Origin: Minisyncoccota bacterium
GTDB lineage: Bacteria; Patescibacteriota; Minisyncoccia; Phycocordibacterales; UBA2100
Direction: 5' to 3'
DNA length: 64,000 nt
Assembly (NCBI GenBank): GCA_031291875.1
Contig: JARLIE010000040.1
Span: 132,088-196,087 of the forward strand
Shown here: piece after piece, positions 1-64,000 of the stretch
How positions within the stretch are numbered: position 1 is the stretch's first letter
Layout of the letters: each line of letters opens with the position of its first letter
The notes under the pieces: generated by a model
Seen by the model: the letters and a program-made list of their open reading frames with translations, nothing else
What the model was told of the DNA's origin: nothing
Databases searched by the model: none
Program-made: the position numbers and the translations under genes

Positions 1-793
1 CAATCTTGTTTTTGACAATTTTCACGCGGTGCCGGCCACCCATGACTTCGTCGCCCTTCTTGATCTGGGCGATACGGCGGATGTCGATGCGCACGGAGGT
101 GTAGAACTTGAGCGCCTTGCCGCCCGGGGTCGTTTCGGGATTGCCGAACATGACGCCGATTTGCATGCGAATCTGGTTGATGAAAATAACGATCGTCTTT
201 GTTTTTGAGACGATGGCCGTGAGTTTGCGCAACGCCTGGCTCATGAGGCGGGCTTGTTTGCCGACGTGTGACTGGCCCATGTCGCCCTCGATTTCGTCTT
301 TGGGCGTGAGCGCTGCGACCGAGTCGATGACTATGACGTCGATCTTGCCAGAACGTACGAGCGATTCAACGATTTCAAGCGCCTGTTCGCCGGTATCCGG
401 CTGGGAAACGAGGAGATCCTGGATCTTCACGCCGAGTTTCTTTGCGTATTCCGGGTCCAGCGCGTGTTCCGCGTCGATGAAGGCACATACGCCGCCCTTT
501 TTTTGCGCTTCGGCAATGACATGGAGCGAGAGCGTCGTTTTACCGGAACTTTCGGGACCAAAGATTTCGATGATACGGCCGCGGGGTAAGCCGCCAATGC
601 CGAGCGCCCAATCGACGCCGATCGATCCCGTGGGGATCGCGTTAACGTCGACTTTCGGGGTCGCGCCGAGCATCATGATCGATTCGTCGCCGAATTTGGT
701 TTTGATCTGCGCGAGGGCTCGTTCGATGTCTTTATCGGTGCCGGTACCGACTTCTTTCGGAGGTGCTTTCTCTTTCTTGCTGCCAACTGCCAT
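1..793 (-). CDS. recA: RecA recombinase (partial; 3' end of gene lies beyond window start)
   Basis: Minus-strand translation from ATG at 793..791 gives [44 protein letters not shown]...[23 protein letters not shown]...[28 protein letters not shown], i.e. RecA Walker A and L2 loop signatures. Not in the ORF track because there is no stop codon inside the window. Confidence 0.9.
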
Positions 794-883
794 ATAGATA
801 AAAATTAGGTAATAGCGGGATCACAGGCAGTATACCGCACCCCCTGGACGAAGCTATAGGCGCCGGGAGGGCAGTGTCGCTTG

Positions 884-1333
884 CTAGCGCTGGGTCGAGG
901 AGGCGCTTTGCCGGGAACTCGTCGAAATAGTCGAATTTGCGCTCGTAGAAGTCGCCGCGGTGGTAGTCGAAAGGCTCGAGCTCCCTGAAGGCGCTGAATA
1001 CACAATTTGAAGCACTTTTTCGGTCGAATGGCCGTATTTATCGGACGCATCGAGAACGATGCGGTTGAATCCGGGCGAAAGTGCGAAGGGAATATCGAAT
1101 GCACCAGCTTCGGTCACGGGAACGCCCTGTCCATTCACCGTTAATGTCGCAATATGCGCGGTTGTTCCCGTTATCTCTACATAAGGAGTCGAAACTTGCG
1201 TAGCTGTTTGTGTGAGTTGTATGGTTGGGCCAAAAAGAATGCCCCGCGCTTCGAAGTACGCATAGAGCGCGATAGCAATGAAGAAGCAAATGAGGAAGAC
1301 CCTGGTGAGCTTACTATCACGGTAGGGCAGCAT
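884..1333 (-). CDS. hypothetical membrane-anchored protein with C-terminal S/T-rich tail
   Basis: ORF with N-terminal TM helix (LICFFIAIALYAYF), a ~90 aa beta-rich domain and a low-complexity S/T tail. Overlapping alternative-frame ORFs make the exact extent uncertain. Confidence 0.35.
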   Translation of the reverse strand: MLPYRDSKLTRVFLICFFIAIALYAYFEARGILFGPTIQLTQTATQVSTPYVEITGTTAHIATLTVNGQGVPVTEAGAFDIPFALSPGFNRIVLDASDKYGHSTEKVLQIVYSAPSGSSSLSTTTAATSTSANSTISTSSRQSASSTQR

Positions 1334-1515
1334 CGGCCCAGTATTAGGGAGGGAAGGGCGTGTGGCAAGTATTGCGGTGCGTCGGTAGCTTCGCTGGTTA
1401 CGCGGGAAATACTTGCGTGAGATAGATCATGGACGCTTCGCGCTAGTTCCTCTGGTTTTCGGCATAGGAGACAGTAAAACGGGCGGCCTTTGGCCGCCCG
1501 TTTCATTCTATCTAT

Positions 1516-3756
1516 CTATTGGGTGTCTTCTTGTTCGGCTGCTCGGACCAGATCGTCAGCATTGCCTGCCCCGATAACGTCGCGAGGCTTTGCGCCATCT
1601 GCGGGACCAACGACACCGCGCTCTTCAAGCATGTCTATAAGCTTTGCCGCTCGCGCGTAGCCGATGCCCAATTTGCGCTGCAGGTAGGAGGTCGAGGCCT
1701 TGCCGGCTTCGATAACCGTCTTTTTTGCTTCCGCGTAGAGCTCGTCTTCCTCCTCTTCATCTGCCATCGATGAGAATACGGTCTCAAGACCGCCGCCGAT
1801 CTTGCCGCTATCGCTGAAGTCGATTTCGCTCGGGAGCGTGCCTTCGGCGTTTTTGGCGATAAAGGCAACCACCTTCTTGACCTCGTTTTCAGAAATATAC
1901 GGGGCTTGGATGCGTCGCGGCTTGCTCATCTCTCCCGAAAGGAAAAGCATGTCGCCTGCGCCGAGGAGCTTTTCAGCGCCTCCGGTATCCAAAATGGTAC
2001 GCGAGTCGATCTGGGATGCCACCTGCAATGCGACGCGAGCGGGGATGTTGGCCTTGATGAGGCCAGTAATGACCTTTACGCTCGGGCGCTGGGTTGAGAG
2101 TATAAGGTGAATACCCACAGCACGGCTCATCTGCGCGAGGCGGACGATGCCGGCTTCGAGCTCTCTCGGATAGGCTTGCATGATGTCGGCGAGCTCGTCG
2201 ATGATAACGATAATGTAGGGCATGGCCTCTGGCGGGGTCTGACCCTCTTTCACGCCGCGCTCGAGTGCTGGGGCCACTACGTTGGCGTGGTACGAACCAA
2301 TGTCGCGAACGCGCTCCGTTTCCAGGATGCCGTATCGGCGATCCATTTCTTTTGCGAGCCACTTCAGGGCGAGGATTGCTTTCTTCGGGTCGGTAATGAC
2401 GGGGGTGAGGAGGTGGGGGATTGAATTGTAGAGGGTCAATTCGACGCGCTTTGGATCCACCATGATAAATCGCAGTCGTTCTGGACCGCAGCGATACAGG
2501 AGAGAAACGATAAAGTCGTGGATGGCGACCGATTTGCCGGCGCCTGTCGCGCCCGCAACAAGCATGTGCGGCATCTTCGCCATGTCCGCATAGTGCGCCT
2601 GTCCCGTAATCGAGCGGCCGAGAGCCATCAAGAGTGGTTTGTCCGAATTTGCGTATTGCTCGTCCGTGACGAGCGGCGCGAGGCCGAGCGTTGTGCGGGC
2701 GATGTTGGGTACCTCAATACCGACGAGTGATTTCCCAGGAATCGGTGCCTCGATACGCACGGGGGAGGCCGCGAGCGCGAGCTCTAAGTTGGATTGCAGG
2801 GCGAGGATCTTCGAGAGGCGCACGCCTTCGGCCGGTTTCATCGCGTATCGCGTTACGGTGGGCCCGATCGACGCTTCGTCCATTTCAACTTGGATACCGA
2901 AGTTTTGTAGCGTGCGCTTGATGATGTTCATGTTGGCTTTTACATCGCCGACCTCAGGCTTACCTTTATTTTTTGAAAGAAGTGTTGCGGGCGGCGGTTC
3001 GTATGCGCTGCCGGTCGCGGCAATAATAGGGAAGCTGGCTTCCGAATCCGATTCCGCCTTATCGGCGAAACTGCTGACAGCCGGTTTTCGCTCGGGCACC
3101 GGTACCTCCTCGTGCTCGATTTCTTCCGGCTCGGGTTCTTCCATTTCCGCAGCCTCTTCCTCGTGGAAGCCGGTAACCGGAACCTCGTCCATCTCTTCTT
3201 CGCCGAACGCGACGTCTTCAGAATTTGATTGGAAGCGTTCTCGGATGCTCGTAAACAGCGCGGGGAGATTTGCGTCAAAAGCGATGATGAGCGCAGCTAC
3301 CATAAATGCCGTTAAGAAAACGACAGTCGCCGGAGTTGCGACTGATGAAACCAATGGGTTGGAAACGCTCGCGCCGATCACGCCGCCCTTGCTCGGAAAA
3401 GCAAGATTTATGAGACCAAGCGCCGAAAGCAAAAAGACCGCGAGACCCAATACCTGCACCCATCCGAAACGTTCCTCAAAGGAACGAAATATTTGTACCG
3501 AAAGCATGGCGAGCGAGAGCGGCAAGAGCCAGTAGCCAATTCCGAGCAGCCACGAGAGCCATGAGAAAAGCGTTTCACCGACGGCACCTCCACCACCTAA
3601 TTCCGCAATAATCAGAAAGCCAGCGAGTGCCAGAAAAAGGATGGCACCGACGCCTCGAAGAGCTTCGGAACTGACTCGCTTTTCTACGACTTTCGGCTGT
3701 GCACTCGTTTTGCCATTCGCCTTTTTCGCGACTTTCGCACGCTTCTTCTCTTTCAT
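1516..3756 (-). CDS. ftsK: DNA translocase FtsK/SpoIIIE
   Basis: 746 aa with N-terminal TM segments, an acidic linker, the FtsK motor P-loop (VAGATGAGKSV) and a C-terminal gamma winged-helix (TSYLQRKLGIGYARAAKLIDMLEERGVVGP). Confidence 0.9.
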   Translation of the reverse strand: MKEKKRAKVAKKANGKTSAQPKVVEKRVSSEALRGVGAILFLALAGFLIIAELGGGGAVGETLFSWLSWLLGIGYWLLPLSLAMLSVQIFRSFEERFGWVQVLGLAVFLLSALGLINLAFPSKGGVIGASVSNPLVSSVATPATVVFLTAFMVAALIIAFDANLPALFTSIRERFQSNSEDVAFGEEEMDEVPVTGFHEEEAAEMEEPEPEEIEHEEVPVPERKPAVSSFADKAESDSEASFPIIAATGSAYEPPPATLLSKNKGKPEVGDVKANMNIIKRTLQNFGIQVEMDEASIGPTVTRYAMKPAEGVRLSKILALQSNLELALAASPVRIEAPIPGKSLVGIEVPNIARTTLGLAPLVTDEQYANSDKPLLMALGRSITGQAHYADMAKMPHMLVAGATGAGKSVAIHDFIVSLLYRCGPERLRFIMVDPKRVELTLYNSIPHLLTPVITDPKKAILALKWLAKEMDRRYGILETERVRDIGSYHANVVAPALERGVKEGQTPPEAMPYIIVIIDELADIMQAYPRELEAGIVRLAQMSRAVGIHLILSTQRPSVKVITGLIKANIPARVALQVASQIDSRTILDTGGAEKLLGAGDMLFLSGEMSKPRRIQAPYISENEVKKVVAFIAKNAEGTLPSEIDFSDSGKIGGGLETVFSSMADEEEEDELYAEAKKTVIEAGKASTSYLQRKLGIGYARAAKLIDMLEERGVVGPADGAKPRDVIGAGNADDLVRAAEQEDTQ

Positions 3757-3923
3757 GCGCGTATGATATCACGCATCGCTTGTGGATAAGCGCTCTACGG
3801 CTCACCAATACGGCAATCGCTTGACCGGGGGCGATAAAAGCTTGTCTATTGTTCACGTCCTTTATATACTGCCGCTACTGCTAGAGACAGTCCTTTATAG
3901 AGATTATCTCTAAAAGACACGTC

Positions 3924-4676
3924 ATGGACGATATAAAAGACAACCAAAAAGGCGATAGTTTCTCACGATTTATTGACTCTCAGCACGTTAAAACCGATCC
4001 GTTCGGGAAGAATCGTGCCGCAGAGCGACTCTACCGCCGTGTCGAACGTCTCGTCGCCGCGCTCTATCTTTTGACTCGACACATCCCTGAAACCGAACCA
4101 TTGAAATTAGAGATCCGATCCAGAGGAATTGCGCTTCTTGAGAAAGTTCTAGACCTCAAGGATGAAATGCGTGCGGCTGAATCTGACGCGCTCGGTTCGT
4201 TTGAAACTGCGGTTCGCGGACTCATATCGCTCGTCCGGATTCTCACGGCCGCAGGTCGCATCTCATTTCAAAATGCAGACACTGTAATTGGCGCTCTCGA
4301 CGAACTCGTTGGCTTTATCAACTCCTCTCAGCGCTCGCCGCTCTCGGAAGTTTTTAGTTTTACGCGAGAAGACATCATGGGCGATATGAGTCCTTTATAT
4401 GACCGAAATGTCTTAAAGGACATAAGAGACACCAAGAAAGTTGTTAGAGACAATACGGACACGGACAGCACTCGTACAGAGCCTACTGGCTCCCGTGCGC
4501 AGGGGATCGTGTCCGTTTTGCGGGGAGCAGGTGAGCTTGGGATCAAAGATATCTCTGCTCGTCTCCCTGATTACAGCGAGAAGATGATTCAGCGCGAATT
4601 GGCCGCTTTGGTGAAAAGCGGCCAGGTCAAAAAGGATGGTTTTAAGCGTTGGAGTAAGTATTCGCTCGTTCAATAA
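3924..4676 (+). CDS. hypothetical protein with C-terminal winged-helix-like region
   Basis: 250-aa ORF with no recognisable catalytic motifs. The C-terminal ~60 aa (ISARLPDYSEKMIQRELAALVKSGQVKKDGFKRW) resembles a wHTH. Confidence 0.45.
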   Translation: MDDIKDNQKGDSFSRFIDSQHVKTDPFGKNRAAERLYRRVERLVAALYLLTRHIPETEPLKLEIRSRGIALLEKVLDLKDEMRAAESDALGSFETAVRGLISLVRILTAAGRISFQNADTVIGALDELVGFINSSQRSPLSEVFSFTREDIMGDMSPLYDRNVLKDIRDTKKVVRDNTDTDSTRTEPTGSRAQGIVSVLRGAGELGIKDISARLPDYSEKMIQRELAALVKSGQVKKDGFKRWSKYSLVQ

Positions 4677-5357
4677 TATAGAGAGGAGGGAGCCGGGAGC
4701 CGAATTTGACTTTAGTCTCAGTTGAGAGCGTAAATTAAGCCAAGATGAATACTGAGAAAGAACGGCGCCGTTAAGGCGTCATATGCATTGACTCCAGTAG
4801 GAGAGGAGGGTATCCTTTTCCGGCTTGTGAGGATGGCGTGAAATTGGCGAAAACTCTTGCTAAAGAGCGCGACATTTCTTCACAAGTTATCCACAAAACG
4901 GAGTCAAGCGAACCGAGGCCAAGCTTGCGACGCATATATACTGTATGCGTTACGCAAGTAGCGGTTTCGCTACTCGCGTAAGTTCATTGACATTTCAATA
5001 GTGAACAACGTGCGGGGTATACCCGCCCGCTTCTTCATTAATAAAAATATTGAGAAGAAGCTGCGCGCCGCTATCGCGCCGCGCATTCCGCACATCTGCA
5101 TTTTCCAGAAATTTTCCGCCTATCAGAAATGACCTCCCAACTTCGCTGCTACCCTCGCCACGCTCTGCGCGGTGGGTTAGCAAAATATCGTCGCTGCTGA
5201 GATGAAAGAAATTTCAGATCTGTCTTCAGACGATATGCATTATTAGTTGTCTTCAGTTATTAGAAAATTTAGAAGACACACTTTGCGCACATGCTCGCGT
5301 CGAACGAGCGTCTGCGCACTCTCGATGAAAGTCGAGAGGAAAGGTCAAACAAAATCT

Positions 5358-8300
5358 ATGAGTAAAGCATTAGCAACAAAGAAAGTTGCGGCTGCGCTCT
5401 TGGGCTTTGGAATGGTTCTTGCTTTCGCCACCACGGCGAGCGCACAGACCACTTCGTCAGCTTCGACGCTGTCGACGCTCCAAGCACAAGTTCAAGCGCT
5501 TCTCGCGCAAATCGCATCGCTCCAGGGCTCTGGTACATCCACGGGTTCCGGCGGCGCGTGCTTCACCTTCTCGGCGAATGAGCAAGTTGGCTCAAACGGC
5601 GGTCAGGTGATGTGGATCCAGGAGTTCCTCAACGGTCACGGCTTCCAAGTCGCGGCGACAGGTGCTGGTTCTCCGGGCAATGAAACGAGTCACTTTGGTC
5701 CGGCCACTAAGGCTGCGGTCATGAAGTTCCAGAGCTCGAACGGCATCTCGCCGGTCTCGGGTTACTGGGGACCTCTGAGCCGCGCTAAGGCCAATGCCAT
5801 CTGTGCCGGTTCTACGACTGGCACGGGTACAGGCACTGGTACTGGTACTGGCACGACTTCGGGAGCGGGTATCACCGTTACCGCAGGCGTCCAGCCGGCA
5901 AACTCGCTCGCTCCGGTTAACGCAAGCCGCGTTCCGTTCACGACGTTCACGCTATCCAACAACACTGGCAGCGCGGTAACGATCAACGGCATCACGGTTC
6001 AGCGCACGGGCCTCGCGAATGACAACGCCTTCGCTGGTGTTATTCTTCTCGACTCGAACGGTCTCCAATACGGCAACTCACAAACCTTCAACTCGAACCA
6101 CCAGGCGACGGTTGGCGGTACATTCACTCTCAATCCGGGTCAGTCAATGACTTACACGATTGCGGGTAATATGGAAACGATCGCGAACAGTAACTCTGGT
6201 CAGATCGCTTCTGTCTCGGTTGTCGGTGTCAATACTTCGGTTCCGGTCTCTGGCTCGCTCCCGATTACGGGCGCGCAACAGACGATCAACGAGTCGTTGA
6301 CGATTGGTACTGCATCTCTCAGCAACTCCGGTTACGACCCGAACGGTTACCGCTCGAATTCGATCGGTACAACGGGCCTTACGTTCTCCGCCCTCCGCAT
6401 CACTGCTGGATCGGCTGAAGACGAGAAGCTCTACTCGATCACGTGGAACCAGACTGGTTCTGCTGGTTCGCAGGACATTGGCAACCTCAAGACGGTTGTT
6501 AACGGCACGAGCTACCCGGTAACGGTTGACGCTTCTGGTAAATACTTCACTTCGCAATTCGCGGGAGGTATCTTGATCCCGAAGGGTCAGTCTGTTGATG
6601 CGTACATTCAGGGTGACCTCACTGGCTCTACTGCCGCAGGTCGCACTGTAGAGTTCGACGTCTACCGCGCTTCCGACATTTACGTCGTTGGTCAAACGTT
6701 CGGCTACGGCATCACGCCGAGCAGCCCGAACTTGACCGCATGTAGTGCAACTGGCACGATTGGTACGAACTGTCTCGACACTGCGTCGAGTCACGGATCG
6801 CACTACTCGTACAACTCGAACCCGCTCTTCCAGGGCTCGAGCATGTCGATTACAGCCGGTACGTTGTCGACGGTCTCAACTGCGAGCTCCGTTGCTCCGC
6901 AGAATATTGCGATCAATGTCCCGAATCAGATTCTCGGTGGATTCCAGACGAACTTCACTGGTGAACCTGTTACGGTCAACAGCGTCACAGTTAGTGTTGC
7001 GACCAGCTCCACAAACACCGACCAGCTCAAGAGCGTTACCTTGGTTGACTCCAATGGCAATGTTGTTGCTGGCCCGGTTGACGAGAATGTGAGCACTGGG
7101 AAAATCATTTTCAGTAGCTCAGTCACCTTCCCGGTTGGACCGATGACGTACACCATTAAGGGTACGGTTGGTTCCAACGCGGGTAACGGCGGCACCTACA
7201 TCTTGTCGACGAACCCAGGTACTCAGTGGTCGAGCGCTATCGGCCAGACCTCTGGTAACTACGTAACGCTCCCGAGCACGACCATCACCATGAGCACCAT
7301 GACGGTGCAGGCTGGTCAGCTCAACATCTCGGCTTCGGCTTCGCCGGCATCGTCGAACATCACGACGAATACCAACAACTACACGGTTGCGAACATCGTA
7401 CTCGATGCCTCGCAGTCGGGTGAGGACGTTCGCTTGAACGCACTCCCGATCGTTGTTAACGCGACGTCGACTTCGGGTGACCAGACTTCGGCAAACTTGC
7501 TTAAGTCGAATCTCACGAACTGTCAATTGTTCAACGGCAGCAATGCGCTCAACAGCCAATCGGTTGGTTCGAGCCAGTGGACCGTTCAGAACACGTCAGG
7601 CAGCATCTACGGTCTTGAAGCGAACTTCATCTTCACGAACTCGCTTACGGTTCCGAAAGGCACGACTGTTACACTTTCGCTCGTCTGCAACATTGGCGGT
7701 GGTCTCTTCCCTGCAGAAACCTTCAACGCTGGTGTCGCTTCGGGCTTCGCTCCTACAGTTACGGGCGCGACCTCGGGTAACACTCTTAGCGCAACTCCGA
7801 CCACGAGCTCCTCGGGTACGATGACCGTTGGTACGGCAAGCATGACTGCTTCCGTCCCGACCCCGCTCTCGTACGCGCTGGTCTCTGGTGGCACACAGAA
7901 CGTCACAGTTGGAACTTTCACGCTCCAGCCGACGACGGGCAATGTCAGCCTCCAGAACCTCGGACTTGCTCTTAACTCGAATTACGCTTCCAGCTCCGAC
8001 CTCGCCAACGGCGTCGTCACGATCTGGAACGGTTCGACGCAGATTGGTACGGCCAACTTCAGCGGCAAATCGCCGATTGGTCACTACTACATCGCGACGT
8101 CTACGATCACGAACTTCAATCTTCCGCAAAACATCCAGACCACTCTTACCCTCAAGGCGAACATTGCTGCGATTGGTATCGGTCAATCTGGCATGAGCGG
8201 TCATGAACTCAAGATCGGTCTCGCAGAAGCTCAGGGTACATCGGGCAATAGCTCGGTTGATACTGGCTACACCACATCGAACGTACCGTCCAACGGTATC

Positions 8301-8870
8301 GCGATGTTTGCGAGCTATCCGACGGTCGCTCTCACGAGCTACTTGCCGAGCAACGGTATCTCTGACGGTCGTTTGATCGCGTTCTCCATCACGGCGAACT
8401 CGGCAAACCCTGTTGGTATCTCGAAGCTCTCATTCAGCATCGCTTCTTCGAGCGCGGCTGTTACGTCTCCGTCCTTGTACGTGTACTCTGACTCCGGTTT
8501 CTCGCAGCCTGCGGGCGGCACGACCGGGGGTATTGGTGGTTACACGAACTACACGGCGGGCAATCCGGGTTCCGCAACGACGATCTTCACATCGCCGCTT
8601 GAGATCCCGGCTGGTACGACCGAGTACTTCCTCTTGAAGGGTACGGTCTCGAGCGTTGGCGGTGCTACCACCTACAACGTTGCGACCACTCTCTTGGGTG
8701 ATACTGGTGACCAGGCTCCGATTATGGTTGCGTCTTCGTCGGTCAGCACGAACTTCGTCTGGTCGCCGAACTCGACGACTACCTCGTCCGGTGCTGCACT
8801 TGATTGGACCAATGCGTACGGCGTCTCAGGATTGCCGTCAATCGGTCTCACTCAGAACCGCACTCAATAA
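5358..8870 (+). CDS. large secreted S/T-rich surface protein with N-terminal peptidoglycan-binding domain
   Basis: Start chosen at MSKALATKK (ATG 5358) with a purine-rich stretch (aggaaagg) upstream. Signal peptide VAAALLGFGMVLAFATTASA. A PG_binding_1-like segment (VMWIQEFLNGHGFQVAATG...TKAAVMKFQSSNGISPVSGYWGP), a (TG)n linker, then ~950 aa of beta-rich S/T/N/G-rich sequence. The ORF track's 5247 start adds a non-signal-like basic extension. Confidence 0.7.
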   Translation: MSKALATKKVAAALLGFGMVLAFATTASAQTTSSASTLSTLQAQVQALLAQIASLQGSGTSTGSGGACFTFSANEQVGSNGGQVMWIQEFLNGHGFQVAATGAGSPGNETSHFGPATKAAVMKFQSSNGISPVSGYWGPLSRAKANAICAGSTTGTGTGTGTGTGTTSGAGITVTAGVQPANSLAPVNASRVPFTTFTLSNNTGSAVTINGITVQRTGLANDNAFAGVILLDSNGLQYGNSQTFNSNHQATVGGTFTLNPGQSMTYTIAGNMETIANSNSGQIASVSVVGVNTSVPVSGSLPITGAQQTINESLTIGTASLSNSGYDPNGYRSNSIGTTGLTFSALRITAGSAEDEKLYSITWNQTGSAGSQDIGNLKTVVNGTSYPVTVDASGKYFTSQFAGGILIPKGQSVDAYIQGDLTGSTAAGRTVEFDVYRASDIYVVGQTFGYGITPSSPNLTACSATGTIGTNCLDTASSHGSHYSYNSNPLFQGSSMSITAGTLSTVSTASSVAPQNIAINVPNQILGGFQTNFTGEPVTVNSVTVSVATSSTNTDQLKSVTLVDSNGNVVAGPVDENVSTGKIIFSSSVTFPVGPMTYTIKGTVGSNAGNGGTYILSTNPGTQWSSAIGQTSGNYVTLPSTTITMSTMTVQAGQLNISASASPASSNITTNTNNYTVANIVLDASQSGEDVRLNALPIVVNATSTSGDQTSANLLKSNLTNCQLFNGSNALNSQSVGSSQWTVQNTSGSIYGLEANFIFTNSLTVPKGTTVTLSLVCNIGGGLFPAETFNAGVASGFAPTVTGATSGNTLSATPTTSSSGTMTVGTASMTASVPTPLSYALVSGGTQNVTVGTFTLQPTTGNVSLQNLGLALNSNYASSSDLANGVVTIWNGSTQIGTANFSGKSPIGHYYIATSTITNFNLPQNIQTTLTLKANIAAIGIGQSGMSGHELKIGLAEAQGTSGNSSVDTGYTTSNVPSNGIAMFASYPTVALTSYLPSNGISDGRLIAFSITANSANPVGISKLSFSIASSSAAVTSPSLYVYSDSGFSQPAGGTTGGIGGYTNYTAGNPGSATTIFTSPLEIPAGTTEYFLLKGTVSSVGGATTYNVATTLLGDTGDQAPIMVASSSVSTNFVWSPNSTTTSSGAALDWTNAYGVSGLPSIGLTQNRTQ
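5817..5855 (+). repeat. in-frame hexanucleotide tandem repeat (ACTGGY/ACGGGT)x6 encoding a (TG)n linker
   Basis: actggcacgggtacaggcactggtactggtactggcacg is read directly and translates to TGTGTGTGTGTGT inside the surface-protein gene. Confidence 0.8.
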
Positions 8871-8904
8871 TTTTGAGTTCGGTGCTTACGGCGACAACGT
8901 AAGC

Positions 8905-8945
8905 AACAAAACCCCTCTCCGAAAGGAGAGGGGTTTTGTGTTTGT
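8905..8945 (+). terminator. rho-independent terminator
   Basis: Hairpin cccctctcc-gaaa-ggagagggg followed by ttttgtgtttgt immediately after the surface-protein stop. Confidence 0.75.
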
Positions 8946-8962
8946 ATAAGAAGAGCTATTCT

Positions 8963-10000
8963 ATGAGCATGAATGTTCGAGAGCATGAGCCCCTCATAAA
9001 GGCTGCCGGTTTAGGATTTGTGGCAGGAGGGATTATTGTCGGGCTTTGCGTCTATGTACTTACCCCTCGTGCACCTGAGATTCAGGCACTGCGCGAGAGT
9101 AACATTGCCTCCAGTACGGGATATGCATTCACTGACCCGCTGATAGGTCTTGCGTCGACCAACGGCGTAAACTCCCCGCAGTATTTTCAACTGCAAAACC
9201 AGGTGCAGGATTACATCAATGCTCAGGAGCAGCAGGGCGATCTTTTTTCTGCGGCAGTTAAATTTAGCGACATCGAAGCTGCCCAGGGTTTTACCATCAA
9301 TCCTGGCGAACAATATGATCCAGCTAGTCTCACAAAAGTTCCGCTTACAATGGCGTACTACTCGCTTGCGCAGAACGACCCCTCTATCTTGTCGCAAGAA
9401 ATTACCGCGAACTTTTCCCAAGACCTCGATGCAAGCGAGCAGGTAGAATCGCCAACTCAGCTCACGAAGGGTGATACCTATACCGTCGAGCAGTTGATTG
9501 GGCACATGATTAGGTATTCCGACAACAACGCCGAACAGCTTTTGGCGGATCATTTGGCCGCAATAGGGCAGCTCAGTGTGCTTTCGCAGCTTTTCAGTAG
9601 TCTCGGCATCCCGGTGAACGCGGATAATCCGGACGATATGACGGTGCAACAATATTCACTCTTTTTGCGTGTCTTGTTTAATTCAACCTACCTTGATCGG
9701 GAGTATTCCGAGAAGCTTCTCGCACTCATGTCTGAGACGGACTTTAGCGGAGGTATTGATTCGGGCGTGCCCAACAACATCATCGTCTCGGAAAAGTTCG
9801 GTGATGCGAAGATTCCGAATTTGCAGGGTCAGCAGGTCGGGGCGGAGCTCCAAAATTGCGGCATCGTGTACTATCCAAACCATCCCTATCTTTTGTGCAT
9901 CATGACGAAAGGGAATAGTGTACCCAATTTAGAGCGTGTGATCGCGGCCATATCCAAAACGGTATATAGCAGCGTGGAAAGCCGCTATCCACAAAATTAA
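8963..10000 (+). CDS. class A beta-lactamase-like serine hydrolase (membrane-anchored)
   Basis: SxxK (ASLTK), SDN (YSDNNAEQ) and a KTG-like (EKFGD) motif in class-A spacing, with an N-terminal TM anchor. Start moved to ATG 8963 because the 8936 start lies inside the upstream terminator hairpin. Confidence 0.6.
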   Translation: MSMNVREHEPLIKAAGLGFVAGGIIVGLCVYVLTPRAPEIQALRESNIASSTGYAFTDPLIGLASTNGVNSPQYFQLQNQVQDYINAQEQQGDLFSAAVKFSDIEAAQGFTINPGEQYDPASLTKVPLTMAYYSLAQNDPSILSQEITANFSQDLDASEQVESPTQLTKGDTYTVEQLIGHMIRYSDNNAEQLLADHLAAIGQLSVLSQLFSSLGIPVNADNPDDMTVQQYSLFLRVLFNSTYLDREYSEKLLALMSETDFSGGIDSGVPNNIIVSEKFGDAKIPNLQGQQVGAELQNCGIVYYPNHPYLLCIMTKGNSVPNLERVIAAISKTVYSSVESRYPQN

Positions 10001-10052
10001 AGCCTGTTTTCGTTCTGTTGCGCCGAATCGGTGTTCGGATTATTCTTGGCCG

Positions 10053-10745
10053 ATGAACACGATCACTAGAAATATTGTCATTGGGGTTATTATCCTCGTT
10101 ATCATCGCTTTGCTCGGCTATATGGTCGTACAGGAGCGAAACACGACCCAGGTAGCCACATCGACCGCTACTTCGACGAACCAAAGCTCCACTTCGACCG
10201 GGTCGGTAGTAACTATTTCTCCCACAAGCACGACGCAGGTCGGCGGATATACCATTAGGCCGATTACCGGTTCTGCAGCGCCCAACTACAAAACTCCATT
10301 GACCTACTCAGCAAACGTCAGTACCGACGAAAAGGCTCAAGACGAAAGTCAGTTTGCGGCAGTACAAACAGCTATTGCTTCGAATCCCGCCAGCTATCCG
10401 GCATGGATTGAGCTCGGCATTCTTCGCGAGAGCACTGGCGATTATCAGGGAGCGGCTGCGGATTGGAAGTACGTAACCGAGCTCTATCCGAAAGATCCGA
10501 CCGCATTCGCCAATCTCGGCAATTTGTATGCCAACGACCTGCACCAACCGCAGCAGGGAATCACGTACTATAAGCAAGCGATAAAGATTGATCCGACGCA
10601 CGAAGAAACGTTCTACGACAATCTCGCACAGATCTATCTCGCGCAGGGAGACAAAACAGACGCGAAAGCGATTCTTCGGCAAGGCATTACCGCCCAGGTA
10701 GTCGGCTACCAAAACCTCCAGACCGAGCTCAATTCGATCCAATAA
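10053..10745 (+). CDS. TPR-repeat protein with N-terminal TM anchor and S/T linker
   Basis: N-terminal TM (IVIGVIILVIIALLGYMVV), an S/T-rich linker, then TPR-like repeats (AWIELGILRESTGDYQGAAADWKYVTELYPKDPTAFANLGNLYANDL...GITYYKQAIKIDP). Confidence 0.6.
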   Translation: MNTITRNIVIGVIILVIIALLGYMVVQERNTTQVATSTATSTNQSSTSTGSVVTISPTSTTQVGGYTIRPITGSAAPNYKTPLTYSANVSTDEKAQDESQFAAVQTAIASNPASYPAWIELGILRESTGDYQGAAADWKYVTELYPKDPTAFANLGNLYANDLHQPQQGITYYKQAIKIDPTHEETFYDNLAQIYLAQGDKTDAKAILRQGITAQVVGYQNLQTELNSIQ

Positions 10746-10770
10746 ATTGCATAGCGCTGGCATTTCTCCA

Positions 10771-10803
10771 CTCCTCCGAAGGTTAATCTCGGAGGAGTTT
10801 TAG
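10771..10803 (+). terminator. rho-independent terminator
   Basis: ctcctccga-aggttaatc-tcggaggag followed by ttttag, directly after the TPR gene stop. Confidence 0.65.
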
Positions 10804-11042
10804 TTATCCACAGACTTCAGAAAAATTTTATTTCTGCTTTAGAAAGAATTGATGGCTCCTTTGGCATAGTGTGCAGTACATTCTCGTTTTAGGGGTCAAG
10901 CGAGAATGTAGCAATCGAAGTTCCTCTGGTCAGGCAAGGTCCGCAGAGGAACTCTTGCTATCTGGCCATATCCGAGACTCGTCATAATTTCTTTATAAAG
11001 CTTTTAGGGAAGCATGAATGGGTCAATGCCATACTCGCGTAC

Positions 11043-11627
11043 ATGCATAAACTTTGGAAAGTACTGCGTTGGACAATTATCTTTGTCGCGCTCGTATACG
11101 CCGCGATGGTTATCTACGCCTACCCACATGTTCATCAAGAGCGTCTCGACCGCGAAGTGGTTGCGCAAATCGAAGCGCAAAAGATTACTCCCGATGACGT
11201 AGCTGGTGCGCATCTTGCGCCCACGCCGGATCCAAACGCAATTGATGCGACCGTCCAAGGAGTCGACGCCAATCAAAACGGCATCCGTGATGACGTCGAG
11301 CTCGCGATTTTCGCTAGGCACCCAACCTCAAGCGCGATCCGTGCCGCCGAGCTCCAGTACGCGATGGATCTCCAAACTCAACTGACACAAGTGACGGACA
11401 CGGCCACTTGGGCGGCAGCCGAAATACAGCGCGAGCGAGGCTTCGGGTGTCTGTACGATACTTCGCGCGGCGAGTATTCTCGCTTCGAAACAGAAACGGA
11501 CGCCTTGGTTATTAATACGAATCTGCGAAAAGAGAGATTCGATTGGATGCAGCAGTTCGGCACCTCTTATAAACTTTCATTCGGCCCCGATTGCGATGTG
11601 AGTTCGCAGCAGGGCTATGGCAACTAA
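11043..11627 (+). CDS. hypothetical membrane-anchored protein
   Basis: 194-aa ORF with an N-terminal TM helix (WTIIFVALVYAAMVIYAY) and no recognisable motif. Confidence 0.45.
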   Translation: MHKLWKVLRWTIIFVALVYAAMVIYAYPHVHQERLDREVVAQIEAQKITPDDVAGAHLAPTPDPNAIDATVQGVDANQNGIRDDVELAIFARHPTSSAIRAAELQYAMDLQTQLTQVTDTATWAAAEIQRERGFGCLYDTSRGEYSRFETETDALVINTNLRKERFDWMQQFGTSYKLSFGPDCDVSSQQGYGN

Positions 11628-14169
11628 ATTTCTTTTCTATTTTCTCTTCTTGTGGTGCGTGCCACTTATCGTTTTTGCATCATCGTGTTCTCCGGATTCG
11701 GCGACGGTCGTGTATATAAACGGCATTGAAACGACACAAAAAGAGGCGAGCGACGACATGGCGCTTTTGCGCAAAGACTTTCTGCAATACAGAGGCTCGC
11801 CGAACATCACCTTCTTGAATGGCTATAACCCTTCGCATCTCGGCGGTCTTGGAGACGCCATCGAATCTATTAGCCAGGCGATCAATTCACCGATCAGCAA
11901 TTACGATCTCTTCACGATTATCGCGCAACTTGCTTCGCAGGTACTTACTCGCAAAGTATTGCTTGTCGGTCATTCGCAAGGCGGCTTTTACGCGAACGAA
12001 ATCTACGACTATCTCGTCAAAAGCGGCACGCCGGCAAATTCGATAGGAGTGTACGAACTCGCAACTCCCGCTGATCATGTCGCGGGCAATGGTAGCTACC
12101 TCACGTCTTCAAATGATACGGTGATCAATTTTGTCAGAGGATCGCAAGCAGATTTACGATTGCCACAGGCGCTCCCTGCAAACGTGACCATTTTGGAACA
12201 AGCCAGCGACGCGAGCAACACCTGGTCGGGGCACATTCCGAGCGTGTATCTCAATGGTGCGGCTGCTCGGATAGCCGCCGATATAAAGCGAGCGCTTGGA
12301 GCACTTTCTGCGGACGGCGCCGGATCCGACAGTTGTATTGCTGCTCCGCAGCTTGGGTCTATATACGCTCTGCAAAAGAGCGCATTCGCTGTCGCCGATC
12401 CACTCGCTTCAAATATTGATGCCGCAATCCGTTCAACAGCTACCGCGATCAGTGAGGCAAACACGATCGGGAACGATGTCATACATACTGCTTTCAGCGA
12501 CGCATTCTTTGCGGTGATTCCAAGACCGACCGCACAAAACGCGGCGGGCGTGTTCGCTGTGGAGAAAGCGCTCTACGGCTCAAGTTTGAGTGTCGCTGAT
12601 TACGAGGCGCTTATAGCAGGCAAAGAGATTCCCGAAAATATTGATCCGCCCCCGACTCCGCAATCGAAAACGGTTCAGCCTGCAACGCCCATAGCTTCAC
12701 CGATACAAGCTCAACAGCAAAACAATCAGAACGAAAATCCTGCTCCAGCGACTCAACTCCCTCAATCACAAACTCAATCTATACTCCCGATTCCTGTGCC
12801 CGTGCCGATCACTGTCAGTCCCGGTTTTGGGGGAGGAGCTCCGGCACCGATGCGAACCGTACAAAGCCAAGGTTCATGGACTGCTCCGACAGCCGAAGAT
12901 TCTGGTCCACCGACTTCGACGACCTCGCAGCCGTCCGCCGCAACGACAACACTGCCGTTTGCGGTTACATCGCCGCTCGATCAGAGTATGTTTTCGACAT
13001 CGACCATTGCGTTTACAGGGACTACGACACCGCTTGCGACGATCTCCGCCAGTTTCGGAACGACAACTGTTTCTACCCGGGCAGATGCCGATGGAAGCTG
13101 GAGTATGTTGCTTGAGCTGCTCGCAGGCACCACGACGGTGTCATTCGGTGCCGCAGATACAGCAGGAGACACCACTGCAACCACGACGCGTTCGATCGTG
13201 GTCGCACTTGCTCAATCGACCACTACTATGACTGTTGCGACGACAACAGCTACATCGACCACGGTCGCGACCAACGAACCTGCAATCGATAATCCCTGCG
13301 GACAATCGCCATTAGCGACGAGCGGCTATTTCTTCAGTGGCGTGAAAGACGATCCTGAGTATCCAAGCGGCCTGCTTGAATACCACTTCAGAATCAATTC
13401 GGCATACGCGGACGGCCGCGCTTTCAAGATCACCTGGCAATACTTTGACGATCAATGCGAACAAAGCGCTCCCGAAAATTCTTCGACTCTACAGGTACAG
13501 CTGCCAACTGGCGTAACCGATTGGAGCGTTCGATTTTCCTCACCGACCCACTTCGAGATTTGGGATGATCAACATAACGCCATTGCCCTGGACGAAAATG
13601 GAAGCCCGATCGAGGAAGACATTCCCGCCCTGTCTAGCTACGAGAGTATTAAAATATCTGGAACTATAGGTGGCTCGGCGAGCACGCTGGATTCGCGCGT
13701 TGTCAAAATAAATGGGGCAGGGGAGCCGCCGTCGTTTCCGGATACGGCGATCATCCGCTCGGGCTGCACCAGCGGCTATGCGAGCGGCGTTCTCTTTGAT
13801 CCCGCGTATCAAAAATCCGAGTACGTCGGGCGGCTGCTCCGTATTCACTTGCGCCTGCGCTCGCCCTACAACAGCGGCCCGAGTTTCCCTTTGCAGGTGG
13901 TTGCGCTTGGAAGCGACTGTGGAACGCCGGTTCCCGACGCACCCACCAGCACCGTCGTCGTATCGCTCCCGGTATACATTCGGTACTACTCCTATCGAAT
14001 GGTTACGCCGACGCATTGGGTCCTATGGGACGATGAGAACGATATAGAGGCGTGCGCAGGATGCGAAGGCGACATTCCGGCCGATACGATCTATGTCGGA
14101 TTCTCTGCGACGGCTGAGCTCAGAGGGGACAATCAAATGTGGACGCCGTCTCTCTATCCGTCGCTCTAG
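11617..14169 (+). CDS. secreted alpha/beta-hydrolase (lipase-like GHSQGG) fused to S/T/P-rich linkers, Ig-like region and two copies of a novel C-terminal domain
   Basis: Signal/lipobox-like N-terminus (LIVFASSCSP). Nucleophile-elbow motif LLVGHSQGGFYANEIYDYL. Long Q/P/T/S-rich linkers. Two homologous ~100-aa domains (THFEIWDDQHNAIALDENGSPI vs THWVLWDDENDIEACAGCEGDI). Confidence 0.6.
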   Translation: MATKFLFYFLFLWCVPLIVFASSCSPDSATVVYINGIETTQKEASDDMALLRKDFLQYRGSPNITFLNGYNPSHLGGLGDAIESISQAINSPISNYDLFTIIAQLASQVLTRKVLLVGHSQGGFYANEIYDYLVKSGTPANSIGVYELATPADHVAGNGSYLTSSNDTVINFVRGSQADLRLPQALPANVTILEQASDASNTWSGHIPSVYLNGAAARIAADIKRALGALSADGAGSDSCIAAPQLGSIYALQKSAFAVADPLASNIDAAIRSTATAISEANTIGNDVIHTAFSDAFFAVIPRPTAQNAAGVFAVEKALYGSSLSVADYEALIAGKEIPENIDPPPTPQSKTVQPATPIASPIQAQQQNNQNENPAPATQLPQSQTQSILPIPVPVPITVSPGFGGGAPAPMRTVQSQGSWTAPTAEDSGPPTSTTSQPSAATTTLPFAVTSPLDQSMFSTSTIAFTGTTTPLATISASFGTTTVSTRADADGSWSMLLELLAGTTTVSFGAADTAGDTTATTTRSIVVALAQSTTTMTVATTTATSTTVATNEPAIDNPCGQSPLATSGYFFSGVKDDPEYPSGLLEYHFRINSAYADGRAFKITWQYFDDQCEQSAPENSSTLQVQLPTGVTDWSVRFSSPTHFEIWDDQHNAIALDENGSPIEEDIPALSSYESIKISGTIGGSASTLDSRVVKINGAGEPPSFPDTAIIRSGCTSGYASGVLFDPAYQKSEYVGRLLRIHLRLRSPYNSGPSFPLQVVALGSDCGTPVPDAPTSTVVVSLPVYIRYYSYRMVTPTHWVLWDDENDIEACAGCEGDIPADTIYVGFSATAELRGDNQMWTPSLYPSL

Positions 14170-14184
14170 GTGTAAAATAGAGGT

Positions 14185-14352
14185 ATGCGCCAGTCGCCAA
14201 CCAGCTCATTCTTCAGGTTCCTCGTGGTGTTTCTCGTATTTATCTCCGTCTTTTTTAGTGTCACGATTGCAGTACAAACGCTCTCAGCCAAACAAGGCGC
14301 TGCGCAGCAAGCAGCGGCTGCGGAAGCGCTGATGCTGAAACAGATTCAATAA
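14185..14352 (+). CDS. small hydrophobic protein (55 aa), below ORF-track size cutoff
   Basis: ATG at 14185 preceded by agagg. Translates MRQSPTSSFFRFLVVFLVFISVFFSVTIAVQTLSAKQGAAQQAAAAEALMLKQIQ with one TM helix. Stop abuts a strong terminator. Confidence 0.4.
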   Translation: MRQSPTSSFFRFLVVFLVFISVFFSVTIAVQTLSAKQGAAQQAAAAEALMLKQIQ

Positions 14353-14390
14353 AAAAGAAAAGCCGGAAGTCTTTCGACTTCCGGTTTAGA
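14351..14390. terminator. bidirectional rho-independent terminator
   Basis: A-run, then ccggaagtc-tttc-gacttccgg, then ttta, between convergent genes (+ strand ending 14352, - strand ending 14414). Confidence 0.75.
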
Positions 14391-14413
14391 GTTGGGCGGG
14401 CACGGCGAACTGT

Positions 14414-14761
14414 TTACGGCAATTGAATGTCGTGAATTCCGGCGAGTGAACGAGCGTATCGCTGTTCGTCCGGACCGAGTCCCTCAAGAGAGTTCGTATC
14501 TCCGGCCAGCACGCTTTCGACGATAGCTGCGGCGGGCGCGCCGAGTCGTTCGCGCACGATTTCGACCGTCGCGTACGCCGGTTGCGAAAGCTCGTACAGA
14601 CGAACGCCTTCGCTTTGGTAGCACCCGAGGTGCCGAACCATCGCGCCGGCAGCTTCGGTGCCGCTGGTGTGCTCTTCCTCAATCACGGCTTTTTGCCGCG
14701 CCGGGGAAAGCTTCGCGAATGTGCTGACGATAGGGAAGAACTTTTCATTCCAATAGCCCAT
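14414..14761 (-). CDS. hypothetical protein
   Basis: 115-aa ORF convergent on the bidirectional terminator and divergent from the rplJ promoter. No motif recognised. Confidence 0.4.
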   Translation of the reverse strand: MGYWNEKFFPIVSTFAKLSPARQKAVIEEEHTSGTEAAGAMVRHLGCYQSEGVRLYELSQPAYATVEIVRERLGAPAAAIVESVLAGDTNSLEGLGPDEQRYARSLAGIHDIQLP

Positions 14762-14826
14762 CTACCGATCCTCCTAAATGGCTTGTTGCATAGTAACATT
14801 TGGATGCATACAGGTCAAGTTTCGAT

Positions 14827-14854
14827 TTGACCTTTACGCTTCGGTGTGTAGAAT
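14827..14854 (+). promoter_or_regulatory. sigma70-type promoter of the rplJ-rplL operon, followed by ~110-nt L10 leader
   Basis: TTGACC-16 nt-TAGAAT read directly. The leader (14860-14971) precedes rplJ, where the L10 autoregulatory leader is expected. Confidence 0.6.
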
Positions 14855-14971
14855 ATGCAGCACAAGGCCAGAGAAAGCGAGCATTCCTTCGGGATATCAG
14901 ACTTGCTGAGGTCGAAACTCTCTCGTCGCCGTAGAGGTGACAGCCTTGGTTAAAAATAGGTTTTTCCGTAT

Positions 14972-15469
14972 ATGGCGAAAACCAAAGAACAAAAGCAGGA
15001 GATCATTACGAAGCTCGAGAATGCGATGAAAGGCGCCGCTTCAACCGTCTTCGTTCACTTCAACAAAGTGACCGTCGCGGAGGAAAGCGCGATGCGTCGC
15101 GACTTGCGCAAGGACGGTCTTGGTTACACCGTAGCCAAGAAAACCTTGATCCGTCGAGCGCTCGAGGCCATGGGCCACAATTCTTCGGAATTGCCGCTTG
15201 AAGGTGAAATCGCGATCGCTTACGGCGGTGGCGATGACGTAACGATCGCTGCCCGTACTCTTCACGAGTTCGGGAAAAAGCTCACCGACAGGCTCAGTAT
15301 TGTCGGCGGCATCTTCGAAGGCAAGCTCTTGGGAGCAGCCGAGATGCGAGAAATTGCGACGATTCCGCCGCTCCAGTCGCTGCGCGCGATGTTCGCCCAA
15401 CTGGTGAACTCACCTCGTCAGCGTTTCGCGGTGGTACTCAGCAAGGTCGCGGAAACCAAAACAAATTAA
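14972..15469 (+). CDS. rplJ: 50S ribosomal protein L10
   Basis: MAKTKEQKQEIITKLENAMKGAASTVFVHFNKVTVAEESAMRRDLRKDGLGYTVAKKTLIRRALE, the conserved L10 N-terminus. Confidence 0.9.
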   Translation: MAKTKEQKQEIITKLENAMKGAASTVFVHFNKVTVAEESAMRRDLRKDGLGYTVAKKTLIRRALEAMGHNSSELPLEGEIAIAYGGGDDVTIAARTLHEFGKKLTDRLSIVGGIFEGKLLGAAEMREIATIPPLQSLRAMFAQLVNSPRQRFAVVLSKVAETKTN

Positions 15470-15487
15470 TAGTCTTAGTACTCATCT

Positions 15488-15847
15488 ATGACACAGGAAC
15501 AAATCATCGAAGCAGTCGAGAAAATGACGATCGTGGAACTCAACACCCTCGTCAAGGCGATCGAGGAGAAGTGGGGAGTCTCGGCGGCAGCAGTTGCCGT
15601 TGCTGGCCCTGCAGCTGGCGCGGCTGCGGAAGAGAAGACGGAATTTACCGTCGAGCTCACCGCAATCGGCGAACAGAAAATCGCGGTCATCAAGGTTGTA
15701 AAGGAGGCGCTCGGCCTCGGTCTCGCGGAAGCGAAGACCATGGTCGAGAGCGCGCCGGTCGTGCTCAAGACAGACGTCAAGAAAGAGCAGGCCGAAGAAT
15801 GGAAGAAGAAAATCGAGGAAGCCGGAGGCAAAGTTACGCTCAAATAA
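15488..15847 (+). CDS. rplL: 50S ribosomal protein L7/L12
   Basis: [40 protein letters not shown]...AGGKVTLK, the typical L7/L12 with Ala-rich hinge. Confidence 0.9.
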
Positions 15848-15868
15848 TCCTGATTTTTCGAGAGCAAC

Positions 15869-15900
15869 ACCCGGCGACAAGCCGGGTTTTCTCTTTTTTG
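15869..15900 (+). terminator. rho-independent terminator after rplL
   Basis: acccggc-gacaa-gccgggt followed by tttctcttttttg. Confidence 0.8.
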
Positions 15901-15937
15901 GAGCCCGGCCTTTTTAATCTAGGGAAATAGAGGTAGC

Positions 15938-16576
15938 ATGTGGGCGATGAAAGACGACTTTTTGACCTTGTTCATGGGAGGCAACGTGGCCCGGACTCGT
16001 TTGTTGCGCGTATTCACCTTCGACGCAGAGCGTTCATTTCCGCTTAAGGATGCAGCGAAGCGCGCAGGTATTTCGGCGCAAGCAGCGTCGAAAGAAGTGA
16101 AAATTTTGGAAAAGTGGGGAGTCCTCAAAAAAGGAAAGACAGCATCAATTGTGCTTAGCAACGGAACTGCTCGCAAAGCGACCGCACAAGCAAAAGAGGA
16201 GACATGGTCGTTCGATCCGGACTTCGCCTATGCACGCGCCCTCTCGAGTTTCGTTCGCGAGATATCGCCGATGCGGTATGAGAACGTCGTGTCGACGCTT
16301 CGGGCTTGCGGCAAAGTAAGTGCTATCGTACTTTCCGGTTCTTTTACCGGCGACGAAACTCGCCCGGTCGACATTCTGATTGCAGGGGAGGATATGAGCG
16401 CGGAGAAGCTTGCCCGTGCTATCAAAGCGCTTGAACCGATCTTTGGTCGTGAGCTTCGTTATGCTGTTTTTACCACTCCCGAGTTTCGCTATCGCCTGAC
16501 CATTCAAGATCGTTTGGTACGCGACACATTTGATTTTCCCCATCTCGTACTGCTCGATCGTTCGAAAATTCTCTAA
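15938..16576 (+). CDS. hypothetical protein: N-terminal wHTH-like region plus minimal nucleotidyltransferase-fold motif
   Basis: C-terminal half carries a GS-x-GDE...DILIAGEDMS pattern resembling the pol-beta-like NTase hG[GS]...D-h-D motif. The N-terminus is HTH-like. Confidence 0.4.
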   Translation: MWAMKDDFLTLFMGGNVARTRLLRVFTFDAERSFPLKDAAKRAGISAQAASKEVKILEKWGVLKKGKTASIVLSNGTARKATAQAKEETWSFDPDFAYARALSSFVREISPMRYENVVSTLRACGKVSAIVLSGSFTGDETRPVDILIAGEDMSAEKLARAIKALEPIFGRELRYAVFTTPEFRYRLTIQDRLVRDTFDFPHLVLLDRSKIL

Positions 16577-16737
16577 CGGCGACAAAAAGTGCCGTTTTTA
16601 GGCCATGTGCGGGTATCCACACCGCCTCTTTCGTGGTGAAAAGAGCGATTGGACGACTGCTATCATTATTGTATTCAGTACAAGCGGGTCGAACTGCGCA
16701 ATTTATTTATTACATTTTTAATTAATTTATCTTCATT

Positions 16738-17430
16738 ATGATCGTTAGCCAATCGGCAGACGCGGTCTCAGGCTCGTTCAACGACCTCTGGTACACCGTC
16801 GTCGCCTTCTTGCCGAATATCCTTGCGGCAATCATCGTTTTTCTTATCGGATGGATCATCGGCGTCATTTTGTATCGCGTCGTCGTTGAAGTAGTTAAGG
16901 TGCTCAAGCTCGATGAGGCGCTTAAGGCGGCCGGCATGCACGAAGCGGCTCACCACGCGGGATTCAATCTCGACGTCGGAAAGTTCCTCGGTACGCTCGT
17001 TGAATGGTTCATCATCTTGGTGTTCCTCGTCGCTTCGCTCGACATCCTCGGCCTTACTCGCGTGACCATCTTCTTGCAGACGGTCGTGCTGCTCTACTTG
17101 CCGCAGGTCATCGTCGCTTCGCTCATTCTTATTCTTGGAGCTATCGTCGCCGAGGTTGTTCGCGGTCTTGTTGCCGGTTCTGCACGCGCTGCTGGCGCTC
17201 ACTCGGGCAACTTCGCCGGCACCGTCGCGAAGTGGGCAATCTGGATCACCGCGATCATGGCCGCTTTGACGCAGCTCGGCATCGCGACCGATCTTTTGCA
17301 GACGCTCTTCACCGGAGTCGTCATCGCGCTCTCGCTCGCCTTCGGTCTCGCCTTTGGTTTGGGAGGCAAAGAAGCTGCGGCTCGCGCGATCGAAAAGGTT
17401 CGCGCAGACATCTCGCATCACCAGCTGTAA
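16738..17430 (+). CDS. integral membrane protein with repeated conserved TM-helix modules (MscS N-terminal-like)
   Basis: 230 aa with 5-6 hydrophobic helices and repeated motifs (LPNILAAIIVFLIGWIIG, VIVASLILILGAIVAEVV, AIWITAIMAALTQLGI). Confidence 0.55.
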   Translation: MIVSQSADAVSGSFNDLWYTVVAFLPNILAAIIVFLIGWIIGVILYRVVVEVVKVLKLDEALKAAGMHEAAHHAGFNLDVGKFLGTLVEWFIILVFLVASLDILGLTRVTIFLQTVVLLYLPQVIVASLILILGAIVAEVVRGLVAGSARAAGAHSGNFAGTVAKWAIWITAIMAALTQLGIATDLLQTLFTGVVIALSLAFGLAFGLGGKEAAARAIEKVRADISHHQL

Positions 17431-17452
17431 GTAACCCTTCGTATGGGTTTGC

Positions 17453-17484
17453 AAAACCGCGCCGTGAGCGCGGTTTTGTTCATT
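17453..17484 (+). terminator. rho-independent terminator
   Basis: aaaaccgcgc-cgtga-gcgcggtttt followed by gttc. Confidence 0.75.
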
Positions 17485-17500
17485 CTGCTACAATCCTTTT

Positions 17501-18202
17501 ATGCAGGCAGTTATTCTCGCGGCAGGACGGGGAAGTCGAATGGGAGATCTCACAAAGGGATTGCCGAAGCCGATGCTCGAAGTCGCCGGGAAAACATTGC
17601 TTGAACATAAGTTCGATAATTTACCTGCTGAAGTCGATGAAGTTATTTTGATTGTCGGTTATCTCGGCAGTGTCATTCACGATCGCTTTGGCGGGATCTA
17701 CGGCGACAAAACGCTTCTGTATGTCGAGCAAGAGAATGCGGTCGGTGGAACTGCCGACGCGCTTTGGCAGGCCGAAGATGTTCTCCGCGATCGTTTTCTT
17801 GTTCTAAACGGCGACGATTTGTACTCGCAAGAAGATATTGCTCGGTGCATCGCTCCCTCAAACGAGTGGCAACTTTTGGTAACGAAAATGGAAGAAACAA
17901 AACCCTACGCGAAGGTCATCATGGACAAGCAGGGAATCGTAAGCGAGATACATGAAGCAGGAGATCACGACGGCGGACCCGGATACATTAATACGGCTGC
18001 CTGTGTTCTCGACACGCGAATATTCGAACACGCTCCTGTTCCGAAAGCGCCTGGCTCTTCGGAGTTGGGACTTCCACAAACGATGATCGTCGCGGCGCAT
18101 GAAATCCCCGTTGCGGTTCATGGCGTCGCCGCAACTGGATGGTTCCCTGTAACCGCGCCGGAAGATTTGGAGAAAGCAGAAAAATTCTTACGGCGAGGTT
18201 GA
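17501..18202 (+). CDS. sugar-phosphate nucleotidyltransferase (NTP_transferase family)
   Basis: MQAVILAAGRGSRMGDLTKGLPKPMLEVAGKTLLEH..., the G-x-G-x-R signature of glucose-1-P thymidylyl/uridylyltransferase-type enzymes. Confidence 0.8.
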   Translation: MQAVILAAGRGSRMGDLTKGLPKPMLEVAGKTLLEHKFDNLPAEVDEVILIVGYLGSVIHDRFGGIYGDKTLLYVEQENAVGGTADALWQAEDVLRDRFLVLNGDDLYSQEDIARCIAPSNEWQLLVTKMEETKPYAKVIMDKQGIVSEIHEAGDHDGGPGYINTAACVLDTRIFEHAPVPKAPGSSELGLPQTMIVAAHEIPVAVHGVAATGWFPVTAPEDLEKAEKFLRRG

Positions 18203-18246
18203 CTTACGCTCAAGCTTTTTGCACCATCTCTTTAGGATAAGGAGGG

Positions 18247-18687
18247 ATGATCATGCAAACTTCGATACTACGCGGATCGGCGGCGATTATTGAACGCGAC
18301 GACGGAAAAGTACTCATGCACCTGCGCAACAGATCGGCATGGATATATCCGAACTGTTGGGCGTTCTTCGGCGGAGGAGCTCAGCCGGGGGAATCGGCGT
18401 CCGCGGCTCTTCGTCGCGAACTGCTCGAGGAGCTCGGATACTTCTCTTTCGACCACCGTCTTTTCAGTGTCGCCTGGCACAGGAAAGGGAAGAAACGAAT
18501 TCTCGACTACACCTTTCTCGTCAGCTGGCATCAACGAAACGTGCGATTGGACGAAGGAAAAGGGAAAGAATGGTTCTCGCTCGAAGAGGCGCTCTCGTTA
18601 CCAACGCTTCCGCCTCACGAGAGGGGAGATTTGACCCGCCTCCAAACGCTCCGTTCGCGGCATTCTGTGGTGCTAATTGCCGCATAA
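18247..18687 (+). CDS. NUDIX hydrolase
   Basis: Nudix box GGGAQPGESASAALRRELLEELG. Strong SD (aaggaggg) 6 nt upstream of the ATG. Confidence 0.85.
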   Translation: MIMQTSILRGSAAIIERDDGKVLMHLRNRSAWIYPNCWAFFGGGAQPGESASAALRRELLEELGYFSFDHRLFSVAWHRKGKKRILDYTFLVSWHQRNVRLDEGKGKEWFSLEEALSLPTLPPHERGDLTRLQTLRSRHSVVLIAA

Positions 18688-18763
18688 TTACTAGATCCCC
18701 ATGGTTCAGCCGTGGGGATCTTACCTATAAAATCGGCAAGATAGTTGCCGGTAAGGCAAAGAT

Positions 18764-18792
18764 TTGACAGAAAATGACGCCTCGAATATACT
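18764..18792 (+). promoter_or_regulatory. sigma70-type promoter upstream of 23S rRNA
   Basis: TTGACA-17 nt-TATACT read directly, ~350 nt upstream of the 23S 5' end. Same hexamers as the 16S promoter. Confidence 0.6.
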
Positions 18793-19137
18793 CCGCAGCA
18801 CATATGGTGTTCGGAATGAGGGCGAAAAGGCGGCAACCGTAATGCGGGGGGAACCCCCACACCAAGGTGGCCGCGAAAGCGGCCTTTTTCACGCTTGAAA
18901 AAGCACGAAATCATATGTTGCTCGTTGAAAACTGAAGAGCGACACAAGAAAGAATCAAACGTTCCGTTTGGGTTATAAGTCTTTCCCGAACGGAATGCAG
19001 GAATCCGCCGTAAGGCGGGCAAAAAGAAAACATCAAGTCGCGTCTTCCTCTTGTAGGGAAGATGCGCAGTTCTCGTGAAAAAGCAGCGGTGTTTTTTCAC
19101 GAGACGTAATACGCGGTTCTCAGAATTCCTAGCGGGA

Positions 19138-22095
<2,958 letters not shown>

Positions 22096-22230
22096 CTCGA
22101 AAGGAATTGTGAGAGTCGCGTTAACGAATTGTTTTCTCTGTTTTGCCGGAATAGTGCACGCACTATTCTGCGCAAATATTTCTTGTGTCGCTCTTCGGTT
22201 TTCAGCGCAGCCGAAGTTCTTTGAATGTTT

Positions 22231-22342
22231 TGTGTTGGTGCTTCATCGGAGGGGTCACACCCGTTCTCTTTCCGAACACGGCAGTTAAGCCCTCTTGAGG
22301 CGATGGTAGTCGAAAGGCGAGAGTAGCTAGGCGCCAACACAA
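22231..22342 (+). rRNA. rrf: 5S ribosomal RNA
   Basis: Helix I pairs tgtgttggtgc with gcgccaacaca. Internal ccgaacacggcagttaagcc...gatggtagtcgaaaggcgagagtagctaggcgcc matches 5S loop C/helix IV-V conservation. Confidence 0.75.
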
Positions 22343-22404
22343 ACTATTCAAAGAATTCTCTCATTCCGTCATTTTATTCGGCAGGCAAACCTGCCGGCGG
22401 GGCA

Positions 22405-22463
22405 GTTAAGCCCTTCTGTGCTGATGGTAGTCGAAAGGCGAGAGTAGCTAGGCGCCGGGAAAA
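22405..22463 (+). repeat. direct duplicate of the 3' ~57 nt of 5S rRNA (5S fragment/pseudogene)
   Basis: gcagttaagccc.tct.gtgctgatggtagtcgaaaggcgagagtagctaggcgcc recurs ~65 nt after the complete 5S. The 5' half of 5S is missing from the second copy. Confidence 0.7.
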
Positions 22464-22465
22464 AG

Positions 22466-22948
22466 CTATTCCTCTGACTCAAGATTTATCTCGAGAGGAA
22501 TTCTGTCTACCTCAGTGAAGCCTTCTTCGCCAGCTTCTTTTATTAGAACTACAATCGTGTACTCCCCGCTATCGTCAACGGGCAAAGGAGAGAACTTACT
22601 TCGTATGCGAATACTTTTAATACCCTTTTGAATCCCAAAATTATTCGGAGGCAACTCTGCGATAGTATTGCCCTTTGGATTTACAAATTCATATTTAATC
22701 TCGAAAGCTACCGGGTCATCTATTTTTTTTGAAAATCGAGATATTATCTCGAATTCGAACGGAAATGCGTAGCCGTTTGCATTCTCGAGTCTTTTTTGTT
22801 CAAGCATTTCTTTGGTAATTTGAACCGTGAATTTCTCGATCAGATTGTTCAGGCTTAGGTTGTTTGTATCCGCACTCAATACTGAAGAGCTGCAGAGTAC
22901 GGAAAAAAGATGCCTGAGGTTTTTTGTACCGATTTCTTTAAAATTCAT
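22466..22948 (-). CDS. hypothetical protein, third gene of the toxin-antitoxin-like operon
   Basis: ATG overlaps the antitoxin stop as ATGA (translational coupling). 160 aa, AT-rich codons, no recognisable motif. Confidence 0.5.
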   Translation of the reverse strand: MNFKEIGTKNLRHLFSVLCSSSVLSADTNNLSLNNLIEKFTVQITKEMLEQKRLENANGYAFPFEFEIISRFSKKIDDPVAFEIKYEFVNPKGNTIAELPPNNFGIQKGIKSIRIRSKFSPLPVDDSGEYTIVVLIKEAGEEGFTEVDRIPLEINLESEE

Positions 22949-23382
22949 ACGCGAATGTAACTGTAACCCGTTATTGTTCCAAGCCTTTCCTTCGGGGACT
23001 CAGTATTTGCATCTGAAGATGCACTTTTGATCGACAGATCGTTTCGTTGAATAAAACTTGGAATCAATTTCTCGGAAACTTCCTGATCATTTATTGCTGT
23101 AAAGAAATTCGGATTTCCAAAACGCACTTCAAGATAGGTTTTAAAATGGTCAGCGATCTTCTTTAGTGTAGTTAAGTTCGGTAACTGAGCTCCGTTTTCC
23201 AATCGAGAAATCCCAGATTGTTTCGTGCCAATTGCTTCAGCGAGTTGCAGTTGTGTAAGATTCCTCTCAACTCTATTTCGTTCTATTTCACGACCTATCT
23301 GATAAGCAAGGTCTTGTTTAATCTCCAAATCAATGTTTGGGTTTTTTTCACGTATCTTAGTTTTGTAGGTCTTTAGGTCCAT
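22945..23382 (-). CDS. higA: XRE-family HTH antitoxin (HigA-like) with ~70-aa C-terminal extension
   Basis: HTH LTQLQLAEAIGTKQSGISRLENGAQLPNLTTLKKIADHF. Start taken at MDLKTY (ATG 23382) inside the 3' end of the toxin gene. The ORF track's upstream start at 23445 would overlap the toxin by 88 nt. Confidence 0.7.
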   Translation of the reverse strand: MDLKTYKTKIREKNPNIDLEIKQDLAYQIGREIERNRVERNLTQLQLAEAIGTKQSGISRLENGAQLPNLTTLKKIADHFKTYLEVRFGNPNFFTAINDQEVSEKLIPSFIQRNDLSIKSASSDANTESPKERLGTITGYSYIRV

Positions 23383-23743
23383 AGTTTTCAGGTATATTCT
23401 TAATTCTCTCTCGAGCAGATTTGATATGCGTTTTTGGAATATCACCGATTTTCTTTTTCACGAACCCATGTACAAGAATAATTTTGTTTCCGCGAAGACA
23501 TCCTATCAATCGGATTTTCTTTCCCTTATGTTCGATACGAAGATATAGGAGTCCATCTTGAGGGAAACGAATTTTCTCTTTTCGGAACAGTTCGTCTAAA
23601 TATCGTCCATCGAAGCCCTCTTCGAGCATTTCAGCAATTTCGAGCGCTGCAATTTCTCCGAGTGAGTCAAGGAATTCAGCTACATGACATCTTCCGCCGC
23701 CCGATTCATCTTCCCAGAACTCAATGCGGACGGTTTGTTCCAT
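23357..23743 (-). CDS. higB: Gp49-like (DUF891) HigB/RelE-superfamily toxin
   Basis: LYLRIEHKGKKIRLIGCLRGNKIILVHGFVKKKIGDIPKTHIKSARERIKNI matches the Gp49/HigB signature (...yRi.y....iillhgF.KKtqktP..ei..A..R...). Gene order toxin then HTH antitoxin is typical of higBA. Confidence 0.7.
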   Translation of the reverse strand: MEQTVRIEFWEDESGGGRCHVAEFLDSLGEIAALEIAEMLEEGFDGRYLDELFRKEKIRFPQDGLLYLRIEHKGKKIRLIGCLRGNKIILVHGFVKKKIGDIPKTHIKSARERIKNIPENYGPKDLQN

Positions 23744-23770
23744 AATCTATTAAATTCGACCATATATATT

Positions 23771-23792
23771 GATATAACATTGATGTTATATC
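23771..23792. promoter_or_regulatory. perfect 10-2-10 palindrome (GATATAACAT tg ATGTTATATC), candidate operator of the higBA-like operon
   Basis: Lies ~30 nt upstream of the toxin start codon in the AT-rich promoter region. Type II TA operons are typically autorepressed at such palindromes. Confidence 0.5.
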
Positions 23793-23857
23793 CAATTATT
23801 AAGACGGTCAAGTGTTTCCAGGCTTACAATGCTCAGTAAGTCGAGTACAATTAAAAA

Positions 23858-24640
23858 ATGACTTGGGCGACTCGTCGACGCATTGCGTACCTCACCGGCG
23901 TTTTCATTTTTTTTGCGATCGTGGTGGGCGGACCACTCGCGTACCATTTTTTGACGATTCCACCGACGTGCCACGACGGCATCCAAAACCAGGGAGAAAC
24001 AGCGATCGATGAGGGCGGTCCCTGCCTGCTTTTGAATCCAGCCGACCTGCAGCCGCAAGGTATTTTGTGGGCGCGAACGTTCCTTGTACGGCAAGGGGTC
24101 GCGGATGCGGTTGCGTACATCGACAACCCGAATCAGAATGCCGCCGTCATGCAAGTTCCGTACGAATTCACCTTGTACGACAGCAAAAACGCGCTCGTCG
24201 CCGACCTCACCGGACAGACCTTCATCATGCCTGGCGGCGTCACACCCGTCTTCGCCGGAAACATCAACGTCGGCAACCGGGTGCCGACATACGCGCAGCT
24301 CAAATTTGGCGCAGCGCTTGTATGGGAGCGAGCGATCGGATTTTCCCAAGGCATCAAAATTTCCAACCTTCAGACGACACAAAGCGCGAATTCTTCGCAA
24401 GTAACAGCGACAGTCACCGACGCATCGGTTTCGGATATTTCAAATATTATTTTCGTTGCGACGGTCTTCGATCCGGGCGGCAACGCGATCGCGACGTCGC
24501 AGACGGCGCTCCAGAAGCTCGCCGCGGGCGCGAGCGACCAGGTCTACTTCACCTGGCCCTCCGCCTTCTCGGCGACCGTTGGCAGTATCGATATTATCCC
24601 GCTTGTTCAACCTGAGCCCGATCCGAGCGCTCAGCAGTAA
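23858..24640 (+). CDS. hypothetical membrane-anchored extracytoplasmic protein
   Basis: N-terminal TM (LTGVFIFFAIVVGGPLAY), then a beta-rich domain. Sits immediately upstream of ftsW. Confidence 0.45.
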   Translation: MTWATRRRIAYLTGVFIFFAIVVGGPLAYHFLTIPPTCHDGIQNQGETAIDEGGPCLLLNPADLQPQGILWARTFLVRQGVADAVAYIDNPNQNAAVMQVPYEFTLYDSKNALVADLTGQTFIMPGGVTPVFAGNINVGNRVPTYAQLKFGAALVWERAIGFSQGIKISNLQTTQSANSSQVTATVTDASVSDISNIIFVATVFDPGGNAIATSQTALQKLAAGASDQVYFTWPSAFSATVGSIDIIPLVQPEPDPSAQQ

Positions 24641-24649
24641 TTTTTCGGT

Positions 24650-25795
24650 ATGCTGCACGGTAAACGTAAGAGCGCATTTCGCACGTTTTCGCATATCGAT
24701 TTTTATTTGTTCGCCGCCGCACTTTCGATTTCCTTGCTCGGGCTTTTCACCATGCGCAGCTTCTCCGTGCAGAACGATTTCTTCGACCGCCAAATCGTCT
24801 GGATTTGTATCGCGGTGCTCGTGTTCTTTGTATCCAGCCTCCTCGACTATTCCTTCTTGCGGCGCACGCAGATCCTGACCGGTTTGTACGTCGCAATTCT
24901 CGCGCTCCTGTCGCTTATCTTCGTATTCGGCTCCGTCGTAAAAGGTGGCCAAAACCGTTTCAACCTGGGACTCTTTTTCGTGCAGCCTGCAGACCCGGCA
25001 AAGCTCGTGCTCGCGGCGGTCTTGGCAAAGTATTTTGCGCGGCGCCACGTCGAGATCGCACACGTCCGGCATATCGTCGTTTCGGGCGTCTACGCATTCG
25101 GGCTCTTTGTTTTGGTTTTCTTGCAGCCAGATCTTGGCAGTGCCATCATTATCGCTTCGATATGGCTCGGCATGGTGCTTGTCGCCGGCATCTCCTGGAG
25201 GCACCTCGCGACACTTTTTATTACGGCGGCCGTGATTCTCACGGGACTCTGGCATTTCGGACTGCACCAGTATCAAAAGGACCGCATCCTCACCTTTATC
25301 CACCCGCTTACGAATATTCAAACGACCGGGTACAACGCATACCAGTCGACGGTTGCAGTCGGCTCCGGCCAAATCTTCGGGAAGGGGATCGGCTACGGCA
25401 CGCAGTCGAAATTGCAATTCCTTCCGGAATACCAGACCGACTTCATTTTCGCCGCCTACTCGGAGGAGTGGGGATTCGTCGGCGTCTTGCTACTGATCGG
25501 TCTTTTCACGATCGTCATCCTGCGTATTCTCGCAATCTCCGCTCGCGGCGCGGATAATTTCGATATGCTGTTTGCGGCGGGTATCGCGATCTATTTCACC
25601 TCACAGTTTCTTGTGCACGCTGGCATGGACATGGGACTGCTACCGATCACTGGCACCACATTGCCCTTTATGAGCTATGGTGGCTCGCACCTCTTGACCG
25701 AGTATTTCGCGCTTGGCGTTTTGATGAGCATGCGTAAGCATGCACGCCCGACGCTCCAAGCGCGCGACGAAACGGAAATTGTCGGCGCGCTGTAA
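24650..25795 (+). CDS. ftsW: SEDS-family peptidoglycan glycosyltransferase FtsW/RodA
   Basis: 10-TM protein with conserved C-terminal block GYGTQSKLQFLPEYQTDFIFAAYSEEWGFVG...LPITGTTLPFMSYGGSHLL. Confidence 0.85.
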   Translation: MLHGKRKSAFRTFSHIDFYLFAAALSISLLGLFTMRSFSVQNDFFDRQIVWICIAVLVFFVSSLLDYSFLRRTQILTGLYVAILALLSLIFVFGSVVKGGQNRFNLGLFFVQPADPAKLVLAAVLAKYFARRHVEIAHVRHIVVSGVYAFGLFVLVFLQPDLGSAIIIASIWLGMVLVAGISWRHLATLFITAAVILTGLWHFGLHQYQKDRILTFIHPLTNIQTTGYNAYQSTVAVGSGQIFGKGIGYGTQSKLQFLPEYQTDFIFAAYSEEWGFVGVLLLIGLFTIVILRILAISARGADNFDMLFAAGIAIYFTSQFLVHAGMDMGLLPITGTTLPFMSYGGSHLLTEYFALGVLMSMRKHARPTLQARDETEIVGAL

Positions 25796-25804
25796 GTGCG
25801 CCTA

Positions 25805-26797
25805 CTACTTGAGGTACAGCAAGGTGGTCCGCTTGAGCATGTTCTCGAGTGAGAACTCGCTGAGGTCTTTGGCGTCCAGAATTTCGCCAACGCCGCCGAC
25901 ACGATTCGCTTCGATCGGGATCCCTGCTGCTCGCGCTTCGATCACTACGTAGGGAAGTCCCTCCTTGATGGAGGGCAGCGCGAATACATCGAATCCTCGA
26001 ATCACTTCTTCAATTCGGATAAACCCGAAGAATTTGACCCGCGTTTCTAAGCCGTATTCGTGAACCATTTGCTCCAGCCGCGTCCGCTCTTCTCCCTCGC
26101 CGACGATCGCAAGGTACTTGTTTGGGTCGTTTTTCGCGGCTTCGATGAGCGAACCGATGTTTTTGTTTTTCGTGAGCTCGGCGACGGTACCCGTGATACG
26201 AATGCCGGGCGGAAAAGCCGAGCGGATAAGGTCCCCGTTGCCGTACGACTTGTGGAGGTCGATACCGTTATAAATTCGGACTGCTTTTTTTCCGATCAAG
26301 GGCATGCGGCGCGCGGCTGCCAGATCGGCATCCGAAACGCAAATGACATCCGTTGCAAGGAGTGCGGTAAGCCAAGAGGCGCACCAAATCGCTACGCGAC
26401 TCAAAAACCCGCGATCTTCGCGAAACGGCCAGCCGTGCGCGGTGAAAACGATCCTTCGCACTCCCGCGAGGCGTCCGGCAAGCGCGCCGAGCGCGCCGGC
26501 TTTGGAGCTGTTGAGGTGGACGATCTCTGGCCGCTCGTTTCGAAGGAAAGCGAGGATTTCGAAGAAACTTTTTACGTCCGACCTAAAAGAGACATCTCTT
26601 GCGAGTGAAGGAAGTCGGAATGTTTTGATTCCGACAATCGCGAGGTCCTCAGAAAGTTTTCCTTCCGAGCCGTAGGCGACGACCGGGTCGAACTGGTCGC
26701 GGGGGAGGTTGGTGACGATGTCGAAAACGTACTGTTGCGCGCCGCCCCAAAATCCCTTGGTGATCAAAAAGAGAATCTTACGGCGAGCTTGATTCAT
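25805..26797 (-). CDS. glycosyltransferase family 4
   Basis: GT4 C-terminal signature (FALPSIKEGLPYVVIEARAAGIPIEANRVGGVGEIL, an E-x7-E-like motif). Start taken at MNQARRK to avoid overlapping the divergent gene. Confidence 0.75.
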   Translation of the reverse strand: MNQARRKILFLITKGFWGGAQQYVFDIVTNLPRDQFDPVVAYGSEGKLSEDLAIVGIKTFRLPSLARDVSFRSDVKSFFEILAFLRNERPEIVHLNSSKAGALGALAGRLAGVRRIVFTAHGWPFREDRGFLSRVAIWCASWLTALLATDVICVSDADLAAARRMPLIGKKAVRIYNGIDLHKSYGNGDLIRSAFPPGIRITGTVAELTKNKNIGSLIEAAKNDPNKYLAIVGEGEERTRLEQMVHEYGLETRVKFFGFIRIEEVIRGFDVFALPSIKEGLPYVVIEARAAGIPIEANRVGGVGEILDAKDLSEFSLENMLKRTTLLYLK

Positions 26798-26816
26798 ACC
26801 TAAGTTAATGTCATAA

Positions 26817-28181
26817 ATGATACACGTTATGACTCTAATGCCCAAGCGCGAGTATCTAGCGCTTTTGATCGGCGATATCTTGGTGTTTATCGCCGCGCTT
26901 TGGCTCACTCTCGCGCTTCGCTACCTGCAGCCGCCGTCTCCGGAGCTCTTCCGGCTCCACTTTGTTCCATTTTCCATTCTGTTCATCGTGTGGATTTTCG
27001 TGTTCTTTCTTGCGGGATTGTACTCACGTCATACGCCACTTTTTCGTAGCAGACTCTTTTCGACGATCATGTACGCACAGATCATCAATATCTTGATCGC
27101 CGCGCTGTTTTTCTTCTTAACGCCTGTATTCGGAATCGCACCGAAAACAAATCTTTTGCTCTATCTTGTCGTTTCGTTCGTACTCATTTTTCTCTGGCGC
27201 GTTTCACTCTATCCGCGGGTTCGCGCGGGTAGGAAGATTCGCGGCGTTTTGATCGCTTCCGGTCCAGACGCCAAACGTCTTGCAGACGAAGTGAAGGGCG
27301 GGAGGTACGAATTCATCTTTGATCACGTGATCGATACGAAGGAGGCGCCCTCGCACGAGGTCATCCAGCGCGCATGCCGTCTCGCCGTCGATGCCGGCGT
27401 ATCGTTCATTGTCGTTGATCTTTCGGATCGTGCGGTCTCTTCAGCGCTGCCGATTATCTACGATGCCGCCTTTCACAAAGAACGCTTCGCACTACTGAAC
27501 GCGGTCGACCTCTACCAAGAGGTGTTCGAACGAGAACCGCTTTCGCTCATTAACTACGAATGGGTGTTGAGTAATATCGGTACGTCGCGTCTCTATGATG
27601 TTCTGAAACGCGCACTCGATTTCGTTGTTGCGGCGCTGCTTGGAATCGTTTCGCTCGTGTTCTATCCGTTCGTCATTGCGGCCATCAAACTCGACGACGG
27701 CGGTTCTATTTTCATCACGCAATCCCGTGTCGGGCGGTATCAGGAGCCGATCAAAATCGTGAAGTTTAGGAGTATGAGCGGGAACGACGAAGGTCGCTAC
27801 GGCAAAAGCGGTAAAAGTACACTCAAGGTGACCCGGGTCGGAAAATGGATCCGCCTGCTTCGCATCGACGAGCTGCCGCAGCTTTGGAACGTGCTTCGGG
27901 GTGATCTCTCGCTCGTAGGGCCGCGACCGGAGTTGCCGGCGATTGCGAGCGTCTATAGCGCCAAAATTCCGTACTACAATGCACGCTACCTCGTTGCTCC
28001 TGGTCTTACGGGCTGGGCGCAGCTCAAGCACGATCGCGATCCGCACCACGGGCATGATATTTCGGAGACCAAAGAAAAGCTTTCGTTCGATCTCTACTAC
28101 CTCAAACATCGGTCGTTTCTGTTGGATCTTTACATAATCTTCCAGACCGTTCGGATTGTGCTCTCCGCGCGCGGGTCATAA
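26817..28181 (+). CDS. undecaprenyl-phosphate sugar phosphotransferase (bacterial sugar transferase, WbaP/WcaJ-like)
   Basis: C-terminal catalytic domain LKRALDFVVAALLGIVSLVFYPFVIAAIKLDDGGSIFITQSRVG...LPQLWNVLRGDLSLVGPRPE with N-terminal TM helices. Confidence 0.8.
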   Translation: MIHVMTLMPKREYLALLIGDILVFIAALWLTLALRYLQPPSPELFRLHFVPFSILFIVWIFVFFLAGLYSRHTPLFRSRLFSTIMYAQIINILIAALFFFLTPVFGIAPKTNLLLYLVVSFVLIFLWRVSLYPRVRAGRKIRGVLIASGPDAKRLADEVKGGRYEFIFDHVIDTKEAPSHEVIQRACRLAVDAGVSFIVVDLSDRAVSSALPIIYDAAFHKERFALLNAVDLYQEVFEREPLSLINYEWVLSNIGTSRLYDVLKRALDFVVAALLGIVSLVFYPFVIAAIKLDDGGSIFITQSRVGRYQEPIKIVKFRSMSGNDEGRYGKSGKSTLKVTRVGKWIRLLRIDELPQLWNVLRGDLSLVGPRPELPAIASVYSAKIPYYNARYLVAPGLTGWAQLKHDRDPHHGHDISETKEKLSFDLYYLKHRSFLLDLYIIFQTVRIVLSARGS

Positions 28182-28237
28182 CTCGGCGGCTATTTCGGAC
28201 GCTAGAACTGCACCGGCGGTTCATGTACAATAGATTG

Positions 28238-29155
28238 ATGGAAAAAGTAGTGGTGACCGGCGGAGCCGGTTTTATCGGTTCTAACCTCGTCGACGCGTTG
28301 CTCGAAAAAGGACACGAAGTGCACGTGGTCGACAATTATGCCGGCGGCAAGCGTGAAGACCGTTTGAATCCCAAAGCCACGTATCACGAACTCGACGTCC
28401 GCTCGACCGACGCCACCAAACCCGTGTTCGACGGCGCGAGTGTTGTTTTTCACACAGCCGCGATTCCTCGCGTGCAATATTCTGTTGATTATCCCGTTGA
28501 AACGACCGACCAAAATATAACCGGCACGGTTTCTGTCCTCGCGGCGGCGGTTCAGGCGAAGGTTCGCCGCGTCGTCTATTCGGCTTCGGGCTCGGCCTAT
28601 GGCGAGCAAACACAGTTGCCACTCGTCGAAACCATGATCGCGAACCCGGTCAATCCGTACGGATTGCAAAAACACGTTGGCGAGTTGTTCTGCAAGGTTT
28701 GGTCTGGAATCTACGGCCTCGAAACGGTCTCGCTACGCTATTTTAATGTCTATGGTCCCAAGCTCGATCCGACCGGTGCGTACGCGCTCGCGGTAGGCGC
28801 TTTCTTGTTGGCAAAAAAGGAAGGTCGTCCGCTCACGATATTCGGCGACGGCACGATCACCCGCGACTACACCAATGTGCGCGATGTGGTGAACGCCAAC
28901 ATGCTTGCCGCAAACGCCGCGACAGTCGGCAAAGGCGAAGTCATTAATATTGGCGCAGGCCGCAACGTCACTATTCAGTATCTCGCGGAGCTCATCAACG
29001 GCGGCAAAGAGGGAATCGTCTACGGGCCGCCTCGCGTTGAGGCCCACGATTCACAAGCCGACAACCGCAAAGCAAAAGAATTGCTCGGCTGGATCCCGAC
29101 CGTCTCCTTGGAAGAAGGGGTCGCCGAACTTAAAAAGCAATTCGGGCTTGCATGA
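28238..29155 (+). CDS. NAD-dependent sugar-nucleotide epimerase/dehydratase (SDR family)
   Basis: MEKVVVTGGAGFIGSNLVDALLEKGHEVHVVDN (Rossmann GxxGxxG) with YxxxK later. Alternative upstream ATG at 28223. Confidence 0.8.
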   Translation: MEKVVVTGGAGFIGSNLVDALLEKGHEVHVVDNYAGGKREDRLNPKATYHELDVRSTDATKPVFDGASVVFHTAAIPRVQYSVDYPVETTDQNITGTVSVLAAAVQAKVRRVVYSASGSAYGEQTQLPLVETMIANPVNPYGLQKHVGELFCKVWSGIYGLETVSLRYFNVYGPKLDPTGAYALAVGAFLLAKKEGRPLTIFGDGTITRDYTNVRDVVNANMLAANAATVGKGEVINIGAGRNVTIQYLAELINGGKEGIVYGPPRVEAHDSQADNRKAKELLGWIPTVSLEEGVAELKKQFGLA

Positions 29156-29952
29156 GGATAGACGGCAAAGAGCTCGCGGGGCGCGTGTATGCGCAGCTGC
29201 TTGAACGGCGCAAAACAGTTGCTCGCGCGCCTCGGCTGGGAATCATCGTCGGTGGAAACGATCCGGTGATCGAATCGTTCGTGCGAATCAAATCTCGTGC
29301 TGCGAACCGGCTCGACGTCGAGCTGGTACGTGTCGATCTTGGCGAGCATGAAACGACTGATCGCGCGATCGCCGCTATCCGCACGCTCGCGATTGAAGTC
29401 GACGGGATCATCGTGCAGCTCCCGCTTCCGGGAACACTCGATGTAAACGCCGTCCTGTCCGTCATTCCCGATGATAAAGATATTGATTCGATTTCGACCG
29501 CGACACCGGAGCATGCCGTCGACGCGCCGGTTGCTGGGGCCATCGCCGAAATACTGCACCAGACGGGCGTTGACCCAAAGGGGAAGCAGGCGGTCGTCGT
29601 GGGCGCCGGCCGTCTCGTGGGAAATCCCGCAGTGCATTTGCTTGAACGATTGGGGGCAAACGTCTCTTCCATTACGCTCGAGCAAGGCTCTCTTGATGAT
29701 TTAAAAATGGCGGACATTGTCGTGTGTGGCGCCGGCAATCCGGGCTTTATCAAGCCAGAACATTTGAAACCCGGAGTGGTTTTGCTGGATGCCGGTACTT
29801 CGGAACAAAGCGGCAAGGTGGTGGGGGATTGCGATCCTTCCTGCGAAGCGATTGCGTCGGTTTTTACCCCTGTGCCGGGCGGCATAGGTCCCGTCGCTAT
29901 CGCGATGATTTTCAAAAATTTGCTCGACCTCATCGAGGCAAAAAAGAAGTGA
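29152..29952 (+). CDS. folD: bifunctional methylenetetrahydrofolate dehydrogenase/cyclohydrolase
   Basis: IDGKELAGRVYAQLLER...VGGNDPVIESFVRIK...VVVGAGRLVGNPAVHLLERLGANV...DIVVCGAGNPGFIKPEHLKPGVVLLDAG, colinear with FolD. Confidence 0.8.
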   Translation: MRIDGKELAGRVYAQLLERRKTVARAPRLGIIVGGNDPVIESFVRIKSRAANRLDVELVRVDLGEHETTDRAIAAIRTLAIEVDGIIVQLPLPGTLDVNAVLSVIPDDKDIDSISTATPEHAVDAPVAGAIAEILHQTGVDPKGKQAVVVGAGRLVGNPAVHLLERLGANVSSITLEQGSLDDLKMADIVVCGAGNPGFIKPEHLKPGVVLLDAGTSEQSGKVVGDCDPSCEAIASVFTPVPGGIGPVAIAMIFKNLLDLIEAKKK

Positions 29953-29979
29953 CCCGACTTTTGGTCGGGCCACGTTGGC

Positions 29980-30855
29980 TCAGAGACTAAGCGTTTTGGC
30001 GAACGCTTGGATCTCGTCATGATGACTCAAGAGCCATGCCACGTCGCCACCGTCCGCGACAGGATGGACGAATGAAACGATGGTGTAGCGATCTTCACCG
30101 GTCGTTCGCTCGTTGCGCACTCCATGGGGCGTTCCAAATCCGAAATCGCCCCTGCCGATAGCAGCATATTTTCTGCCCGGAAAGACGAGAACAGATTCGA
30201 AACCGACGTCCCGTACCCGCGTGCGATTGTAGTCGTTGTCGAATAGCACCAGGCCCGGGTGGGTTGCGCCCCAGTGAATCGAGAACAGCGAACGATCGAA
30301 GTGCGGATGAGCGTCGTTTGCGCTGTTCCATGGGTAGCGCAGCACGCGAGTGATACAGCGGCCTTCGCGAATACGTTTCGCCATTGAGCCGGGATACCGA
30401 TGCGCCGGCTCCGTCGCAAGCCTTCGCGCGTCGAAACGTGCCGCAAGTGGAAGCGAGATCTCCCGCGCTTTTGAGTCGAGGTCGTGCAGGGCCGACATGA
30501 ACGCACCAACATCGCTTTGCTCGTACCGCTGCGCGCAGTACGCCTCCGGCGTGTACTGGAATGTCCACTTGCGTTCCGTGTCGTTTCGAAACGTGAGGCC
30601 GACTTCTTGCGCGTAGTGCGTTCCGTACGCGTCGCAATCGTGAATATGCCAGTTGAACAGCGTTTGGAGCGCGGGATCGTTCGTGATCCTGCGCATACCG
30701 GTACGAACGACATTGAAACGCGACTTCAAGAAGTCCTTTTCGATCGGTGCTTCGGTATAGCCGTTGCGCATGATCGCGAGCTCTGCGTTCATCGCCTGGA
30801 AATGCCTCGAGAAGTCGATTCTGCGTTTGGGAAACGTCGCTAGGTCCATGACCAT
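29980..30855 (-). CDS. hypothetical protein, possibly 2OG-Fe(II)-oxygenase-like
   Basis: Start taken at MVMDLATF. A His/Asp-containing segment (HWGATHPGLVLFDND ... TIVSFVH) loosely resembles a 2-His-1-carboxylate site; weak. Confidence 0.35.
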   Translation of the reverse strand: MVMDLATFPKRRIDFSRHFQAMNAELAIMRNGYTEAPIEKDFLKSRFNVVRTGMRRITNDPALQTLFNWHIHDCDAYGTHYAQEVGLTFRNDTERKWTFQYTPEAYCAQRYEQSDVGAFMSALHDLDSKAREISLPLAARFDARRLATEPAHRYPGSMAKRIREGRCITRVLRYPWNSANDAHPHFDRSLFSIHWGATHPGLVLFDNDYNRTRVRDVGFESVLVFPGRKYAAIGRGDFGFGTPHGVRNERTTGEDRYTIVSFVHPVADGGDVAWLLSHHDEIQAFAKTLSL

Positions 30856-31017
30856 TCCTCTCTGGTGGGATGTGAAAGTTCTGAAGAAACCCTCTGGGAA
30901 AAGCCTAGCACGCTCTAAAAGAGGCGCCAGTTTTGCTGTGGCGGCCGTACGCTGCACGGGAATCTGGGGTTTGGTCGCTCTATTGCGTCATTTTTCACGC
31001 CAAGTATACTGCTGCCC

Positions 31018-32325
31018 ATGTTAGGAAGACGTCTGTGGGCACTGCTCATAATCGTCCTGGGAGCCGGGGTCGGTTTTTTCGTATACCACACTCAGGTGAC
31101 AGGTTCTTGGCCGTTTAAGCTCGGTCTTGATCTCTCCGGCGGTACCCAGCTTGTCTATCAGGCCAACTTGAACGACATCCAGCAGCAGGATGTTGCGGGC
31201 TCTATGTCCGCGCTCCAGCAGACGATCGAGCGTCGCGTCAATCTCTTCGGCGTCGCTGAGCCGCTCGTGCAAACGGAAAACTCCGGCGGTCAGCAGCGAC
31301 TCATCGTTGAGTTGCCGGGCGTTACCGATACGCAGCGCGCGATCCAGCTTATCGGCCAGACGCCGGTTCTGGAGTTCCGACTTCTCAAACAAGGCGCGAC
31401 TCTCCCGACAGATACTTCGACAACGTCGATCAATGCGGCGTTTGAACCGGCTGTTTTGACCGGCGCCGATCTCACCAATGCGAGCCTGCAATTCCAGGGC
31501 GCAAGCGGGATCGTTCAGGAACCAACCGTCGTTCTGCAATTCAACACGCAAGGTGCACAACTCTTTTCGCAGATCACCGGCCAAAACATCGGTCGTCCGC
31601 TCGGTATTTTTCTCGATGGTGTACTGCTCGAGGCTCCAACGATCCAGCAGGCTATCCCGAACGGGCAGGCTATCATTTCCGGCAACATGACCGCGCAGAG
31701 CGCGAGAGACCTTGCGGACAGCTTGAATGAAGGTGCCTTGCCGGTCCCCATCCAGCTCATTTCGACGGAAACGGTTGCCGGCACTCTCGGCAGCCAAGCG
31801 GTACAAAGCGGCGTTCTCGCCGGTCTTATCGGCGTCGGTCTCGTCATGATCTTTATGGTTCTCTGGTATCGATTGCCGGGATTGCTCGCTTGCGTCGCAC
31901 TCTCGCTCTACATCATTGTCGTACTCGCACTTTTCAAAGTTATTCCCGTCACCCTGACCGCTGCAGGTATCGCCGCGTTCATTCTTTCGATCGGTATGGC
32001 CGTCGACGCCAACATCCTTATCTTCGAGCGAATGAAGGAAGAGTTGCGAAGCGGCAAGGGAGCGGAGGCGGCAATCCGCGATGGATTCGCGCGCGCCTGG
32101 CCCTCGATCCGCGACTCCAACATCTCTTCGATGATCACTGCCGTCATTCTTTTCTACTTCGGGACTGACATCATTCAGGGCTTCGCACTCGTCTTCGGAC
32201 TCGGCGTACTTGTCTCGATGTTGACTGCGATCTCGGTTTCTCGCACGTTCCTCTATGCGCTCGGTCTCAAAGCACAGGGAGGCTTCTCGCGATTCCTTTT
32301 CAGTAGCGGCATTTCCCTCAAATAA
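31018..32325 (+). CDS. secD: protein translocase subunit SecD
   Basis: N-terminal TM, periplasmic domain (LGLDLSGGTQLVYQANLND...) and 6-TM C-terminal block (FKVIPVTLTAAGIAAFILSIGMAVDANILIFERMKEE). Confidence 0.85.
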   Translation: MLGRRLWALLIIVLGAGVGFFVYHTQVTGSWPFKLGLDLSGGTQLVYQANLNDIQQQDVAGSMSALQQTIERRVNLFGVAEPLVQTENSGGQQRLIVELPGVTDTQRAIQLIGQTPVLEFRLLKQGATLPTDTSTTSINAAFEPAVLTGADLTNASLQFQGASGIVQEPTVVLQFNTQGAQLFSQITGQNIGRPLGIFLDGVLLEAPTIQQAIPNGQAIISGNMTAQSARDLADSLNEGALPVPIQLISTETVAGTLGSQAVQSGVLAGLIGVGLVMIFMVLWYRLPGLLACVALSLYIIVVLALFKVIPVTLTAAGIAAFILSIGMAVDANILIFERMKEELRSGKGAEAAIRDGFARAWPSIRDSNISSMITAVILFYFGTDIIQGFALVFGLGVLVSMLTAISVSRTFLYALGLKAQGGFSRFLFSSGISLK

Positions 32326-32326
32326 T

Positions 32327-33229
32327 ATGTTCATCATTCGTCATCGGTACTGGTTCTTCAGCTTCACCGCGATTGTCGTGATCCTTTCGATTGCTTCGCT
32401 CGTTTTCTATGGACTTCACGAAAGCATCGATTTCACCGGCGGCACGCTCGTCGATGTCACCTATCCCGCAAGGAAGCCGAGTGCCGCGATACTCGAGCAA
32501 TCGCTCAACACGGCAGGCTTTTCTGGTTATTCACTCCGCGAAGTCGGCGCAAGCGACTACGATCTTCGTTCGAGCAATCTCACCGACGCACAGCGCAACA
32601 ACTTGCCCGCGATACTTTCCATCAACGGCCAGTATCCAGCCAACGTCGTTTCGCTCGATGAGATCGGTCCGACCATCGGTGCGCAGCTGCGTTCGAATTC
32701 GATCACGGCGGTCGGCCTCGTCCTTTTGTGCATCCTTCTCTTTATTGCATTTGCGTTCCGTAAGGTATCCAAACCGGTCTCTTCGTGGATGTATGGCCTT
32801 ATGGCGATCGTCGGCCTTTGCCACAACGTGCTCGTGACCTGCGGCTTCTTTGCGCTCTTGGGGCACCTCACGGGCGCTCAAGTCGACACGCTCTTCGTTA
32901 CGGCGATCCTCACGGTTCTTGGCTTCTCAGTACACGACACCATCGTGGTGTTCGACCGAGTTCGCGAAAATCTCCGCGTCAACCAGGAGAAGGGAAGGCG
33001 AGAAGATTTCGAAGAGACAGCGGGCCGTGCGCTTGGTCAAACGTTCACGCGCTCCATCAATACGTCGCTCACGGTGCTCCTTACATTGCTCGCGCTCTAT
33101 TTCCTCGGTCCGCAATCGACGCAAACCTTTTCGCTCACACTTCTCGTCGGTATTATCGCTGGTACGTACTCTTCGATTTTCCTCGCAACGCCGCTTTTGG
33201 CCGAGATCGAAACTCGTCGCAAAAAATAG
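32327..33229 (+). CDS. secF: protein translocase subunit SecF
   Basis: Start at MFIIRHRYWFFSF immediately after the secD stop. SecF motifs GIDFTGGTLVDV, GFSVHDTIVVFDRVREN. Confidence 0.85.
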   Translation: MFIIRHRYWFFSFTAIVVILSIASLVFYGLHESIDFTGGTLVDVTYPARKPSAAILEQSLNTAGFSGYSLREVGASDYDLRSSNLTDAQRNNLPAILSINGQYPANVVSLDEIGPTIGAQLRSNSITAVGLVLLCILLFIAFAFRKVSKPVSSWMYGLMAIVGLCHNVLVTCGFFALLGHLTGAQVDTLFVTAILTVLGFSVHDTIVVFDRVRENLRVNQEKGRREDFEETAGRALGQTFTRSINTSLTVLLTLLALYFLGPQSTQTFSLTLLVGIIAGTYSSIFLATPLLAEIETRRKK

Positions 33230-33239
33230 GCAAAAAGAA

Positions 33240-33275
33240 AAGCGCCGGAACATTCGTTCCGGCGCTTTCGCCTTT
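33240..33275. terminator. bidirectional rho-independent terminator
   Basis: A-run, then agcgccggaac-attc-gttccggcgct, then ttcgccttt, between secF (+) and the convergent minus-strand gene. Confidence 0.75.
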
Positions 33276-33285
33276 GGGTGGAGCT

Positions 33286-33783
33286 TCACGCCGCAGATTT
33301 CCGCGGCAAAGAAAAGAGCCGCTCGATGAACATGCGCCCGTCACGACCGAAATCGTTCAAGGGCATGAACTGCGCAAAATGGAAGTGTTCTCCGGCGACG
33401 CCAGATTCATCCATCTTGTCGCGATAGAGCCCGACTAGGTGAATATACTTGCACGACTTGATGAGGTGACGTGAAAGCAGTGAATTCCAGTTGCCGATCA
33501 GGCCGACGAGTTTGCCGATTTCGTAGGCTTCGTGAATGGCGAGGCGTTCGACCCGTTGCAGTTCCGATTCCTCGCGACCATTGCTTTTGCCACTTGCTTT
33601 GCCCTGCATGACGACCAGTGCGTCGACCTTGGCCAGCGTCTCTCGAATCGCGTCGAGGCTCACCAATAAGTCGCGCTTGTGGGCTCCCAGGTACACTGCT
33701 TTTCCGTTTGCGCTGTTGACGAAGTCTGCCGCACGCAGCGCTTCGGTCTCGGTATCGGCGTGGGACACCACCAATAGCTTCAT
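33286..33783 (-). CDS. hypothetical Rossmann-like protein
   Basis: 165-aa ORF (MKLLVVSHADTETEALRAADFVN...). Fold-level resemblance only. Confidence 0.35.
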   Translation of the reverse strand: MKLLVVSHADTETEALRAADFVNSANGKAVYLGAHKRDLLVSLDAIRETLAKVDALVVMQGKASGKSNGREESELQRVERLAIHEAYEIGKLVGLIGNWNSLLSRHLIKSCKYIHLVGLYRDKMDESGVAGEHFHFAQFMPLNDFGRDGRMFIERLFSLPRKSAA

Positions 33784-34763
33784 ATTCCGCTCCGCTCTAG
33801 GTTGTTTGAAAGAACTAAGAACTTACAGGCTTGCTGTACCAGATTTCGCTTTGCGATCTGGAATCTTGCTCGATCGGTCTTCGGGAAAGATTCCAGATAA
33901 CAGTCACTAAAAAAGCCCCGCTTCGGGGCCTGGTTGTTTGCGAATGTCTCTGCTCTTACCGCGCAAATGCCAAACCCCGATGGGTTCTAAAATAGAAGAA
34001 ATAAAACCATTGCGCGCTACGAAACATGTTCATACAAAGTATCGGTTCTGATGAACCTTGTCAATTACCGTAGCACGGCCACTCGTCAGTCTGCATGAAA
34101 ACAGTGCGTCTGTAGCTTGACGCCGCAGAGCTGCGGGACTACCATTTTTGATGGACGGCCTAAAACAGTTCACGGTGATTTCAGCGCACACGTTTTTCGT
34201 GTATCGAGATCGGCCCACCTCGGGTGATTCGATCCCGGTACACGAACATGACGGTCATGTTCGATGATATCGGCAACTCGTTCTTGAGGGCAAAAACAAT
34301 GGCAATAAAGACGCACGACCCAGGCCTCCTTCCCGAACACTTGGGCATCGGTAGCAACCAGCCGTTCGATCACAAACCGCGTTCCGGCCTCCCGCACGAG
34401 CCGATGCAGGCAGTTGCGGGCGAGACTGGAGGTAGTGATCCGGATACACAGGGCAAACCGCTTAGTCAGGTGAATGGCGGCTTCGTGGAAAAATTCCGCG
34501 GCATTTGAAGTCGTGACAGTACATACTGACGCCGCCTGGTTCTCCAGGCGGCTCTTTACTTGTGCTGCTTGACACTGATGACTCGTCAGCTATTGTGAAA
34601 TTATGTTTTTTAAGCAGGATCAAGTACTTCGTCTTGAAGTTCTCCTTACCGATTTCGGTGGGGGTTCTGCTTGTCTCTAAATCTCAAGATTCGGAAACAA
34701 GGAGGCCCTCCACCAAGAGCCTTGTTCTTTGAATCTATGGTGGCAACCAGGAAAGGAAAGTAG

Positions 34764-35183
34764 ATGTCACGAGCAGCTGCGAAGAAAACGACCGCCGATC
34801 AACCGGTGGTACCGGAGCGAATAAAACTCGTTTCGTACCGAATTATCTCTGGTACGAAGATCGAGAATAACGTGAGCGGCGTGTTGCATATCGGGCCCGA
34901 GCGTACCGTCTTCGAGGAATCGGGGACCGACACAATGGATGCGCTGTGCAAAGCGCTTCAGATCCTCGCGCCGGGATTTAAGGTGATGGAATACGACCTC
35001 AGGGCCGCCAATTTACCCTCGGCCTCCGAAGCAACGGCGAATGTGGTTCTTGCCAGCAACGGCCGCACCTATGGCGGCGTCGGCCGAGATGGGAATATGG
35101 ACGTCGCGATGGCAAAAGCCGTCGTCGGCGCATTAAATCAGTTGCGCACCGGTGAGTTTCGCATTGCAAATGGAATCGACTAA
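34764..35183 (+). CDS. stand-alone LeuA allosteric (dimerisation)-domain-like protein
   Basis: GVGRDGNMDVAMAKAVVGALNQL resembles the GNGPVDA...A motif of the 2-isopropylmalate synthase regulatory domain. No catalytic TIM-barrel part present. Confidence 0.4.
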   Translation: MSRAAAKKTTADQPVVPERIKLVSYRIISGTKIENNVSGVLHIGPERTVFEESGTDTMDALCKALQILAPGFKVMEYDLRAANLPSASEATANVVLASNGRTYGGVGRDGNMDVAMAKAVVGALNQLRTGEFRIANGID

Positions 35184-35218
35184 CCAAGGAGGAAGAAGAG
35201 ATCGATCTTTTGGATTAT

Positions 35219-35255
35219 CGTCGCCGGCGCATTTCGCGCCGGCGATTTTTCTTGA
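35219..35255 (+). terminator. rho-independent terminator
   Basis: cgccggcgc-atttc-gcgccggcg followed by atttttcttg. Confidence 0.75.
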
Positions 35256-35326
35256 CGCAGGTCGATTTCAACCTACACTAAGCGCTCCGAACGTAGCTTG
35301 GAGTTCGGCGATCTTTGGAGGTTTCT

Positions 35327-35497
35327 ATGGGTACTGACTCGACCACGACCAAGAAGCTTGACCCGTCTCGAGGACGAGACAACACGTGCTCGCCATCATT
35401 GCGTGAGCCGAGCACCGGAACGCGGCCGAACCGCCTCACCAAGCGTGAAGCAAACAGCGGGGAAGCCGAGGAATCGGAATTCAAGCCCGCACATTGA
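35327..35497 (+). CDS. small basic low-complexity protein (56 aa), below ORF-track size cutoff
   Basis: SD ggagg 7 nt upstream of the ATG. MGTDSTTTKKLDPSRGRDNTCSPSLREPSTGTRPNRLTKREANSGEAEESEFKPAH. Terminator follows 25 nt after the stop. Confidence 0.35.
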   Translation: MGTDSTTTKKLDPSRGRDNTCSPSLREPSTGTRPNRLTKREANSGEAEESEFKPAH

Positions 35498-35520
35498 TCT
35501 GTCGATGATGCTATCGACCA

Positions 35521-35557
35521 AAGACCCTGAATCCGTTCAGGGTCTTTTGTTATCCTC
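35521..35557 (+). terminator. rho-independent terminator
   Basis: agaccctgaa-tccg-ttcagggtct followed by tttgttat. Confidence 0.7.
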
Positions 35558-35826
35558 ATGAATTCTCGGCACCTTGCAAAACGGGCGTACAATACTAAAA
35601 GCGACAAATGGCTCGGCAGGAAGTGAACTGACCCACCGGAAAGGGGATCTTCCAATCGACTCGCATGGCCACAGGGTACACGGATGGTCCCTGCCTCCCA
35701 GCGAGTCAAAACAGCTCGGTACGCGTTTGCCTGTGTCTCTATACATAAACCCTATAGGGAGAACTCCTAAACGGAGGGCGCGTCAGAGCAATCTGGCGCG
35801 CCGTTTACCATGAAAACGCCATGCGC

Positions 35827-35854
35827 TTGACATGAAATCGACTTCGCTTATACT
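35827..35854 (+). promoter_or_regulatory. sigma70-type promoter of 16S rRNA
   Basis: TTGACA-16 nt-TATACT read directly, ~350 nt upstream of the 16S 5' end. Confidence 0.6.
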
Positions 35855-36206
35855 TGGCCGACCATCGCTCCTGATGGCCTTTTCTTTGGAATCTTTGCGG
35901 TTCCAAAAGAATCGCTCAAGCATCATCTCGATGCAGAGCCTTTCAACCGAAACGTCGGCGGAGCATGGTTGAACTTTGAAAACTGAATAAAGAAGATTGT
36001 ACGCATCAAGATCGAAGCAATTCGATCGTTGGTAAGTAAACACACAAAAAAACAGTAAGTGGAAGGAAAGTATGGTATCCGAACGGATAGTTCGGATAGC
36101 ACATTCTTTTGTTCCGTCCATCCTAAGAAAGAGTAAGAAACAAATTCTAGAAGCCTCTCGTTGCCGATTCATTCGGCCGACGCTTCGAAGGTAAAATTAC
36201 TTTTAC

Positions 36207-37657
<1,451 letters not shown>

Positions 37658-37938
37658 AAAAATTGACCTTTCTGCCTTTAGTGGTGGATCGAGTCGAGTC
37701 GATTCGTGTGTCTCGATCGAGCACATGAGGGAAATGGCATTCATCCCAAAATGATGCCTGACAACTCGCAAAGACGAGTGTTTGGACGGAACAAAAGAGT
37801 GTAAATCCAAATCCAAGTACTGTGTGTGTTACAAAACAAAATAGGCCGCCCAAAGCGGTCTCTTTTGCGTTGGGCCGAACGATGCTAGGCTGAATGAGGT
37901 CACGCTCTCACCGCATAAGAGGGCAGGAGGGAACGATC

Positions 37939-38154
37939 ATGTTTATGGCTTTTATGGGACCTTGTCCTTTGCCCGGACCTGGTCCTCGTAAGGAACCGAC
38001 GCCGCGTCGGAAGTTGCCTCAAAAGAGAGAGTTGCCTCGCGGGAGCTTGCTTGAACGCACGTTGCTTGCCGCGAGCATCGTCGGTCTCATCGTCCTGTTC
38101 GGGATTCCGGCGTTGGGAATTCTGATCGGAAAGAAGTTCTCCAAACATACGTAA
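37939..38154 (+). CDS. small tail-anchored membrane protein (72 aa) in the 16S-tRNA-Ile spacer
   Basis: Strong SD aggagg 8 nt upstream of ATG 37939. MFMAFMGPCPLPGPGPRKEPTPRRKLPQKRELPRGSLLERTLLAASIVGLIVLFGIPALGILIGKKFSKHT. A rho-independent terminator lies 40 nt downstream. Confidence 0.45.
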   Translation: MFMAFMGPCPLPGPGPRKEPTPRRKLPQKRELPRGSLLERTLLAASIVGLIVLFGIPALGILIGKKFSKHT

Positions 38155-38195
38155 GTATAGGAGAGTCCGAATCCTTTAGTTGCCGAAGTAAAGAA

Positions 38196-38232
38196 AATGC
38201 CGGGTTCGCGAATGCGAACCCGGCTTTGTCAT
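38196..38232 (+). terminator. rho-independent terminator
   Basis: gccgggttcgc-gaat-gcgaacccggc followed by tttgtcatttg. Confidence 0.75.
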
Positions 38233-38589
38233 TTGAAACTGAAGAACTCAACGAGTGGAGGCATGATCATGCCGGATCTTCGGCGTTCGTTGCCCGCTGT
38301 CAAAAGCGGCGACGCGCGCCATGCGTTCGAACTTCTGCATAATACGGCGCAGGCCGCTTTTCGGACGTCGACCCGGTGATTTGCCTTTCGAAGCCATTCC
38401 GTTTCTCCCTAGTGGCAGCAAGATTGGAGGACCGTTCCGCCAATCCGTGCCAAAAAGTAGCATAAACGCTTCATTTTTGCTACTATCTTTTTGCGAATTG
38501 CGCCGTAAGCCTTTGTCTTGTAGCAAAGTTTTTAGGTGCGTCGTTTTGGGGAAATTGCGAGCACAAAGCCGCAATTTTACTCCTTAGTA

Positions 38590-38663
38590 GCGCTAGTAGT
38601 TCAGTGGTAGAACGCTGTCCTGATAAGACAGAGGTCGTAGGTCCGATTCCTACCTAGCGCACC
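38590..38663 (+). tRNA. tRNA-Ile (anticodon GAT)
   Basis: Manual fold: acceptor GCGCTAG/CTAGCGC, D-stem GTTC/GAAC, anticodon stem CTGTC/GACAG with loop CTGATAA, 5-nt variable loop, T-stem GTAGG/CCTAC, discriminator A. CCA not fully encoded. Confidence 0.8.
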
Positions 38664-38841
38664 TGACTGAAAAATCCTGCCTGTGCAGGATTTTTCTGTA
38701 CAGGTGCGGGCCGGAGCGATGTCGCGCCAACAGGCGAAGCTAGCGAGACGGGGCCGCGAAATTTTGTTCGCGACGGCGAATAAATGTCCGTGACCACGAG
38801 GAAGAAAAGAATTACCCGTGACCACAAAAGACAGATGAATA

Positions 38842-40176
38842 ATGAGCGCGTATAATGCCCCCATGAATTACAGGATTCAGGGCGGCAGGAGGCTTTCGGG
38901 CACGGTACAGACCAATGTTTCGAAGAATGCGGCGGTGGCGCTACTTGCCGCGTCGATCCTCAATAAAGGAACGACCACCCTGAAAAAGATGCCTCGTATC
39001 GAGGAGGTAAAGCGGCTTATCGAAACTCTCGAATCGATCGGCGTGCAGATCGAATGGAGCGAGAACGGAGACATGACGCTTACGCCGCCGACAAGGTTCG
39101 ACCTTGGCGCGATCAATCGCGCTTCTGCAGAACGCACCCGTTCGATCGCGCTTTTTATCGCGCCGCTCGCACACATGCTCGGCTCCTTCGAGCTCCCGGC
39201 GCCCACAGGCTGCGATTTGGGCAAACGAAGTCTTGGCGCGCATATCGATGCACTCGAAAAGCTCGGCATCAAAATCAGTGGCAATGAAGAGGCGCACACC
39301 TATCATGTCGAAAGCAATATCGGCAAAGGGGAACGCACGACGGAGATAGTCATGTACGAAGCATCCGACACCGGCGTCGAGAACGTGCTTATGGCGGCCG
39401 CAAAGATTCCGGGCGTGACGACTATTAAGTTCGCCTCCGCCAATTACATGGTGCAGGACCTGTGCGTTTTTTTGCAGGCCTGTGGCGTACAGATCGACGG
39501 TATTGGTACCTCGACGCTTGTTGTGCGTGGCGTAAAAGATCTCAATGCAGCTATCGTCGGATTCCCGAGCGAAGATCCGATTGAAAGCATGTTCTTTGTT
39601 TCGCTCGCCGCAACTACCGGTTCGGAGCTTACGATCCAGCGCTGCCCGATTGATTTTCTTGAATTGGAACTCTACACCCTGGGGCAAATGGGATTGCACT
39701 ACGAAATAGGTGAGCGCTATCTCGCTGAAAACGGCCGTGCGGTACTTGCCGACGTCGTAATTCGTCCATCGAAGCTCCTCGCCGCGCCGGATAAAATCGC
39801 CGCACGACCGTACCCGGGTATTAATATCGACAACTTGCCGTTCTTTGTTCCTCCGGCCACCCAGGCCCAAGGGGCGACGCTCATCCACGACTGGGTCTAC
39901 GATGGCCGCGCCAAGTGGTATTTGGAAATGAATAAACTCGGCGCAAATATCAAACTGCTCGACGACCACCGCGCGCTCGTAACGGGACCGACCAAACTGC
40001 ACGGCGCCGAAGTAGATGCGCCGCCGGCGCTTCGTCCCGCGACGCTGCTCCTGATCGGCATGCTTGCCTCAGAGGGGGAATCGACGCTTCGCAATGTGTA
40101 TCCGATCAATAGAGGGTATGCGAATTTAGCCGAACGGTTGCAAAAATTGGGCGCGGAAATCCAAGCGATAGAGTGA
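38842..40176 (+). CDS. murA: UDP-N-acetylglucosamine 1-carboxyvinyltransferase
   Basis: MNYRIQGGRRLSGTVQTNVSKNAAVALLAAS, the MurA N-terminus. Active-site Cys context PTGCDLGKRSLGAHIDAL. Alternative start at 38863. Confidence 0.9.
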   Translation: MSAYNAPMNYRIQGGRRLSGTVQTNVSKNAAVALLAASILNKGTTTLKKMPRIEEVKRLIETLESIGVQIEWSENGDMTLTPPTRFDLGAINRASAERTRSIALFIAPLAHMLGSFELPAPTGCDLGKRSLGAHIDALEKLGIKISGNEEAHTYHVESNIGKGERTTEIVMYEASDTGVENVLMAAAKIPGVTTIKFASANYMVQDLCVFLQACGVQIDGIGTSTLVVRGVKDLNAAIVGFPSEDPIESMFFVSLAATTGSELTIQRCPIDFLELELYTLGQMGLHYEIGERYLAENGRAVLADVVIRPSKLLAAPDKIAARPYPGINIDNLPFFVPPATQAQGATLIHDWVYDGRAKWYLEMNKLGANIKLLDDHRALVTGPTKLHGAEVDAPPALRPATLLLIGMLASEGESTLRNVYPINRGYANLAERLQKLGAEIQAIE

Positions 40177-40278
40177 GTGGCGGCTCTCACGTGTGATTAA
40201 TTTGACAGCAAGTCCCGTTGCGTTAGGGTAGGAGAAGAATCTGGGATTGGCCCGGATCGCAACACGCGAGGATATCCA

Positions 40279-40551
40279 ATGAGCGCTTCGCAAATTGCCG
40301 CGGGCAGGTCTCACCCGGACCGCGCGAAAGTCGGTAGGACGATCACCGGCTGGGTGGCTTCCCGAGAAGGAAAGCAATGGCGTATTGAGGTCGAAGACGG
40401 CGGCCCGTCCAGAGTGCTGGATAAGTCGTGCCTGAACAGTTCGGGCTTCGTCGACGTCGAGGCCGCGGAGGGACGAACGATCATTTTCGAAACTTCGCCG
40501 AATAACGAGCTCGAGATCTCGCGAGTCATCGCATTTGGCGAGAAGGCTTGA
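40279..40551 (+). CDS. hypothetical small protein
   Basis: 90-aa ORF followed by a strong terminator. No motif recognised. Confidence 0.4.
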   Translation: MSASQIAAGRSHPDRAKVGRTITGWVASREGKQWRIEVEDGGPSRVLDKSCLNSSGFVDVEAAEGRTIIFETSPNNELEISRVIAFGEKA

Positions 40552-40577
40552 ATCGAGATAGGGTGTCACGATCATAA

Positions 40578-40610
40578 GGAGGGGACCTGTGCCCCTCCGA
40601 TTTTTTTGGT
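40578..40610 (+). terminator. rho-independent terminator
   Basis: ggagggg-acctgtg-cccctcc followed by gatttttttgg. Confidence 0.8.
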
Positions 40611-40624
40611 ACTATCTGCAACGC

Positions 40625-40708
40625 GGGCATGTGGCGGAATTGGTATACGCGTGCGTCTCAGAAGCGCATTCCGAAAGGATTGGGAGTTCGAGTCTCCCCA
40701 TGCCCACC
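40625..40708 (+). tRNA. tRNA-Leu (anticodon CAG), type II with long variable arm
   Basis: Manual fold: acceptor GGGCATG/CATGCCC, 3-bp D-stem GCG/CGC, anticodon stem TGCGT/GCGCA with loop CTCAGAA, variable arm TCC-GAAA-GGA, T-arm GGGAG-TTCGAGT-CTCCC, discriminator A. Confidence 0.6.
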
Positions 40709-40949
40709 GCGGTATGCCGACCAGGCACGTTCTCGAGCCTGGCGCTCATATATTGAGCGTTGTATAGTCTCGCCGGAGTGCTCTTTGTCATCGCAGCGCT
40801 TACCTTCAATCCAAAGCAGTTTGCCGCAGCAGAAAGCGGCTCAAATTTGGGCCTCGCTCTGCTATGGCAAACTCTCACGAACGAGAGAGCCCGCTAGCAA
40901 CGCGACTATTTGTCCGATTAAGGACTGTTTGTCGCAGAGGAGACAACTC

Positions 40950-41519
40950 ATGAACGATTTCACGTTCGATGTTGGGCTCGCCTTCAAGCTCAAGCAAGCA
41001 GCTGTACGTAATGGTATCGAGGATGCCGCTGATATCGACTGGCTGTGCCAGGGGAAAAACCTCGCAGACATACGTCGGGTTCGATTAGGATATGCAGCCA
41101 TTACGATACCGGAGCACTTGATTGACCTCGACACCGATCCGTTCGTTCCCAAAGGTTGGAAGGTCGAGGAACATCGAAAAGGCGGTCACTTCAAATGGGA
41201 CGCCACGAAGGTCGTGTTGTATAGCTCGAAGAGGCAGCGAGATGGCAAGTGGATGACGGGCGACATGCTCCGCGAGGAGCTGAAAGGCAAGAGCGTCTAC
41301 AACGCCAATTTGCTCGACTACCTGCTCAAACATCCACTCCTCATTCCCGAGGAGTGGAAGGGCACGCCCGTCTCTTTCTGGGGAACCGCGTACTGCCACC
41401 CTGACGTCCGCCTCTTCGTTCGCTGCCTCTATTGGTATGGCGACTGGTGGCACTGGCGCTATTGCCCGCTCGACGGCGACTGGGACGGCGCTAATCTTGC
41501 TGCGGTGCACGTAAGTTGA
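40950..41519 (+). CDS. hypothetical protein with Trp/Cys-rich C-terminus, adjacent to tRNA-Leu
   Basis: Start moved to MNDFTF (ATG 40950, SD gaggag 8 nt upstream) because the ORF-track start at 40629 overlaps the tRNA. The C-terminus CHPDVRLFVRCLYWYGDWWHWRYCPLDGDWDG is unusual. Confidence 0.5.
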   Translation: MNDFTFDVGLAFKLKQAAVRNGIEDAADIDWLCQGKNLADIRRVRLGYAAITIPEHLIDLDTDPFVPKGWKVEEHRKGGHFKWDATKVVLYSSKRQRDGKWMTGDMLREELKGKSVYNANLLDYLLKHPLLIPEEWKGTPVSFWGTAYCHPDVRLFVRCLYWYGDWWHWRYCPLDGDWDGANLAAVHVS

Positions 41520-41545
41520 ATTTTGGGCTTGGTGCCTTGGGATTT

Positions 41546-41573
41546 TTGACCCTTTGCGCTTTGCTCTTATAAT
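41546..41573 (+). promoter_or_regulatory. near-consensus sigma70 promoter (TTGACC-16-TATAAT)
   Basis: Read directly. Followed immediately by a stable hairpin plus T-run and a 16-codon SD-led mini-ORF before rdgB. Confidence 0.5.
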
Positions 41574-41574
41574 C

Positions 41575-41608
41575 GAACCGCGCATCCGAAGATGCGCGGT
41601 TCTTTCTT
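41575..41608 (+). terminator. hairpin plus T-run: terminator of the upstream gene and/or 5' leader attenuator-like structure
   Basis: gaaccgcgcatc-cgaa-gatgcgcggttc followed by tttcttg. Confidence 0.6.
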
Positions 41609-41730
41609 GTAGGGAGTTATGATCTCAACTCCTGCCGCTCCGGCACATTCTCGAGTCTTTGCGATTTGATGATTTCGACGAGAATGTTTGCTATGATTTT
41701 TGTTCGAGGTTTATCACAAAAAAGCCACTC

Positions 41731-42336
41731 ATGAAAGTAGTTTTGGCGACCAGGAATAAAAATAAGATGGATCAGATCCGCGCAGTGTTTGCCGGCGCGG
41801 CTATTGAAATACTCTCGCTCGACGATGTTTCCGTTTCCGGTGCAGCGGTGGAAGACGGCTCCTCGCTTGAGGAAAATGCAACGAAGAAAGTTCGGTACGC
41901 GCATGAGCGACTTACACAGCCGATGTGGGTGATGGCGGACGACACCGGATTTTTTATCGACGCCTTTGGTGGCGAGCCCGGGATCCAAGCCGCGTATTGG
42001 GGAGGCGAACACTTGAGCGCAGAAGAGCGAATGCGCTACGCACTGGAGCGAATGCATGGTGTCACGGATCGCCGGGCGACGTTTCGCACGTGCGTCGCGC
42101 TGGTTTCACCGGAAGGGGAGCTAACGTACTTTTTGGGTGAGCTGAAAGGTACCCTTCTCGAAGAACCACGCGGTACCTTGCTGCCAAGTCTGCCGTTTGG
42201 CGTTATTTTCCTGCCGGAAGGAGAATCGCGATCACTCGATGAATTACGAGTCGAAGAAGAAAGTGTGATCTCGCATCGAGGGAAAGCCTTTCGGCAGGCT
42301 CGGGCCTTTCTGGAGAAAAGAGCAAATACTGCATAA
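41731..42336 (+). CDS. rdgB: non-canonical purine NTP pyrophosphatase (Ham1/RdgB/ITPase family)
   Basis: Start at MKVVLATRNKNKMDQIRAVF. Ham1 signatures (ATxNxxK; MADDTGFFIDAFGGEPGI; SHRGKAF). Confidence 0.8.
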   Translation: MKVVLATRNKNKMDQIRAVFAGAAIEILSLDDVSVSGAAVEDGSSLEENATKKVRYAHERLTQPMWVMADDTGFFIDAFGGEPGIQAAYWGGEHLSAEERMRYALERMHGVTDRRATFRTCVALVSPEGELTYFLGELKGTLLEEPRGTLLPSLPFGVIFLPEGESRSLDELRVEEESVISHRGKAFRQARAFLEKRANTA

Positions 42337-42342
42337 TACATA

Positions 42343-42376
42343 AAAAGGGCACTCGAGTGAGTGCCCTTTTGCTTTG
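42343..42376. terminator. bidirectional rho-independent terminator
   Basis: aaaagggcactc-gagt-gagtgccctttt flanked by A- and T-runs. Confidence 0.75.
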
Positions 42377-42814
42377 TATCTGCGAACTCAGCGGTCGGTC
42401 TTCGCTTTGCGCGTTGCGACCAGGTCCCAGATTTGAACGCCGACGAGCTTGCCGGAACTGTCGTATCCGAGGTCCACGAAATGCCCTTTGCCAGGAACGA
42501 GCGGCTGCCAGCTTATGCTCACATCCTCGATCTGGACGATGGTGCAGTGCAAGGACGGGCATTCCCAGACCTGTGGCTTAAACTCAGGCACTCTGAAAGA
42601 GGGCCACGGCCGCCAGGGCCTTGAGAATAACCGTTCTCGCCAAGAGCGTCTCGGAAGCAGGGCGCCGAAAAAATCGCCGAAAGCCATTTCGCTTGCGACC
42701 TTACTCATTCTTTGATCCTCCAAGGTTCAAAAGTCTTCCAAGATTGAAGCATGTGCCCTTCAAAACGCAACAGGCGGTCATTCGACCGCCTGTTGGAAGG
42801 AGAGTGTGTTACGG

Positions 42815-44560
42815 CTATGCCTCGCAAGCGATGCAAACTTCTGGCTGTCGCAATTCGCCGGAGGCCTTGAGCGATTCTTTTTGCTCGATAACCTTTTTGC
42901 GGGAGAGCTCCTGGGCGGCGTTCATTGAGTGCTGGTAGTAGAGCGCCTTGATTCCGAGCTGCCAGGCCTGCAAGTAGAGCGAGTTGATGTCTTTTGCTGC
43001 AACGCCGTGCGGCACCATAATATTGAGCGACTGGCCCTGGTCGATGAATGCCTGGCGCACCGCAGCTTGCTCGATAACAACTGCCTGGTCGAGTTCGGCA
43101 AAGGTCTTGAAGACGTCCTTCTCGAGATCGGTGAGGAAGTCGAGGTGCTGTACGGAACCGTCGTGATCGCGGATCGAATCCCAAGTTTCAGCGGTGTTCT
43201 TGTCTTTCGATTCCAGCAAATCCTGAAGGAATTGATTCTTGATCGTGACCTTGAGCTTCGCGACGTCTTTCACGTAGCAGTTGCTCCACACCGGCTCGAT
43301 CGATTGCGAAACCTGACCGAGGATGAAGGCGGATGAGGTAGTCGGCGCGATCGCGAGTGTGGTTGTGTTGCGGCGACCATAGCCCTTGAGAACGGCTGGC
43401 TCACCGAATTTCTTCGCGAGCTCTTGCGAAGCGGCGTCGGCCTTCTTGCGCATCGACGAAAAGATTTCTGCGTTGAGTTTACCCGCGTCTTGGCTTTCGA
43501 ACGGAATCATTTTCGACTGCAAAAACGAGTGCCAACCCAAGACTCCAAGACCGACGGCGCGGTGTTCCTTGGCAAAGTTGTATGCGCGTTCCATAAAGTG
43601 GAATGATTCGCGATCTTCCGCCTTGTCGGAGTCGCGCAATTTCTCAAGCTTTTCGCAGAACTCCGTGATGACAGCGTCGAGAAGTTTGACCATCGTTTCA
43701 ACGAGGTCGGTGTCTTTCCAGGCATCGTAGTGCAACACGTTGATGGAGGAAAGGCAGCATACGAACGAGAGACGTTCGTTGGAGGGGAGCATGATCTCGC
43801 TGCAAAGATTGGACGCGACGATCTTCAGGTCTTTGTCTTTGTAGACCTGTGGACGCTGTTCGTTGGCATTATCAACGAACAGAATGTACGGGTAGCCGAG
43901 TTCGCCGCGGCGTTGGATCACCTTGGCCCAGATCGCGCGCTTCTTCTCGTCGCCGTTTTTCATTTCGGTCATCCACTCGTTGGTGACGGTAACGGCGTGC
44001 GTCATCTTTTGGATCGGGTTGCCTTCCGTGCCGATGTCGAGGAATTCCATAATGTCCGGGTGTTCGACAGGGAGGTAGGGAGAGAATGAACCACGACGCA
44101 CCTTGCCTTGGCTGATGACGTCGATGATCGACTCGAAGAGCTGCATGAAGTGAACCGGGCCGGAAGAAGCGCCGCCCGCGCTCACAGCGCCGCCGCGGGC
44201 TCGCAAAGCGCCAAAGTAGCCCGAAGTGCCACCGCCGTACTTACTCATCATGCCAGCCTCGGCCTCGGTGTAGAGAATCCCAGACATGTTGTCGGGGAGG
44301 TAGGAGCCGAAGCAGGAGATAGGAAGGCCTCTTGTGGCCCCAAAATTGGCCCATACTGGCGTCGAAAGCGAGATCCAGCCCTTAGACATGTAGTCGACGA
44401 GTTTGTCGGCATAGCCCTTCTCGCCGAGGATTTCCTCCGCGCGTCTTGCGATGATTTTGATGCGCTCGTCGGGTGTTTGACCCTCCTCGAGGTAGCCACG
44501 CGCAAGGAAGGCGCGAGAGTTTTCATTGAGCCAATACCAAGGTTCGTACGTTTTTCCCAT
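42815..44560 (-). CDS. nrdA: class I ribonucleotide reductase alpha subunit lacking an N-terminal ATP-cone
   Basis: Active-site NLCSEI (Asn-Cys-Glu), a conserved Cys pair, C-terminal radical-transfer YY (KALYYQH) and C-terminal CIACEA redox Cys pair. 581 aa is ~150-180 aa shorter than ATP-cone-bearing NrdA. Confidence 0.85.
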   Translation of the reverse strand: MGKTYEPWYWLNENSRAFLARGYLEEGQTPDERIKIIARRAEEILGEKGYADKLVDYMSKGWISLSTPVWANFGATRGLPISCFGSYLPDNMSGILYTEAEAGMMSKYGGGTSGYFGALRARGGAVSAGGASSGPVHFMQLFESIIDVISQGKVRRGSFSPYLPVEHPDIMEFLDIGTEGNPIQKMTHAVTVTNEWMTEMKNGDEKKRAIWAKVIQRRGELGYPYILFVDNANEQRPQVYKDKDLKIVASNLCSEIMLPSNERLSFVCCLSSINVLHYDAWKDTDLVETMVKLLDAVITEFCEKLEKLRDSDKAEDRESFHFMERAYNFAKEHRAVGLGVLGWHSFLQSKMIPFESQDAGKLNAEIFSSMRKKADAASQELAKKFGEPAVLKGYGRRNTTTLAIAPTTSSAFILGQVSQSIEPVWSNCYVKDVAKLKVTIKNQFLQDLLESKDKNTAETWDSIRDHDGSVQHLDFLTDLEKDVFKTFAELDQAVVIEQAAVRQAFIDQGQSLNIMVPHGVAAKDINSLYLQAWQLGIKALYYQHSMNAAQELSRKKVIEQKESLKASGELRQPEVCIACEA

Positions 44561-44571
44561 ATAACAGATAC

Positions 44572-45876
44572 TTAGAACAGGTCGTCGCCAGTGACGGGCG
44601 CCTGTCGTTTTGAATAATTAATAGAACGCTTATCGAAGAAATCGACGTGTTTGGTCGCGATCACTTCATCGTCAAACCAGCGCGTTGCTTCAACGAGCGC
44701 CGGGTCTATCGTGAATTGCGGTTTGAGACCGACGCGCTCGAGCGAAGCGTTGAAACGGTTTTTAACGAACTCCTTTACGGTAGCAGCCGGAAGGAAGGGG
44801 AGTTCGCCCTCCTCGTAGATCCAATCGATGATCGCACATTCGGCTTCGTATGCCTCTTTGCACATGTCGTAAATAACTTTTTCATTGGCAGCATCGAACC
44901 ACTCCGGGTGCTCGGTGCGAATGATGCGGACAATCTCAGCGCCGAAGAGGCCGTGGATCTGTTCTTCCTTGGAGGTCGCTTCGACCGCGTTCGAGATGCC
45001 CTTGAATAGGTTGCGGTGTTTGTTGAACGACATGATGATCAGGAACTGAGAGAAAAGCGAGACGTGCTCGATGAAGAGCGAGAAAAGCAAAACCGCCTCA
45101 GCGTATTCGCGATCCTCGTTGGCGCGCGAACGCATGATGACTTTCTCGAGATACGAAATACGCTGCGCAAGCGGCTGGATGTTCGGCACGCGCTTAAACT
45201 CTTCGTTGAGTCCGAGAATTTCCAACAAGTGCGAGTAGGCGTCCATATGACGTACTTCAGATTCTGCAAAAGTGAATCCGACGGCGCCCACTTCCGGCTT
45301 GGGGAGACGCTTGTAGATGTCGCCCCAGAATGTTTTTACCGCAACCTCGATCTGCGCGATTGCGAGCATCGTGTTCTTGATCGTGGTGCGCTCCGCGGGA
45401 GTGGCGTTGACGTGGAAGTCGTGTACATCGCGCGTGAAATTAAATTCCGTGTGCAGCCAATACGAGTGGCGGATAGCAGTGACGTATTCGATGAGCTCCG
45501 GATATTCGTACGGCTTTAGGTGCGTGCGCTTTTTGAAGATACGGCGTTCGCGTTCTCGCGCGTGTTCGGCACGATAGATGATGTACGACTTCGCCGCTTC
45601 GAGATAGCCAAGCTCCATGAGCGAGGCTTCGACGAGGTCTTGAACGCCCTCGACGGTCGGGACGCCGTTTTCGCACACTTTCGTTTGCAAATTTGATTCG
45701 CAAATGAGGTGGAGTTTGCTGTAGACGTGTTCGGCAACCTTGTGTGCAGCCTCTCGATCGCCCGTGTGGGTCGCGAGAAATGCTTTGTGGACCGCACTCG
45801 CGATCTTCTCAAGATTGAAAATTTGCGGGGTACCGTCTCGCTTGATGATCGTGGTGATGGGTCCACTGGGAGTCAT
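44572..45876 (-). CDS. nrdB: class I ribonucleotide reductase beta subunit with N-terminal ATP-cone
   Basis: Start at MTPSGPITTIIKRDGTPQIFNLEKIASAVHKAF (ATP-cone VIKRDG..E.F...KI). Then ferritin-like R2 core with ExxH metal-site motifs (e.g. ESEVRHMDAY). The longer ORF-track start would overlap murD and lacks support. Confidence 0.8.
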   Translation of the reverse strand: MTPSGPITTIIKRDGTPQIFNLEKIASAVHKAFLATHTGDREAAHKVAEHVYSKLHLICESNLQTKVCENGVPTVEGVQDLVEASLMELGYLEAAKSYIIYRAEHARERERRIFKKRTHLKPYEYPELIEYVTAIRHSYWLHTEFNFTRDVHDFHVNATPAERTTIKNTMLAIAQIEVAVKTFWGDIYKRLPKPEVGAVGFTFAESEVRHMDAYSHLLEILGLNEEFKRVPNIQPLAQRISYLEKVIMRSRANEDREYAEAVLLFSLFIEHVSLFSQFLIIMSFNKHRNLFKGISNAVEATSKEEQIHGLFGAEIVRIIRTEHPEWFDAANEKVIYDMCKEAYEAECAIIDWIYEEGELPFLPAATVKEFVKNRFNASLERVGLKPQFTIDPALVEATRWFDDEVIATKHVDFFDKRSINYSKRQAPVTGDDLF

Positions 45877-46074
45877 ATATATAGTTGTTAAAAATAATAT
45901 TGGTTGCCGATTTCCGATTAGCTGCGGGTGCTTTCGGACCCATGGGATTTCTCTCCATGGTTTTCGATGCGCGCGCGGGTGTTCGGAAATGCGACTGTCA
46001 TTATCGCTCCGATACGACGACTTCTGGCATTCTCCGAGGTGTGGATAAACCCGCTTTTCGAGTAGAATGAACAA

Positions 46075-47391
46075 ATGCAACACGTTTGCGATCCCTTCAG
46101 ATCGAAACACATCACGATTTTGGGACTAGGTCTACTCGGTCGGGGGGTCGGCGACGCGGAATTCTTTGCGCAGTGCGGTGCGCACGTCGTTGTGACGGAT
46201 AAAAAGAGCGAAACCGATCTTGCGGAGTCGGTCGAGCGACTCAAAAAATTTACGAACATCGAGTTTCATCTCGGCGGACATCGCCCGGAAGATTTTACAA
46301 ACTCTGATCTCGTCATAAAGGCCTCCGGCGTGCCGCTTACTTCTCCCGAAATTGAAATCGCGAAGAAAAACGGCGTGCAGGTCGCGATGTCCACGGCGCT
46401 TTTCGCAAAATCCGCGACGGAGCTTGGCGCAGAAATCGTCGGCGTAACGGGAACGAGAGGGAAGTCGACGACGACGCAAATGATCTACGCTGTTTTACAA
46501 GCGTCCGGTAGAAAAGTTTTGCTCGGGGGCAATGTGCGCGGCATTTCGACGCTCGCACTGTTGCCCGAAGTGACGAACGATACGATTTGCGTGCTCGAGC
46601 TCGACTCCTGGCAGCTGCAAGGCTTCGGCGATCTGCACATTTCTCCCAATGTTTCGGTATTCACCAACCTCATGCCAGATCATCAAAATTATTATCCGAG
46701 CATGGAAGCGTATTTTTTGGACAAGGCGAATATTTTTCGCTATCAACACGAAGGCGACACTTTGCTGATCGGAGCTTCAATACGAGAAAAGGTCGAGGCA
46801 TCGCATCCGAGCATCGCGCCACAAGTTCCGCAACCGCTTCCGGAGGATTGGCAACTGCAAATTCCGGGCGAACACAACCGCATGAACGCGTCGTTCGCTG
46901 TTGCCGCGCTGCGCGCGCTCGGTATCGCGGATGACGAAATTAAAAAAGGCCTCGAATCGTTCGAGGGCGTCGAGGGTCGGCTGCAATTCGTTCGCGAACT
47001 CGACGGCGTAAAAATCTACAACGACAATAACGCGACAACACCCGAGGCCACGATCGCCGCGTTGAAAGCGCTTTCGCACGAGCGCGAGAAAAAAATAATT
47101 CTTATCATGGGTGGCTCGGACAAGCAGCTTGCGATGAACGAGCTCTTGTATGAAATCGCCAAAACGTGCAAGCGGGTGATTTTGCTTGCGGGCACCGGCA
47201 CGGATCGCATCGCGCCGCTCATCGCCGATTACTCGATCTTCGACGATCTCAGCGCTGCCGTGCGGGAGGCACTGAAAAGTTCGCACGCCGGCGACGTCAT
47301 TCTTTTTTCTCCCGCGTTCGCATCGTTCGGCATGTTCAAGAACGAGTACGAGCGCAACGACGAGTTTTTGAAGATCGTGCGCTCCTTATAA
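46075..47391 (+). CDS. murD: UDP-N-acetylmuramoylalanine--D-glutamate ligase
   Basis: N-terminal Rossmann ITILGLGLLGRGV, Mur-ligase P-loop GVTGTRGKSTT, C-terminal Mur ligase domain. Order murD-murC. Confidence 0.85.
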   Translation: MQHVCDPFRSKHITILGLGLLGRGVGDAEFFAQCGAHVVVTDKKSETDLAESVERLKKFTNIEFHLGGHRPEDFTNSDLVIKASGVPLTSPEIEIAKKNGVQVAMSTALFAKSATELGAEIVGVTGTRGKSTTTQMIYAVLQASGRKVLLGGNVRGISTLALLPEVTNDTICVLELDSWQLQGFGDLHISPNVSVFTNLMPDHQNYYPSMEAYFLDKANIFRYQHEGDTLLIGASIREKVEASHPSIAPQVPQPLPEDWQLQIPGEHNRMNASFAVAALRALGIADDEIKKGLESFEGVEGRLQFVRELDGVKIYNDNNATTPEATIAALKALSHEREKKIILIMGGSDKQLAMNELLYEIAKTCKRVILLAGTGTDRIAPLIADYSIFDDLSAAVREALKSSHAGDVILFSPAFASFGMFKNEYERNDEFLKIVRSL

Positions 47392-47406
47392 TGCTAGAGT
47401 AGGCCT

Positions 47407-48681
47407 ATGAAAATTCCCCAGCACGTCTATATGGTCGGTATCGGCGGGATCGGTATGTCGGCGCTCGCGCAGCTTCTCAAACACGATGGTAAAGACGTGA
47501 GCGGCAGCGATCGCGACGATTCGCCCACCGTTGAACTGCTCGCGCAAAAGGGGATCGAGGTGACCGTAGGGATCGGCGGAATGCCAGAAGGAACTGAACT
47601 CTTGATTTATAGCGACGCGGTACCAACGAACAACGAAATACGCGAACGCGCGCGCGAGCTCGCTATCCCGCAGCTCTCGTACTTCGAGGCGCTCGGCGAG
47701 ATCTCACGCGGGAAGCGAACGATCGCCGTCGCCGGCACGCACGGCAAGACCACGACGACGGGGATGCTCGCGAAGCTGTTGCTCGATGCCGAGAAAAAGC
47801 CCACCGCGATCGTCGGCTCGATCGTGCGTGATTTTGGGTCCAACTTCCTTGCGGGCGATGAAAATCTGTTTGTCGTCGAAGCCTGCGAATATCGGGATCA
47901 TCTGCTCAAGCTCGACCCGGAAATCTTGGTGATCACGAATATTGAGCTCGATCACACGGATTACTTCCCGGATCTCGAATCGCTCAAAGAAACGTTTCGC
48001 AAAGCGGCGGCCAAGGTTCCGTCGCACGGCGCGATCGTCACCAACCCGCACGATCCGGTTATCGCGCAGGTCATACAAAACGTCTCGGCGTCGATTGTCG
48101 ATTACACCGAAGTCGATGTGCCCGAACTCGGCCTCATCGGCGAGTTCAATAGAATGAATGCGCGCGCGGCCGCCGCTGCAGCTACCGTTGCATTTGCTGA
48201 TATCAAACAAGGAACGATCGATCGCGCGCTCGCGGATTTCAAAGGCTCGTGGCGCCGGTTTGAATATAAAGGAGAAACCCCAAGCGGCGCGATCGTGTAC
48301 GACGATTACGCGCACCATCCGACCGCGATCCAAAAAACGATCGAAGCCGCGCGAGAAAAGTTCCCGGAAAAGAAGATTGTCGTCGCGTTCCACCCGCATC
48401 TCTATTCGCGAACGAAAAGTTTGCTGCACGAATTCGCCGGCGCGCTCGCGAAAGCCGATCAAGCGATCGTCGCGCCGATTTACGCGGCGCGCGAAGAACC
48501 GGATCCGAATGTTTCCAATCATGTGCTCGCGCGCGAAACGGCCGATCGGGGCGGTGATTGCATTGCGCTCGATTCATTCGATGCGATCCGCGACGAGCTT
48601 TTGCAGTTCGATTCCTCGCATCTCATCATCACGATGGGTGCGGGTGATATCTACAAGGTTGCCGAACAAATCGCCGATTAG
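47407..48681 (+). CDS. murC: UDP-N-acetylmuramate--L-alanine ligase
   Basis: VYMVGIGGIGMSALAQLL (MurC N-terminus), P-loop VAGTHGKTTTT. Confidence 0.85.
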   Translation: MKIPQHVYMVGIGGIGMSALAQLLKHDGKDVSGSDRDDSPTVELLAQKGIEVTVGIGGMPEGTELLIYSDAVPTNNEIRERARELAIPQLSYFEALGEISRGKRTIAVAGTHGKTTTTGMLAKLLLDAEKKPTAIVGSIVRDFGSNFLAGDENLFVVEACEYRDHLLKLDPEILVITNIELDHTDYFPDLESLKETFRKAAAKVPSHGAIVTNPHDPVIAQVIQNVSASIVDYTEVDVPELGLIGEFNRMNARAAAAAATVAFADIKQGTIDRALADFKGSWRRFEYKGETPSGAIVYDDYAHHPTAIQKTIEAAREKFPEKKIVVAFHPHLYSRTKSLLHEFAGALAKADQAIVAPIYAAREEPDPNVSNHVLARETADRGGDCIALDSFDAIRDELLQFDSSHLIITMGAGDIYKVAEQIAD

Positions 48682-48750
48682 CGCGGCTCACACTACCGGG
48701 CCGCTGAAGCGACTTCTCTATATTATAGAAACAGTGATAGTGTCAGCGGC

Positions 48751-49419
48751 ATGGGTACTCTATCTATAGTCGCAACGCCGATAGGCAACCTCGAGGACAT
48801 CACCCTGCGCGCGCTGCGCACACTAAAGGAGTGCGACGTTATCTATGCCGAAGACACCCGCGTGATCGCAAAGCTCCTTGCGCGTTACGAGATCAAAAAG
48901 CCCCTGCAGCGACTCGACGCGGCGACCGAAAGCGCGAAAGTGAATGAAGTAATCGAACGGCTCGAAGCGGGCGAGAAAGTCGTCTTCGTTTCCGACGCAG
49001 GCACTCCGGGAATTTCCGACCCGGGCGCGCGCCTCGTCGCAAACATTCGCGAAGCGTTGCCGGAAGCGAAGATAGAAGCGATACCGGGCGCCTCTGCGCT
49101 CGCAGCTGCAATCTCAATTGCCGGACTCTCAACCGACGAATTTTTGTTCTTCGGGTTTTTGCCGCACAAAAAGGGACGGCAGACATCGCTCAAATATATT
49201 GCGTCGAGCCTTGTGCCGGTTGTGCTCTATGAATCGCCGCACCGCATCGAAAAACTGCTCGAAGAGCTTTCCGCCGCCGGCATCGAAAAGGTGGGTGTCG
49301 CGCGCGAGCTCACAAAAATGCACGAAGAGTTTCTTTTGGGCGAGCCGCGCGCTATTGCAAAGGATTTAACGGCCCGAAAAGCGGTGCGGGGGGAGTTCGT
49401 GGTGATTGTCTATAAGTAG
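48751..49419 (+). CDS. rsmI: 16S rRNA (cytidine1402-2'-O)-methyltransferase
   Basis: MGTLSIVATPIGNLEDITLRALRTLKECDVIYAEDTRV (tetrapyrrole-methylase fold, RsmI N-terminus). 222 aa. Confidence 0.85.
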   Translation: MGTLSIVATPIGNLEDITLRALRTLKECDVIYAEDTRVIAKLLARYEIKKPLQRLDAATESAKVNEVIERLEAGEKVVFVSDAGTPGISDPGARLVANIREALPEAKIEAIPGASALAAAISIAGLSTDEFLFFGFLPHKKGRQTSLKYIASSLVPVVLYESPHRIEKLLEELSAAGIEKVGVARELTKMHEEFLLGEPRAIAKDLTARKAVRGEFVVIVYK

Positions 49420-49454
49420 TGGTTGCCGGTACTGTGGCAGGGTATACTTACAGT

Positions 49455-49700
49455 ATGACCCTCGATACGGTCATTATGCTCTTCGGCGCATTCGTCGCTG
49501 TTTTGCCGTTTCTGCAATTTCCGCAAGATTGGACGGACTTTTTTGCGTTCGTCGCCGGCATCATCATCATCGGACTCGGTATCGCCGTCAGACGCCGCGG
49601 TTTGCGCCACAATTTGGCAGCCGACCAAGCGCAGCTGTTTACAGAAGCCGGTCCCACCGAAACAACCGAAGAAGCTAGTACCAACCTCGGAGAAGAATAA
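49455..49700 (+). CDS. small membrane protein
   Basis: MTLDTVIMLFGAFVAVLPFLQFPQDWTDFFAFVAGIIIIGLGIAV has two hydrophobic helices. Start at internal ATG 49455; the ORF track's 49419 start overlaps the rsmI stop. Confidence 0.4.
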   Translation: MTLDTVIMLFGAFVAVLPFLQFPQDWTDFFAFVAGIIIIGLGIAVRRRGLRHNLAADQAQLFTEAGPTETTEEASTNLGEE

Positions 49701-49805
49701 TCGCAAGGTTCCCTGAACTACAGGGATGCCCTGGAGGGCATGTTTGCTATACTTATATAAGTTTCCTGCAGATCGCACGTTCGATCTCGGGCAAACTCTA
49801 TTTTT

Positions 49806-51674
49806 ATGTCTTCCGATATCGAACAAAGAGACGACGACAGGCGCGTTACCTATTTCGCCTCCACGCACACGCGAGGGAAACGCGAGATGTTCGGCATTCG
49901 CGCGGTGGATCGCGGCAAGCATATTTATGTGATCGGTAAAACCGGTATGGGTAAATCGACCATGCTTGAAAACATGGCGATCCAGGATATTCAAAACGGC
50001 GAGGGAATCGCGTTTATCGATCCGCACGGCTCGACCGCGGAAAAGCTTCTCGATTTCGTTCCGCACGAGCGTCTCAAGGACGTCGTGTACTTCGCTCCGT
50101 TCGACACCGATTATCCGATCGGCTTCAACGTGATGGAAGACGTCGGGTACGACAAACGGCACCTGGTCGTCTCCGGCCTCATGGGCGCGCTCAAGCGCAT
50201 TTGGGTCGACGCGTGGTCGGCTCGTATGGAATACATTTTGCAAAACACCTTGCTTGCGCTCCTCGAGTATCCGGATTCCACATTACTTGACGTGAACCGT
50301 ATGCTCACCAACAAGACATTCCGCACCGCCGTAGTTGAAAAGATTACCGACCCGATCGTGAAAGCCTTTTGGACCGAAGAGTTCGCGAACTTTACCGATA
50401 CCTATACGCGTGAAGCGACGCCGGCGATCCAGAACAAGATCGGTCAGTTCGTGGCGAACCCATTGATCCGCAATATCATCGGGCAGGCGAAATCGTCGTT
50501 CGATCTGCGCAAGATCATGGATGAGAAAAAGATTTTTATCGTGAACCTCTCGAAGGGTCGCATGGGCGAGACCAACGCTTCGCTTCTTGGCTCCATGCTC
50601 ACGGTCAAGATTTATCTTGCGGCAATGTCGCGCGCCGACGAATCCGCCGGACGCCTTGCGCGCCTGCCGCGCTTCTATTTCTATGTCGACGAATTCCAGT
50701 CGATGATGAACGAGGCGTTCGCCGACATCCTCTCCGAATCGCGCAAATATAAGCTCGCGCTTACGCTCGCCAACCAATATATAGAACAGATGGAAGAAAA
50801 AGTGCGCGACGCCGTCTTCGGCAACGTCGGTACGCTCATTTGTTTCCGCGTCGGCCCGTTCGACGCGGAAGTGTTAAAGACCGTATTCGAACCGACCTTC
50901 GAAGCCGAAGATCTTATCGAGCTCGGGCTCGGCCAGATTTACCTAACCTTGATGATCGATGGCGTCGGTTCGCCGCCGTTTTCCGCCGAGACCATACCGC
51001 CGATCGAAGCGCCGCGGATTTCCTATCGCAACGACGTAGTGACATTTTCTCGCGCCACCTTCGGAAGGACTCGTGCCGAAGTCGAGGCAGCAATCGGCAA
51101 AAAACAGCTGGAATTCATTCCACCGCCGAGGGAGGAGAAGCGCAAACGCCCCCCGATCTTGGGAGGTGGTTTTACCCCGCGCCCAAGCAGCAACTCGCAA
51201 GGAGCGCCCCGTGAGGCGGCACCCACAGCACCCGCAAGTGCGCCTATCGCAAAACCAAATCCCGACGAACAGCGCGGCGCGCTTCGAGCAGCCATTCAAT
51301 CCGCCCGTACCGAAACTTCCGCCTCCGCCCCGCCCGCCCGTTCGCCACTTGAGATATTGCGGGAAAAGGGAGGCGCTCAAACTCACGCAGGTGGGCATGC
51401 TCCCGCACCCGCGCGTCCGAACGTACACAGGGCGCCGCAGCCAACACAGCAAACAGCGCCGGCAAATGTCCCGCCTCGGCAGATGGCGAGGCCAGCGCAC
51501 CATCCCCAGCCCCAACCCAAGCAAACGCCGCGTCCGGTTGCCGCGCCGACGCCCGCTCCGGCACCGGCGCCCGCTGCGGAACCTGTTGCCGCCGCACCAA
51601 GTGCTCACGACGGAGAAGTCTCTCCGGATGTTCTCGCCCGACTTCTCAAGGATGATCGCGACAATCAGCTGTAA
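49806..51674 (+). CDS. FtsK/HerA/TraD-VirD4-superfamily P-loop ATPase (T4SS coupling-protein-like) with ~200-aa Pro/Ala-rich disordered C-terminal tail
   Basis: Walker A VIGKTGMGKST, Walker B FYFYVDEFQS, sensor-like LTLANQ. No N-terminal TM helices. The C-terminal third is P/A/Q-rich low complexity (PTPAPAPAPAAEPVAAAP). Confidence 0.6.
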   Translation: MSSDIEQRDDDRRVTYFASTHTRGKREMFGIRAVDRGKHIYVIGKTGMGKSTMLENMAIQDIQNGEGIAFIDPHGSTAEKLLDFVPHERLKDVVYFAPFDTDYPIGFNVMEDVGYDKRHLVVSGLMGALKRIWVDAWSARMEYILQNTLLALLEYPDSTLLDVNRMLTNKTFRTAVVEKITDPIVKAFWTEEFANFTDTYTREATPAIQNKIGQFVANPLIRNIIGQAKSSFDLRKIMDEKKIFIVNLSKGRMGETNASLLGSMLTVKIYLAAMSRADESAGRLARLPRFYFYVDEFQSMMNEAFADILSESRKYKLALTLANQYIEQMEEKVRDAVFGNVGTLICFRVGPFDAEVLKTVFEPTFEAEDLIELGLGQIYLTLMIDGVGSPPFSAETIPPIEAPRISYRNDVVTFSRATFGRTRAEVEAAIGKKQLEFIPPPREEKRKRPPILGGGFTPRPSSNSQGAPREAAPTAPASAPIAKPNPDEQRGALRAAIQSARTETSASAPPARSPLEILREKGGAQTHAGGHAPAPARPNVHRAPQPTQQTAPANVPPRQMARPAHHPQPQPKQTPRPVAAPTPAPAPAPAAEPVAAAPSAHDGEVSPDVLARLLKDDRDNQL

Positions 51675-51764
51675 TTGCTGACCCGCAGGTAGGCGCGTTT
51701 TCGTTCAGATTTTTTTGAACGGGCCTTTAGATTTATATGATAGCCGGTTCGTATACTGAGCCGG

Positions 51765-53345
51765 ATGAAACGGGGTCATGTTGCGCACTATTCAATCGCG
51801 GCCTGCTTACTGCTCTCGCCGGGTTTTGCGTCGGCGCAAGTCGTCATCAATGAGGTCATGTACAACCCGCAGGGGAGCGACGCGGGCCGGGAATGGATCG
51901 AGTTGTACAACCAGGGCGCCGCGGACGTCACGATGCTCGGCGGCAGCGGCAAGGGTTCGTGGCGCATCAATGACGGATCAAATCACACGTTTACGGATCC
52001 GGGGGGCGGCACCGGACGCGGTTCTCTTACAATTCCCGCTGGAGGATATCTCATGATCGCGAGCGATCCGAATGAATTTATCTCCGGCGAATATGCGGGA
52101 GGATCGTATTCCGTCGTGAAGTCATCTCTGAGCCTCAGTAATAACGGAGCAGGTATCACACTCCTCGACGGCTCGGGAGCGACGCTAGATACTGTCGCAT
52201 ATTCGCCGACGCAGGGAGGCACTGACGACGGTTCAAGTTTGCAACGACAAACGGATGGCTCATGGATCGCGGCGGCGCCGACGCCGGGAACGACAAATTC
52301 CTCTACGCGATTCGTCGCTCCTATCAGGGCAGATCCCGCCGCAGCTTCGCAGACGCAATCGAGCTCGACCGACTCAAGTGCAGCGATCACGCAGCCTGCG
52401 ATATCATCCTATGTTCCACCGCCCGCGCCGAGCTTGTATGCGGATGCCGGAGGCGACAAAACGGTCATCGTCGGCGCCGATGTCGAGTTCGACGCTAGCG
52501 CGTACGATAAATCTCAGACGTTGCTCGATTCGAGTGTGGTGCGCTATATGTGGAACTTTGGTGACGGTGCTACCGCAGAAGGAGAAGCGGTTCTCCATCA
52601 TTTCGAGTATCCGGGAACCTACGCGGTCACGCTTGAGATCGCGAACAACAAAAATGCGGCGGGAGCACAAATTACCGTAACGGCTAATCCGGCCGCACTT
52701 TCGTTCTCGCTGCTGCAGGATGGCGGCGTACAAATTCAAAATCTCGACGGGCGCGATATCGATCTTTCTCAATGGATCGTGCACGAAAGCGATTCGCCGT
52801 ATGCCGCGCAGTTGATCATCCCGCAAAGTTCCAAAATACTTTCCGGCTCGTCGATGCAAATTTCCCCGCAGACGCTCGGTTTCCGCGCTTCCTCCTCCAC
52901 GATGCTCGAATATCCCAACGGCTTATTCGCGCTCGCCATGGGAACTTCATCAATAGCTTCTGCGGAAATTAGCAGCGAGCAGGTATCTCAAGTGCAAAAG
53001 AGTATTGTGCCGATACCTTCTGTTAGTGCCAAGTCAAAAGCGACCCACAGCCGCGAAAAATCACCAAAATCAGCCGTTTCGATTCCGAGTGTCACGCAAG
53101 AATCGGCTGAGGATTCAGGAAATACAGACGAGCAGATCGCGACGGCGTCTGATCCAGTCATCGACGCCGTTCAAACGGATGCAACCGAGACTGTTTTGCA
53201 AACGGCTTCGGCTGCCTCCGCAAACTCAAGCTATCTTTGGTGGACCGGCATCATCGCGATCGCGCTCGCTGCTGGCGCTGCGCTTGCGGCAGCCGGTTAC
53301 TACAAAAAGGGCGAATGGGATATCGTTGAAGATACGTCGGAATAA
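51765..53345 (+). CDS. secreted lamin-tail-domain (LTD) plus PKD-domain protein with C-terminal TM anchor
   Basis: Signal peptide. LTD signature VVINEVMYNPQGSDAGREWIELYNQG. PKD-like YMWNFGDGATAEGEAVLHHFEYPGTYAVTLEIANN. C-terminal WWTGIIAIALAAGAALAAAGYY. Confidence 0.65.
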   Translation: MKRGHVAHYSIAACLLLSPGFASAQVVINEVMYNPQGSDAGREWIELYNQGAADVTMLGGSGKGSWRINDGSNHTFTDPGGGTGRGSLTIPAGGYLMIASDPNEFISGEYAGGSYSVVKSSLSLSNNGAGITLLDGSGATLDTVAYSPTQGGTDDGSSLQRQTDGSWIAAAPTPGTTNSSTRFVAPIRADPAAASQTQSSSTDSSAAITQPAISSYVPPPAPSLYADAGGDKTVIVGADVEFDASAYDKSQTLLDSSVVRYMWNFGDGATAEGEAVLHHFEYPGTYAVTLEIANNKNAAGAQITVTANPAALSFSLLQDGGVQIQNLDGRDIDLSQWIVHESDSPYAAQLIIPQSSKILSGSSMQISPQTLGFRASSSTMLEYPNGLFALAMGTSSIASAEISSEQVSQVQKSIVPIPSVSAKSKATHSREKSPKSAVSIPSVTQESAEDSGNTDEQIATASDPVIDAVQTDATETVLQTASAASANSSYLWWTGIIAIALAAGAALAAAGYYKKGEWDIVEDTSE

Positions 53346-53360
53346 GTGTATCGTTCCTGC

Positions 53361-54230
53361 ATGGCCGAAAAAGAGACCGTTATCGTTACCGGCGGCGCCG
53401 GCATGATCGGTTCGCGCTTGATTGAATTGCTCCTACCTACGTACCGTGTGGTTGCGCTTGATAATTATTTTATCGGTAAGAAGGAAAATCATATTCCCGG
53501 CGTCGAATACATCGAGGGCCATACGAAGGATATAGAAGCGCTGCTCGGCAAAGAAATGCCGAAGATCATTTTTCACCTCGGCGAGTATTCGCGCGTTGAG
53601 CAGAGTTTTAAAGATCTTGAGTTGGTCTGGCAGTCGAATGTGCTGGGTACGCACTATGTTCTCGAGTATTGGCGTAAGCGCGGCTGTAAACTCGTTTATG
53701 CTGGTTCGTCGACAAAATTCGCCGACGGCGGCATGGGCCGCGATCAGTCTCCCTACGCATGGATGAAAGCCTCCAATACCGAGCTGGTAAAAAACTACGG
53801 TGCTTGGTTCGATTTGCCGTTCGCGATCACATACTTTTATAACGCCTACGGTCCGCACGAATTATCAGAAGGGCCGTATGCGTCGGTTATGGGCCGTTTC
53901 AAAACGCAGTACTGGGCGGGCGAGCCGATCACCGTCGTCGCTCCCGGAACCCAAAAGAGAAATTTCACGCACGTCGACGATCTCGCACGCGGCCTTTTGA
54001 TGGTGGGAGAAAAGGGGCAAGGGGACGAGTACGGTCTTGGTAGTCATGAATCGTACTCGGTCCTCGAGGTTGCACAGATGTTCGGCAGCGAGATTGTGAT
54101 GCTTCCGGAGCGTCCGGGCAATCGTATGGAATCGGTTGTCGACACTTCGCGCGCGGAGCGTGAGTTCGGCTGGAAAGCCGAGCATACCGTTGGTGAATAT
54201 ATCGAAGGATTAAAGAAACAACAGAAATAG
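53361..54230 (+). CDS. NAD-dependent sugar-nucleotide epimerase/dehydratase (SDR family)
   Basis: MAEKETVIVTGGAGMIGSRLIELL (GxxGxxG). Start at ATG 53361; the ORF-track start is a GTG 15 nt upstream. Confidence 0.75.
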   Translation: MAEKETVIVTGGAGMIGSRLIELLLPTYRVVALDNYFIGKKENHIPGVEYIEGHTKDIEALLGKEMPKIIFHLGEYSRVEQSFKDLELVWQSNVLGTHYVLEYWRKRGCKLVYAGSSTKFADGGMGRDQSPYAWMKASNTELVKNYGAWFDLPFAITYFYNAYGPHELSEGPYASVMGRFKTQYWAGEPITVVAPGTQKRNFTHVDDLARGLLMVGEKGQGDEYGLGSHESYSVLEVAQMFGSEIVMLPERPGNRMESVVDTSRAEREFGWKAEHTVGEYIEGLKKQQK

Positions 54231-54287
54231 ACACATATTTATTTTTGTGCTATAGTTTTTTCAGCACAACTACCACAGGAGAGCTAC

Positions 54288-54941
54288 GTGCAGCGCATTG
54301 TTCATGTTAGCGGCTATTCGCTCGCCGAATATCCGGAACTCACAGGGGTTTCGTACAAAGACGGAACTCCAGGCAACGGCAGATTCCATGATTGGGACTA
54401 TGTGTGTTGGGGCGAACCGGCGCGAGGCGCGATGGGACGCATTCCAATGGCGATTTGGTACGCTCGCTGCATTGCGCGGGCCGATCAGATTATCTGGTCG
54501 ACGGGCTGTACCAAAACCGCGAGCGGGAAGTGGGAATCGGAATACATGTTCGAGCTTGCCCACGACTCGTTCGACCGGCTCATGCAAGATTTCGGCGGGA
54601 ACTTCGAGGTTTTCAGAAAGCAGTTTGGAAACGAGAAGACATATCGCCGATGGCTCGAATCGAGATCGACGTTCGATCATCAGAGCGAGACAACGGCATC
54701 TTCCATGGTCTGGCTCCGGAAACACTGCGAGACCTATTTCGCCGGGGACCGTATGATCGTCAGTTTGATCTCATCGGCCAACCACGCACCCCGCGTGCTG
54801 CGCGACGCGCTCACTTCGTTCTCGAGCCGTTCAATGAGCGACTACAATCGGACGCGAATCGTGCTCTCAGCCGTTCCTGCGGAGACCTCATATGGAGAAC
54901 GGGGACCCGAAGATACGAAAGTTTTTGATCTTGGAACCTGA
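54288..54941 (+). CDS. DUF218 (YdcF/ElyC/SanA-like) family protein
   Basis: ESRSTFDHQSETTASSMVWLRKHC...MIVSLISSANHAPRVLRD matches the DUF218 E..S.nT.eN ... lVTS.fHm.Ra pattern. Confidence 0.45.
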   Translation: MQRIVHVSGYSLAEYPELTGVSYKDGTPGNGRFHDWDYVCWGEPARGAMGRIPMAIWYARCIARADQIIWSTGCTKTASGKWESEYMFELAHDSFDRLMQDFGGNFEVFRKQFGNEKTYRRWLESRSTFDHQSETTASSMVWLRKHCETYFAGDRMIVSLISSANHAPRVLRDALTSFSSRSMSDYNRTRIVLSAVPAETSYGERGPEDTKVFDLGT

Positions 54942-55002
54942 CAATGAGGCGCGCGAGCAAACAGCTCGCGCGCCTGAATTCTTTTGTATATCATTCAGGG
55001 TA

Positions 55003-56199
55003 ATGAAACGGGTCCTTATTTTTGCACTCACGTACCACCCCTTTATCGGCGGGGCGGAGATCGCCATCAAAGAAATTACCGATCGGATCGATTCCGCCGA
55101 GTATTCGTTCGACATGATCACGTTGCGCCTTGATTCGAATTTGCCGAAGATCGAGAAATTCGGCAACGTCACGGTGAATCGCATCGGGTTTTCGTCGCCG
55201 GGCGCGAAGTTTTCCGATCGTTCGATGCCGCTGCGCTGCAAGGTCGCCAAGATCTTATTTCCGCTCACTTCATTTTTGAAAGCGCGGTCATTGCACCGTC
55301 AGCATCGCTACGATCTTGTGTGGGCGATGATGGCCAATCAAGCCGGCTTTGGCGCGCTTTTCTTTAAGCAAATGCACCCGGGCATACCTTATTTCCTTGA
55401 GCTGCAAGACGGCCGCGCGTTTGAGGAAATGAAAACGCGCCGCCCGATACTCCGAGCGATGTGGCGCGCCTACCGCGCAATCTACCTGCGAGCAGATCGT
55501 ATTAAGACGATTTCAAACTACATCGCCAGTGAGGTGCGCGCGATAGGGTACCAGGGCGAGGTCGAGGTCATCCCGAATGCCGTCGACATCGAAAAATTCA
55601 CGGCACTCGTTCCTGAGGCCAAACTGCATGCGCTTGCGACAAAATTCGCCAAGAAGGAAGGTGATGTGTTTCTTTTCACCGCATCGCGGCTCGTGCTTTC
55701 GCGCGGCGTCGAAGACGTGATCCAGTCGCTCGAATTTTTGCCTGCCAACGTAAAACTCTTGATCGCGGGGGACGGAGAAGATCGGGAGAAGCTCGAACAC
55801 CTCGCGCGCGGATTGAACGTGACCGAACGGGTGATTTTTGCGGGGCACGTCGGTCATGACGAACTTCCGGCGCTGTTGAAGATTTCCGATATTTTCGTTC
55901 GCCCATCCCTCATCGAAGGGCTCGGCAACTCGTTTCTCGAAGCGATGGCCGCCGGCATTCCGATTATCGGCACGAGGGTCGGCGGGATTCCCGATTTCCT
56001 AACGGAAGGCGAAACCGGGCTATTTTGCGAGGTCCAAGATCCGCAGTCGATTGCCCGCGCGGCACAGCGCTATATGGATGATTCGGCACTTGTTTCGCGA
56101 GTTGTACTGCAGGCGAAAGAACTCGTCATACAACGATACGATTGGAACAAGATCGCGGCCGACATGAAGCGTCGCATATTCGAGCGGCTCGCGAAGTAA
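55003..56199 (+). CDS. glycosyltransferase family 4
   Basis: Start at MKRVLIFALTYHPFIGGAEIAIKEI. C-terminal E-x7-E region FVRPSLIEGLGNSFLEAMAAGIPIIGTRVGGIPDFL. Confidence 0.75.
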   Translation: MKRVLIFALTYHPFIGGAEIAIKEITDRIDSAEYSFDMITLRLDSNLPKIEKFGNVTVNRIGFSSPGAKFSDRSMPLRCKVAKILFPLTSFLKARSLHRQHRYDLVWAMMANQAGFGALFFKQMHPGIPYFLELQDGRAFEEMKTRRPILRAMWRAYRAIYLRADRIKTISNYIASEVRAIGYQGEVEVIPNAVDIEKFTALVPEAKLHALATKFAKKEGDVFLFTASRLVLSRGVEDVIQSLEFLPANVKLLIAGDGEDREKLEHLARGLNVTERVIFAGHVGHDELPALLKISDIFVRPSLIEGLGNSFLEAMAAGIPIIGTRVGGIPDFLTEGETGLFCEVQDPQSIARAAQRYMDDSALVSRVVLQAKELVIQRYDWNKIAADMKRRIFERLAK

Positions 56200-56290
56200 T
56201 CCAAAAATCACACTTGCTACTTTCCTGCCGCGGGTGTTTGCTTACCAGTAGGTGGTGCCATTTTGGCTCCACATAAGGAAGGAGTATGTA

Positions 56291-56485
56291 ATGAGCAACG
56301 CGTGCCAGTCGTCGAAGGACGATTTCGAAAAGGGAATGCAGGCATTCCTCACGCTCAGCGACCCGGGATACTGGTTCAGGCAGTATCTCGAACTGATCAC
56401 CGACATGGCGCACGAGTACGCGAAGGAAGGCATGAAGCTGGCCTCCACGCAGGCGGTGCGCGTCGGAATGGCAGACATGCCGTGA
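56291..56485 (+). CDS. small hypothetical protein
   Basis: Short ORF (MSNACQSSKDDFEKGMQAFLTLSDPGYWFRQYLELITDMAHEYAKEGMKLAST...) between two GT genes. No motif. Confidence 0.3.
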   Translation: MSNACQSSKDDFEKGMQAFLTLSDPGYWFRQYLELITDMAHEYAKEGMKLASTQAVRVGMADMP

Positions 56486-56557
56486 ATCCGATTTTGATGA
56501 ACATGATGGGGACGCGACTCGCTCGCGCCCCCTCATTCTTTGCTATAGAGTACTTCA

Positions 56558-58780
56558 ATGCGCATCGTGATTGCGAGCGGCATTTATCCGCCGGATATAG
56601 GCGGCCCGGCCACCTACACGCTCGAATTGGCAACGCGTCTCGCCGAGCGCGGTTCGAGTATTGAGGTAGTAACGTATTCGAAAAAGCAGTGCGAGCAAGC
56701 AGACGCTACCTTGCCGTTTTCGATCACGCGGATCGTGCGACGCGGCAAGCTGATCAATCGAATTCATTTCTTTCGCGCCGCGTACCGAGCCTTGGAAGGA
56801 GCGGATATCGTCTATACCCTCGATTGGTTCGCAGCAGGATTGCCTGTCGCGCTTGCGGCGAAACTGCGCGGGGCGCCGTATATCGTGCGAGTCGGCGGAG
56901 ATTATCTTTGGGAACAAAAGTATCTCGAATCCGGAGCGCAGCCGGTGCCGTTGAAAGTTTTTTACGAACGAGGGTTGTATCGGCGTCTTTCGTACTATCC
57001 CGCTTTCGCGATCATTCGCTACGTCCTCTCGGGAGCTTCGATCGTCATTTTTAATTCCGATGCGCAGCGCGAGCTCTATACGAGGTACTACCGCTTGCCG
57101 CAGACTCACTGCTTGACGATCGGAAATCCCGTCCCGAGCGTCCCGGAAATTAAACGCGATACGGTTTCGAAAGAATTCGTTTTTTGGGGCCGTCTTATCG
57201 TAATGAAAAATATCGATTCGCTGTTGCGGGCGTTCGCGAAGGCGCGCTTGCCGAGCGAATACACACTCGCGATTATCGGCGACGGGCCGCGCAAGGAAGA
57301 GCTTATGACACTTGCGAAGGCGCTTGGTAGTGCAAGTCGTGTGCGATTTCAAGAGTCATTGTCGCTGCGCGAGGTGCTCGAGCGCGTGAAAAATGCGCGG
57401 GCGTTCGTGCTGCCGAGTTGGACGGACATCGCACCGAATCAGGTGTACGAAGCGCTTGCGATCGGATTGCCGACGCTTGTCACGAAAGAAAATTATCTGG
57501 CAATCCGCGACCTTTTTCCGATGACGATTGATCCTTCGTCGGTCGACGATATTGCGTCCAAGCTCGAAGCGCTTGCGGACGATACGGCGTATGCAGAATT
57601 TTCGTCGCGCTTCACAAACATCCATATTGATCGAGATTGGGAAACGGTGGTAAACGAGCATGTCGCGTTGTTTGAGCAAACACTCGACTCGGGAGAATTT
57701 CGGGTATTGCAGATCGGGGCCGACCGATCAAAGCGGGGGATTTTGTACCCCGGCTCGCCGGCATTTGAGCGGCAGCAGGCGTATGCGCGAGCGTTTGGAA
57801 AGCTCGATATACTCGGCTTCTCGAAAATTTCGGACGGTGCGAAACCGTACGCGGATACTCATTTGAGCATTACACCGACCAATTCGACTTCGAGCTTACG
57901 GTACGGATACGACGCGCTTCGTATCGCAAAAAAGATGCCACGGCCGTCGGTCGTCTCAGCGCAGGATCCGTTCGAAACAGGGCTCGTCGCTTGGCTTATC
58001 GCACGTCGCCTCCGAGCGCCCCTGCATGTACAGGTCCACACCGATTTTCTCGCACCGGCATACACGCAGCATTCGCTGGTGAATCGGATTCGCGTGCATA
58101 TCGCGTGGTTCGTGCTCAAACGAGCAAAGCGAATTCGCGTGGTTTCCGCTGGAGTAAAACAAGTCTTGTCCCGAGCGTTGCCGAATACCGCAGTCACTGT
58201 GTTGCCGATCTTTGCCGATCTGGAAAAAATCCGAGCTGCAAAAATCGCCCCGGAACTTGCCGCAAGGTTTGAGCACTTCGCCTACAAACTGCTTGTTGTT
58301 GCTCGTCTCGAACCAGAAAAAAACGTCGAGCTCGCGATCCGCGCATTCGCGGCATCAGCGCCGAAAGACACCTGTTTGATCGTCGTAGGCGAGGGAAGCG
58401 AGCGCGAGCGTCTTGCACAACTCAGTCATCAACTCGGGGTGGCCGAACGGGTATTTTTTGAGGGAGAAAAATCGAGCGTCGAATACTACCCGCTCGCCGA
58501 TCTCGTACTAGTCACCTCCGACTACGAAGGATACGGGCTCGTGATCGTCGAGGCACTCGCTGCCGGCAAACCGGTATTTTCGACCGACGTTGGCGTCGCG
58601 CGCGAAGCAGGGGCGATCGTTTCGAGCGAGAAAGATTTCCCAAAAAATCTCGGGAATTGGTTCCAAGAAGGTTCACGTACCGGCGAGCTCAAAGACTACC
58701 CCTACACAGATTTTAGCGAGTATGCGCGCGCCTATAGCAGCGATATCCGCGCATGTACAAGCCCTAAATTATCCTTATAA
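56558..58780 (+). CDS. tandem fusion of two GT4 glycosyltransferase modules (740 aa)
   Basis: Residues ~1-365 and ~375-740 each have an N-terminal GT4 Rossmann domain and a C-terminal E-x7-E-containing domain (SWTDIAPNQVYEALAIGLP; SDYEGYGLVIVEALAAGKP). One continuous frame without a stop. Confidence 0.7.
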   Translation: MRIVIASGIYPPDIGGPATYTLELATRLAERGSSIEVVTYSKKQCEQADATLPFSITRIVRRGKLINRIHFFRAAYRALEGADIVYTLDWFAAGLPVALAAKLRGAPYIVRVGGDYLWEQKYLESGAQPVPLKVFYERGLYRRLSYYPAFAIIRYVLSGASIVIFNSDAQRELYTRYYRLPQTHCLTIGNPVPSVPEIKRDTVSKEFVFWGRLIVMKNIDSLLRAFAKARLPSEYTLAIIGDGPRKEELMTLAKALGSASRVRFQESLSLREVLERVKNARAFVLPSWTDIAPNQVYEALAIGLPTLVTKENYLAIRDLFPMTIDPSSVDDIASKLEALADDTAYAEFSSRFTNIHIDRDWETVVNEHVALFEQTLDSGEFRVLQIGADRSKRGILYPGSPAFERQQAYARAFGKLDILGFSKISDGAKPYADTHLSITPTNSTSSLRYGYDALRIAKKMPRPSVVSAQDPFETGLVAWLIARRLRAPLHVQVHTDFLAPAYTQHSLVNRIRVHIAWFVLKRAKRIRVVSAGVKQVLSRALPNTAVTVLPIFADLEKIRAAKIAPELAARFEHFAYKLLVVARLEPEKNVELAIRAFAASAPKDTCLIVVGEGSERERLAQLSHQLGVAERVFFEGEKSSVEYYPLADLVLVTSDYEGYGLVIVEALAAGKPVFSTDVGVAREAGAIVSSEKDFPKNLGNWFQEGSRTGELKDYPYTDFSEYARAYSSDIRACTSPKLSL

Positions 58781-58790
58781 TGCGGCGATT

Positions 58791-59684
58791 ATGGCATCGA
58801 AAAAACCTCTTATCGGATTTATCGGCCAGGGTTGGATCGGTAGAGCATATGCCGATAACTACGAGGAACGCGGCTACGAAGTGATCCGCTATTCTCTCGA
58901 GAAACCGTGGGTCAAAAACAAAGACAAGATCAAGGAGTGCGACATTGTCTTTATCGCCGTGTGGACTCCGACAACCCCGAATGGATTCGATATCTCCGTC
59001 GTCGAAAGTGTACTGCCGCTTATCGGCAAGGGGAAGATCGCAGTACTCAAATCAACCATCGTCCCAGGCACCACGCAAATGCTGCAAAAGAAATTCCCTG
59101 ATGTCGTGTTGCTCTATGGGCCGGAGTTTCTTTCCGTCTCGACGCACATCCACGATGCGGCGCACCCGTTCGTGAACCTCGTCGGTATGTCGGTTGAAGA
59201 TTCTAAGCACTACTTGGCAGCCGAGAAGGTAATGAAGACTTTGCCGAAGGCGCCGTACTCCACGATTTGCAAAAGCGTCGAAGCGGAGATCTTCAAATAC
59301 ACACACAACGCGAGCGGGTACACGCAGGTCATTCTTTTCAACCTTATGTACGATCTCGCGCAAAAACTCGGCGCGAATTGGGATGTCGTCAACGCTGCGG
59401 TTAAACACGACCCGCTGATCTCGAATCGATACAGCAATCCCTTGCACAAAAGCGGACGCGGCGCGGGCGGTGGCTGCTTCATCAAGGACATGTCGGCGCT
59501 TCGTCGGCACTACAAGAAGCATGTTCCGGAGGACAAATTTGGCCTCAAGGTGTTTGAGGCGATGGAGGCGAAAAATATCGACCTCCTCGTTTCGACCAAT
59601 AAAGACCTCGACCTGCTTGAAGGCGTCTATGGCGCTGAAGTAGTGAAGAAAGCTCAGAAAGCAACAAAGGCAAAAAAGCGCTAA
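58791..59684 (+). CDS. UDP-glucose/GDP-mannose dehydrogenase-family protein (short form)
   Basis: IGFIGQGWIGRAYA (Rossmann), CDIVFIAVWTPTTP...IAVLKSTIVPGTT and GPEFLSVSTHIHDAAHPFVNLVGM parallel UDPGDH N-terminal/central motifs. 297 aa is shorter than typical. Start at ATG 58791 just after the upstream stop. Confidence 0.5.
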   Translation: MASKKPLIGFIGQGWIGRAYADNYEERGYEVIRYSLEKPWVKNKDKIKECDIVFIAVWTPTTPNGFDISVVESVLPLIGKGKIAVLKSTIVPGTTQMLQKKFPDVVLLYGPEFLSVSTHIHDAAHPFVNLVGMSVEDSKHYLAAEKVMKTLPKAPYSTICKSVEAEIFKYTHNASGYTQVILFNLMYDLAQKLGANWDVVNAAVKHDPLISNRYSNPLHKSGRGAGGGCFIKDMSALRRHYKKHVPEDKFGLKVFEAMEAKNIDLLVSTNKDLDLLEGVYGAEVVKKAQKATKAKKR

Positions 59685-59694
59685 ACTAGGAGCT

Positions 59695-60729
59695 ATGCGG
59701 CTCCTTATCTGTACGCAGTCGGTCGATCTCGACGATCCAGTGCTCGGATTCATGCACCGTTGGATCGTAGAGCTCGCAAAGCGAACGGAAACGATACATG
59801 TTGTTTGTTTGAAAGAGGGCAGGCACGAGTTGCCAAAGAACGTCTTCGTGCACTCGCTCGGCAAAGAAGCCGGGCGCTCCCGCATCAAATACATCCTGAA
59901 TTTTTATCGATATATTTTTGCTTTGCGTCGCGAGTACGATTCCGTATTCGTGCACATGAACTCCGAATACGTCGTGCTTGGCGGAATACTTTGGCGTCTT
60001 TGGGGCAAAAAGATAGTACTCTGGCGCAATCACAAAATGCCGGGGCTTCTTGTCTCGATCGGCGTGCGTCTCGCAAACGTGGTTTGCTACACCTCTCCGG
60101 AGGCATTTGTTTCCAAATTTCCGAAAGCAATAAAAATGCCTCTCGGTATCGATACCGAATTTTTCTCTCCCGGCGCCGAACCACCAAAGCCTCGCTCGAT
60201 CCTTTTCCTCGGCCGGCTCGATCCCGTAAAGCGCGTGGACGTGTTCGTACGAGCACTGAATACCTTGCATGAGCAAGGTGTTGCATTCGTTGCGGATATC
60301 GTGGGCGCTCCTACGGAGGAAAGATCGAAATACGCACACGACGTGCGTAACGACGCGGCAGCGCTCGCGCTCGAGGGCACGATCAACATGCATCCCGCCG
60401 TCCCGAATGACGCGGCGAGAGATTTATTCCGTTCACACGCAATCTACGTGAACCTCACCCCCTCGGGTTCGTTTGATAAAACAATTGGCGAGGCAATGGC
60501 TTGCGGTGCAGTGGTCGTCGCACAGAACGAAGTGATAAAAACTATTGTCCCGAATGATCTGTTCGTACATTCCGATTCAATCGATGGTGTCCTGCAAGCG
60601 CTGCGTTTCGCGCTCGAGCTGGGAGAGAACGAGCGCCGCGAACTCGCACAGAAAGAACGCGCCTATATCGCTTCCGAGCATTCACTTACGCACTTGGTCG
60701 ATCGACTCCAGGCCTCACTACAACCATGA
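59695..60729 (+). CDS. glycosyltransferase family 4
   Basis: GT4 architecture with a C-terminal nucleotide-sugar binding region (TPSGSFDKTIGEAMACGAVVVAQN). Confidence 0.7.
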   Translation: MRLLICTQSVDLDDPVLGFMHRWIVELAKRTETIHVVCLKEGRHELPKNVFVHSLGKEAGRSRIKYILNFYRYIFALRREYDSVFVHMNSEYVVLGGILWRLWGKKIVLWRNHKMPGLLVSIGVRLANVVCYTSPEAFVSKFPKAIKMPLGIDTEFFSPGAEPPKPRSILFLGRLDPVKRVDVFVRALNTLHEQGVAFVADIVGAPTEERSKYAHDVRNDAAALALEGTINMHPAVPNDAARDLFRSHAIYVNLTPSGSFDKTIGEAMACGAVVVAQNEVIKTIVPNDLFVHSDSIDGVLQALRFALELGENERRELAQKERAYIASEHSLTHLVDRLQASLQP

Positions 60730-61793
60730 GAGTCGCCATTTGCATCAATAAGTTGGTTTCCGCAGGGGCGGAACGATTGGTTGTCGATCAGATCCGTGAA
60801 TTCACCCGTCGTGGTATTGCAGTTGATTTGATCACGCTCGCGCCCGAACGCGAGGGAGACTCTTTCATGTCGCTCGTGGATTTGCCGACACACGCGAAGC
60901 ACCTCATTGTATTTCGGTCGTTGCTTGATCTAAGCTCGTGGCTGACCCTGATCAAATTTTTACGCCGCACAAAACCCGATGTACTTTTCACACATTTATG
61001 GCTCGCAAACACAATTGGGCGCATTGCCGGAATTGTTGCCGATGTTCGAACGATTTCATTCGAGCATAATGTATACGATGGCGTCAAAACAAAAAAACAG
61101 TTTTTGATCGACTGGATTTTACAGATTTGCTCATACAAGATTGTGGCGGTATCGAATGCGGTTGAAGAATCGCTTGTGACACATGGAATAGCGCGATCCC
61201 ATATCGTCGTCGTGGAGAACGGTATTGACCTATCGAGGTATCGATCCGTGGATCCATCTCCAATTCCGAAGGTTGCCTTTACTTATTTGTTTGTCGGCCG
61301 ACTACTCGTGCAAAAGGGCGTTGATGTTTTACTCAATGCGCTGGCCCACACAACCGACGGCCAGCTATGGGTTGTAGGCTCTGGCGTCGAACGCACCGCC
61401 CTGGAAGAACAGGCACGATCGCTTGGAATTGTTTCTCGAGTCAAATTTCTCGGTATTCGCAAGGATGTCGCTTCACTGCTGAAATCGGCTGATTGTTTCG
61501 TGCTTCCATCACGCCATGAGGGTTTGCCTATGGTACTCATCGAAGCGATGGCGAGCGGTTGTCCCTGCGTGGTTTCCGATTTCGCGTCAGCGCGCGAAGT
61601 TATTCGAGATGGCCTTTCCGGTCTCATCGTTCCTATCGAAAACGTAGATGCACTTGCTACCGCCATGGATCGCATCGCGACAGATCGTGCTCTCGCACTT
61701 CGTTTGGGCACGACGGCAATGCAAGATGTCGAGCGCTTCTCTATCGAGAAGCACGTTGCTACACTACTGAGTGTACTTCCAAATAGATCATGA
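60726..61793 (+). CDS. glycosyltransferase family 4
   Basis: LPSRHEGLPMVLIEAMASGCPCVVSDFASAREVI (E-x7-E). 4-nt overlaps with neighbouring genes (operon). Confidence 0.75.
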   Translation: MRVAICINKLVSAGAERLVVDQIREFTRRGIAVDLITLAPEREGDSFMSLVDLPTHAKHLIVFRSLLDLSSWLTLIKFLRRTKPDVLFTHLWLANTIGRIAGIVADVRTISFEHNVYDGVKTKKQFLIDWILQICSYKIVAVSNAVEESLVTHGIARSHIVVVENGIDLSRYRSVDPSPIPKVAFTYLFVGRLLVQKGVDVLLNALAHTTDGQLWVVGSGVERTALEEQARSLGIVSRVKFLGIRKDVASLLKSADCFVLPSRHEGLPMVLIEAMASGCPCVVSDFASAREVIRDGLSGLIVPIENVDALATAMDRIATDRALALRLGTTAMQDVERFSIEKHVATLLSVLPNRS

Positions 61794-62599
61794 AGAAGAT
61801 CCTCTACATACTCGCGCTCAGTCACACAGGTTCTACTGTGCTAAGTCTTGAACTTGCTAAAAGCTTCGGCGGCCTCGCGATCGGCGAAAGTTATCATGTG
61901 TTTCGTCACAGCGCGAACAATGCTGAGGGGGTTTCGAATGTATGCTCGTGCGAAATGCCGCTTTCCGAATGTCCATTTTGGAGTGACGTTGCGTCGGCTC
62001 CAGTGAGTGATTCGGAACCTGCATGGCTTTCATCGTACGAAAAGATACTCGAACATCCACTCTCGAAAGCAGCACCGTTTCTCGTAGATTCCTCAAAGAA
62101 AACACAACTATTGCCAGTGTTACGAGAACTCAAAAAGCGGGGCGAGGCAGATCCATTTGTGATCTTTTTGGTCCGTGATGTTCGAGGGTGGGTGCTCTCG
62201 GACCGCGCAGCTTGGCAACGTAAAGACGGTGTAACTGGCGCACGCAATAAACGTTTTACGCTTGCGCGACATTTTTATTCCTGGATTCGCGGCAATTCAT
62301 ATTTTGAAAGGGAATTGCGATCCTCGGGATTGCCGTTTGTCACGGTCGGGTATGAACAATTCTGCTTCGATAGGGAAGGCGTTTTGCAAACGATCGCCTC
62401 CAGAGCCGGTCTCTCTCAAAACGAGATCCAAGGGATACATCATGTCGCGTACAGTAATCGTATGAAAATGGATGGCGCAAAGGTCATCTACGACTCCCGC
62501 TGGATGCGTTCTTGGAAGGTCAATGTACTCTTTTCGCTCATGCCGTGGATTTGGAAAAAAAATGCAATGTGGGTTTTTGGTGACGAGGCGCGTCCTTGA
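61790..62599 (+). CDS. sulfotransferase-family protein (putative)
   Basis: N-terminal ILALSHTGSTVLSLEL resembles the PAPS 5'-phosphosulfate-binding loop (PKSGTTW-like). Size and position in a glycan cluster are consistent. Confidence 0.5.
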   Translation: MKKILYILALSHTGSTVLSLELAKSFGGLAIGESYHVFRHSANNAEGVSNVCSCEMPLSECPFWSDVASAPVSDSEPAWLSSYEKILEHPLSKAAPFLVDSSKKTQLLPVLRELKKRGEADPFVIFLVRDVRGWVLSDRAAWQRKDGVTGARNKRFTLARHFYSWIRGNSYFERELRSSGLPFVTVGYEQFCFDREGVLQTIASRAGLSQNEIQGIHHVAYSNRMKMDGAKVIYDSRWMRSWKVNVLFSLMPWIWKKNAMWVFGDEARP

Positions 62600-62600
62600 T

Positions 62601-63329
62601 ATGACCGGTATTCGTATTCTTATGTATCACTCGATTTCCGATTCGTCGGAATTCTTTTCCGTGACGTCGAGCGAGTTTGAGTGGCAAATGCGGCTCTTGC
62701 GACAACGTAACGTAGAGAGTGTCTTTGCGTCTCAAATACCAACCGTCTTAAAAGAGGGCAGATCAAATATCGTATGTGTCACGTTTGATGACGGGTATGA
62801 AGATATGTACTCGCACGCTTTTCCGATCTTGCAACGTTACGCCATTAAGGCCACAGGGTTTGTGATTACAGATATTCTCGGGAAGAGTTATCACAATTCG
62901 AACGGAGCGGAGTTTCCAGTTCTGACCGAAAACCAGATCCAGGAGATGCTTGCTTCAGGACTTGTTGAGTTCATGCCACACACCCAATCACACCAAAATC
63001 TTGATGAAGTGTCACTTGAAGCCGCCATTGAAGAAATCGAAGGGTCTCGAAAAAAAATCGAGTCGTTAACTGGAAAAACAGCGGCTGTGTTCGCATATCC
63101 GCGGGGTAGATTCACGCATTCGATTGTGGAGCATCTAAGAAACAACTGGAGCGCTGCCGTTACTGTTGAGCGTGGCATAGCGACAGCGTCTGACGACTTG
63201 TTCCTTTTGCCACGTATCGCAATTGACGCGGTGACAACACGGCGTGCGTTTCGGGCGGCGCTCGACGGATCACTCGGCAAGTATCGATTGTTAAAATCAC
63301 TGAAGGCCCATACTGGGATCTCGCTCTAG
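62601..63329 (+). CDS. polysaccharide deacetylase (NodB/CE4 family)
   Basis: Start at MTGIRILMYHSIS. NodB motifs VTFDDGYEDMY, MPHTQSHQNL, FAYPRG. Confidence 0.75.
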   Translation: MTGIRILMYHSISDSSEFFSVTSSEFEWQMRLLRQRNVESVFASQIPTVLKEGRSNIVCVTFDDGYEDMYSHAFPILQRYAIKATGFVITDILGKSYHNSNGAEFPVLTENQIQEMLASGLVEFMPHTQSHQNLDEVSLEAAIEEIEGSRKKIESLTGKTAAVFAYPRGRFTHSIVEHLRNNWSAAVTVERGIATASDDLFLLPRIAIDAVTTRRAFRAALDGSLGKYRLLKSLKAHTGISL

Positions 63330-63331
63330 AT

Positions 63332-64000
63332 ATGGAAATTCTGTATATCGCCAATGTCAGAATGCCAACCAGCAAAGCTCACGGTCTTACGATTGTACGC
63401 TCGTGCGCAGCGTTCGCCCGTGCGGGGACACCCACCACTTTGGTCATGCCGCTGCTAAAAACCCATAAAGAGGGAACTGTGTTTGAAATGTACGGTATAG
63501 AGCCTTCATTCAAAATTCGATACCTTTTTGTTATCGATTTTTTGCGTTTCGGAGGTGGCCGCATTGCCTTTTGGCTTCGGCTTCTGAATTTCTATCTGAG
63601 TGTTTTTTTATATTTACTATTTCACCCTCGTCGCGGAACTATACTTTATACGCGCGAAGCACCACTTATTATACTTTCGTATTTCGGTTTTCGGGTCGTA
63701 TACGAATGTCACCACATATTTGATCGCAGCAACGGTTTCTTCTGGTTATGTCGCAAGGCGTTTGCGATTGTCACCATTTCACAAGCCCTCAAGGATAGTT
63801 TTCTAGAACAGGGATTGACTACGGATAGTATTCTGGTCGCCCCAAGCGGGGTTGACCTTAGTTTGTTTGGTCGTCAAATCGATAAAGAAGCAGCTCGACG
63901 GGAATTGGGGTTGCCGATGGAGCAGCATATTGCACTCTACACTGGTAATTTCACGACAATGGGTGAAGACAAAGGAATCAGGTCGATTATTGAGGCGCTT
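63332..64000 (+). CDS. glycosyltransferase family 4 (partial; continues beyond window end)
   Basis: ATG 63332; MEILYIANVRMPTSKAHGLTIVRSCAAFARAGT... is the GT4 N-terminal domain. No stop before 64000. Confidence 0.6.
   Translation, partial: MEILYIANVRMPTSKAHGLTIVRSCAAFARAGTPTTLVMPLLKTHKEGTVFEMYGIEPSFKIRYLFVIDFLRFGGGRIAFWLRLLNFYLSVFLYLLFHPRRGTILYTREAPLIILSYFGFRVVYECHHIFDRSNGFFWLCRKAFAIVTISQALKDSFLEQGLTTDSILVAPSGVDLSLFGRQIDKEAARRELGLPMEQHIALYTGNFTTMGEDKGIRSIIEAL

Follow-up and report, generated by a model that had tools for sequence, protein, structure and literature searches.

In the window analysed (the whole 64-kb stretch of DNA, from a candidate-phyla (Pacebacteria) bacterium), we distinguished an AT-rich inserted islet of 1401 nt (22457..23857, without strand assignment), whose gene content is limited to three minus-strand genes encoding, in the order of transcription: (i) a Gp49/HigB1-type toxin, (ii) an HTH antitoxin extended by a C-terminal tail, and (iii) a 160-aa Ig-fold protein, with neighbouring genes overlapping one another. 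In our judgment there is an even chance that the islet represents a tripartite toxin-antitoxin (TA) module gained by horizontal transfer, similar to the TAC systems (toxin, tailed antitoxin, chaperone) and equipped with a different third protein. TAC systems are now defined by a SecB-like chaperone, and they have come to serve as a model for the conversion of a TA pair, by a third protein, into a sensor of phages.

The islet and its insertion site

The islet is located between a 5S-like fragment and a gene encoding an FxLYD-domain protein. Its GC content is 38.8% (0.388), compared with 0.538 +/- 0.024 in the other 1.4-kb windows (z = -6.3), the lowest of which has a value of 0.468. The composition of the third codon positions is also distinct, with GC3 of 0.34-0.40 for the three islet genes vs. 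0.55-0.72 for ten other genes. The initial annotation had described an AT-rich segment of approximately 1.4 kb just after the 5S fragment and proposed its horizontal acquisition, and both statements are corroborated, the former by the GC values and the latter also by the comparison with relatives. The gene order 23S-5S-FxLYD-FtsW is kept in 50 relatives, none of which (0/50) contains matches to the toxin, the antitoxin or the third gene at this site, and therefore the three-gene module is an insertion. The deviant composition together with the empty site in the relatives supports horizontal acquisition of the islet.

The 23S rRNA gene (19133-22101, plus strand; Rfam) is followed by the 5S rRNA gene (22234..22339, plus strand; Rfam RF00001, 68.7 bits, E = 2.2e-12), with which the 23S-5S unit ends; the 16S gene (36202-37661) is unlinked to this unit. 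Downstream of the 5S gene there is a 56-nt partial copy of its 3' part (22401..22456, plus strand; 5S positions ~47-102), sharing 91% nucleotide sequence identity with the 5S segment 22280-22335 (blastn, E = 4e-15), and the end of this copy constitutes the left junction of the islet. No third copy of the 5S 3' part is present in the 64-kb window. This repeat had initially been taken for a flanking sign of insertion, a reading which we abandoned, since the islet has both 5S-derived copies on its left, and two relatives without the module (L022 and L039; ~80% identity) share the same layout, composed of the 5S gene, a spacer and the 3' fragment. The similarity of both relatives to the window ends at position 22456. 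The 5S repeat is older than the insertion, and its origin as an att duplication made by the insertion of the islet was rejected on the same grounds.

The islet shares several features with the islands found at RNA genes (3' ends of tRNA and tmRNA genes), i.e., (i) cargo of foreign composition placed directly 3' of a structural RNA gene, (ii) the presence of a partial 3' copy of the RNA gene, and (iii) the occurrence of different cargo in the same slot in relatives. Unlike these islands, it contains no integrase and is not bordered by flanking repeat copies, the repeat predating the insertion. The islet was also considered as an integrase-type island with attL/attR at the 3' end of the RNA gene, and this was dismissed because neither flanking direct repeats nor an integrase was found. 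No earlier description was found in the literature searched on 5S integration sites.

The toxin-antitoxin pair and the organization of the operon

The first gene (23357..23743, minus strand) encodes a 128-aa toxin of the Gp49/HigB1 type, belonging to the RelE superfamily and matching the Pfam family Gp49 (PF05973; E = 1.6e-8, 34.9 bits at a cutoff of 23.9), which also includes HigB1 of M. tuberculosis (PMC11980606). The toxin sequence alone gave no match against the PDB in a phmmer search, and an orthologue profile was needed: the profile of 7 toxin orthologues matches HigB of S. pneumoniae (6af3; E = 2.8e-5) and HigB1 of M. tuberculosis (7nbu/7awk; E ~0.03).

The second gene (22945..23382, minus strand), whose ATG (23382) is placed 26 nt inside the toxin ORF, encodes a 145-aa antitoxin, and the NCBI call (P0268) gives the same 145 aa. 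In this protein, an N-terminal segment precedes an XRE-type HTH (residues ~34-84), which is followed by a 61-aa C-terminal tail (residues 85-145; coding region 22948..23130, minus strand). The HTH_3 match (E = 3.4e-14) stops near residue 84 and does not extend into the tail. A word-indexed homologue search with the antitoxin retrieved 3 proteins only, and in PHROGs, PADLOC and NCBIfam it gave only generic HTH matches. The third gene (22466..22948, minus strand) starts with an ATG overlapping the antitoxin TGA (ATGA). The Gp49/HigB toxin, the XRE-HTH antitoxin with its C-terminal extension and the coupled gene for a 160-aa protein had all been recognized in the initial annotation, and these assignments are retained here, each of the features described having been located at the positions given.

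A promoter-like site, distinguished by consensus matches only and composed of a -35 sequence TTGACC (23811-23806) and a -10 sequence TAACAT (ending at 23783), overlaps an imperfect palindrome of 17+17 nt (23764-23799; inverted repeat I5). The three genes are translationally coupled behind this one site. The region (23764..23811, minus strand) is considered a putative promoter and operator, the operator role of the palindrome being suggested by analogy with the autoregulation that type II TA operons usually show.

By protein family and gene order, the predicted toxin-antitoxin pair fits the type II TA systems of the Gp49/HigB1-HigA type. As in the two-gene Gp49(HigB)-HTH(HigA) systems (e.g., HigBA of S. 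pneumoniae; 6af3), a RelE-superfamily toxin is encoded upstream of an XRE-HTH antitoxin in an overlapping reading frame, with a palindrome at the promoter. The islet module differs from them in its 61-aa antitoxin tail and its conserved, coupled third gene.

The third protein, its family and its antitoxin partners

The third protein is acidic (pI 5.0) and cytoplasmic, and its structure is confidently predicted as an Ig-like beta-sandwich (pLDDT 95.9), with no DNA-binding fold and no resemblance to enzymes or pore-forming proteins. The possibility that it is a SecB-like chaperone (PF02556 / SecB fold) was rejected on the basis of this model. The protein represents a family whose clusters at 50% identity number at least 1458 (1458 cluster representatives), and in which positions H13, C19, S22, R114 and Y130 are nearly invariant; W15 is conserved as well. 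Its residues 61-138 give a sub-threshold match to Pfam DUF6941 (PF22091; 16.2 bits at a gathering cutoff of 27, E = 0.014), and the DUF6941 model matches 33 of the 63 sampled family members at E <= 0.01 (best E = 4.5e-7), which suggests that the third protein belongs to a related, divergent branch. DUF6941 proteins are of similar length (~125-150 aa). No function of DUF6941 and no publication on it were found in the literature search, and the TA association seen for the third-protein family is not recorded in the sources searched. No match to the third protein was obtained in PHROGs, PADLOC and NCBIfam, and a pattern scan of GTDB representative genomes and IMG/VR for the close family revealed no relatives.

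The third gene is placed directly 3' of an antitoxin-type gene in 17 of the 18 independent loci, at a distance of 0-38 nt or with an overlap, and the third-protein identity across independent loci ranges from 21% to 65%. The initial annotation had taken a failure of the third ORF to co-occur with the pair in relatives as a refutation of its interpretation, and the adjacency to an antitoxin-type gene in these 17 loci does not refute it. The toxin-antitoxin-third gene order is kept in relatives, and overlaps of start and stop codons recur. The partnering toxins represent Gp49, HicA and HigB (PF09907), as exemplified by a locus with HicA (PF07927) and a HicB/RHH-like antitoxin of 160 aa (L002), and by another with HigB_toxin (PF09907; E = 1.7e-30) and an HTH antitoxin of 219 aa (L103), each followed by the third gene. 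Thus, the third-gene family is found almost always directly after a tailed antitoxin, whatever the TA family. The module was also found on phage-like contigs.

All 17 antitoxins partnering the third-gene family (17/17) carry tails of 43-95 aa, and we propose the tail as a candidate docking site, or "addiction" element, with the third protein as its ligand. Conservation among the tails is poor, and in appearance they are closer to degenerate linear motifs than to folded domains with a regulatory role. Three patterns, all chosen post hoc, were noticed in them: [STN]-P-Y in 5 of the 10 group-A tails (one of them HicB-type), [ND]W[SA][RK][IV][FYH]xF common to four group-B tails, and a weakly enriched C-terminal hydrophobic-x-hydrophobic pattern (10/17 tails, p = 0.026). 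The tail of the window antitoxin is without a clean [STN]PY and contains ESPK and IPSF. These post hoc motifs are suggestive of a tail type that follows the third-protein subfamily.

The relation between tail and third gene was compared in 12 relatives of the antitoxin HTH core, all from viral contigs, in which tail-less proteins of 86-93 aa, not demonstrably antitoxins, have no third gene, while downstream of a tailed relative (142 aa) there is a gene whose product is probably SecB-like (match to PF02556 over positions 18-139 of 141, E = 8e-5).

Comparison with TAC systems and possible roles of the third protein

In the TAC paradigm, the genes are arranged in the order T-A-C, the antitoxin ends with a variable C-terminal ChAD tail, and the TA partners are HigBA, HicAB and MqsRA (PMC5105189, PMC3581621, bioRxiv 10.1101/2024.02.24.581848). 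ChAD has been transplanted to an unrelated antitoxin to examine whether the dependence moves with it (PMC5105189). A third gene in a higBA-type module, initially regarded as non-standard, has its closest counterpart in these systems. The islet module shares with them (M. tuberculosis HigB1-HigA1-SecB^TA, Rv1955-57; E. coli HigBAC; CmdTAC) (i) the tricistronic T-A-C order, (ii) the Pfam family of the toxin (Gp49), in the case of M. tuberculosis HigB1, (iii) a variable C-terminal extension of the antitoxin (~40-60 aa or more in TAC, 61 aa here), (iv) the size of the third gene product (~150-160 aa in TAC, 160 aa here), (v) the association of one third-gene family with TA pairs of different families (Gp49/HTH, HicA/HicB-like and HigB/HTH for the islet family), and (vi) the occurrence of modules of its type on phage-like contigs. 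In contrast to the SecB-like third protein of TAC, that of the islet is a non-homologous Ig-fold protein; SecB itself has been described, mainly for Pseudomonadota, as a chaperone with a housekeeping role (bioRxiv 10.1101/2024.02.24.581848). Judged by its predicted proteins, the module matches the TAC architecture but lies outside the SecB-defined TAC family. Searches of the literature on non-SecB TAC and on CPR TA modules yielded no earlier description of the three-gene module.

We infer that the third protein binds the antitoxin tail and controls the stability of the antitoxin. In the proposed mechanism, the HTH antitoxin would neutralize a ribosome-dependent RNase toxin and repress the operon at the palindrome, and its tail would render it unstable or inactive unless bound by the Ig-fold protein, probably by addition of a tail beta-strand to the edge of the sandwich. 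Titration or loss of the Ig-fold protein (e.g., through a phage protein or stress) would then lead to degradation of the antitoxin, and the freed toxin would cleave mRNA and stop growth.

It is conceivable, at somewhat below even probability for the two proposals taken jointly, that the large, undescribed DUF6941-related Ig-fold family evolved independently as a second class of "addiction" partners for tailed antitoxins, and that it replaces SecB in TAC-like abortive-infection/stress modules of CPR/Patescibacteria and their phages, where it might act as a phage sensor. If so, antitoxin "addiction" would be a general principle of design, reached by convergent evolution and not peculiar to SecB, with which the Ig-fold protein shares the kind of tailed partners and the promiscuity across toxin families. 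A testable function would thereby be assigned to a DUF-related family of more than 1000 sequence clusters, and a defence or stress module would be recognized in CPR bacteria, whose TA/defence biology is almost unexplored.

The initial annotation had listed, without ranking, cargo, a second toxin, an immunity component and an accessory function as possible roles of the third gene; the evidence favours a partner linked to the tail over cargo or a second toxin. Within the tail-linked roles, it is rather unlikely that the protein acts as a negative regulator or as a sensor, i.e., an Ig-fold receptor docked on the tail, which upon a phage or stress signal would pass the antitoxin to a protease or remove it from the toxin. 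This reading is computationally indistinguishable from stabilization of the antitoxin, and it overlaps with it, because in the known TACs one protein is both stabilizer and sensor (bioRxiv 10.1101/2024.02.24.581848).

An action through the tail as a co-repressor or anti-repressor, changing DNA binding and autoregulation and leaving antitoxin stability unaffected, would be in line with the position of the third gene after a DNA-binding antitoxin (HTH or RHH) and with the palindrome overlapping the promoter-like site. Third-component regulators also exist in other tripartite TA systems. The acidic character of the protein, its lack of a DNA-binding fold and the poor conservation of the tails, which look like linear motifs and not like folded domains, make this role improbable.

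We consider it quite improbable that the third protein acts as another toxin or as an effector, with a bifunctional antitoxin acting through its N-terminal part against Gp49 and through its tail against the third protein. The near-invariant His, Cys, Ser, Arg and Tyr residues would agree with such a function, as would one locus type (L016/L017) composed of an HTH gene, the third gene and a DUF5680 gene, with no Gp49 upstream, whose structure indicates that the logic of the module may vary. However, the coupled DUF5680 gene of L016 is itself an available toxin candidate, the plain beta-sandwich is unlike enzymes or pore-forming proteins, and on 24 contigs (L100-102) the third gene is an orphan devoid of any TA partner, and thus of an antitoxin, which makes it probable that the protein alone does no harm.

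Finally, the third gene is very improbable as an unrelated passenger with no functional tie to the TA pair, a reading compatible with the lack of an annotated function and with a sub-threshold DUF as the sole Pfam match, but left close to refuted by the synteny, i.e., adjacency in 17/18 loci at 21-65% identity, alongside toxins of three families and antitoxins of two folds, with repeatedly overlapping start and stop codons.

The AT-rich islet and its three-gene operon

The window originates from a metagenome-assembled genome (MAG) of Candidatus Pacebacteria (CPR/Patescibacteria), and its antitoxin and third protein are 100% identical to the NCBI calls (locus tag P4L81_01425). The islet (22457-23857) has a GC content of 0.388, compared with 0.538 +/- 0.024 in all other 1.4-kb windows (minimum 0.468; z = -6.3), and its three genes show GC3 values of 0.34-0.40, as against 0.55-0.72 in ten other genes, which confirms the contrast with the flanks proposed in the initial annotation.

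The islet carries, on the minus strand: (i) a toxin gene (23743..23357; 128 aa); (ii) an antitoxin gene (23382..22945; 145 aa), whose ATG lies 26 nt within the toxin ORF; and (iii) a third gene (22948..22466; 160 aa; predicted Ig-like beta-sandwich), whose ATG shares the sequence ATGA with the antitoxin TGA. The toxin matches the Pfam family Gp49 (PF05973; E = 1.6e-8, exceeding the gathering score), and a profile of 7 orthologues matches HigB of S. pneumoniae (6af3; E = 2.8e-5) and, with E of about 0.03, HigB1 of M. tuberculosis (7nbu/7awk), the toxin of a toxin-antitoxin-chaperone (TAC) system. The match of the antitoxin to HTH_3 (E = 3.4e-14) stops near residue 84 of 145, leaving a tail of 61 aa; the earlier assignment of a Gp49 toxin and an XRE-type HTH antitoxin with a C-terminal extension thus stands.

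A putative sigma-70-like promoter upstream of the toxin gene (minus strand, 23811-23783; TTGACC, 17 nt, TAACAT) overlaps an imperfect palindrome of 17+17 nt (23764-23799), a common layout in autoregulated type II toxin-antitoxin (TA) operons, and an autoregulatory role may be proposed for both elements. Another promoter-like site (plus strand, 23823-23851) is located within the AT-rich islet edge. The first gene past the islet (23858-24640) encodes a 260-aa FxLYD-domain protein (NF038353, E = 7.4e-6) and is kept immediately 5' of FtsW/RodA in about 50 relatives.

The insertion site and the 5S rRNA repeat

Rfam models placed the 23S (19133-22101, plus strand) and 5S (22234-22339, plus strand) rRNA genes, and an unlinked 16S rRNA gene (36202-37661); the 23S-5S unit (19133-22339) and the 16S gene lie on the same strand, about 14 kb apart, with protein-coding genes between them. 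A 25-nt inverted repeat on both sides of the 5S gene (22217-22241 and 22331-22355) is probably a precursor processing stem, and the spacer separating this gene from its partial copy contains a GC-rich hairpin (CGGCAGG-CAAA-CCTGCCG; 22382-22399).

Using the neighboring FtsW/RodA protein, 80 related loci were fetched from Kaiserbacteria/Paceibacterota MAGs. The 5S gene is kept upstream of FtsW in 50 of them, in the conserved order 23S-5S-FxLYD gene-FtsW, and the distance from 5S to FtsW is usually about 850-1050 nt, compared with 2311 nt in the window. A tblastn comparison with the three islet proteins gave no match in any of these 50 relatives. The deviant composition and the 50 empty sites support a lineage-specific acquisition of the islet, in agreement with the horizontal origin suggested initially. 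No integrase was found within the islet.

The 3' part of the 5S gene (56 nt, 22280-22335) is copied at 22401-22456 (91% identity, blastn E = 4e-15), with no third copy in the window. This repeat had been taken as a sign of insertion, a reading that we rejected: both copies lie on the same side of the islet, and the repeat is also present in the module-free relatives L022 and L039. The 5S gene, the spacer of about 65 nt and the 3' fragment align with these two loci at about 80% identity, up to the left islet border at position 22456. Because this arrangement is common to loci without the module, the alignments indicate that the duplication predates the insertion.

In 7 of the 50 relatives, the 3' part of the 5S gene likewise has partial copies that reach the 5S 3' end. 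They are located downstream of the 5S gene (window, 22280-22456; L022:5347-5582; L028; L032:962-1357; L039:4156-4383; L042:2028-2316; L073:2740-3378; L075:655-1083), two each in L032 and L075, begin between positions 37 and 68 of the 5S gene, and almost all extend to its 3' end. In the variable helix, the fragments of the window, L022 and L039 are closer to the L073-type 5S allele than to the resident 5S. Recombination or insertion seems to have recurred at the 5S 3' end. The slot between the 5S and FxLYD genes holds unrelated cargo in relatives (L032:1982-2665; L035:1088-1756; L069:1491-2291; L074:2114-3058; L090:381-1337) and, judging from these loci, is a variable hot spot. The cargo of L032 and L035 is a 222-227-aa protein with the motif HVINRAN...MPNHWHL, resembling a candidate RayT/IS200-type (Y1) transposase, while the remainder comprises membrane proteins and a 266-aa ORF, polysaccharide deacetylase-like by eye.

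Many relatives also carry an extra 250-1300 nt within the 23S gene, at the equivalent of position 21809 (e.g., L018:1052-1571, L026:4376-4759, L039:2413-2667), which is absent from the window; their blastn alignments all break at query position 209/210. An rRNA intron or insertion like those reported for CPR bacteria is a possible explanation.

The third-protein family and its genomic partners

Searches of Pfam, NCBIfam, PHROGs, PADLOC and PDB sequences gave nothing significant for the third protein, whose match to DUF6941 was sub-threshold (E = 0.014; 16.2 bits vs. a cutoff of 27). A word-indexed search yielded six homologues (47-65% identity), while a profile run exhaustively against 1.84 billion cluster representatives yielded 1458 relatives at E <= 1e-3 (548 at E <= 1e-10), with lengths of 140-170 aa in nearly all matches listed. 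DUF6941, of which we found no mention in the literature searched, was matched at E <= 0.01 by 33 of 63 sampled family members.

In 17 of 18 independent loci surveyed, the third gene lies directly 3' of an antitoxin-type gene, often overlapping it, and all 17 partner antitoxins have 43-95 residues past the DNA-binding domain. The partners represent three toxin families and two antitoxin folds: (i) a Gp49-type toxin with an HTH antitoxin of 131-159 aa (window, L001, L003, L004/5, L011, L012, L013/14, L098, L099 and viral contig L104); (ii) an HTH antitoxin at a contig end (L009, L015); (iii) a 160-aa HicB/RHH-like antitoxin, with HicA in L002, at a contig end in L008, and lacking any upstream hicA ORF of 40 aa or longer in L010; (iv) a HigB_toxin (PF09907, E = 1.7e-30) with a 219-aa HTH antitoxin (viral contig L103); and (v) a 136-aa HTH antitoxin, followed by a third gene (150 aa) and an overlapping, translationally coupled DUF5680 gene (150 aa; PF18931, E = 1.8e-30), with no Gp49 gene upstream (L016:2586-3902, L017). 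The DUF5680 protein may be an uncharacterized toxin located 3' of the third gene. An orphan third gene, adjoined by neither an antitoxin nor a toxin gene, is found about 360 nt downstream of lexA (L100-L102:2501-2950; 24 contigs). A functional link between the third protein and tailed antitoxins is very probable.

Just 3' of the three-gene module, L013 (3621-4686) and L004 (1800-2668) carry a SocA_Panacea-domain gene, fused with an HTH domain in L013, and then a small ORF; TA modules appear to cluster there.

Antitoxin tails and relation to TAC systems

In TAC systems, a toxin-antitoxin-chaperone operon encodes an antitoxin whose C-terminal "chaperone addiction" tail is variable, the third protein (~150-160 aa) is common to HigBA, HicAB and MqsRA systems, and phages are sensed through competition for the chaperone (PMC5105189, PMC3581621, PMC11980606, bioRxiv 10.1101/2024.02.24.581848). 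The islet module has the same gene order, an antitoxin tail and a third protein of similar size, but this protein is not SecB-like, the defining TAC feature, and the module is therefore outside the TAC family as currently defined, while we infer that it works in a TAC-like manner. The TAC layout is already known; in the literature searched, its third component is described solely as SecB-like.

The Ig-fold protein would bind the antitoxin tail and be required for antitoxin stability or activity, a model to which we give even chances. Alternatively, it could act as a destabilizing sensor or adaptor, or regulate DNA binding. A role as second toxin is disfavored by the plain fold and by the existence of orphan copies, and that of a mere passenger by the conserved synteny with antitoxin genes.

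The tails are poorly conserved, yet non-random. Of 10 non-redundant tails in the subfamily nearest the window, 5, including a HicB-type tail, contain [STN]-P-Y, a motif picked post hoc; this frequency was equalled in 0 of 20000 shuffles. The window tail contains ESPK and IPSF. Tails from four loci of a more remote subfamily (L013, L015, L016 and L099) start with [ND]W[SA][RK][IV][FYH]xF, and 10 of 17 tails end in hydrophobic-x-hydrophobic (p = 0.026). It is suggestive only that tail type may track the third-protein subfamily and not the antitoxin DNA-binding fold.

Among viral-contig relatives of the antitoxin HTH core, four putative antitoxins (86-93 aa; L105, L106, L107, L113) have neither a tail nor a third gene. 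L109-L111 (1432-2740) encode, in order, a 145-aa protein (no Pfam match at E <= 0.01; Gp49-toxin-like by eye), a 142-aa tailed HTH protein and a 158-aa protein matching SecB (PF02556; E = 8e-5, 23 bits vs. a cutoff of 26, positions 18-139 of 141), and are probably canonical TACs. One antitoxin core thus occurs in three states: tail-less without a third gene, tailed with a SecB-like protein, and tailed with a DUF6941-like protein. A serine recombinase-like gene, recognized by eye, lies immediately 3' of the L109-L111 set.

Follow-up and report, generated by a model that had tools for sequence, protein, structure and literature searches.

The cone-on-beta mechanism of class Id ribonucleotide reductases (RNRs) has been biochemically demonstrated for two homologs, those of Leeuwenhoekiella blandensis and Facklamia ignava. 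The L. blandensis NrdAi/NrdBi enzyme (PDB 5OLK, 6SF4, 6SF5; eLife 2018, PMC5794259) consists of a beta subunit with an ATP-cone, a short linker, an R2 core, and a disordered tail, together with a cone-less alpha. In F. ignava, the beta subunit is a Grx::ATP-cone::NrdBi protein, for which dATP-induced beta4 tetramers and a Mn2(IV,III) cofactor were described (PMC6187632, PMC6754362). NrdBi proteins carry a Glu, not an Asp, as the first metal ligand as well as a strict Trp (L. blandensis W177, F. ignava W246); the Lys subgroup, which includes all characterised class Id enzymes, has a Lys three residues before this Trp that projects to the metal site (PMC6754362). Cones on beta are almost exclusively found in beta-alpha operons (PMC9669993). 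In the class Ia NrdA of Pseudomonas aeruginosa, the cone binds two dATP and pairs via helices alpha3 and alpha4, like the L. blandensis beta cone (PMC5794259), but it is located on the catalytic subunit and gives rise to alpha4 rather than beta4. Other characterised NrdAi/class Id enzymes in the literature are those of Actinobacillus ureae and Flavobacterium johnsoniae.

Identification of a class Id operon carrying its ATP-cone on beta

By its sequence, the nrdB-nrdA pair found in a 64,000-nucleotide stretch of DNA (the window) is a class Id (phylogenetic subclass NrdAi/NrdBi) aerobic RNR operon, with the cone on beta and a cone-less alpha. We directly established its domain architecture, its subclass, the conservation of the named functional residues, the beta-then-alpha operon, and its phyletic distribution. 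The coding features, with the basis of each call in brackets, are as follows.

44572..45876, minus strand: nrdB, ATP-cone::NrdBi radical-generating subunit, 434 aa plus stop (ORF, Pfam, 5OLK match, Foldseek)
45559..45852, minus strand: ATP-cone, NrdB residues 9-106 (PF03477, conserved motif and interface residues, AlphaFold)
45673..45702, minus strand: lineage-specific cone loop C59...C68 (C-x8-C), between cone helix alpha2 and strand beta3 (alignments)
44707..45525, minus strand: ferritin-like R2 core, NrdB residues 118-390 (PF00268; residues mapped onto L. blandensis numbering)
44575..44655, minus strand: NrdB C-terminal tail, residues ~408-434, ending ...SINYSKRQAPVTGDDLF (aligned with the disordered 5OLK C-terminus)
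42815..44560, minus strand: nrdA, cone-less NrdAi catalytic subunit, 581 aa plus stop (TIGR02510, NF006577, PDB matches)
43796..43810, minus strand: NrdA active-site motif N251-L-C253-S-E255 (N, C, and E invariant in 71 family members)
42824..42835, minus strand: alpha C-terminal redox-shuttle pair C576-I-A-C579, ...EVCIACEA (sequence)

Both ORFs were confirmed at these coordinates on the minus strand, with 11 nt between the nrdB stop and the nrdA start. The same beta-to-alpha gene order was found in 78 of 80 genome loci, and in the remaining two, the contig stops just past nrdB. The nrdB start is the ATG at 45876. A longer NrdB (512 aa) starting at a GTG at 46110 was considered and dropped; this ORF is not needed, as the closest homologs (P0001 and P0002, 90-91% identity) are likewise 434 aa long with 100% query coverage, and its added part matches no family.

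NrdA possesses the Pfam domains Ribonuc_red_lgN and Ribonuc_red_lgC alone, without PF03477, and was matched by TIGR02510, the NrdE-prime equivalog for cone-less short alphas (732.3 bits, cutoff 602.25), and by NF006577 (707.1 bits, cutoff 620). Its best PDB matches are 6DQX (E 1.5e-203) and 6DQW, which we take to be class Id alpha structures and which have the same minimal cone-less alpha. Invariant in the family are the catalytic N251, C253, and E255, the active-site redox pair C83 and C268, and the radical-transfer dyad Y541-Y542. A preliminary description of this DNA, made from the letters and their translations, had proposed an alpha of 581 aa without a cone, with an NLCSE active site and a C-terminal YY and CxxC, and all of these are present. 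It had also considered that a cone might be hidden in an exon or behind a start further upstream of nrdA. This is ruled out by the 11-nt gap and by a maximal in-frame N-terminal extension of 27 aa across 70 related operons, and PF03477 was found in none of the 120 best alpha homologs.

For NrdB, matches to PF03477 and to PF00268 (Ribonuc_red_sm; E 6.3e-58, residues 118-390) bear out the proposed fusion of an N-terminal ATP-cone to an R2 core. The metal ligands E177, E207, H210, E270, E305, and H308, as well as Y214, are complete and invariant in 73 relatives. The most N-terminal ligand is a Glu (E177, aligned with L. blandensis E170, and invariant), while the class Id Trp, W184, and the Lys-subgroup residue three residues upstream, K181, are invariant in the same relatives; all the NrdBi/class Id signature residues were found when the metal-site subclass was checked by alignment. 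Residues 6-434 of NrdB aligned with L. blandensis 5OLK (E 6e-165), and 5OLK was also the first hit when the AlphaFold model of NrdB was searched with Foldseek (400 aligned columns, 58% identity). The NrdAi/NrdBi-type assignment of the preliminary description is thus upheld by full-length homology to the characterised L. blandensis enzyme. The NrdB tail, with a pLDDT below 50 and a mean pairwise identity of 87% in the family, is presumed to be the alpha-binding and radical-transfer tail.

The layout of the window enzyme is identical to that of L. blandensis. The two betas are 58-65% identical and share the metal ligands, the K/W/Y signatures, and the cone-cone interface residues (bar A84), and the alpha C-terminal Cys pair is common to both. 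They differ in host, a Patescibacteria bacterium versus a marine flavobacterium, and in a 6-residue insertion in the window cone that is flanked by two conserved Cys and is absent from L. blandensis. The cone on beta and the NrdBi Lys subgroup are also common to F. ignava, but window NrdB does not have the glutaredoxin domain of that protein; apart from the two loop cysteines of the cone it has no extra ones, and these two do not form a CxxC redoxin motif. The class Id betas of F. johnsoniae (6CWO-6CWQ, 8DQ4, 8DQ5) and Aggregatibacter actinomycetemcomitans (8DQ3) belong to the same subclass, with a core 43-55% identical to that of the window. Unlike window NrdB, these solved betas are core-only (~265-308 residues) and have no cone. 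To our knowledge, the class Id enzymes of these two species have no cone-based overall activity regulation.

The NrdB cone as a predicted overall-activity switch

The first ~80 aa of NrdB score well as an ATP-cone: PF03477 matched residues 9-106 with 64.7 bits (cutoff 25.8; E 1.2e-17), covering profile positions 2-87 of 88. The peptide quoted in the preliminary description, ITTIIKRDGTPQIFNLEKIASAVHKAF, corresponds to residues 7-33 of the 434-aa NrdB. In the nucleotide-binding beta-hairpin motif (K-R-D-G...F...K), residues K12, R13, D14, G15, F20, and K24 are each at least 95% conserved in 73 relatives. The columns of the cone-cone interface were taken from L. blandensis 5OLK (D73, E76/D77, M80, K89, I92, I93, R95), and the corresponding D80, E83, M87, K96, I99, I100, and R102 are predominant or invariant across the family; the single mismatch is A84, the equivalent of L. 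blandensis D77. The interface residues of the P. aeruginosa NrdA cone are conserved in the window as well. Over most of the domain, the AlphaFold block has a pLDDT of ~82-92. No second cone was found in the window, as a cone HMM built from the family detected the nrdB cone alone in the six-frame translation.

Regulation through beta oligomerisation, already put forward in the preliminary description, is the best-supported mechanism because the named 5OLK cone-cone interface residues are conserved. Most likely, the window enzyme follows the L. blandensis-type mechanism, in which dATP leads to inactive beta tetramers and ATP to active alpha2beta2 with a Mn2(IV,III) cofactor. The host is a member of the Patescibacteria (Paceibacteria/Kaiserbacteria-like) in which the overall-activity switch would be placed on the N-terminus of beta, next to a minimal alpha without a switch. 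With ATP in the cone, beta would remain dimeric and form active alpha2beta2, by homology with L. blandensis and F. ignava. With dATP, the cones of two beta dimers would pair via helices alpha3 and alpha4 into a beta4 able to bind alpha only as non-productive alpha2beta4 or alpha4beta4. The oxidant would be a Mn2(IV,III) centre assembled with superoxide, Y214 being kept but probably not as the radical site, and the alpha C-terminal CIAC pair would re-reduce the active-site disulfide of alpha after each turnover. For the window RNR, we infer nucleotide binding, tetramerisation, and the metal and its oxidation state by analogy. Taken as a whole, this class Id cone-on-beta switch is an explanation in which we have considerable confidence. 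What speaks against it is that the window cone is 42% identical to the L. blandensis cone and that the insertion before alpha3 could alter nucleotide discrimination or oligomerisation. The stoichiometry already differs between the F. ignava and L. blandensis homologs (one ATP versus two).

Could the cone instead be a remnant that no longer regulates, as with the truncated or inactive cones that certain other RNRs carry? Degenerate cones are known from the literature, and the cone evolves faster than the core, with a mean pairwise identity in the family of 60% versus 76%. However, the HMM score lies far above the cutoff, and conservation reaches 95% or more at 25 cone positions, among which are the KRDG motif and the interface residues. 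The domain is also kept in 240 of 240 related loci (the best 80 each from genome, viral, and metagenome collections), and in nearly all of these the match begins no later than about query residue 10. We therefore regard a remnant as very improbable. An artefactual cone-R2 fusion, whether from gene calling that joined two adjacent genes or from misassembly of the contig, deserves almost no credence: nothing in support of it was found, hundreds of assemblies made independently from varied sources contain the same unbroken cone and R2 ORF, and a full-length homolog has a solved structure (5OLK).

A cysteine pair in the cone loop and loss of the alpha C-terminal pair

The Cys pair of the cone loop and the associated loss of the alpha tail are a new observation. 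Cysteines occupy the two loop positions in 63-64 of 73 family sequences and in 114 of 120 homologs from the database; in alignment A3, neither column varies. Sister-clade operons, represented by those of Kaiserbacteria RIFCSPHIGHO2_01_FULL_46_22 (L008) and Nomurabacteria CP060229.1 (L047), share with the window the operon, the cone on beta, and the cone Cys pair (62-66% identity in beta and 68-75% in alpha). They differ in a longer C-x17-C loop and in alphas that mostly do not have the C-terminal Cys pair; the subclade of the window has kept the pair, and most of the sister clade has lost it.

Analysis of 198 operons for the two pairs gave 112 with the alpha pair alone, 77 with the cone pair alone, and 9 with both, including the window operon. 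The alpha pair was lost solely where the cone pair is present (77/86 versus 0/112). One apparent operon with neither pair, L088, was discarded as an exception, as its nrdA is interrupted by ~1 kb with an endonuclease-like ORF and the tail region lies downstream. This ORF looks HNH-like by sequence. A compensating Cys in the tail-less alphas (GGGTS to GGGCS) was also considered and rejected; it is present in 42/56 of the genome set and is not a general explanation, as it occurs in 3/81 of the database set.

It is reasonably plausible, though short of probable, that the cone pair is purely structural (a disulfide staple or metal site) or a redox sensor of the switch, and that the loss of the alpha tail is offset by an unrelated factor, such as a redoxin reducing the active site directly. 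In the AlphaFold models, the loop block comes out as ordered, at fair confidence (pLDDT 73 in the short form, 80-88 in the long form), its sequence is fairly conserved (MCVQAGTA...KC[VI]DG), and the insertion with its two Cys directly precedes helix alpha3, adjoining the interface helices, and could thus tune oligomerisation. This reading leaves unexplained why tail loss is confined to lineages with the cone pair. Structural disulfides are, moreover, unusual in cytoplasmic proteins, and a search of the window and ~955 kb of flanks found no Trx, Grx, or NrdH gene linked to the operon, so no alternative reductant was identified.

More tentatively, the cone pair (C59/C68 here; C-x17-C in the sister clade) may be a redox dithiol on a flexibly tethered beta that helps to re-reduce alpha or relays electrons from a redoxin, the alpha pair then becoming dispensable. 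Not one of the 198 operons is devoid of both pairs once the insertion in L088 is taken into account. The tail-less alphas are truly terminated by their stop codons, and none of the frames over the following 450 nt encodes a tail. Tail loss was repeated, with 4 events by Fitch parsimony, or 6 if it is irreversible, all nested within cone-pair clades. The cysteines are retained throughout despite a loop length that varies from 8 to 17 residues, the literature has the C-terminal Cys pair in all or almost all class I alphas, and the glutaredoxin domain of F. ignava provides an earlier case in which the N-terminus of NrdB carries a redox-active dithiol module. Against this, the correlation depends on one or two gains of the pair; therefore, any other trait of the clade could permit tail loss. 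The pair is also anchored in a helix and a strand and is thus less mobile than a disordered tail, its reach to the alpha active site is putative, and the extra Cys in the GGGTS motif of many tail-less alphas of the genome set, though rare in the database set, offers another account. As the window alpha retains its own tail, nothing here requires the cone pair.

Were the dithiol reading to hold, the cone of Patescibacteria class Id enzymes would have a second job, re-reducing alpha and thereby permitting repeated tail loss, and the window, with its short C-x8-C and intact tail, would be an intermediate; we view this as possible rather than likely. A redox role of the cone pair is compatible with the cone-on-beta switch and does not exclude it.

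Flanking region and regulation

Upstream of nrdB lies the following region.

45877..46074, minus strand: nrdB leader and divergent intergenic region shared with murD (hairpin CCATGG-N7-CCATGG at 45940-45960)

There is no case for a function of the hairpin, as it is conserved only with a relative of 90% identity (L082) and not with one of 80% identity. No NrdR box (acaCwAtATaTwGtgt, up to 4 mismatches) was found in the window leader, and no NrdR gene in the window. With the same threshold, boxes were found in 9/72 loci versus ~5% of shuffled sequences. Good boxes were restricted to L063, L074, and L077; the last two were also the only loci with an NrdR-like gene. A search of 42300-46200 with Rfam detected no known RNA or riboswitch; STnc320 matched the terminator-like hairpin, but below threshold. 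Promoter and terminator scans gave background levels.

No accessory gene for an NrdI-like activase, Trx, Grx, or NrdH is linked to the operon, and no gene with a Trx/Grx motif was found in the window. In the sister clade, the operon is repeatedly accompanied by genes for MscL, YibE/F, an M10-like peptidase, SIMPL, and a NusG-like protein (so named from its sequence); none of them flanks the window operon. Downstream of nrdA, the ORF at 42388-42723 is probably not a gene, as it has no Pfam match and no conservation.

Distribution and implications

A 2018 paper counted 93 RefSeq sequences spread over viruses and several phyla and observed that all species with a cone-NrdB also encode another RNR (PMC5794259). 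We found relatives in 478 species-level genomes, the best 80 of which are nearly all from the ultra-small Patescibacteria (CPR), as well as in at least 562 viral contigs and at least 590 metagenome contigs. The description of this arrangement as rare and limited to a few Bacteroidetes is therefore outdated. That the window extends its distribution is true relative to what papers discuss, no link between CPR and a class Id cone-on-beta RNR having been found in the literature searched, but not relative to databases, where relatives abound. Neither the 64-kb window nor ~955 kb of flanks yielded a second RNR.

The window operon is an added example of an already characterised RNR design and leaves the knowledge of RNR regulation unchanged. 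The beta-borne ATP-cone, which published work presents as a minority trait found in Flavobacteriia, is actually standard in a large clade of Patescibacteria and in many viral contigs. An O2- and superoxide-dependent Mn RNR, apparently without NrdR control, would be at work in organisms that have long been considered anaerobic, fermentative, and minimal in their nucleotide metabolism. Tail-less class I alphas, always found alongside the Cys pair of the beta cone, are an exception to the textbook rule. If the cone pair does act as a redox dithiol, the rule that every class I RNR carries the alpha C-terminal pair would need revision, and electron delivery would have been partly moved to the radical-generating subunit.

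Architecture and subclass of the reductase

The nrdB and nrdA genes, separated by 11 nt, encode the small (beta) and large (alpha) subunits of a class Id ribonucleotide reductase (RNR).

44572-45876, minus strand: nrdB, ORF of 434 aa
NrdB residues 9-106: ATP-cone (Pfam PF03477, 64.7 bits against a cutoff of 25.8, E = 1.2e-17)
NrdB residues 118-390: Ribonuc_red_sm domain (Pfam), C-terminal to the cone
45673-45702, within nrdB: lineage-specific cone insertion, C59 to C68, between helix alpha2 and strand beta3 (alignment)
42815-44560, minus strand: nrdA, ORF of 581 aa
41659-42336, plus strand: Ham1/RdgB-type non-canonical NTP pyrophosphatase (PF01725, E = 4e-44), convergent with nrdA

The preliminary description had placed a cone at the N-terminus of beta and none on alpha, and this arrangement was confirmed. 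The beta cone passes the Pfam model, only all-alpha and barrel domains were detected by Pfam in NrdA, and PF03477 is absent from all of the 120 top-ranking alpha homologs. A hidden cone would not fit 5' of nrdA, as in-frame extensions in 70 related operons reach 27 aa at most, and a family-derived cone HMM matched only nrdB in a six-frame translation of the whole window. The nrdB start codon first proposed was also retained, because the nearest database homologs (90-91% identity) are 434 aa long with full coverage; the stretch added by a longer ORF start, which was rejected, contains nothing recognizable by Pfam.

The NrdAi/NrdBi identity suggested earlier holds as well. NrdB aligns over residues 6-434 with the ATP-cone NrdB of Leeuwenhoekiella blandensis (PDB 5OLK, E = 6e-165), which is also the top structural match of its AlphaFold model (400 aligned columns, 58% identity). 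That model has a mean pLDDT of 75.7, with most cone blocks at 82-92. NrdA scores 732 bits with the curated equivalog TIGR02510, above its cutoff of 602, and its best matches are 6DQX and 6DQW. We take these two structures to be class Id alphas from Actinobacillus ureae and Flavobacterium johnsoniae; characterized NrdAi enzymes of both species are named in the literature. NrdBi proteins have a Glu as first ligand and a Trp that is strictly conserved; the characterized subgroup adds a Lys three residues before this Trp (PMC6754362). All of the window counterparts (E177, W184 and K181) are invariant across 73 relatives, and so are the other ligands E207, H210, E270, E305 and H308, plus Y214. Invariant residues of NrdA are C83, N251, C253, E255, C268 and Y541-Y542, and the protein ends in CIACEA.

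Predicted dATP/ATP switch

In L. blandensis, dATP, bound two per cone, pairs the cones of two beta dimers via helices alpha3 and alpha4; the beta4 tetramer binds alpha only non-productively, and ATP favors beta2 and active alpha2beta2 (PMC5794259). The Facklamia ignava enzyme behaves in the same way (PMC6187632, PMC6754362). The 5OLK cone-cone interface residues D73, E76, M80, K89, I92, I93 and R95 (PMC5794259) correspond to D80, E83, M87, K96, I99, I100 and R102 of the window protein. Five of these are invariant in the family, K96 (K/R) and I100 (I/L) vary only conservatively, and the KRDG/F20 hairpin of the cone is invariant. This conservation argues that the window enzyme most likely shares this switch and uses a Mn2(IV,III) cofactor: dATP in the cones would pair two beta dimers through alpha3/alpha4, giving a beta4 that would bind alpha non-productively, and ATP would maintain beta2 and active alpha2beta2. 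With the interface residues kept, regulation through beta oligomerization, as initially put forward, appears to be the correct mechanism.

Upstream control

No NrdR box was found 5' of the operon in the window, and most relatives lack one. NrdR-box-like sites precede nrdB in contigs L063 and L077 (two each, 32 nt apart) and L074 (one), and an NrdR-like gene (E about 1e-42) adjoins the operon only in L074 and L077. None of these few loci is labeled Patescibacteria; the labels of L063, L074 and L077 are Gammaproteobacteria, Woesearchaeota and Methanosarcinales, and the archaeal ones may be binning errors. The nrdB leader has no Rfam match either, and the cone is thus the sole nucleotide-sensing element identified. 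The leader contains a hairpin or palindrome (CCATGG-N7-CCATGG, 45940-45960), which is kept in relative L082 (90% identity) with changes in the loop only and is missing in relative L081 (80%).

Genomic neighborhood

The Ham1/RdgB gene adjoins nrdA, which places a dNTP-pool sanitizing enzyme beside a dNTP-producing one; it was not found at the equivalent place in sister-clade loci. The approximately 480 nt 3' of nrdA (42337-42814) are without a recognizable gene, the ORF at 42388-42723 having no Pfam match and no conservation, and include a bidirectional terminator-like hairpin with a perfect 12-bp stem (42343-42370). Eleven sister-clade loci encode a small PNPOx-like FMN-binding protein (PF01243, E = 1e-10; L036 9201-9728), with its gene about 55 nt 3' of nrdA. 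This flavoprotein, missing from the window, might be a candidate for supplying superoxide to class Id cofactor assembly. In two MAG contigs (L015 and L059), nrdA is apparently frameshifted and occupies two reading frames.

Elsewhere in the window, the rRNA genes are unlinked, as is common in the host's group, and unusual in order: the 23S and 5S genes (19133-22339) come first, followed by about 14 kb of protein genes and then, on the same strand, the 16S gene (36202-37661). GC content falls to 42.7% in the 2 kb following the 5S gene (22001-24000), compared with about 54% elsewhere. The segment 49806-53345 encodes a VirD4/TraG-like type IV coupling protein (622 aa) and, after it, an LTD and PKD domain protein (526 aa), and this pair is also found near the operon in L081. 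An ORF at 40629-41519 (296 aa, no Pfam match) overlaps a tRNA (40625-40706), so its true start, if it is a gene, lies further downstream.

Distribution

In the closest relatives, as in the window, nrdB-nrdA is flanked by divergent murC and murD genes, with a member of the murA family further downstream. Named homologs belong to Candidatus Kaiserbacteria, Campbellbacteria, Nomurabacteria and Paceibacterota. A search using patterns specific to the window query found relatives encoded in 478 species-level genomes; among the best 80, all have the cone and 78 have alpha directly downstream. Relatives are also present on at least 562 viral and at least 590 metagenome contigs. The 2018 survey listed 93 RefSeq sequences, mainly from Flavobacteriales, and did not mention CPR (PMC5794259); we found no link between CPR and beta-cone class Id RNR in the papers searched. 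The operon therefore belongs to an already known RNR type whose published distribution is out of date, and the rarity attributed to it in the preliminary description was overstated, although identity and mechanism stood.

Cone cysteine pair and loss of the alpha tail

The cones of Patescibacteria proteins differ from that of L. blandensis by the insertion, which is flanked by two near-invariant cysteines (both columns invariant in alignment A3). Their spacing is C-x8-C in the window subclade and C-x17-C in the larger sister clade, and none of the 78 viral copies scored has the insertion. In AlphaFold models (block pLDDT 73-88), helix alpha2 is extended and contains the first Cys, and the second lies within a short strand.

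A C-terminal redox Cys pair is described in the literature as a universal, or nearly universal, feature of class I alphas. Most sister-clade alphas (e.g., Kaiserbacteria L008, Nomurabacteria L047, L003, L005 and 70+ further loci; database proteins P0149-P0240) run against this statement, ending in ...RQKLQK instead of ...RQKICxACEA; their stop codons are genuine, and no tail was found downstream in any frame. We scored both pairs in 198 operons, drawn from genomes as well as from metagenome and viral contigs.

Cone and alpha Cys pairs in 198 operons
Cone pair absent, alpha pair present: 112
Cone pair present, alpha pair absent: 77
Cone pair present, alpha pair present: 9 (window included)
Cone pair absent, alpha pair absent: 0

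Tail loss thus affects 77 of the 86 operons with a cone pair and none of the 112 without. The sole apparent exception, L088, has a viral nrdA interrupted at its GRRNTT motif. The intervening stretch of about 1 kb (5994-7006) encodes a putative HNH-like endonuclease (ORF of 244 aa), and the alpha alignment resumes after it; this is probably a group I intron or a similar mobile insertion. A neighbor-joining tree from which the insertion and tail columns were omitted gives two state changes of the cone pair, and on it the tail is lost four times by Fitch parsimony (or in six separate all-tail-less clades if loss is irreversible), always within cone-pair clades. This pattern is compatible with tail loss having been permitted by the cone pair.

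One possible explanation, which we consider rather doubtful, is that the cone cysteines act as a redox shuttle. This would account for tail loss being nested in cone-pair clades, and a precedent for a reductant on beta exists in F. ignava, whose NrdB has a fused Grx domain. However, an anchored Cys pair suits a shuttle role less obviously than a disordered tail does, and since the association reflects only one or two Cys-pair gains, another trait of the cone-pair clade could be responsible. The question has no bearing on the window enzyme, whose alpha tail is retained.

Follow-up and report, generated by a model that had tools for sequence, protein, structure and literature searches.

The window analysed here is a 64-kb stretch of a 220-kb contig, and all features described below are on its + strand. 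A gene at 49806..51674 encodes a soluble P-loop ATPase of 622 aa belonging to the VirD4/TrwB family (T4CP-like), as judged from the ORF, Pfam, Foldseek and hydropathy, and the gene following it at 51765..53345 encodes a surface receptor of 526 aa that was predicted (ORF, Pfam and an AF2 model with a mean pLDDT of 80) to be Sec-exported and C-tail-anchored. The intergenic spacer of 90 nt (51675..51764) contains a hairpin at about 51700-51723, a terminator-like match with 3 G-C pairs only, and has a predicted fold of -26.9 kcal/mol (z -2.3). Both ORFs are genuine genes and not chance occurrences, the ATPase having more than 8000 homologues and the surface protein 209. Upstream, at 49419..49700 (probable true start, ATG at 49455), two hydrophobic segments mark a small 2-TM protein, named tm93, a candidate membrane anchor whose membership in the module is uncertain.

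In the ATPase, the Walker A motif (GKTGMGKST, aa 44-52, 49935..49961) was unchanged across 55 homologues, and the Walker B motif (FYFYVDEF, aa 290-297, 50673..50696) aligned with the TrwB Walker B region in an HMM alignment; an all-alpha helical insertion lies between the two. HMM alignment to TrwB (1gl6/1e9r) also revealed an R-K...Q motif, SRKYKLALTLANQ (aa 312-324, 50739..50777), which pairs with TrwB GRKAGLRVVAGLQ, the arginine-finger/sensor region of HerA-FtsK-type ATPases, and in which R313, K314 and Q324 were invariant in the 55 homologues. Three Pfam models were passed, namely TrwB_AAD_bind (score 35.9, cut-off 20.5), T4SS-DNA_transf (26.5, cut-off 20.1) and TraG-D_C (23.6, cut-off 22), and the only significant Foldseek matches were DotL (3.8e-6) and Cagbeta (1.2e-5), with an identity of about 12-15% to the solved T4CPs; the predicted model was confident in part only (mean pLDDT 63). 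FtsK_SpoIIIE and DUF87/HerA scored 12.8 and 19.5, below the curated Pfam cut-offs of 24 and 23.2, respectively. No TM helix was found in the protein, the top 19-residue Kyte-Doolittle window being 1.29 and located within the globular domain. The first-pass annotation had described a TM-less TraD/VirD4-like ATPase with these Walker motifs, and the Pfam thresholds, the fold, the hydropathy and the exact coordinates agree with it. Its broader wording, an FtsK/HerA/T4SS-coupling-protein-like organisation, held for the coupling-protein part, whereas the FtsK/HerA part fails because both profiles stayed under the cut-off; an unrelated AAA family is contradicted by the T4CP models. As read from its sequence, the protein is an 'orphan' member of the VirD4/TrwB family, whose motors ordinarily supply bacterial conjugation machines with DNA, and it has lost the N-terminal membrane domain. 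This short form has a sister long form, PHROG 5156-like, that consists of an N-terminal TM, a PF26449 domain and the same ATPase.

The C-terminal tail of the ATPase (aa 441-622, 51126..51671) is Pro/Ala-rich (P 36, A 36, R 17, Q 12) and basic (net charge +8), and composition, conservation and a pLDDT of <50 apart from three short helices indicate that it is disordered. In the alignment of 120 homologues, which is gap-rich and weakly conserved in the rest of the tail, two conserved islands were located, motif 1 RGALRAAIQSAR (51273..51308; consensus R-x-[AS]-L-[RK]-x-A-I; predicted helix 486-501) and motif 2 RSPLEILREK (51339..51368; consensus R-S-P-x-[DE]-[IV]-L-R-[EQ]-K; predicted helix 514-521). 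A third conserved motif, GEVSPDVLARLL (51612..51647; predicted helix 607-615), precedes the acidic end and is a class I peptide confined to short forms, being present in 0 of the 25 long-form tails examined. The tail had been taken for a P/A/Q-rich disordered stretch of about 200 aa; the disorder was borne out, but the actual size is 182 aa, and the three short motifs mean that the tail is not featureless. The tail peptides probably bind another conserved partner or regulate the motor. In T4CPs, too, the C-terminal extension is variable and has a short docking peptide at its end, docking being putative in the present case; the C-terminus of TraD, for instance, binds TraM.

The receptor begins with a signal peptide (aa 1-24, ending GFASA|Q, 51765..51836; helix 6-16) recognised by sequence and hydropathy, after which come a lamin-tail domain (LTD, at aa 22-146, 51828..52202; Pfam LTD, 73.6 bits) and a PKD domain (aa 226-306, 52440..52682; PKD_4, 60 bits; Foldseek match to the ColG PKD with 32% identity). 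A third beta-sandwich domain (aa 307-400, 52683..52964), with strands at 312-391 and pLDDT >90, was LTD-like by jackhmmer cross-matches to LTDs. It leads into a Ser/Ala-rich stalk (aa 401-489, 52965..53231), disordered by composition and pLDDT <50, and a C-terminal TM helix (aa 490-513, 53232..53303) indicated by hydropathy and a modelled helix at 489-515 with pLDDT 86-88. The 13 residues after the TM anchor form a cytoplasmic tail, KKGEWDIVEDTSE (53304..53342), in which a basic cluster precedes a conserved acidic-aromatic peptide, EWDIVEE, the arrangement being kept across orthologues; conservation of this peptide implies a cytoplasmic partner for the receptor. Pfam and hydropathy thus agree with the earlier view of the neighbour as a secreted LTD plus PKD protein with a C-terminal TM anchor. 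At 11 of 59 orthologous receptor positions the LTD was swapped for a ComEA-type HhH (HHH_3) DNA-binding domain, so that the general architecture is LTD or ComEA-like HhH, PKD, LTD-like domain, Ser-rich stalk, TM and cytoplasmic peptide. Both the LTDs (median pI 4.2) and the HhH domains (4.7) are acidic, and Foldseek matched the ectodomain to generic Ig/PKD/S-layer/adhesin arrays only; the acidity and the generic fold were counted against a reading in terms of DNA, as was the inability of a single-pass receptor to form a channel. No backing was found for the proposal that ties LTD proteins of CPR to DNA uptake or host interaction, none of the ten top-ranked papers listed joining 'lamin tail domain' with CPR terms.

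Adjacency of the two genes was conserved across relatives, about 80% of the loci having a receptor gene downstream; among the genes downstream of the ATPase (n=59), 42 were of the LTD type and 11 of the HhH type. Of the 35 ORFs within the fetched flanks (up to 10 kb) that combine a TM with the acidic-aromatic C-terminus, 34 were directly after the ATPase. Reciprocally, the ATPase was upstream of 6 of 7 distant receptor homologues, the spacing in 5 of these paired loci being overlaps of 11-26 nt or gaps of 1-52 nt. It is conceivable, but quite unlikely, that this adjacency is meaningless and that two independently useful genes have been kept together by synteny in a small genome that rearranges slowly: synteny extends over the entire region, 7 of the 59 loci keep the ATPase with its C-terminal peptide and no receptor at all, and a structured 90-nt spacer separates the genes in the window. 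However, the receptor start overlaps or almost touches the ATPase stop in 4 of 7 looked-up relatives, pairing persists even where receptor identity has fallen to about 30% and where the neighbourhood is otherwise dissimilar (L161), the sole unpaired distant homologue has neither TM nor cytoplasmic tail, and the conserved cytoplasmic peptide itself calls for a partner in the cytoplasm. Four further loci have a receptor without the cytoplasmic tail and retain the ATPase with its C-terminal peptide; together with the receptor-less loci, they indicate that the motor is not strictly dependent on the receptor. The class of ATPase C-terminal peptide and that of receptor tail co-vary across lineages, a co-variation confounded by phylogeny.

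The genomic surroundings bear on whether the ATPase serves a T4SS. A link to an actual T4SS was not borne out, as no VirB4, VirB6 or pilin genes were found within the 64-kb window, and in the flanks (up to 10 kb) of 80 related loci the gene clusters recurring at 6 loci or more were, where annotated, of envelope or housekeeping function throughout, with no T4SS gene among them; a few had no annotation. Near the ATPase locus there were also no relaxase, pilus or competence genes, and no comEC or other channel gene. T4CP homologues in Patescibacteria are already known: Quinonero-Coronel et al. (2025; PMC12102498) counted 5,713 VirD4-type homologues in 2,918 of 3,035 genomes, 148 of them near virB4, against VirB4 in 2,417 genomes, and suggested exaptation. 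The window's ATPase is of the same protein class, but in the accessible part of that report the soluble short form is not split from the TM+PF26449 long form, and the tail peptides, receptor pairing, LTD/HhH swap, cytoplasmic peptide and two distinct conserved neighbourhoods are not described. Somewhat unlikely, in our judgement, is that the ATPase, a member of the T4CP family, acts as coupling protein of a chromosomal Patescibacterial T4SS, delivering or receiving substrates, with VirB4/VirB3/VirB6/VirB2-like genes elsewhere, often near dnaA, and the LTD protein either a neighbour with no connection to it or an adhesin associated with the T4SS. According to the same part of that report, T4CP genes are often distant from virB4 and T4SS occur in 80% of Patescibacteria genomes (PMC12102498), and a T4SS may sit elsewhere in the genome, the window covering 64 kb of the 220-kb contig. 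Nevertheless, the ATPase has no N-terminal TMD, its two-way conserved pairing is with the receptor and with no T4SS gene, homologues exceed VirB4 in genome number, and in S. epibionticum the t4cp homologue is non-essential whereas the T4SS is essential (PMC12102498).

Solved and profiled T4CPs (PF10412, PF02534, PF12696; 1E9R TrwB, 6SZ9 DotL, 8DOL Cagbeta) share with the ATPase the P-loop NBD, Walker A/B, RK..Q and the all-alpha insertion. They differ in that the window's protein lacks the TMD and nearby T4SS/relaxase genes, is paired with a surface receptor, and is the product of a chromosomal core gene with about 84% identity, not mobile-element cargo. The median identity of the ATPase domain was 84%, as compared with 62 for MurC, 56 for MurD, 65 for RsmI and 60 for the epimerase in the same genomes; the motor is extremely conserved and the receptor fast-evolving. 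At least 551 species carry the gene, its chromosomal position being fixed within a syntenic region, and the module is a conserved chromosomal one of Paceibacteria-type Patescibacteria (Kaiserbacteria and relatives), which belong to the ultra-small CPR bacteria. A mobile-element remnant or an anti-phage defence component, such as a MADS-like mad8 ATPase, is therefore largely refuted and very improbable: the PADLOC mad8 (59.9 bits) and PHROG 5156 (199 bits) matches, and nearest plasmid relatives lying among recombinases or CHAT-domain genes, are set against a mad8 profile that is generic because it derives from HHpred/PDB hit alignments, the absence of other mad genes nearby, a search of viral contigs in which no relative was found, a composition that is not atypical, and conservation beyond that of the Mur ligases.

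The gene order at the locus is Mur ligases, RsmI, tm93, DUF4015 hydrolase, YkuD+S11 peptidase, ATPase, receptor, epimerase and GT4s, with Glu racemase and many GT4s also in the neighbourhood, whose functions are peptidoglycan and glycan synthesis, not DNA. These neighbours, the likeness of the ectodomain to S-layer, PKD and adhesin arrays and the acidic LTDs would suit a cell-envelope module without a DNA role, in which the target of the ATPase is the tail-anchored surface protein or some other constituent of the envelope; it might, for instance, display, turn over or extract an Ig-like adhesin or S-layer-associated protein for host/particle attachment, or serve in its signalling. T4CPs, moreover, also take protein substrates through C-terminal signals. 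Such a role is unlikely, however, given that 11 of 59 loci have a dedicated DNA-binding HhH module at the tip of the receptor, that the motor is extremely conserved relative to the receptor, and that the long form is conserved beside topA (topoisomerase I). The long form has an ATPase domain 45-50% identical to that of the short form and also a disordered C-terminal tail, but it has a membrane anchor of its own together with a domain of about 350 aa, is found with topA and a sigma-70-like gene, often in tandem copies, and has another C-terminal peptide, no LTD/HhH receptor and no tm93.

Of 52 short-form loci, 49 had a tm93-like ORF upstream on the same strand, and no long-form locus had one, the long forms having their own TM. 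Between this ORF and the ATPase most relatives have one or two cell-wall genes, and the association may therefore reflect mere rsmI synteny. The small 2-TM protein TraI of pIP501 is a proposed membrane anchor of the T4CP TraJ (PMC12857230), and the window similarly encodes a 2-TM protein upstream, on the same strand, of a TM-less T4CP-family ATPase; the likeness is one of topology and gene position, tm93 is mostly separated from the ATPase by cell-wall genes, and the conjugation context is lacking.

Monoderm competence relies on ComEA, a membrane-anchored HhH receptor, the ComEC channel and ComFA, a cytoplasmic DEAD-box ATPase. An extracellular anchored HHH_3 module (11 of 59 receptors) with a cytoplasmic ATPase represents an equal division of labour, but the window's receptor is anchored C-terminally, has a conserved cytoplasmic peptide and carries an LTD instead of HhH, its ATPase is of the T4CP type and not a DEAD-box ComFA, and comEC is absent nearby. 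LTD or duplicate-HhH accessory domains, sometimes with PKD, also alternate in secreted nucleases (ExeM/NucH, DNaseI-family; PMC6085458, PMC4486849), where both were judged analogous DNA binders (PMC4486849) and where the LTD of ExeM was dispensable for DNA degradation in vivo (PMC6085458); the window's receptor differs in having no nuclease domain.

We infer, with a probability of roughly 0.4, that the ATPase and the receptor form a module in which a translocase recruited to the membrane is coupled to a receptor at the surface, probably for DNA and outside conjugation. The ATPase would assemble as a hexameric translocase, like its family, and could be recruited to the inner membrane face by tm93, as proposed for pIP501 TraI-TraJ, or, alternatively or jointly, by docking of the EWDIVEE-type cytoplasmic peptide of the receptor. 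Such docking of C-terminal peptides is known from other secretion ATPases of the HerA/FtsK superfamily. The distal domain of the receptor would capture an external ligand, most likely DNA, and the motor might drive or process the polymer as it comes in, at a channel whose gene lies elsewhere, either ComEC or a Patescibacterial VirB6-type channel; with capture and motor so arranged, the module would serve DNA/nucleotide acquisition and not conjugation. An alternative nucleotide-acquisition route in Patescibacteria is being looked for, and since no conjugation machine is nearby and the receptor domain can be swapped for a DNA-binding one, the two proteins may offer a new way of handling external DNA. 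The pairing had initially been put forward as a candidate DNA-transport or surface module; the surface pairing stands, and DNA transport is what we infer. The swap from LTD to ComEA-type HhH at the same gene position lends indirect support to a link with DNA, and the place of the long form by topoisomerase I was also counted toward it.

Translation of the ORF at 49806-51674 (+) gave a protein of 622 aa, in which Walker A (GKTGMGKST) and Walker B (FYFYVDEF) were located at residues 44-52 and 290-297, respectively, and hydropathy analysis detected no transmembrane (TM) helix (maximum 19-residue Kyte-Doolittle mean, 1.29), as described in the first-pass annotation. Three Pfam families of type IV coupling proteins (T4CPs) matched this ATPase over their curated cut-offs (score/cut-off): PF10412 TrwB_AAD_bind (35.9/20.5), PF02534 T4SS-DNA_transf (26.5/20.1) and PF12696 TraG-D_C (23.6/22); the TraD and CD1115 VirD4-like matches from NCBIfam were sub-threshold only. 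Since a profile search against PDB sequences gave only a marginal match to TrwB (E 0.045), in which Walker A, Walker B and the RK..Q motif all line up, the ATPase was classified by Pfam and by its Foldseek matches. The AlphaFold2 model (mean pLDDT 63; good at about residues 50-300 and 400-440, poor at 314-393) contained a helical insertion of high pLDDT between the Walker A and Walker B strands (about aa 115-240); the all-alpha domain inserted in the NBD and the overall T4CP fold were both found in this model, residues 314-393 being poorly modelled. With Foldseek, the only matches at E<1e-3 were DotL (6SZ9, 3.8e-6) and Cagbeta (8DOL, 1.2e-5), and the best HerA structure had an E of 0.22. The accompanying description of the protein as FtsK/HerA-like did not hold, and either identity was rejected, because both profiles scored below their curated cut-offs (PF01580 FtsK/SpoIIIE, 12.8 bits vs 24; PF01935 DUF87/HerA, 19.5 bits vs 23.2); the window does encode a true FtsK, with 4TM, alpha and gamma domains, separately at 1516-3756 (-). 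The N-terminal TM domain that is a hallmark of T4CPs was absent, Walker A being reached already at residue 44. By sequence and fold, the ATPase is a VirD4-family protein, as had been proposed, without the N-terminal membrane domain and the genomic partners of that family. The family assignment was already known, and no description of the anatomy and partnerships of the ATPase was found in the literature searched and read.

The ATPase had been said to end in a disordered P/A/Q-rich tail of about 200 aa; the composition agreed (P 36, A 36, R 17 and Q 12; net charge +8), the length being 182 aa (residues 441-622). Alignment of 120 homologues revealed three conserved islands in this variable, gap-rich tail, at aa 490-501 (R-x-[AS]-L-[RK]-x-A-I), aa 512-521 (R-S-P-x-[DE]-[IV]-L-R-[EQ]-K) and, C-terminally, aa 603-614 (G-E-[VI]-S-x-x-x-L-x-R-[VL]-[LI], followed by acidic residues), each predicted by AlphaFold as a short isolated helix. 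The C-terminal peptide class E-[VI]-[PS]-E-D-x-L-[RK]-x-[IVL]-L was restricted to this short, soluble form and its orthologues, being found in 0 of 25 long forms (sister ATPases described below); an alternative end, [KP]-G-[EQ]-x-[IV]-x-F, occurred in long forms and in a subset of short forms.

A word-index search returned at least 8000 homologues of the ATPase, the best 120 of which were 65-88% identical, and the best carry the names Kaiserbacteria or Paceibacterota. Exhaustive search of 1.84 billion cluster representatives gave 20,730 clusters at E<=1e-3 and 5,622 at E<=1e-30, and a close relative was encoded in at least 551 GTDB species genomes. Mean column conservation across residues 21-400 was 0.87-0.99 in the 120 homologues, and median identity in the same genomes was 84% for the ATPase domain vs 62% for MurC, 56% for MurD, 65% for RsmI and 60% for the epimerase. 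The ATPase behaves as a core gene, not as mobile-element cargo, and GC content near its locus was unremarkable. An origin as plasmid or ICE cargo was rejected, the best plasmid relatives being orphan genes of at most 40.7% identity on non-mobilizable replicons, and so was a phage origin, as the matching PHROG 5156 has no assigned function and no relative was found in the viral contig collection. The PADLOC profile mad8 (PDLC04140) matched the ATPase with 59.9 bits; a role in MADS defence was rejected because this profile is generic (built from HHpred/PDB alignments) and no other mad genes were nearby, the neighbours being Mur, RsmI, receptor and epimerase genes, not a methyltransferase/kinase mad operon. 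Being built in this way, the mad8 profile likely gives false defence calls on T4CP-like ATPases. It was also noticed that the nearest relatives outside Patescibacteria (41% and 33% identity) were orphan T4CP-like ATPases without T4SS genes, namely a stand-alone gene of 395 aa among recombinases on a Sulfitobacter plasmid (NZ_CP081110.1, 99994-101181) and one between CHAT-domain proteins on a Bradyrhizobium plasmid (150073-152199); these two suggest that VirD4-like ATPases independent of a T4SS form a wider clade.

The DNA of the window is chromosomal, from a CPR bacterium of Kaiserbacteria/Paceibacteria type, and contains 23S-5S and 16S rRNA genes, two tRNAs, FtsK, FtsW/RodA, MurA, MurC, MurD, RsmI, ribonucleotide reductase, sugar transferases and glycosyltransferases. 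Its 64 kb contained no gene for VirB4, VirB6, a pilin, a relaxase, ComEC or an integrase, nor was there a T4SS gene among the annotated clusters recurring in at least 6 of 80 related short-form loci (flanks up to 10 kb), which were cell-envelope or housekeeping genes, a few further clusters having no annotation. The T4SS connection suggested in the first-pass annotation is thus unsupported locally. Quinonero-Coronel et al. (2025, PMC12102498) report VirB4 in 2,417 Patescibacteria genomes and 5,713 VirD4-type homologues in 2,918 of 3,035 genomes, only 148 of these homologues lying near virB4; in S. epibionticum, by the same study, the t4cp homologue was non-essential and the T4SS genes essential. 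A remote role of the ATPase with a chromosomal T4SS is a minority explanation that still deserves weight. According to that study, exaptation of Patescibacterial t4cp homologues 'cannot be ruled out', and both it and PMC11665869 treat the role of T4SS-related genes in Patescibacteria as an open question.

The gene downstream of the ATPase, at 51765-53345 (+), encodes a surface protein of 526 aa, hereafter the receptor. Pfam and hydropathy bore out its earlier description as a secreted protein with a lamin-tail domain (LTD), a PKD domain and a C-terminal TM: LTD (PF00932; 73.6/34.3, aa 22-146) and PKD_4 (PF18911/PF00801 family; 60/27, aa 226-306) were matched, the N-terminus was signal-peptide-like, and a TM helix was located near the C-terminus. 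The AlphaFold model (mean pLDDT 80) consisted of a signal helix, three beta-sandwich domains (26-170, 224-308 and 312-391), all with pLDDT >90, and a stalk of about 90 disordered, Ser/Ala-rich residues preceding the TM helix (489-515). Its structural neighbours were generic Ig/PKD arrays, including the Sap S-layer protein, the PKD domains of ColG (32% identity) and various other receptors and adhesins. No LPXTG or PEP motif of a sortase or exosortase sorting signal preceded the TM helix (...SANSSYLWWTGII...). Unlike such signals, the C-terminus (cytoplasmic tail, KKGEWDIVEDTSE) carries, in orthologues, a basic cluster after the TM helix and then a conserved acidic-aromatic peptide, which is EW[DN]I[VI]EE in lineages of Kaiserbacteria type and E[FY]x[IL][EI][ED] in those of Adlerbacteria type. 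The aromatic-x-aliphatic core was present in 30 of 35 receptor tails (median 17 aa), and 34 of 35 ORFs that combined a TM helix with an acidic-aromatic C-terminus, in loci with flanks of up to 10 kb, were the gene following the ATPase. Because a single-pass surface protein retains a conserved cytoplasmic peptide, a cytoplasmic partner is implied, and the adjacent ATPase is the obvious candidate.

Where the sequence extended 1.8 kb or more past the ATPase (63 loci), a same-strand ORF began near its stop codon in 61. Pfam analysis of 59 downstream genes revealed LTD in 42, HHH_3 (ComEA-type) in 11, an epimerase in 7 (loci without the surface gene) and an IS200-type transposase in 2; by local domain mapping, the receptor architectures were LTD-PKD-LTD-like (19), LTD only (16), HhH-PKD-LTD-like (11) and other-PKD-LTD-like (3). 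In a reciprocal test seeded with the fast-evolving receptor, which yielded 209 homologues from 64% down to 29% identity, a T4CP-like ATPase lay upstream of the receptor in 6 of 7 distant cases. Four of these pairs had the ATPase stop within 1 nt of the receptor start or overlapped by 11-26 nt, and the remaining pairs had a 52-nt gap or an intervening AAA_18 gene of 200 aa. The sole unpaired homologue had neither the C-terminal TM nor the cytoplasmic peptide and adjoined FtsK and a PG-binding protein. The adjacency, for which the annotation had asked conservation across relatives, is therefore kept, and that it reflects mere synteny without function, as the loci with an epimerase in place of the surface gene might suggest, appears improbable. 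The unpaired homologue (5001-6173 of its locus) is a paralogous LTD-PKD protein, and its setting, with FtsK and a PG_binding_1 protein, resembles the start of the window (FtsK, 1516-3756; PG_binding_1 protein, 5247-8870). IS200/Y1-type transposase genes were observed just downstream of the ATPase in two loci, L008 (10293-11000) and L049 (11863-12552); in the latter an LTD gene comes after the transposase, and the junction thus tolerates insertion there. The spacer between ATPase and receptor in the window (51675-51764) had a predicted fold more stable than those of shuffled controls (-26.9 kcal/mol, z -2.3), with an A/U-rich hairpin at about 51700-51723; as four of the seven distant relatives show overlap or near-abutment instead, the receptor may be regulated separately in this genome.

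The ATPase peptide classes and the receptor tail classes were strongly associated by lineage, an association confounded by shared phylogeny: class I occurred with EWxI in 25 loci and with E[FY]x[IL] in 6, and class II with E[FY]x[IL] in 10 and with EWxI in 0. Class III comprised 4 cases with no receptor tail, and the ATPase C-terminal peptide therefore persists without it. Direct pairing of this peptide with the receptor tail is weakened as a candidate, since class III keeps the peptide where the receptor tail or the receptor is absent.

Gene order in the 80 short-form loci was MurD/MurC (sometimes with MurI), RsmI, a small protein with two TM segments (tm93), a DUF4015 glycosyl-hydrolase-like or unassigned secreted protein, sometimes a YkuD+Peptidase_S11 fusion, the ATPase, the receptor, an epimerase and several GT4 glycosyltransferases. 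In the window, tm93 lies at 49419-49700 (+), and the 105 nt between it and the ATPase (49701-49805) lack the hydrolase-like (or unassigned secreted) and YkuD+Peptidase_S11 genes that usually intervene; the same compact arrangement was seen in few loci (L029, L061 and L067). The annotated GTG start of tm93 overlaps the rsmI stop by 1 nt; as homologues begin with MTLD, the true start is probably the ATG at 49455. An RRRG cluster comes after the two hydrophobic segments of tm93, so that both of its termini would be cytoplasmic. In a profile search, 49 of 52 short-form loci had a same-strand tm93-like ORF ahead of the ATPase (median distance to the ATPase, 1365 nt; directly adjacent in 8), as against 0 of 80 long-form loci. 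The arrangement recalls TraI-TraJ of pIP501, in which a small 2-TM protein is proposed to tether the T4CP to the membrane, although in the loci compared here other genes usually intervene. From this arrangement tm93 could be a detached membrane anchor for the ATPase, but simple synteny with rsmI could also account for it.

Many representatives at 45-50% identity belong to a long form, in which the ATPase is preceded by an N-terminal TM helix and then by a further domain of some 350 aa; this domain bears the precomputed label PF26449 and had no match in the Pfam profile scan. Named examples were mostly from Saccharimonadia, Microgenomates and Berkelbacteria. In 80 metagenomic loci, the conserved position of the long ATPase was behind topoisomerase I and then a gene for a sigma-70-like HTH protein; two tandem copies were often present with genes of about 175 aa and 345 aa between them (e.g. 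locus L142: 6343-8688, 8889-9941 and the long ATPase after 10001). None of these 80 loci had an LTD, HhH or PKD neighbour of the long form, which indicates that receptor pairing is specific to the soluble form. A detached TM+PF26449 domain encoded as a separate gene was sought and rejected, none being present in the window or the 80 short-form loci. The long-form neighbourhood stands as a separate, uncharacterised gene cluster that is widely conserved in Patescibacteria.

Several lines of evidence bear on whether the substrate is DNA. In favour, 11 of 59 genes in the receptor position have a ComEA-type HhH where the LTD would otherwise stand; the window receptor itself differs from a ComEA-type DNA receptor in carrying an LTD and not HHH_3 (PF12836). 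LTD and duplicate HhH alternate likewise in secreted nucleases of the DNaseI family, where both were considered DNA binders 'analogous in function' (PMC4486849), and this parallel supports a DNA link for the receptor. Also in favour, the sister long form is conserved beside topoisomerase I. The N-terminal LTD of ExeM contributes to activity in vitro but is dispensable in vivo (PMC6085458). Also against DNA, the receptor LTDs are acidic (median pI 4.2), as are the HhH domains there (4.7), so that simple electrostatic DNA binding by the LTD is unsupported. Foldseek gave only generic Ig/PKD matches for the receptor ectodomain and none specific to DNA-related structures. The connection of LTD proteins with DNA uptake that the annotation mentions for CPR genomes did not turn up in the top-ranked papers. 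The acidic domains and the generic ectodomain would suit an envelope or adhesin role independent of DNA, which the HhH replacement and the topoisomerase I neighbourhood make rather improbable.

The most likely reading, to which we assign a probability of about 0.4, is that a membrane-recruited T4CP-derived translocase works with a tail-anchored surface receptor, most plausibly on external DNA and apart from conjugation; DNA transport by the pair is what we infer. The receptor would capture extracellular or host DNA via its LTD or ComEA-HhH tip, the soluble, putatively hexameric motor would be recruited to the membrane, and the cytoplasmic peptide or the small 2-TM anchor might unite the two. 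According to PMC11665869 and PMC12102498, nucleotide synthesis is absent in Patescibacteria and competence was dispensable for growth in the one genetically studied species; an alternative route of nucleotide acquisition is sought by the field because of this dispensability. That the DNA-capturing receptor and the soluble motor form such a route, as a T4SS-independent, trans-envelope device of Paceibacteria-type bacteria, is a speculative and unlikely extension. The near-universal T4CP homologue of Patescibacteria now resolves into two forms with different conserved partners, and the soluble form has defined tail peptides and partners that can be tested, i.e. the LTD/HhH-tipped receptor, its candidate cytoplasmic docking peptide and the candidate 2-TM anchor. 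The vague idea of exaptation for other functions is thereby opened to binding, DNA-interaction and knockout experiments, and the DNA-uptake reading, if true, would represent a new way to build a DNA-import apparatus out of conjugation parts.

Elsewhere in the window, the rRNA genes are unlinked, 23S-5S (19133-22339) lying about 14 kb upstream of 16S (36202-37661) on the same strand, with genes for FtsW, a sugar transferase, an epimerase and others between 5S and 16S. Directly after the 5S rRNA gene, an AT-rich island (about 22400-23500, -; GC 0.43 vs about 0.54 elsewhere) harbours an XRE-type HTH_3 gene (22945-23445) together with a gene of 160 aa that matched no family (22466-22948). The island may be a short insert of foreign DNA, or its genes a toxin-antitoxin-like pair. 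Two very large, secreted Thr/Ser-rich proteins, one of 1207 aa with PG_binding_1 as its only domain (5247-8870, +) and one of 850 aa without Pfam match (11617-14169, +), are probably cell-surface proteins.
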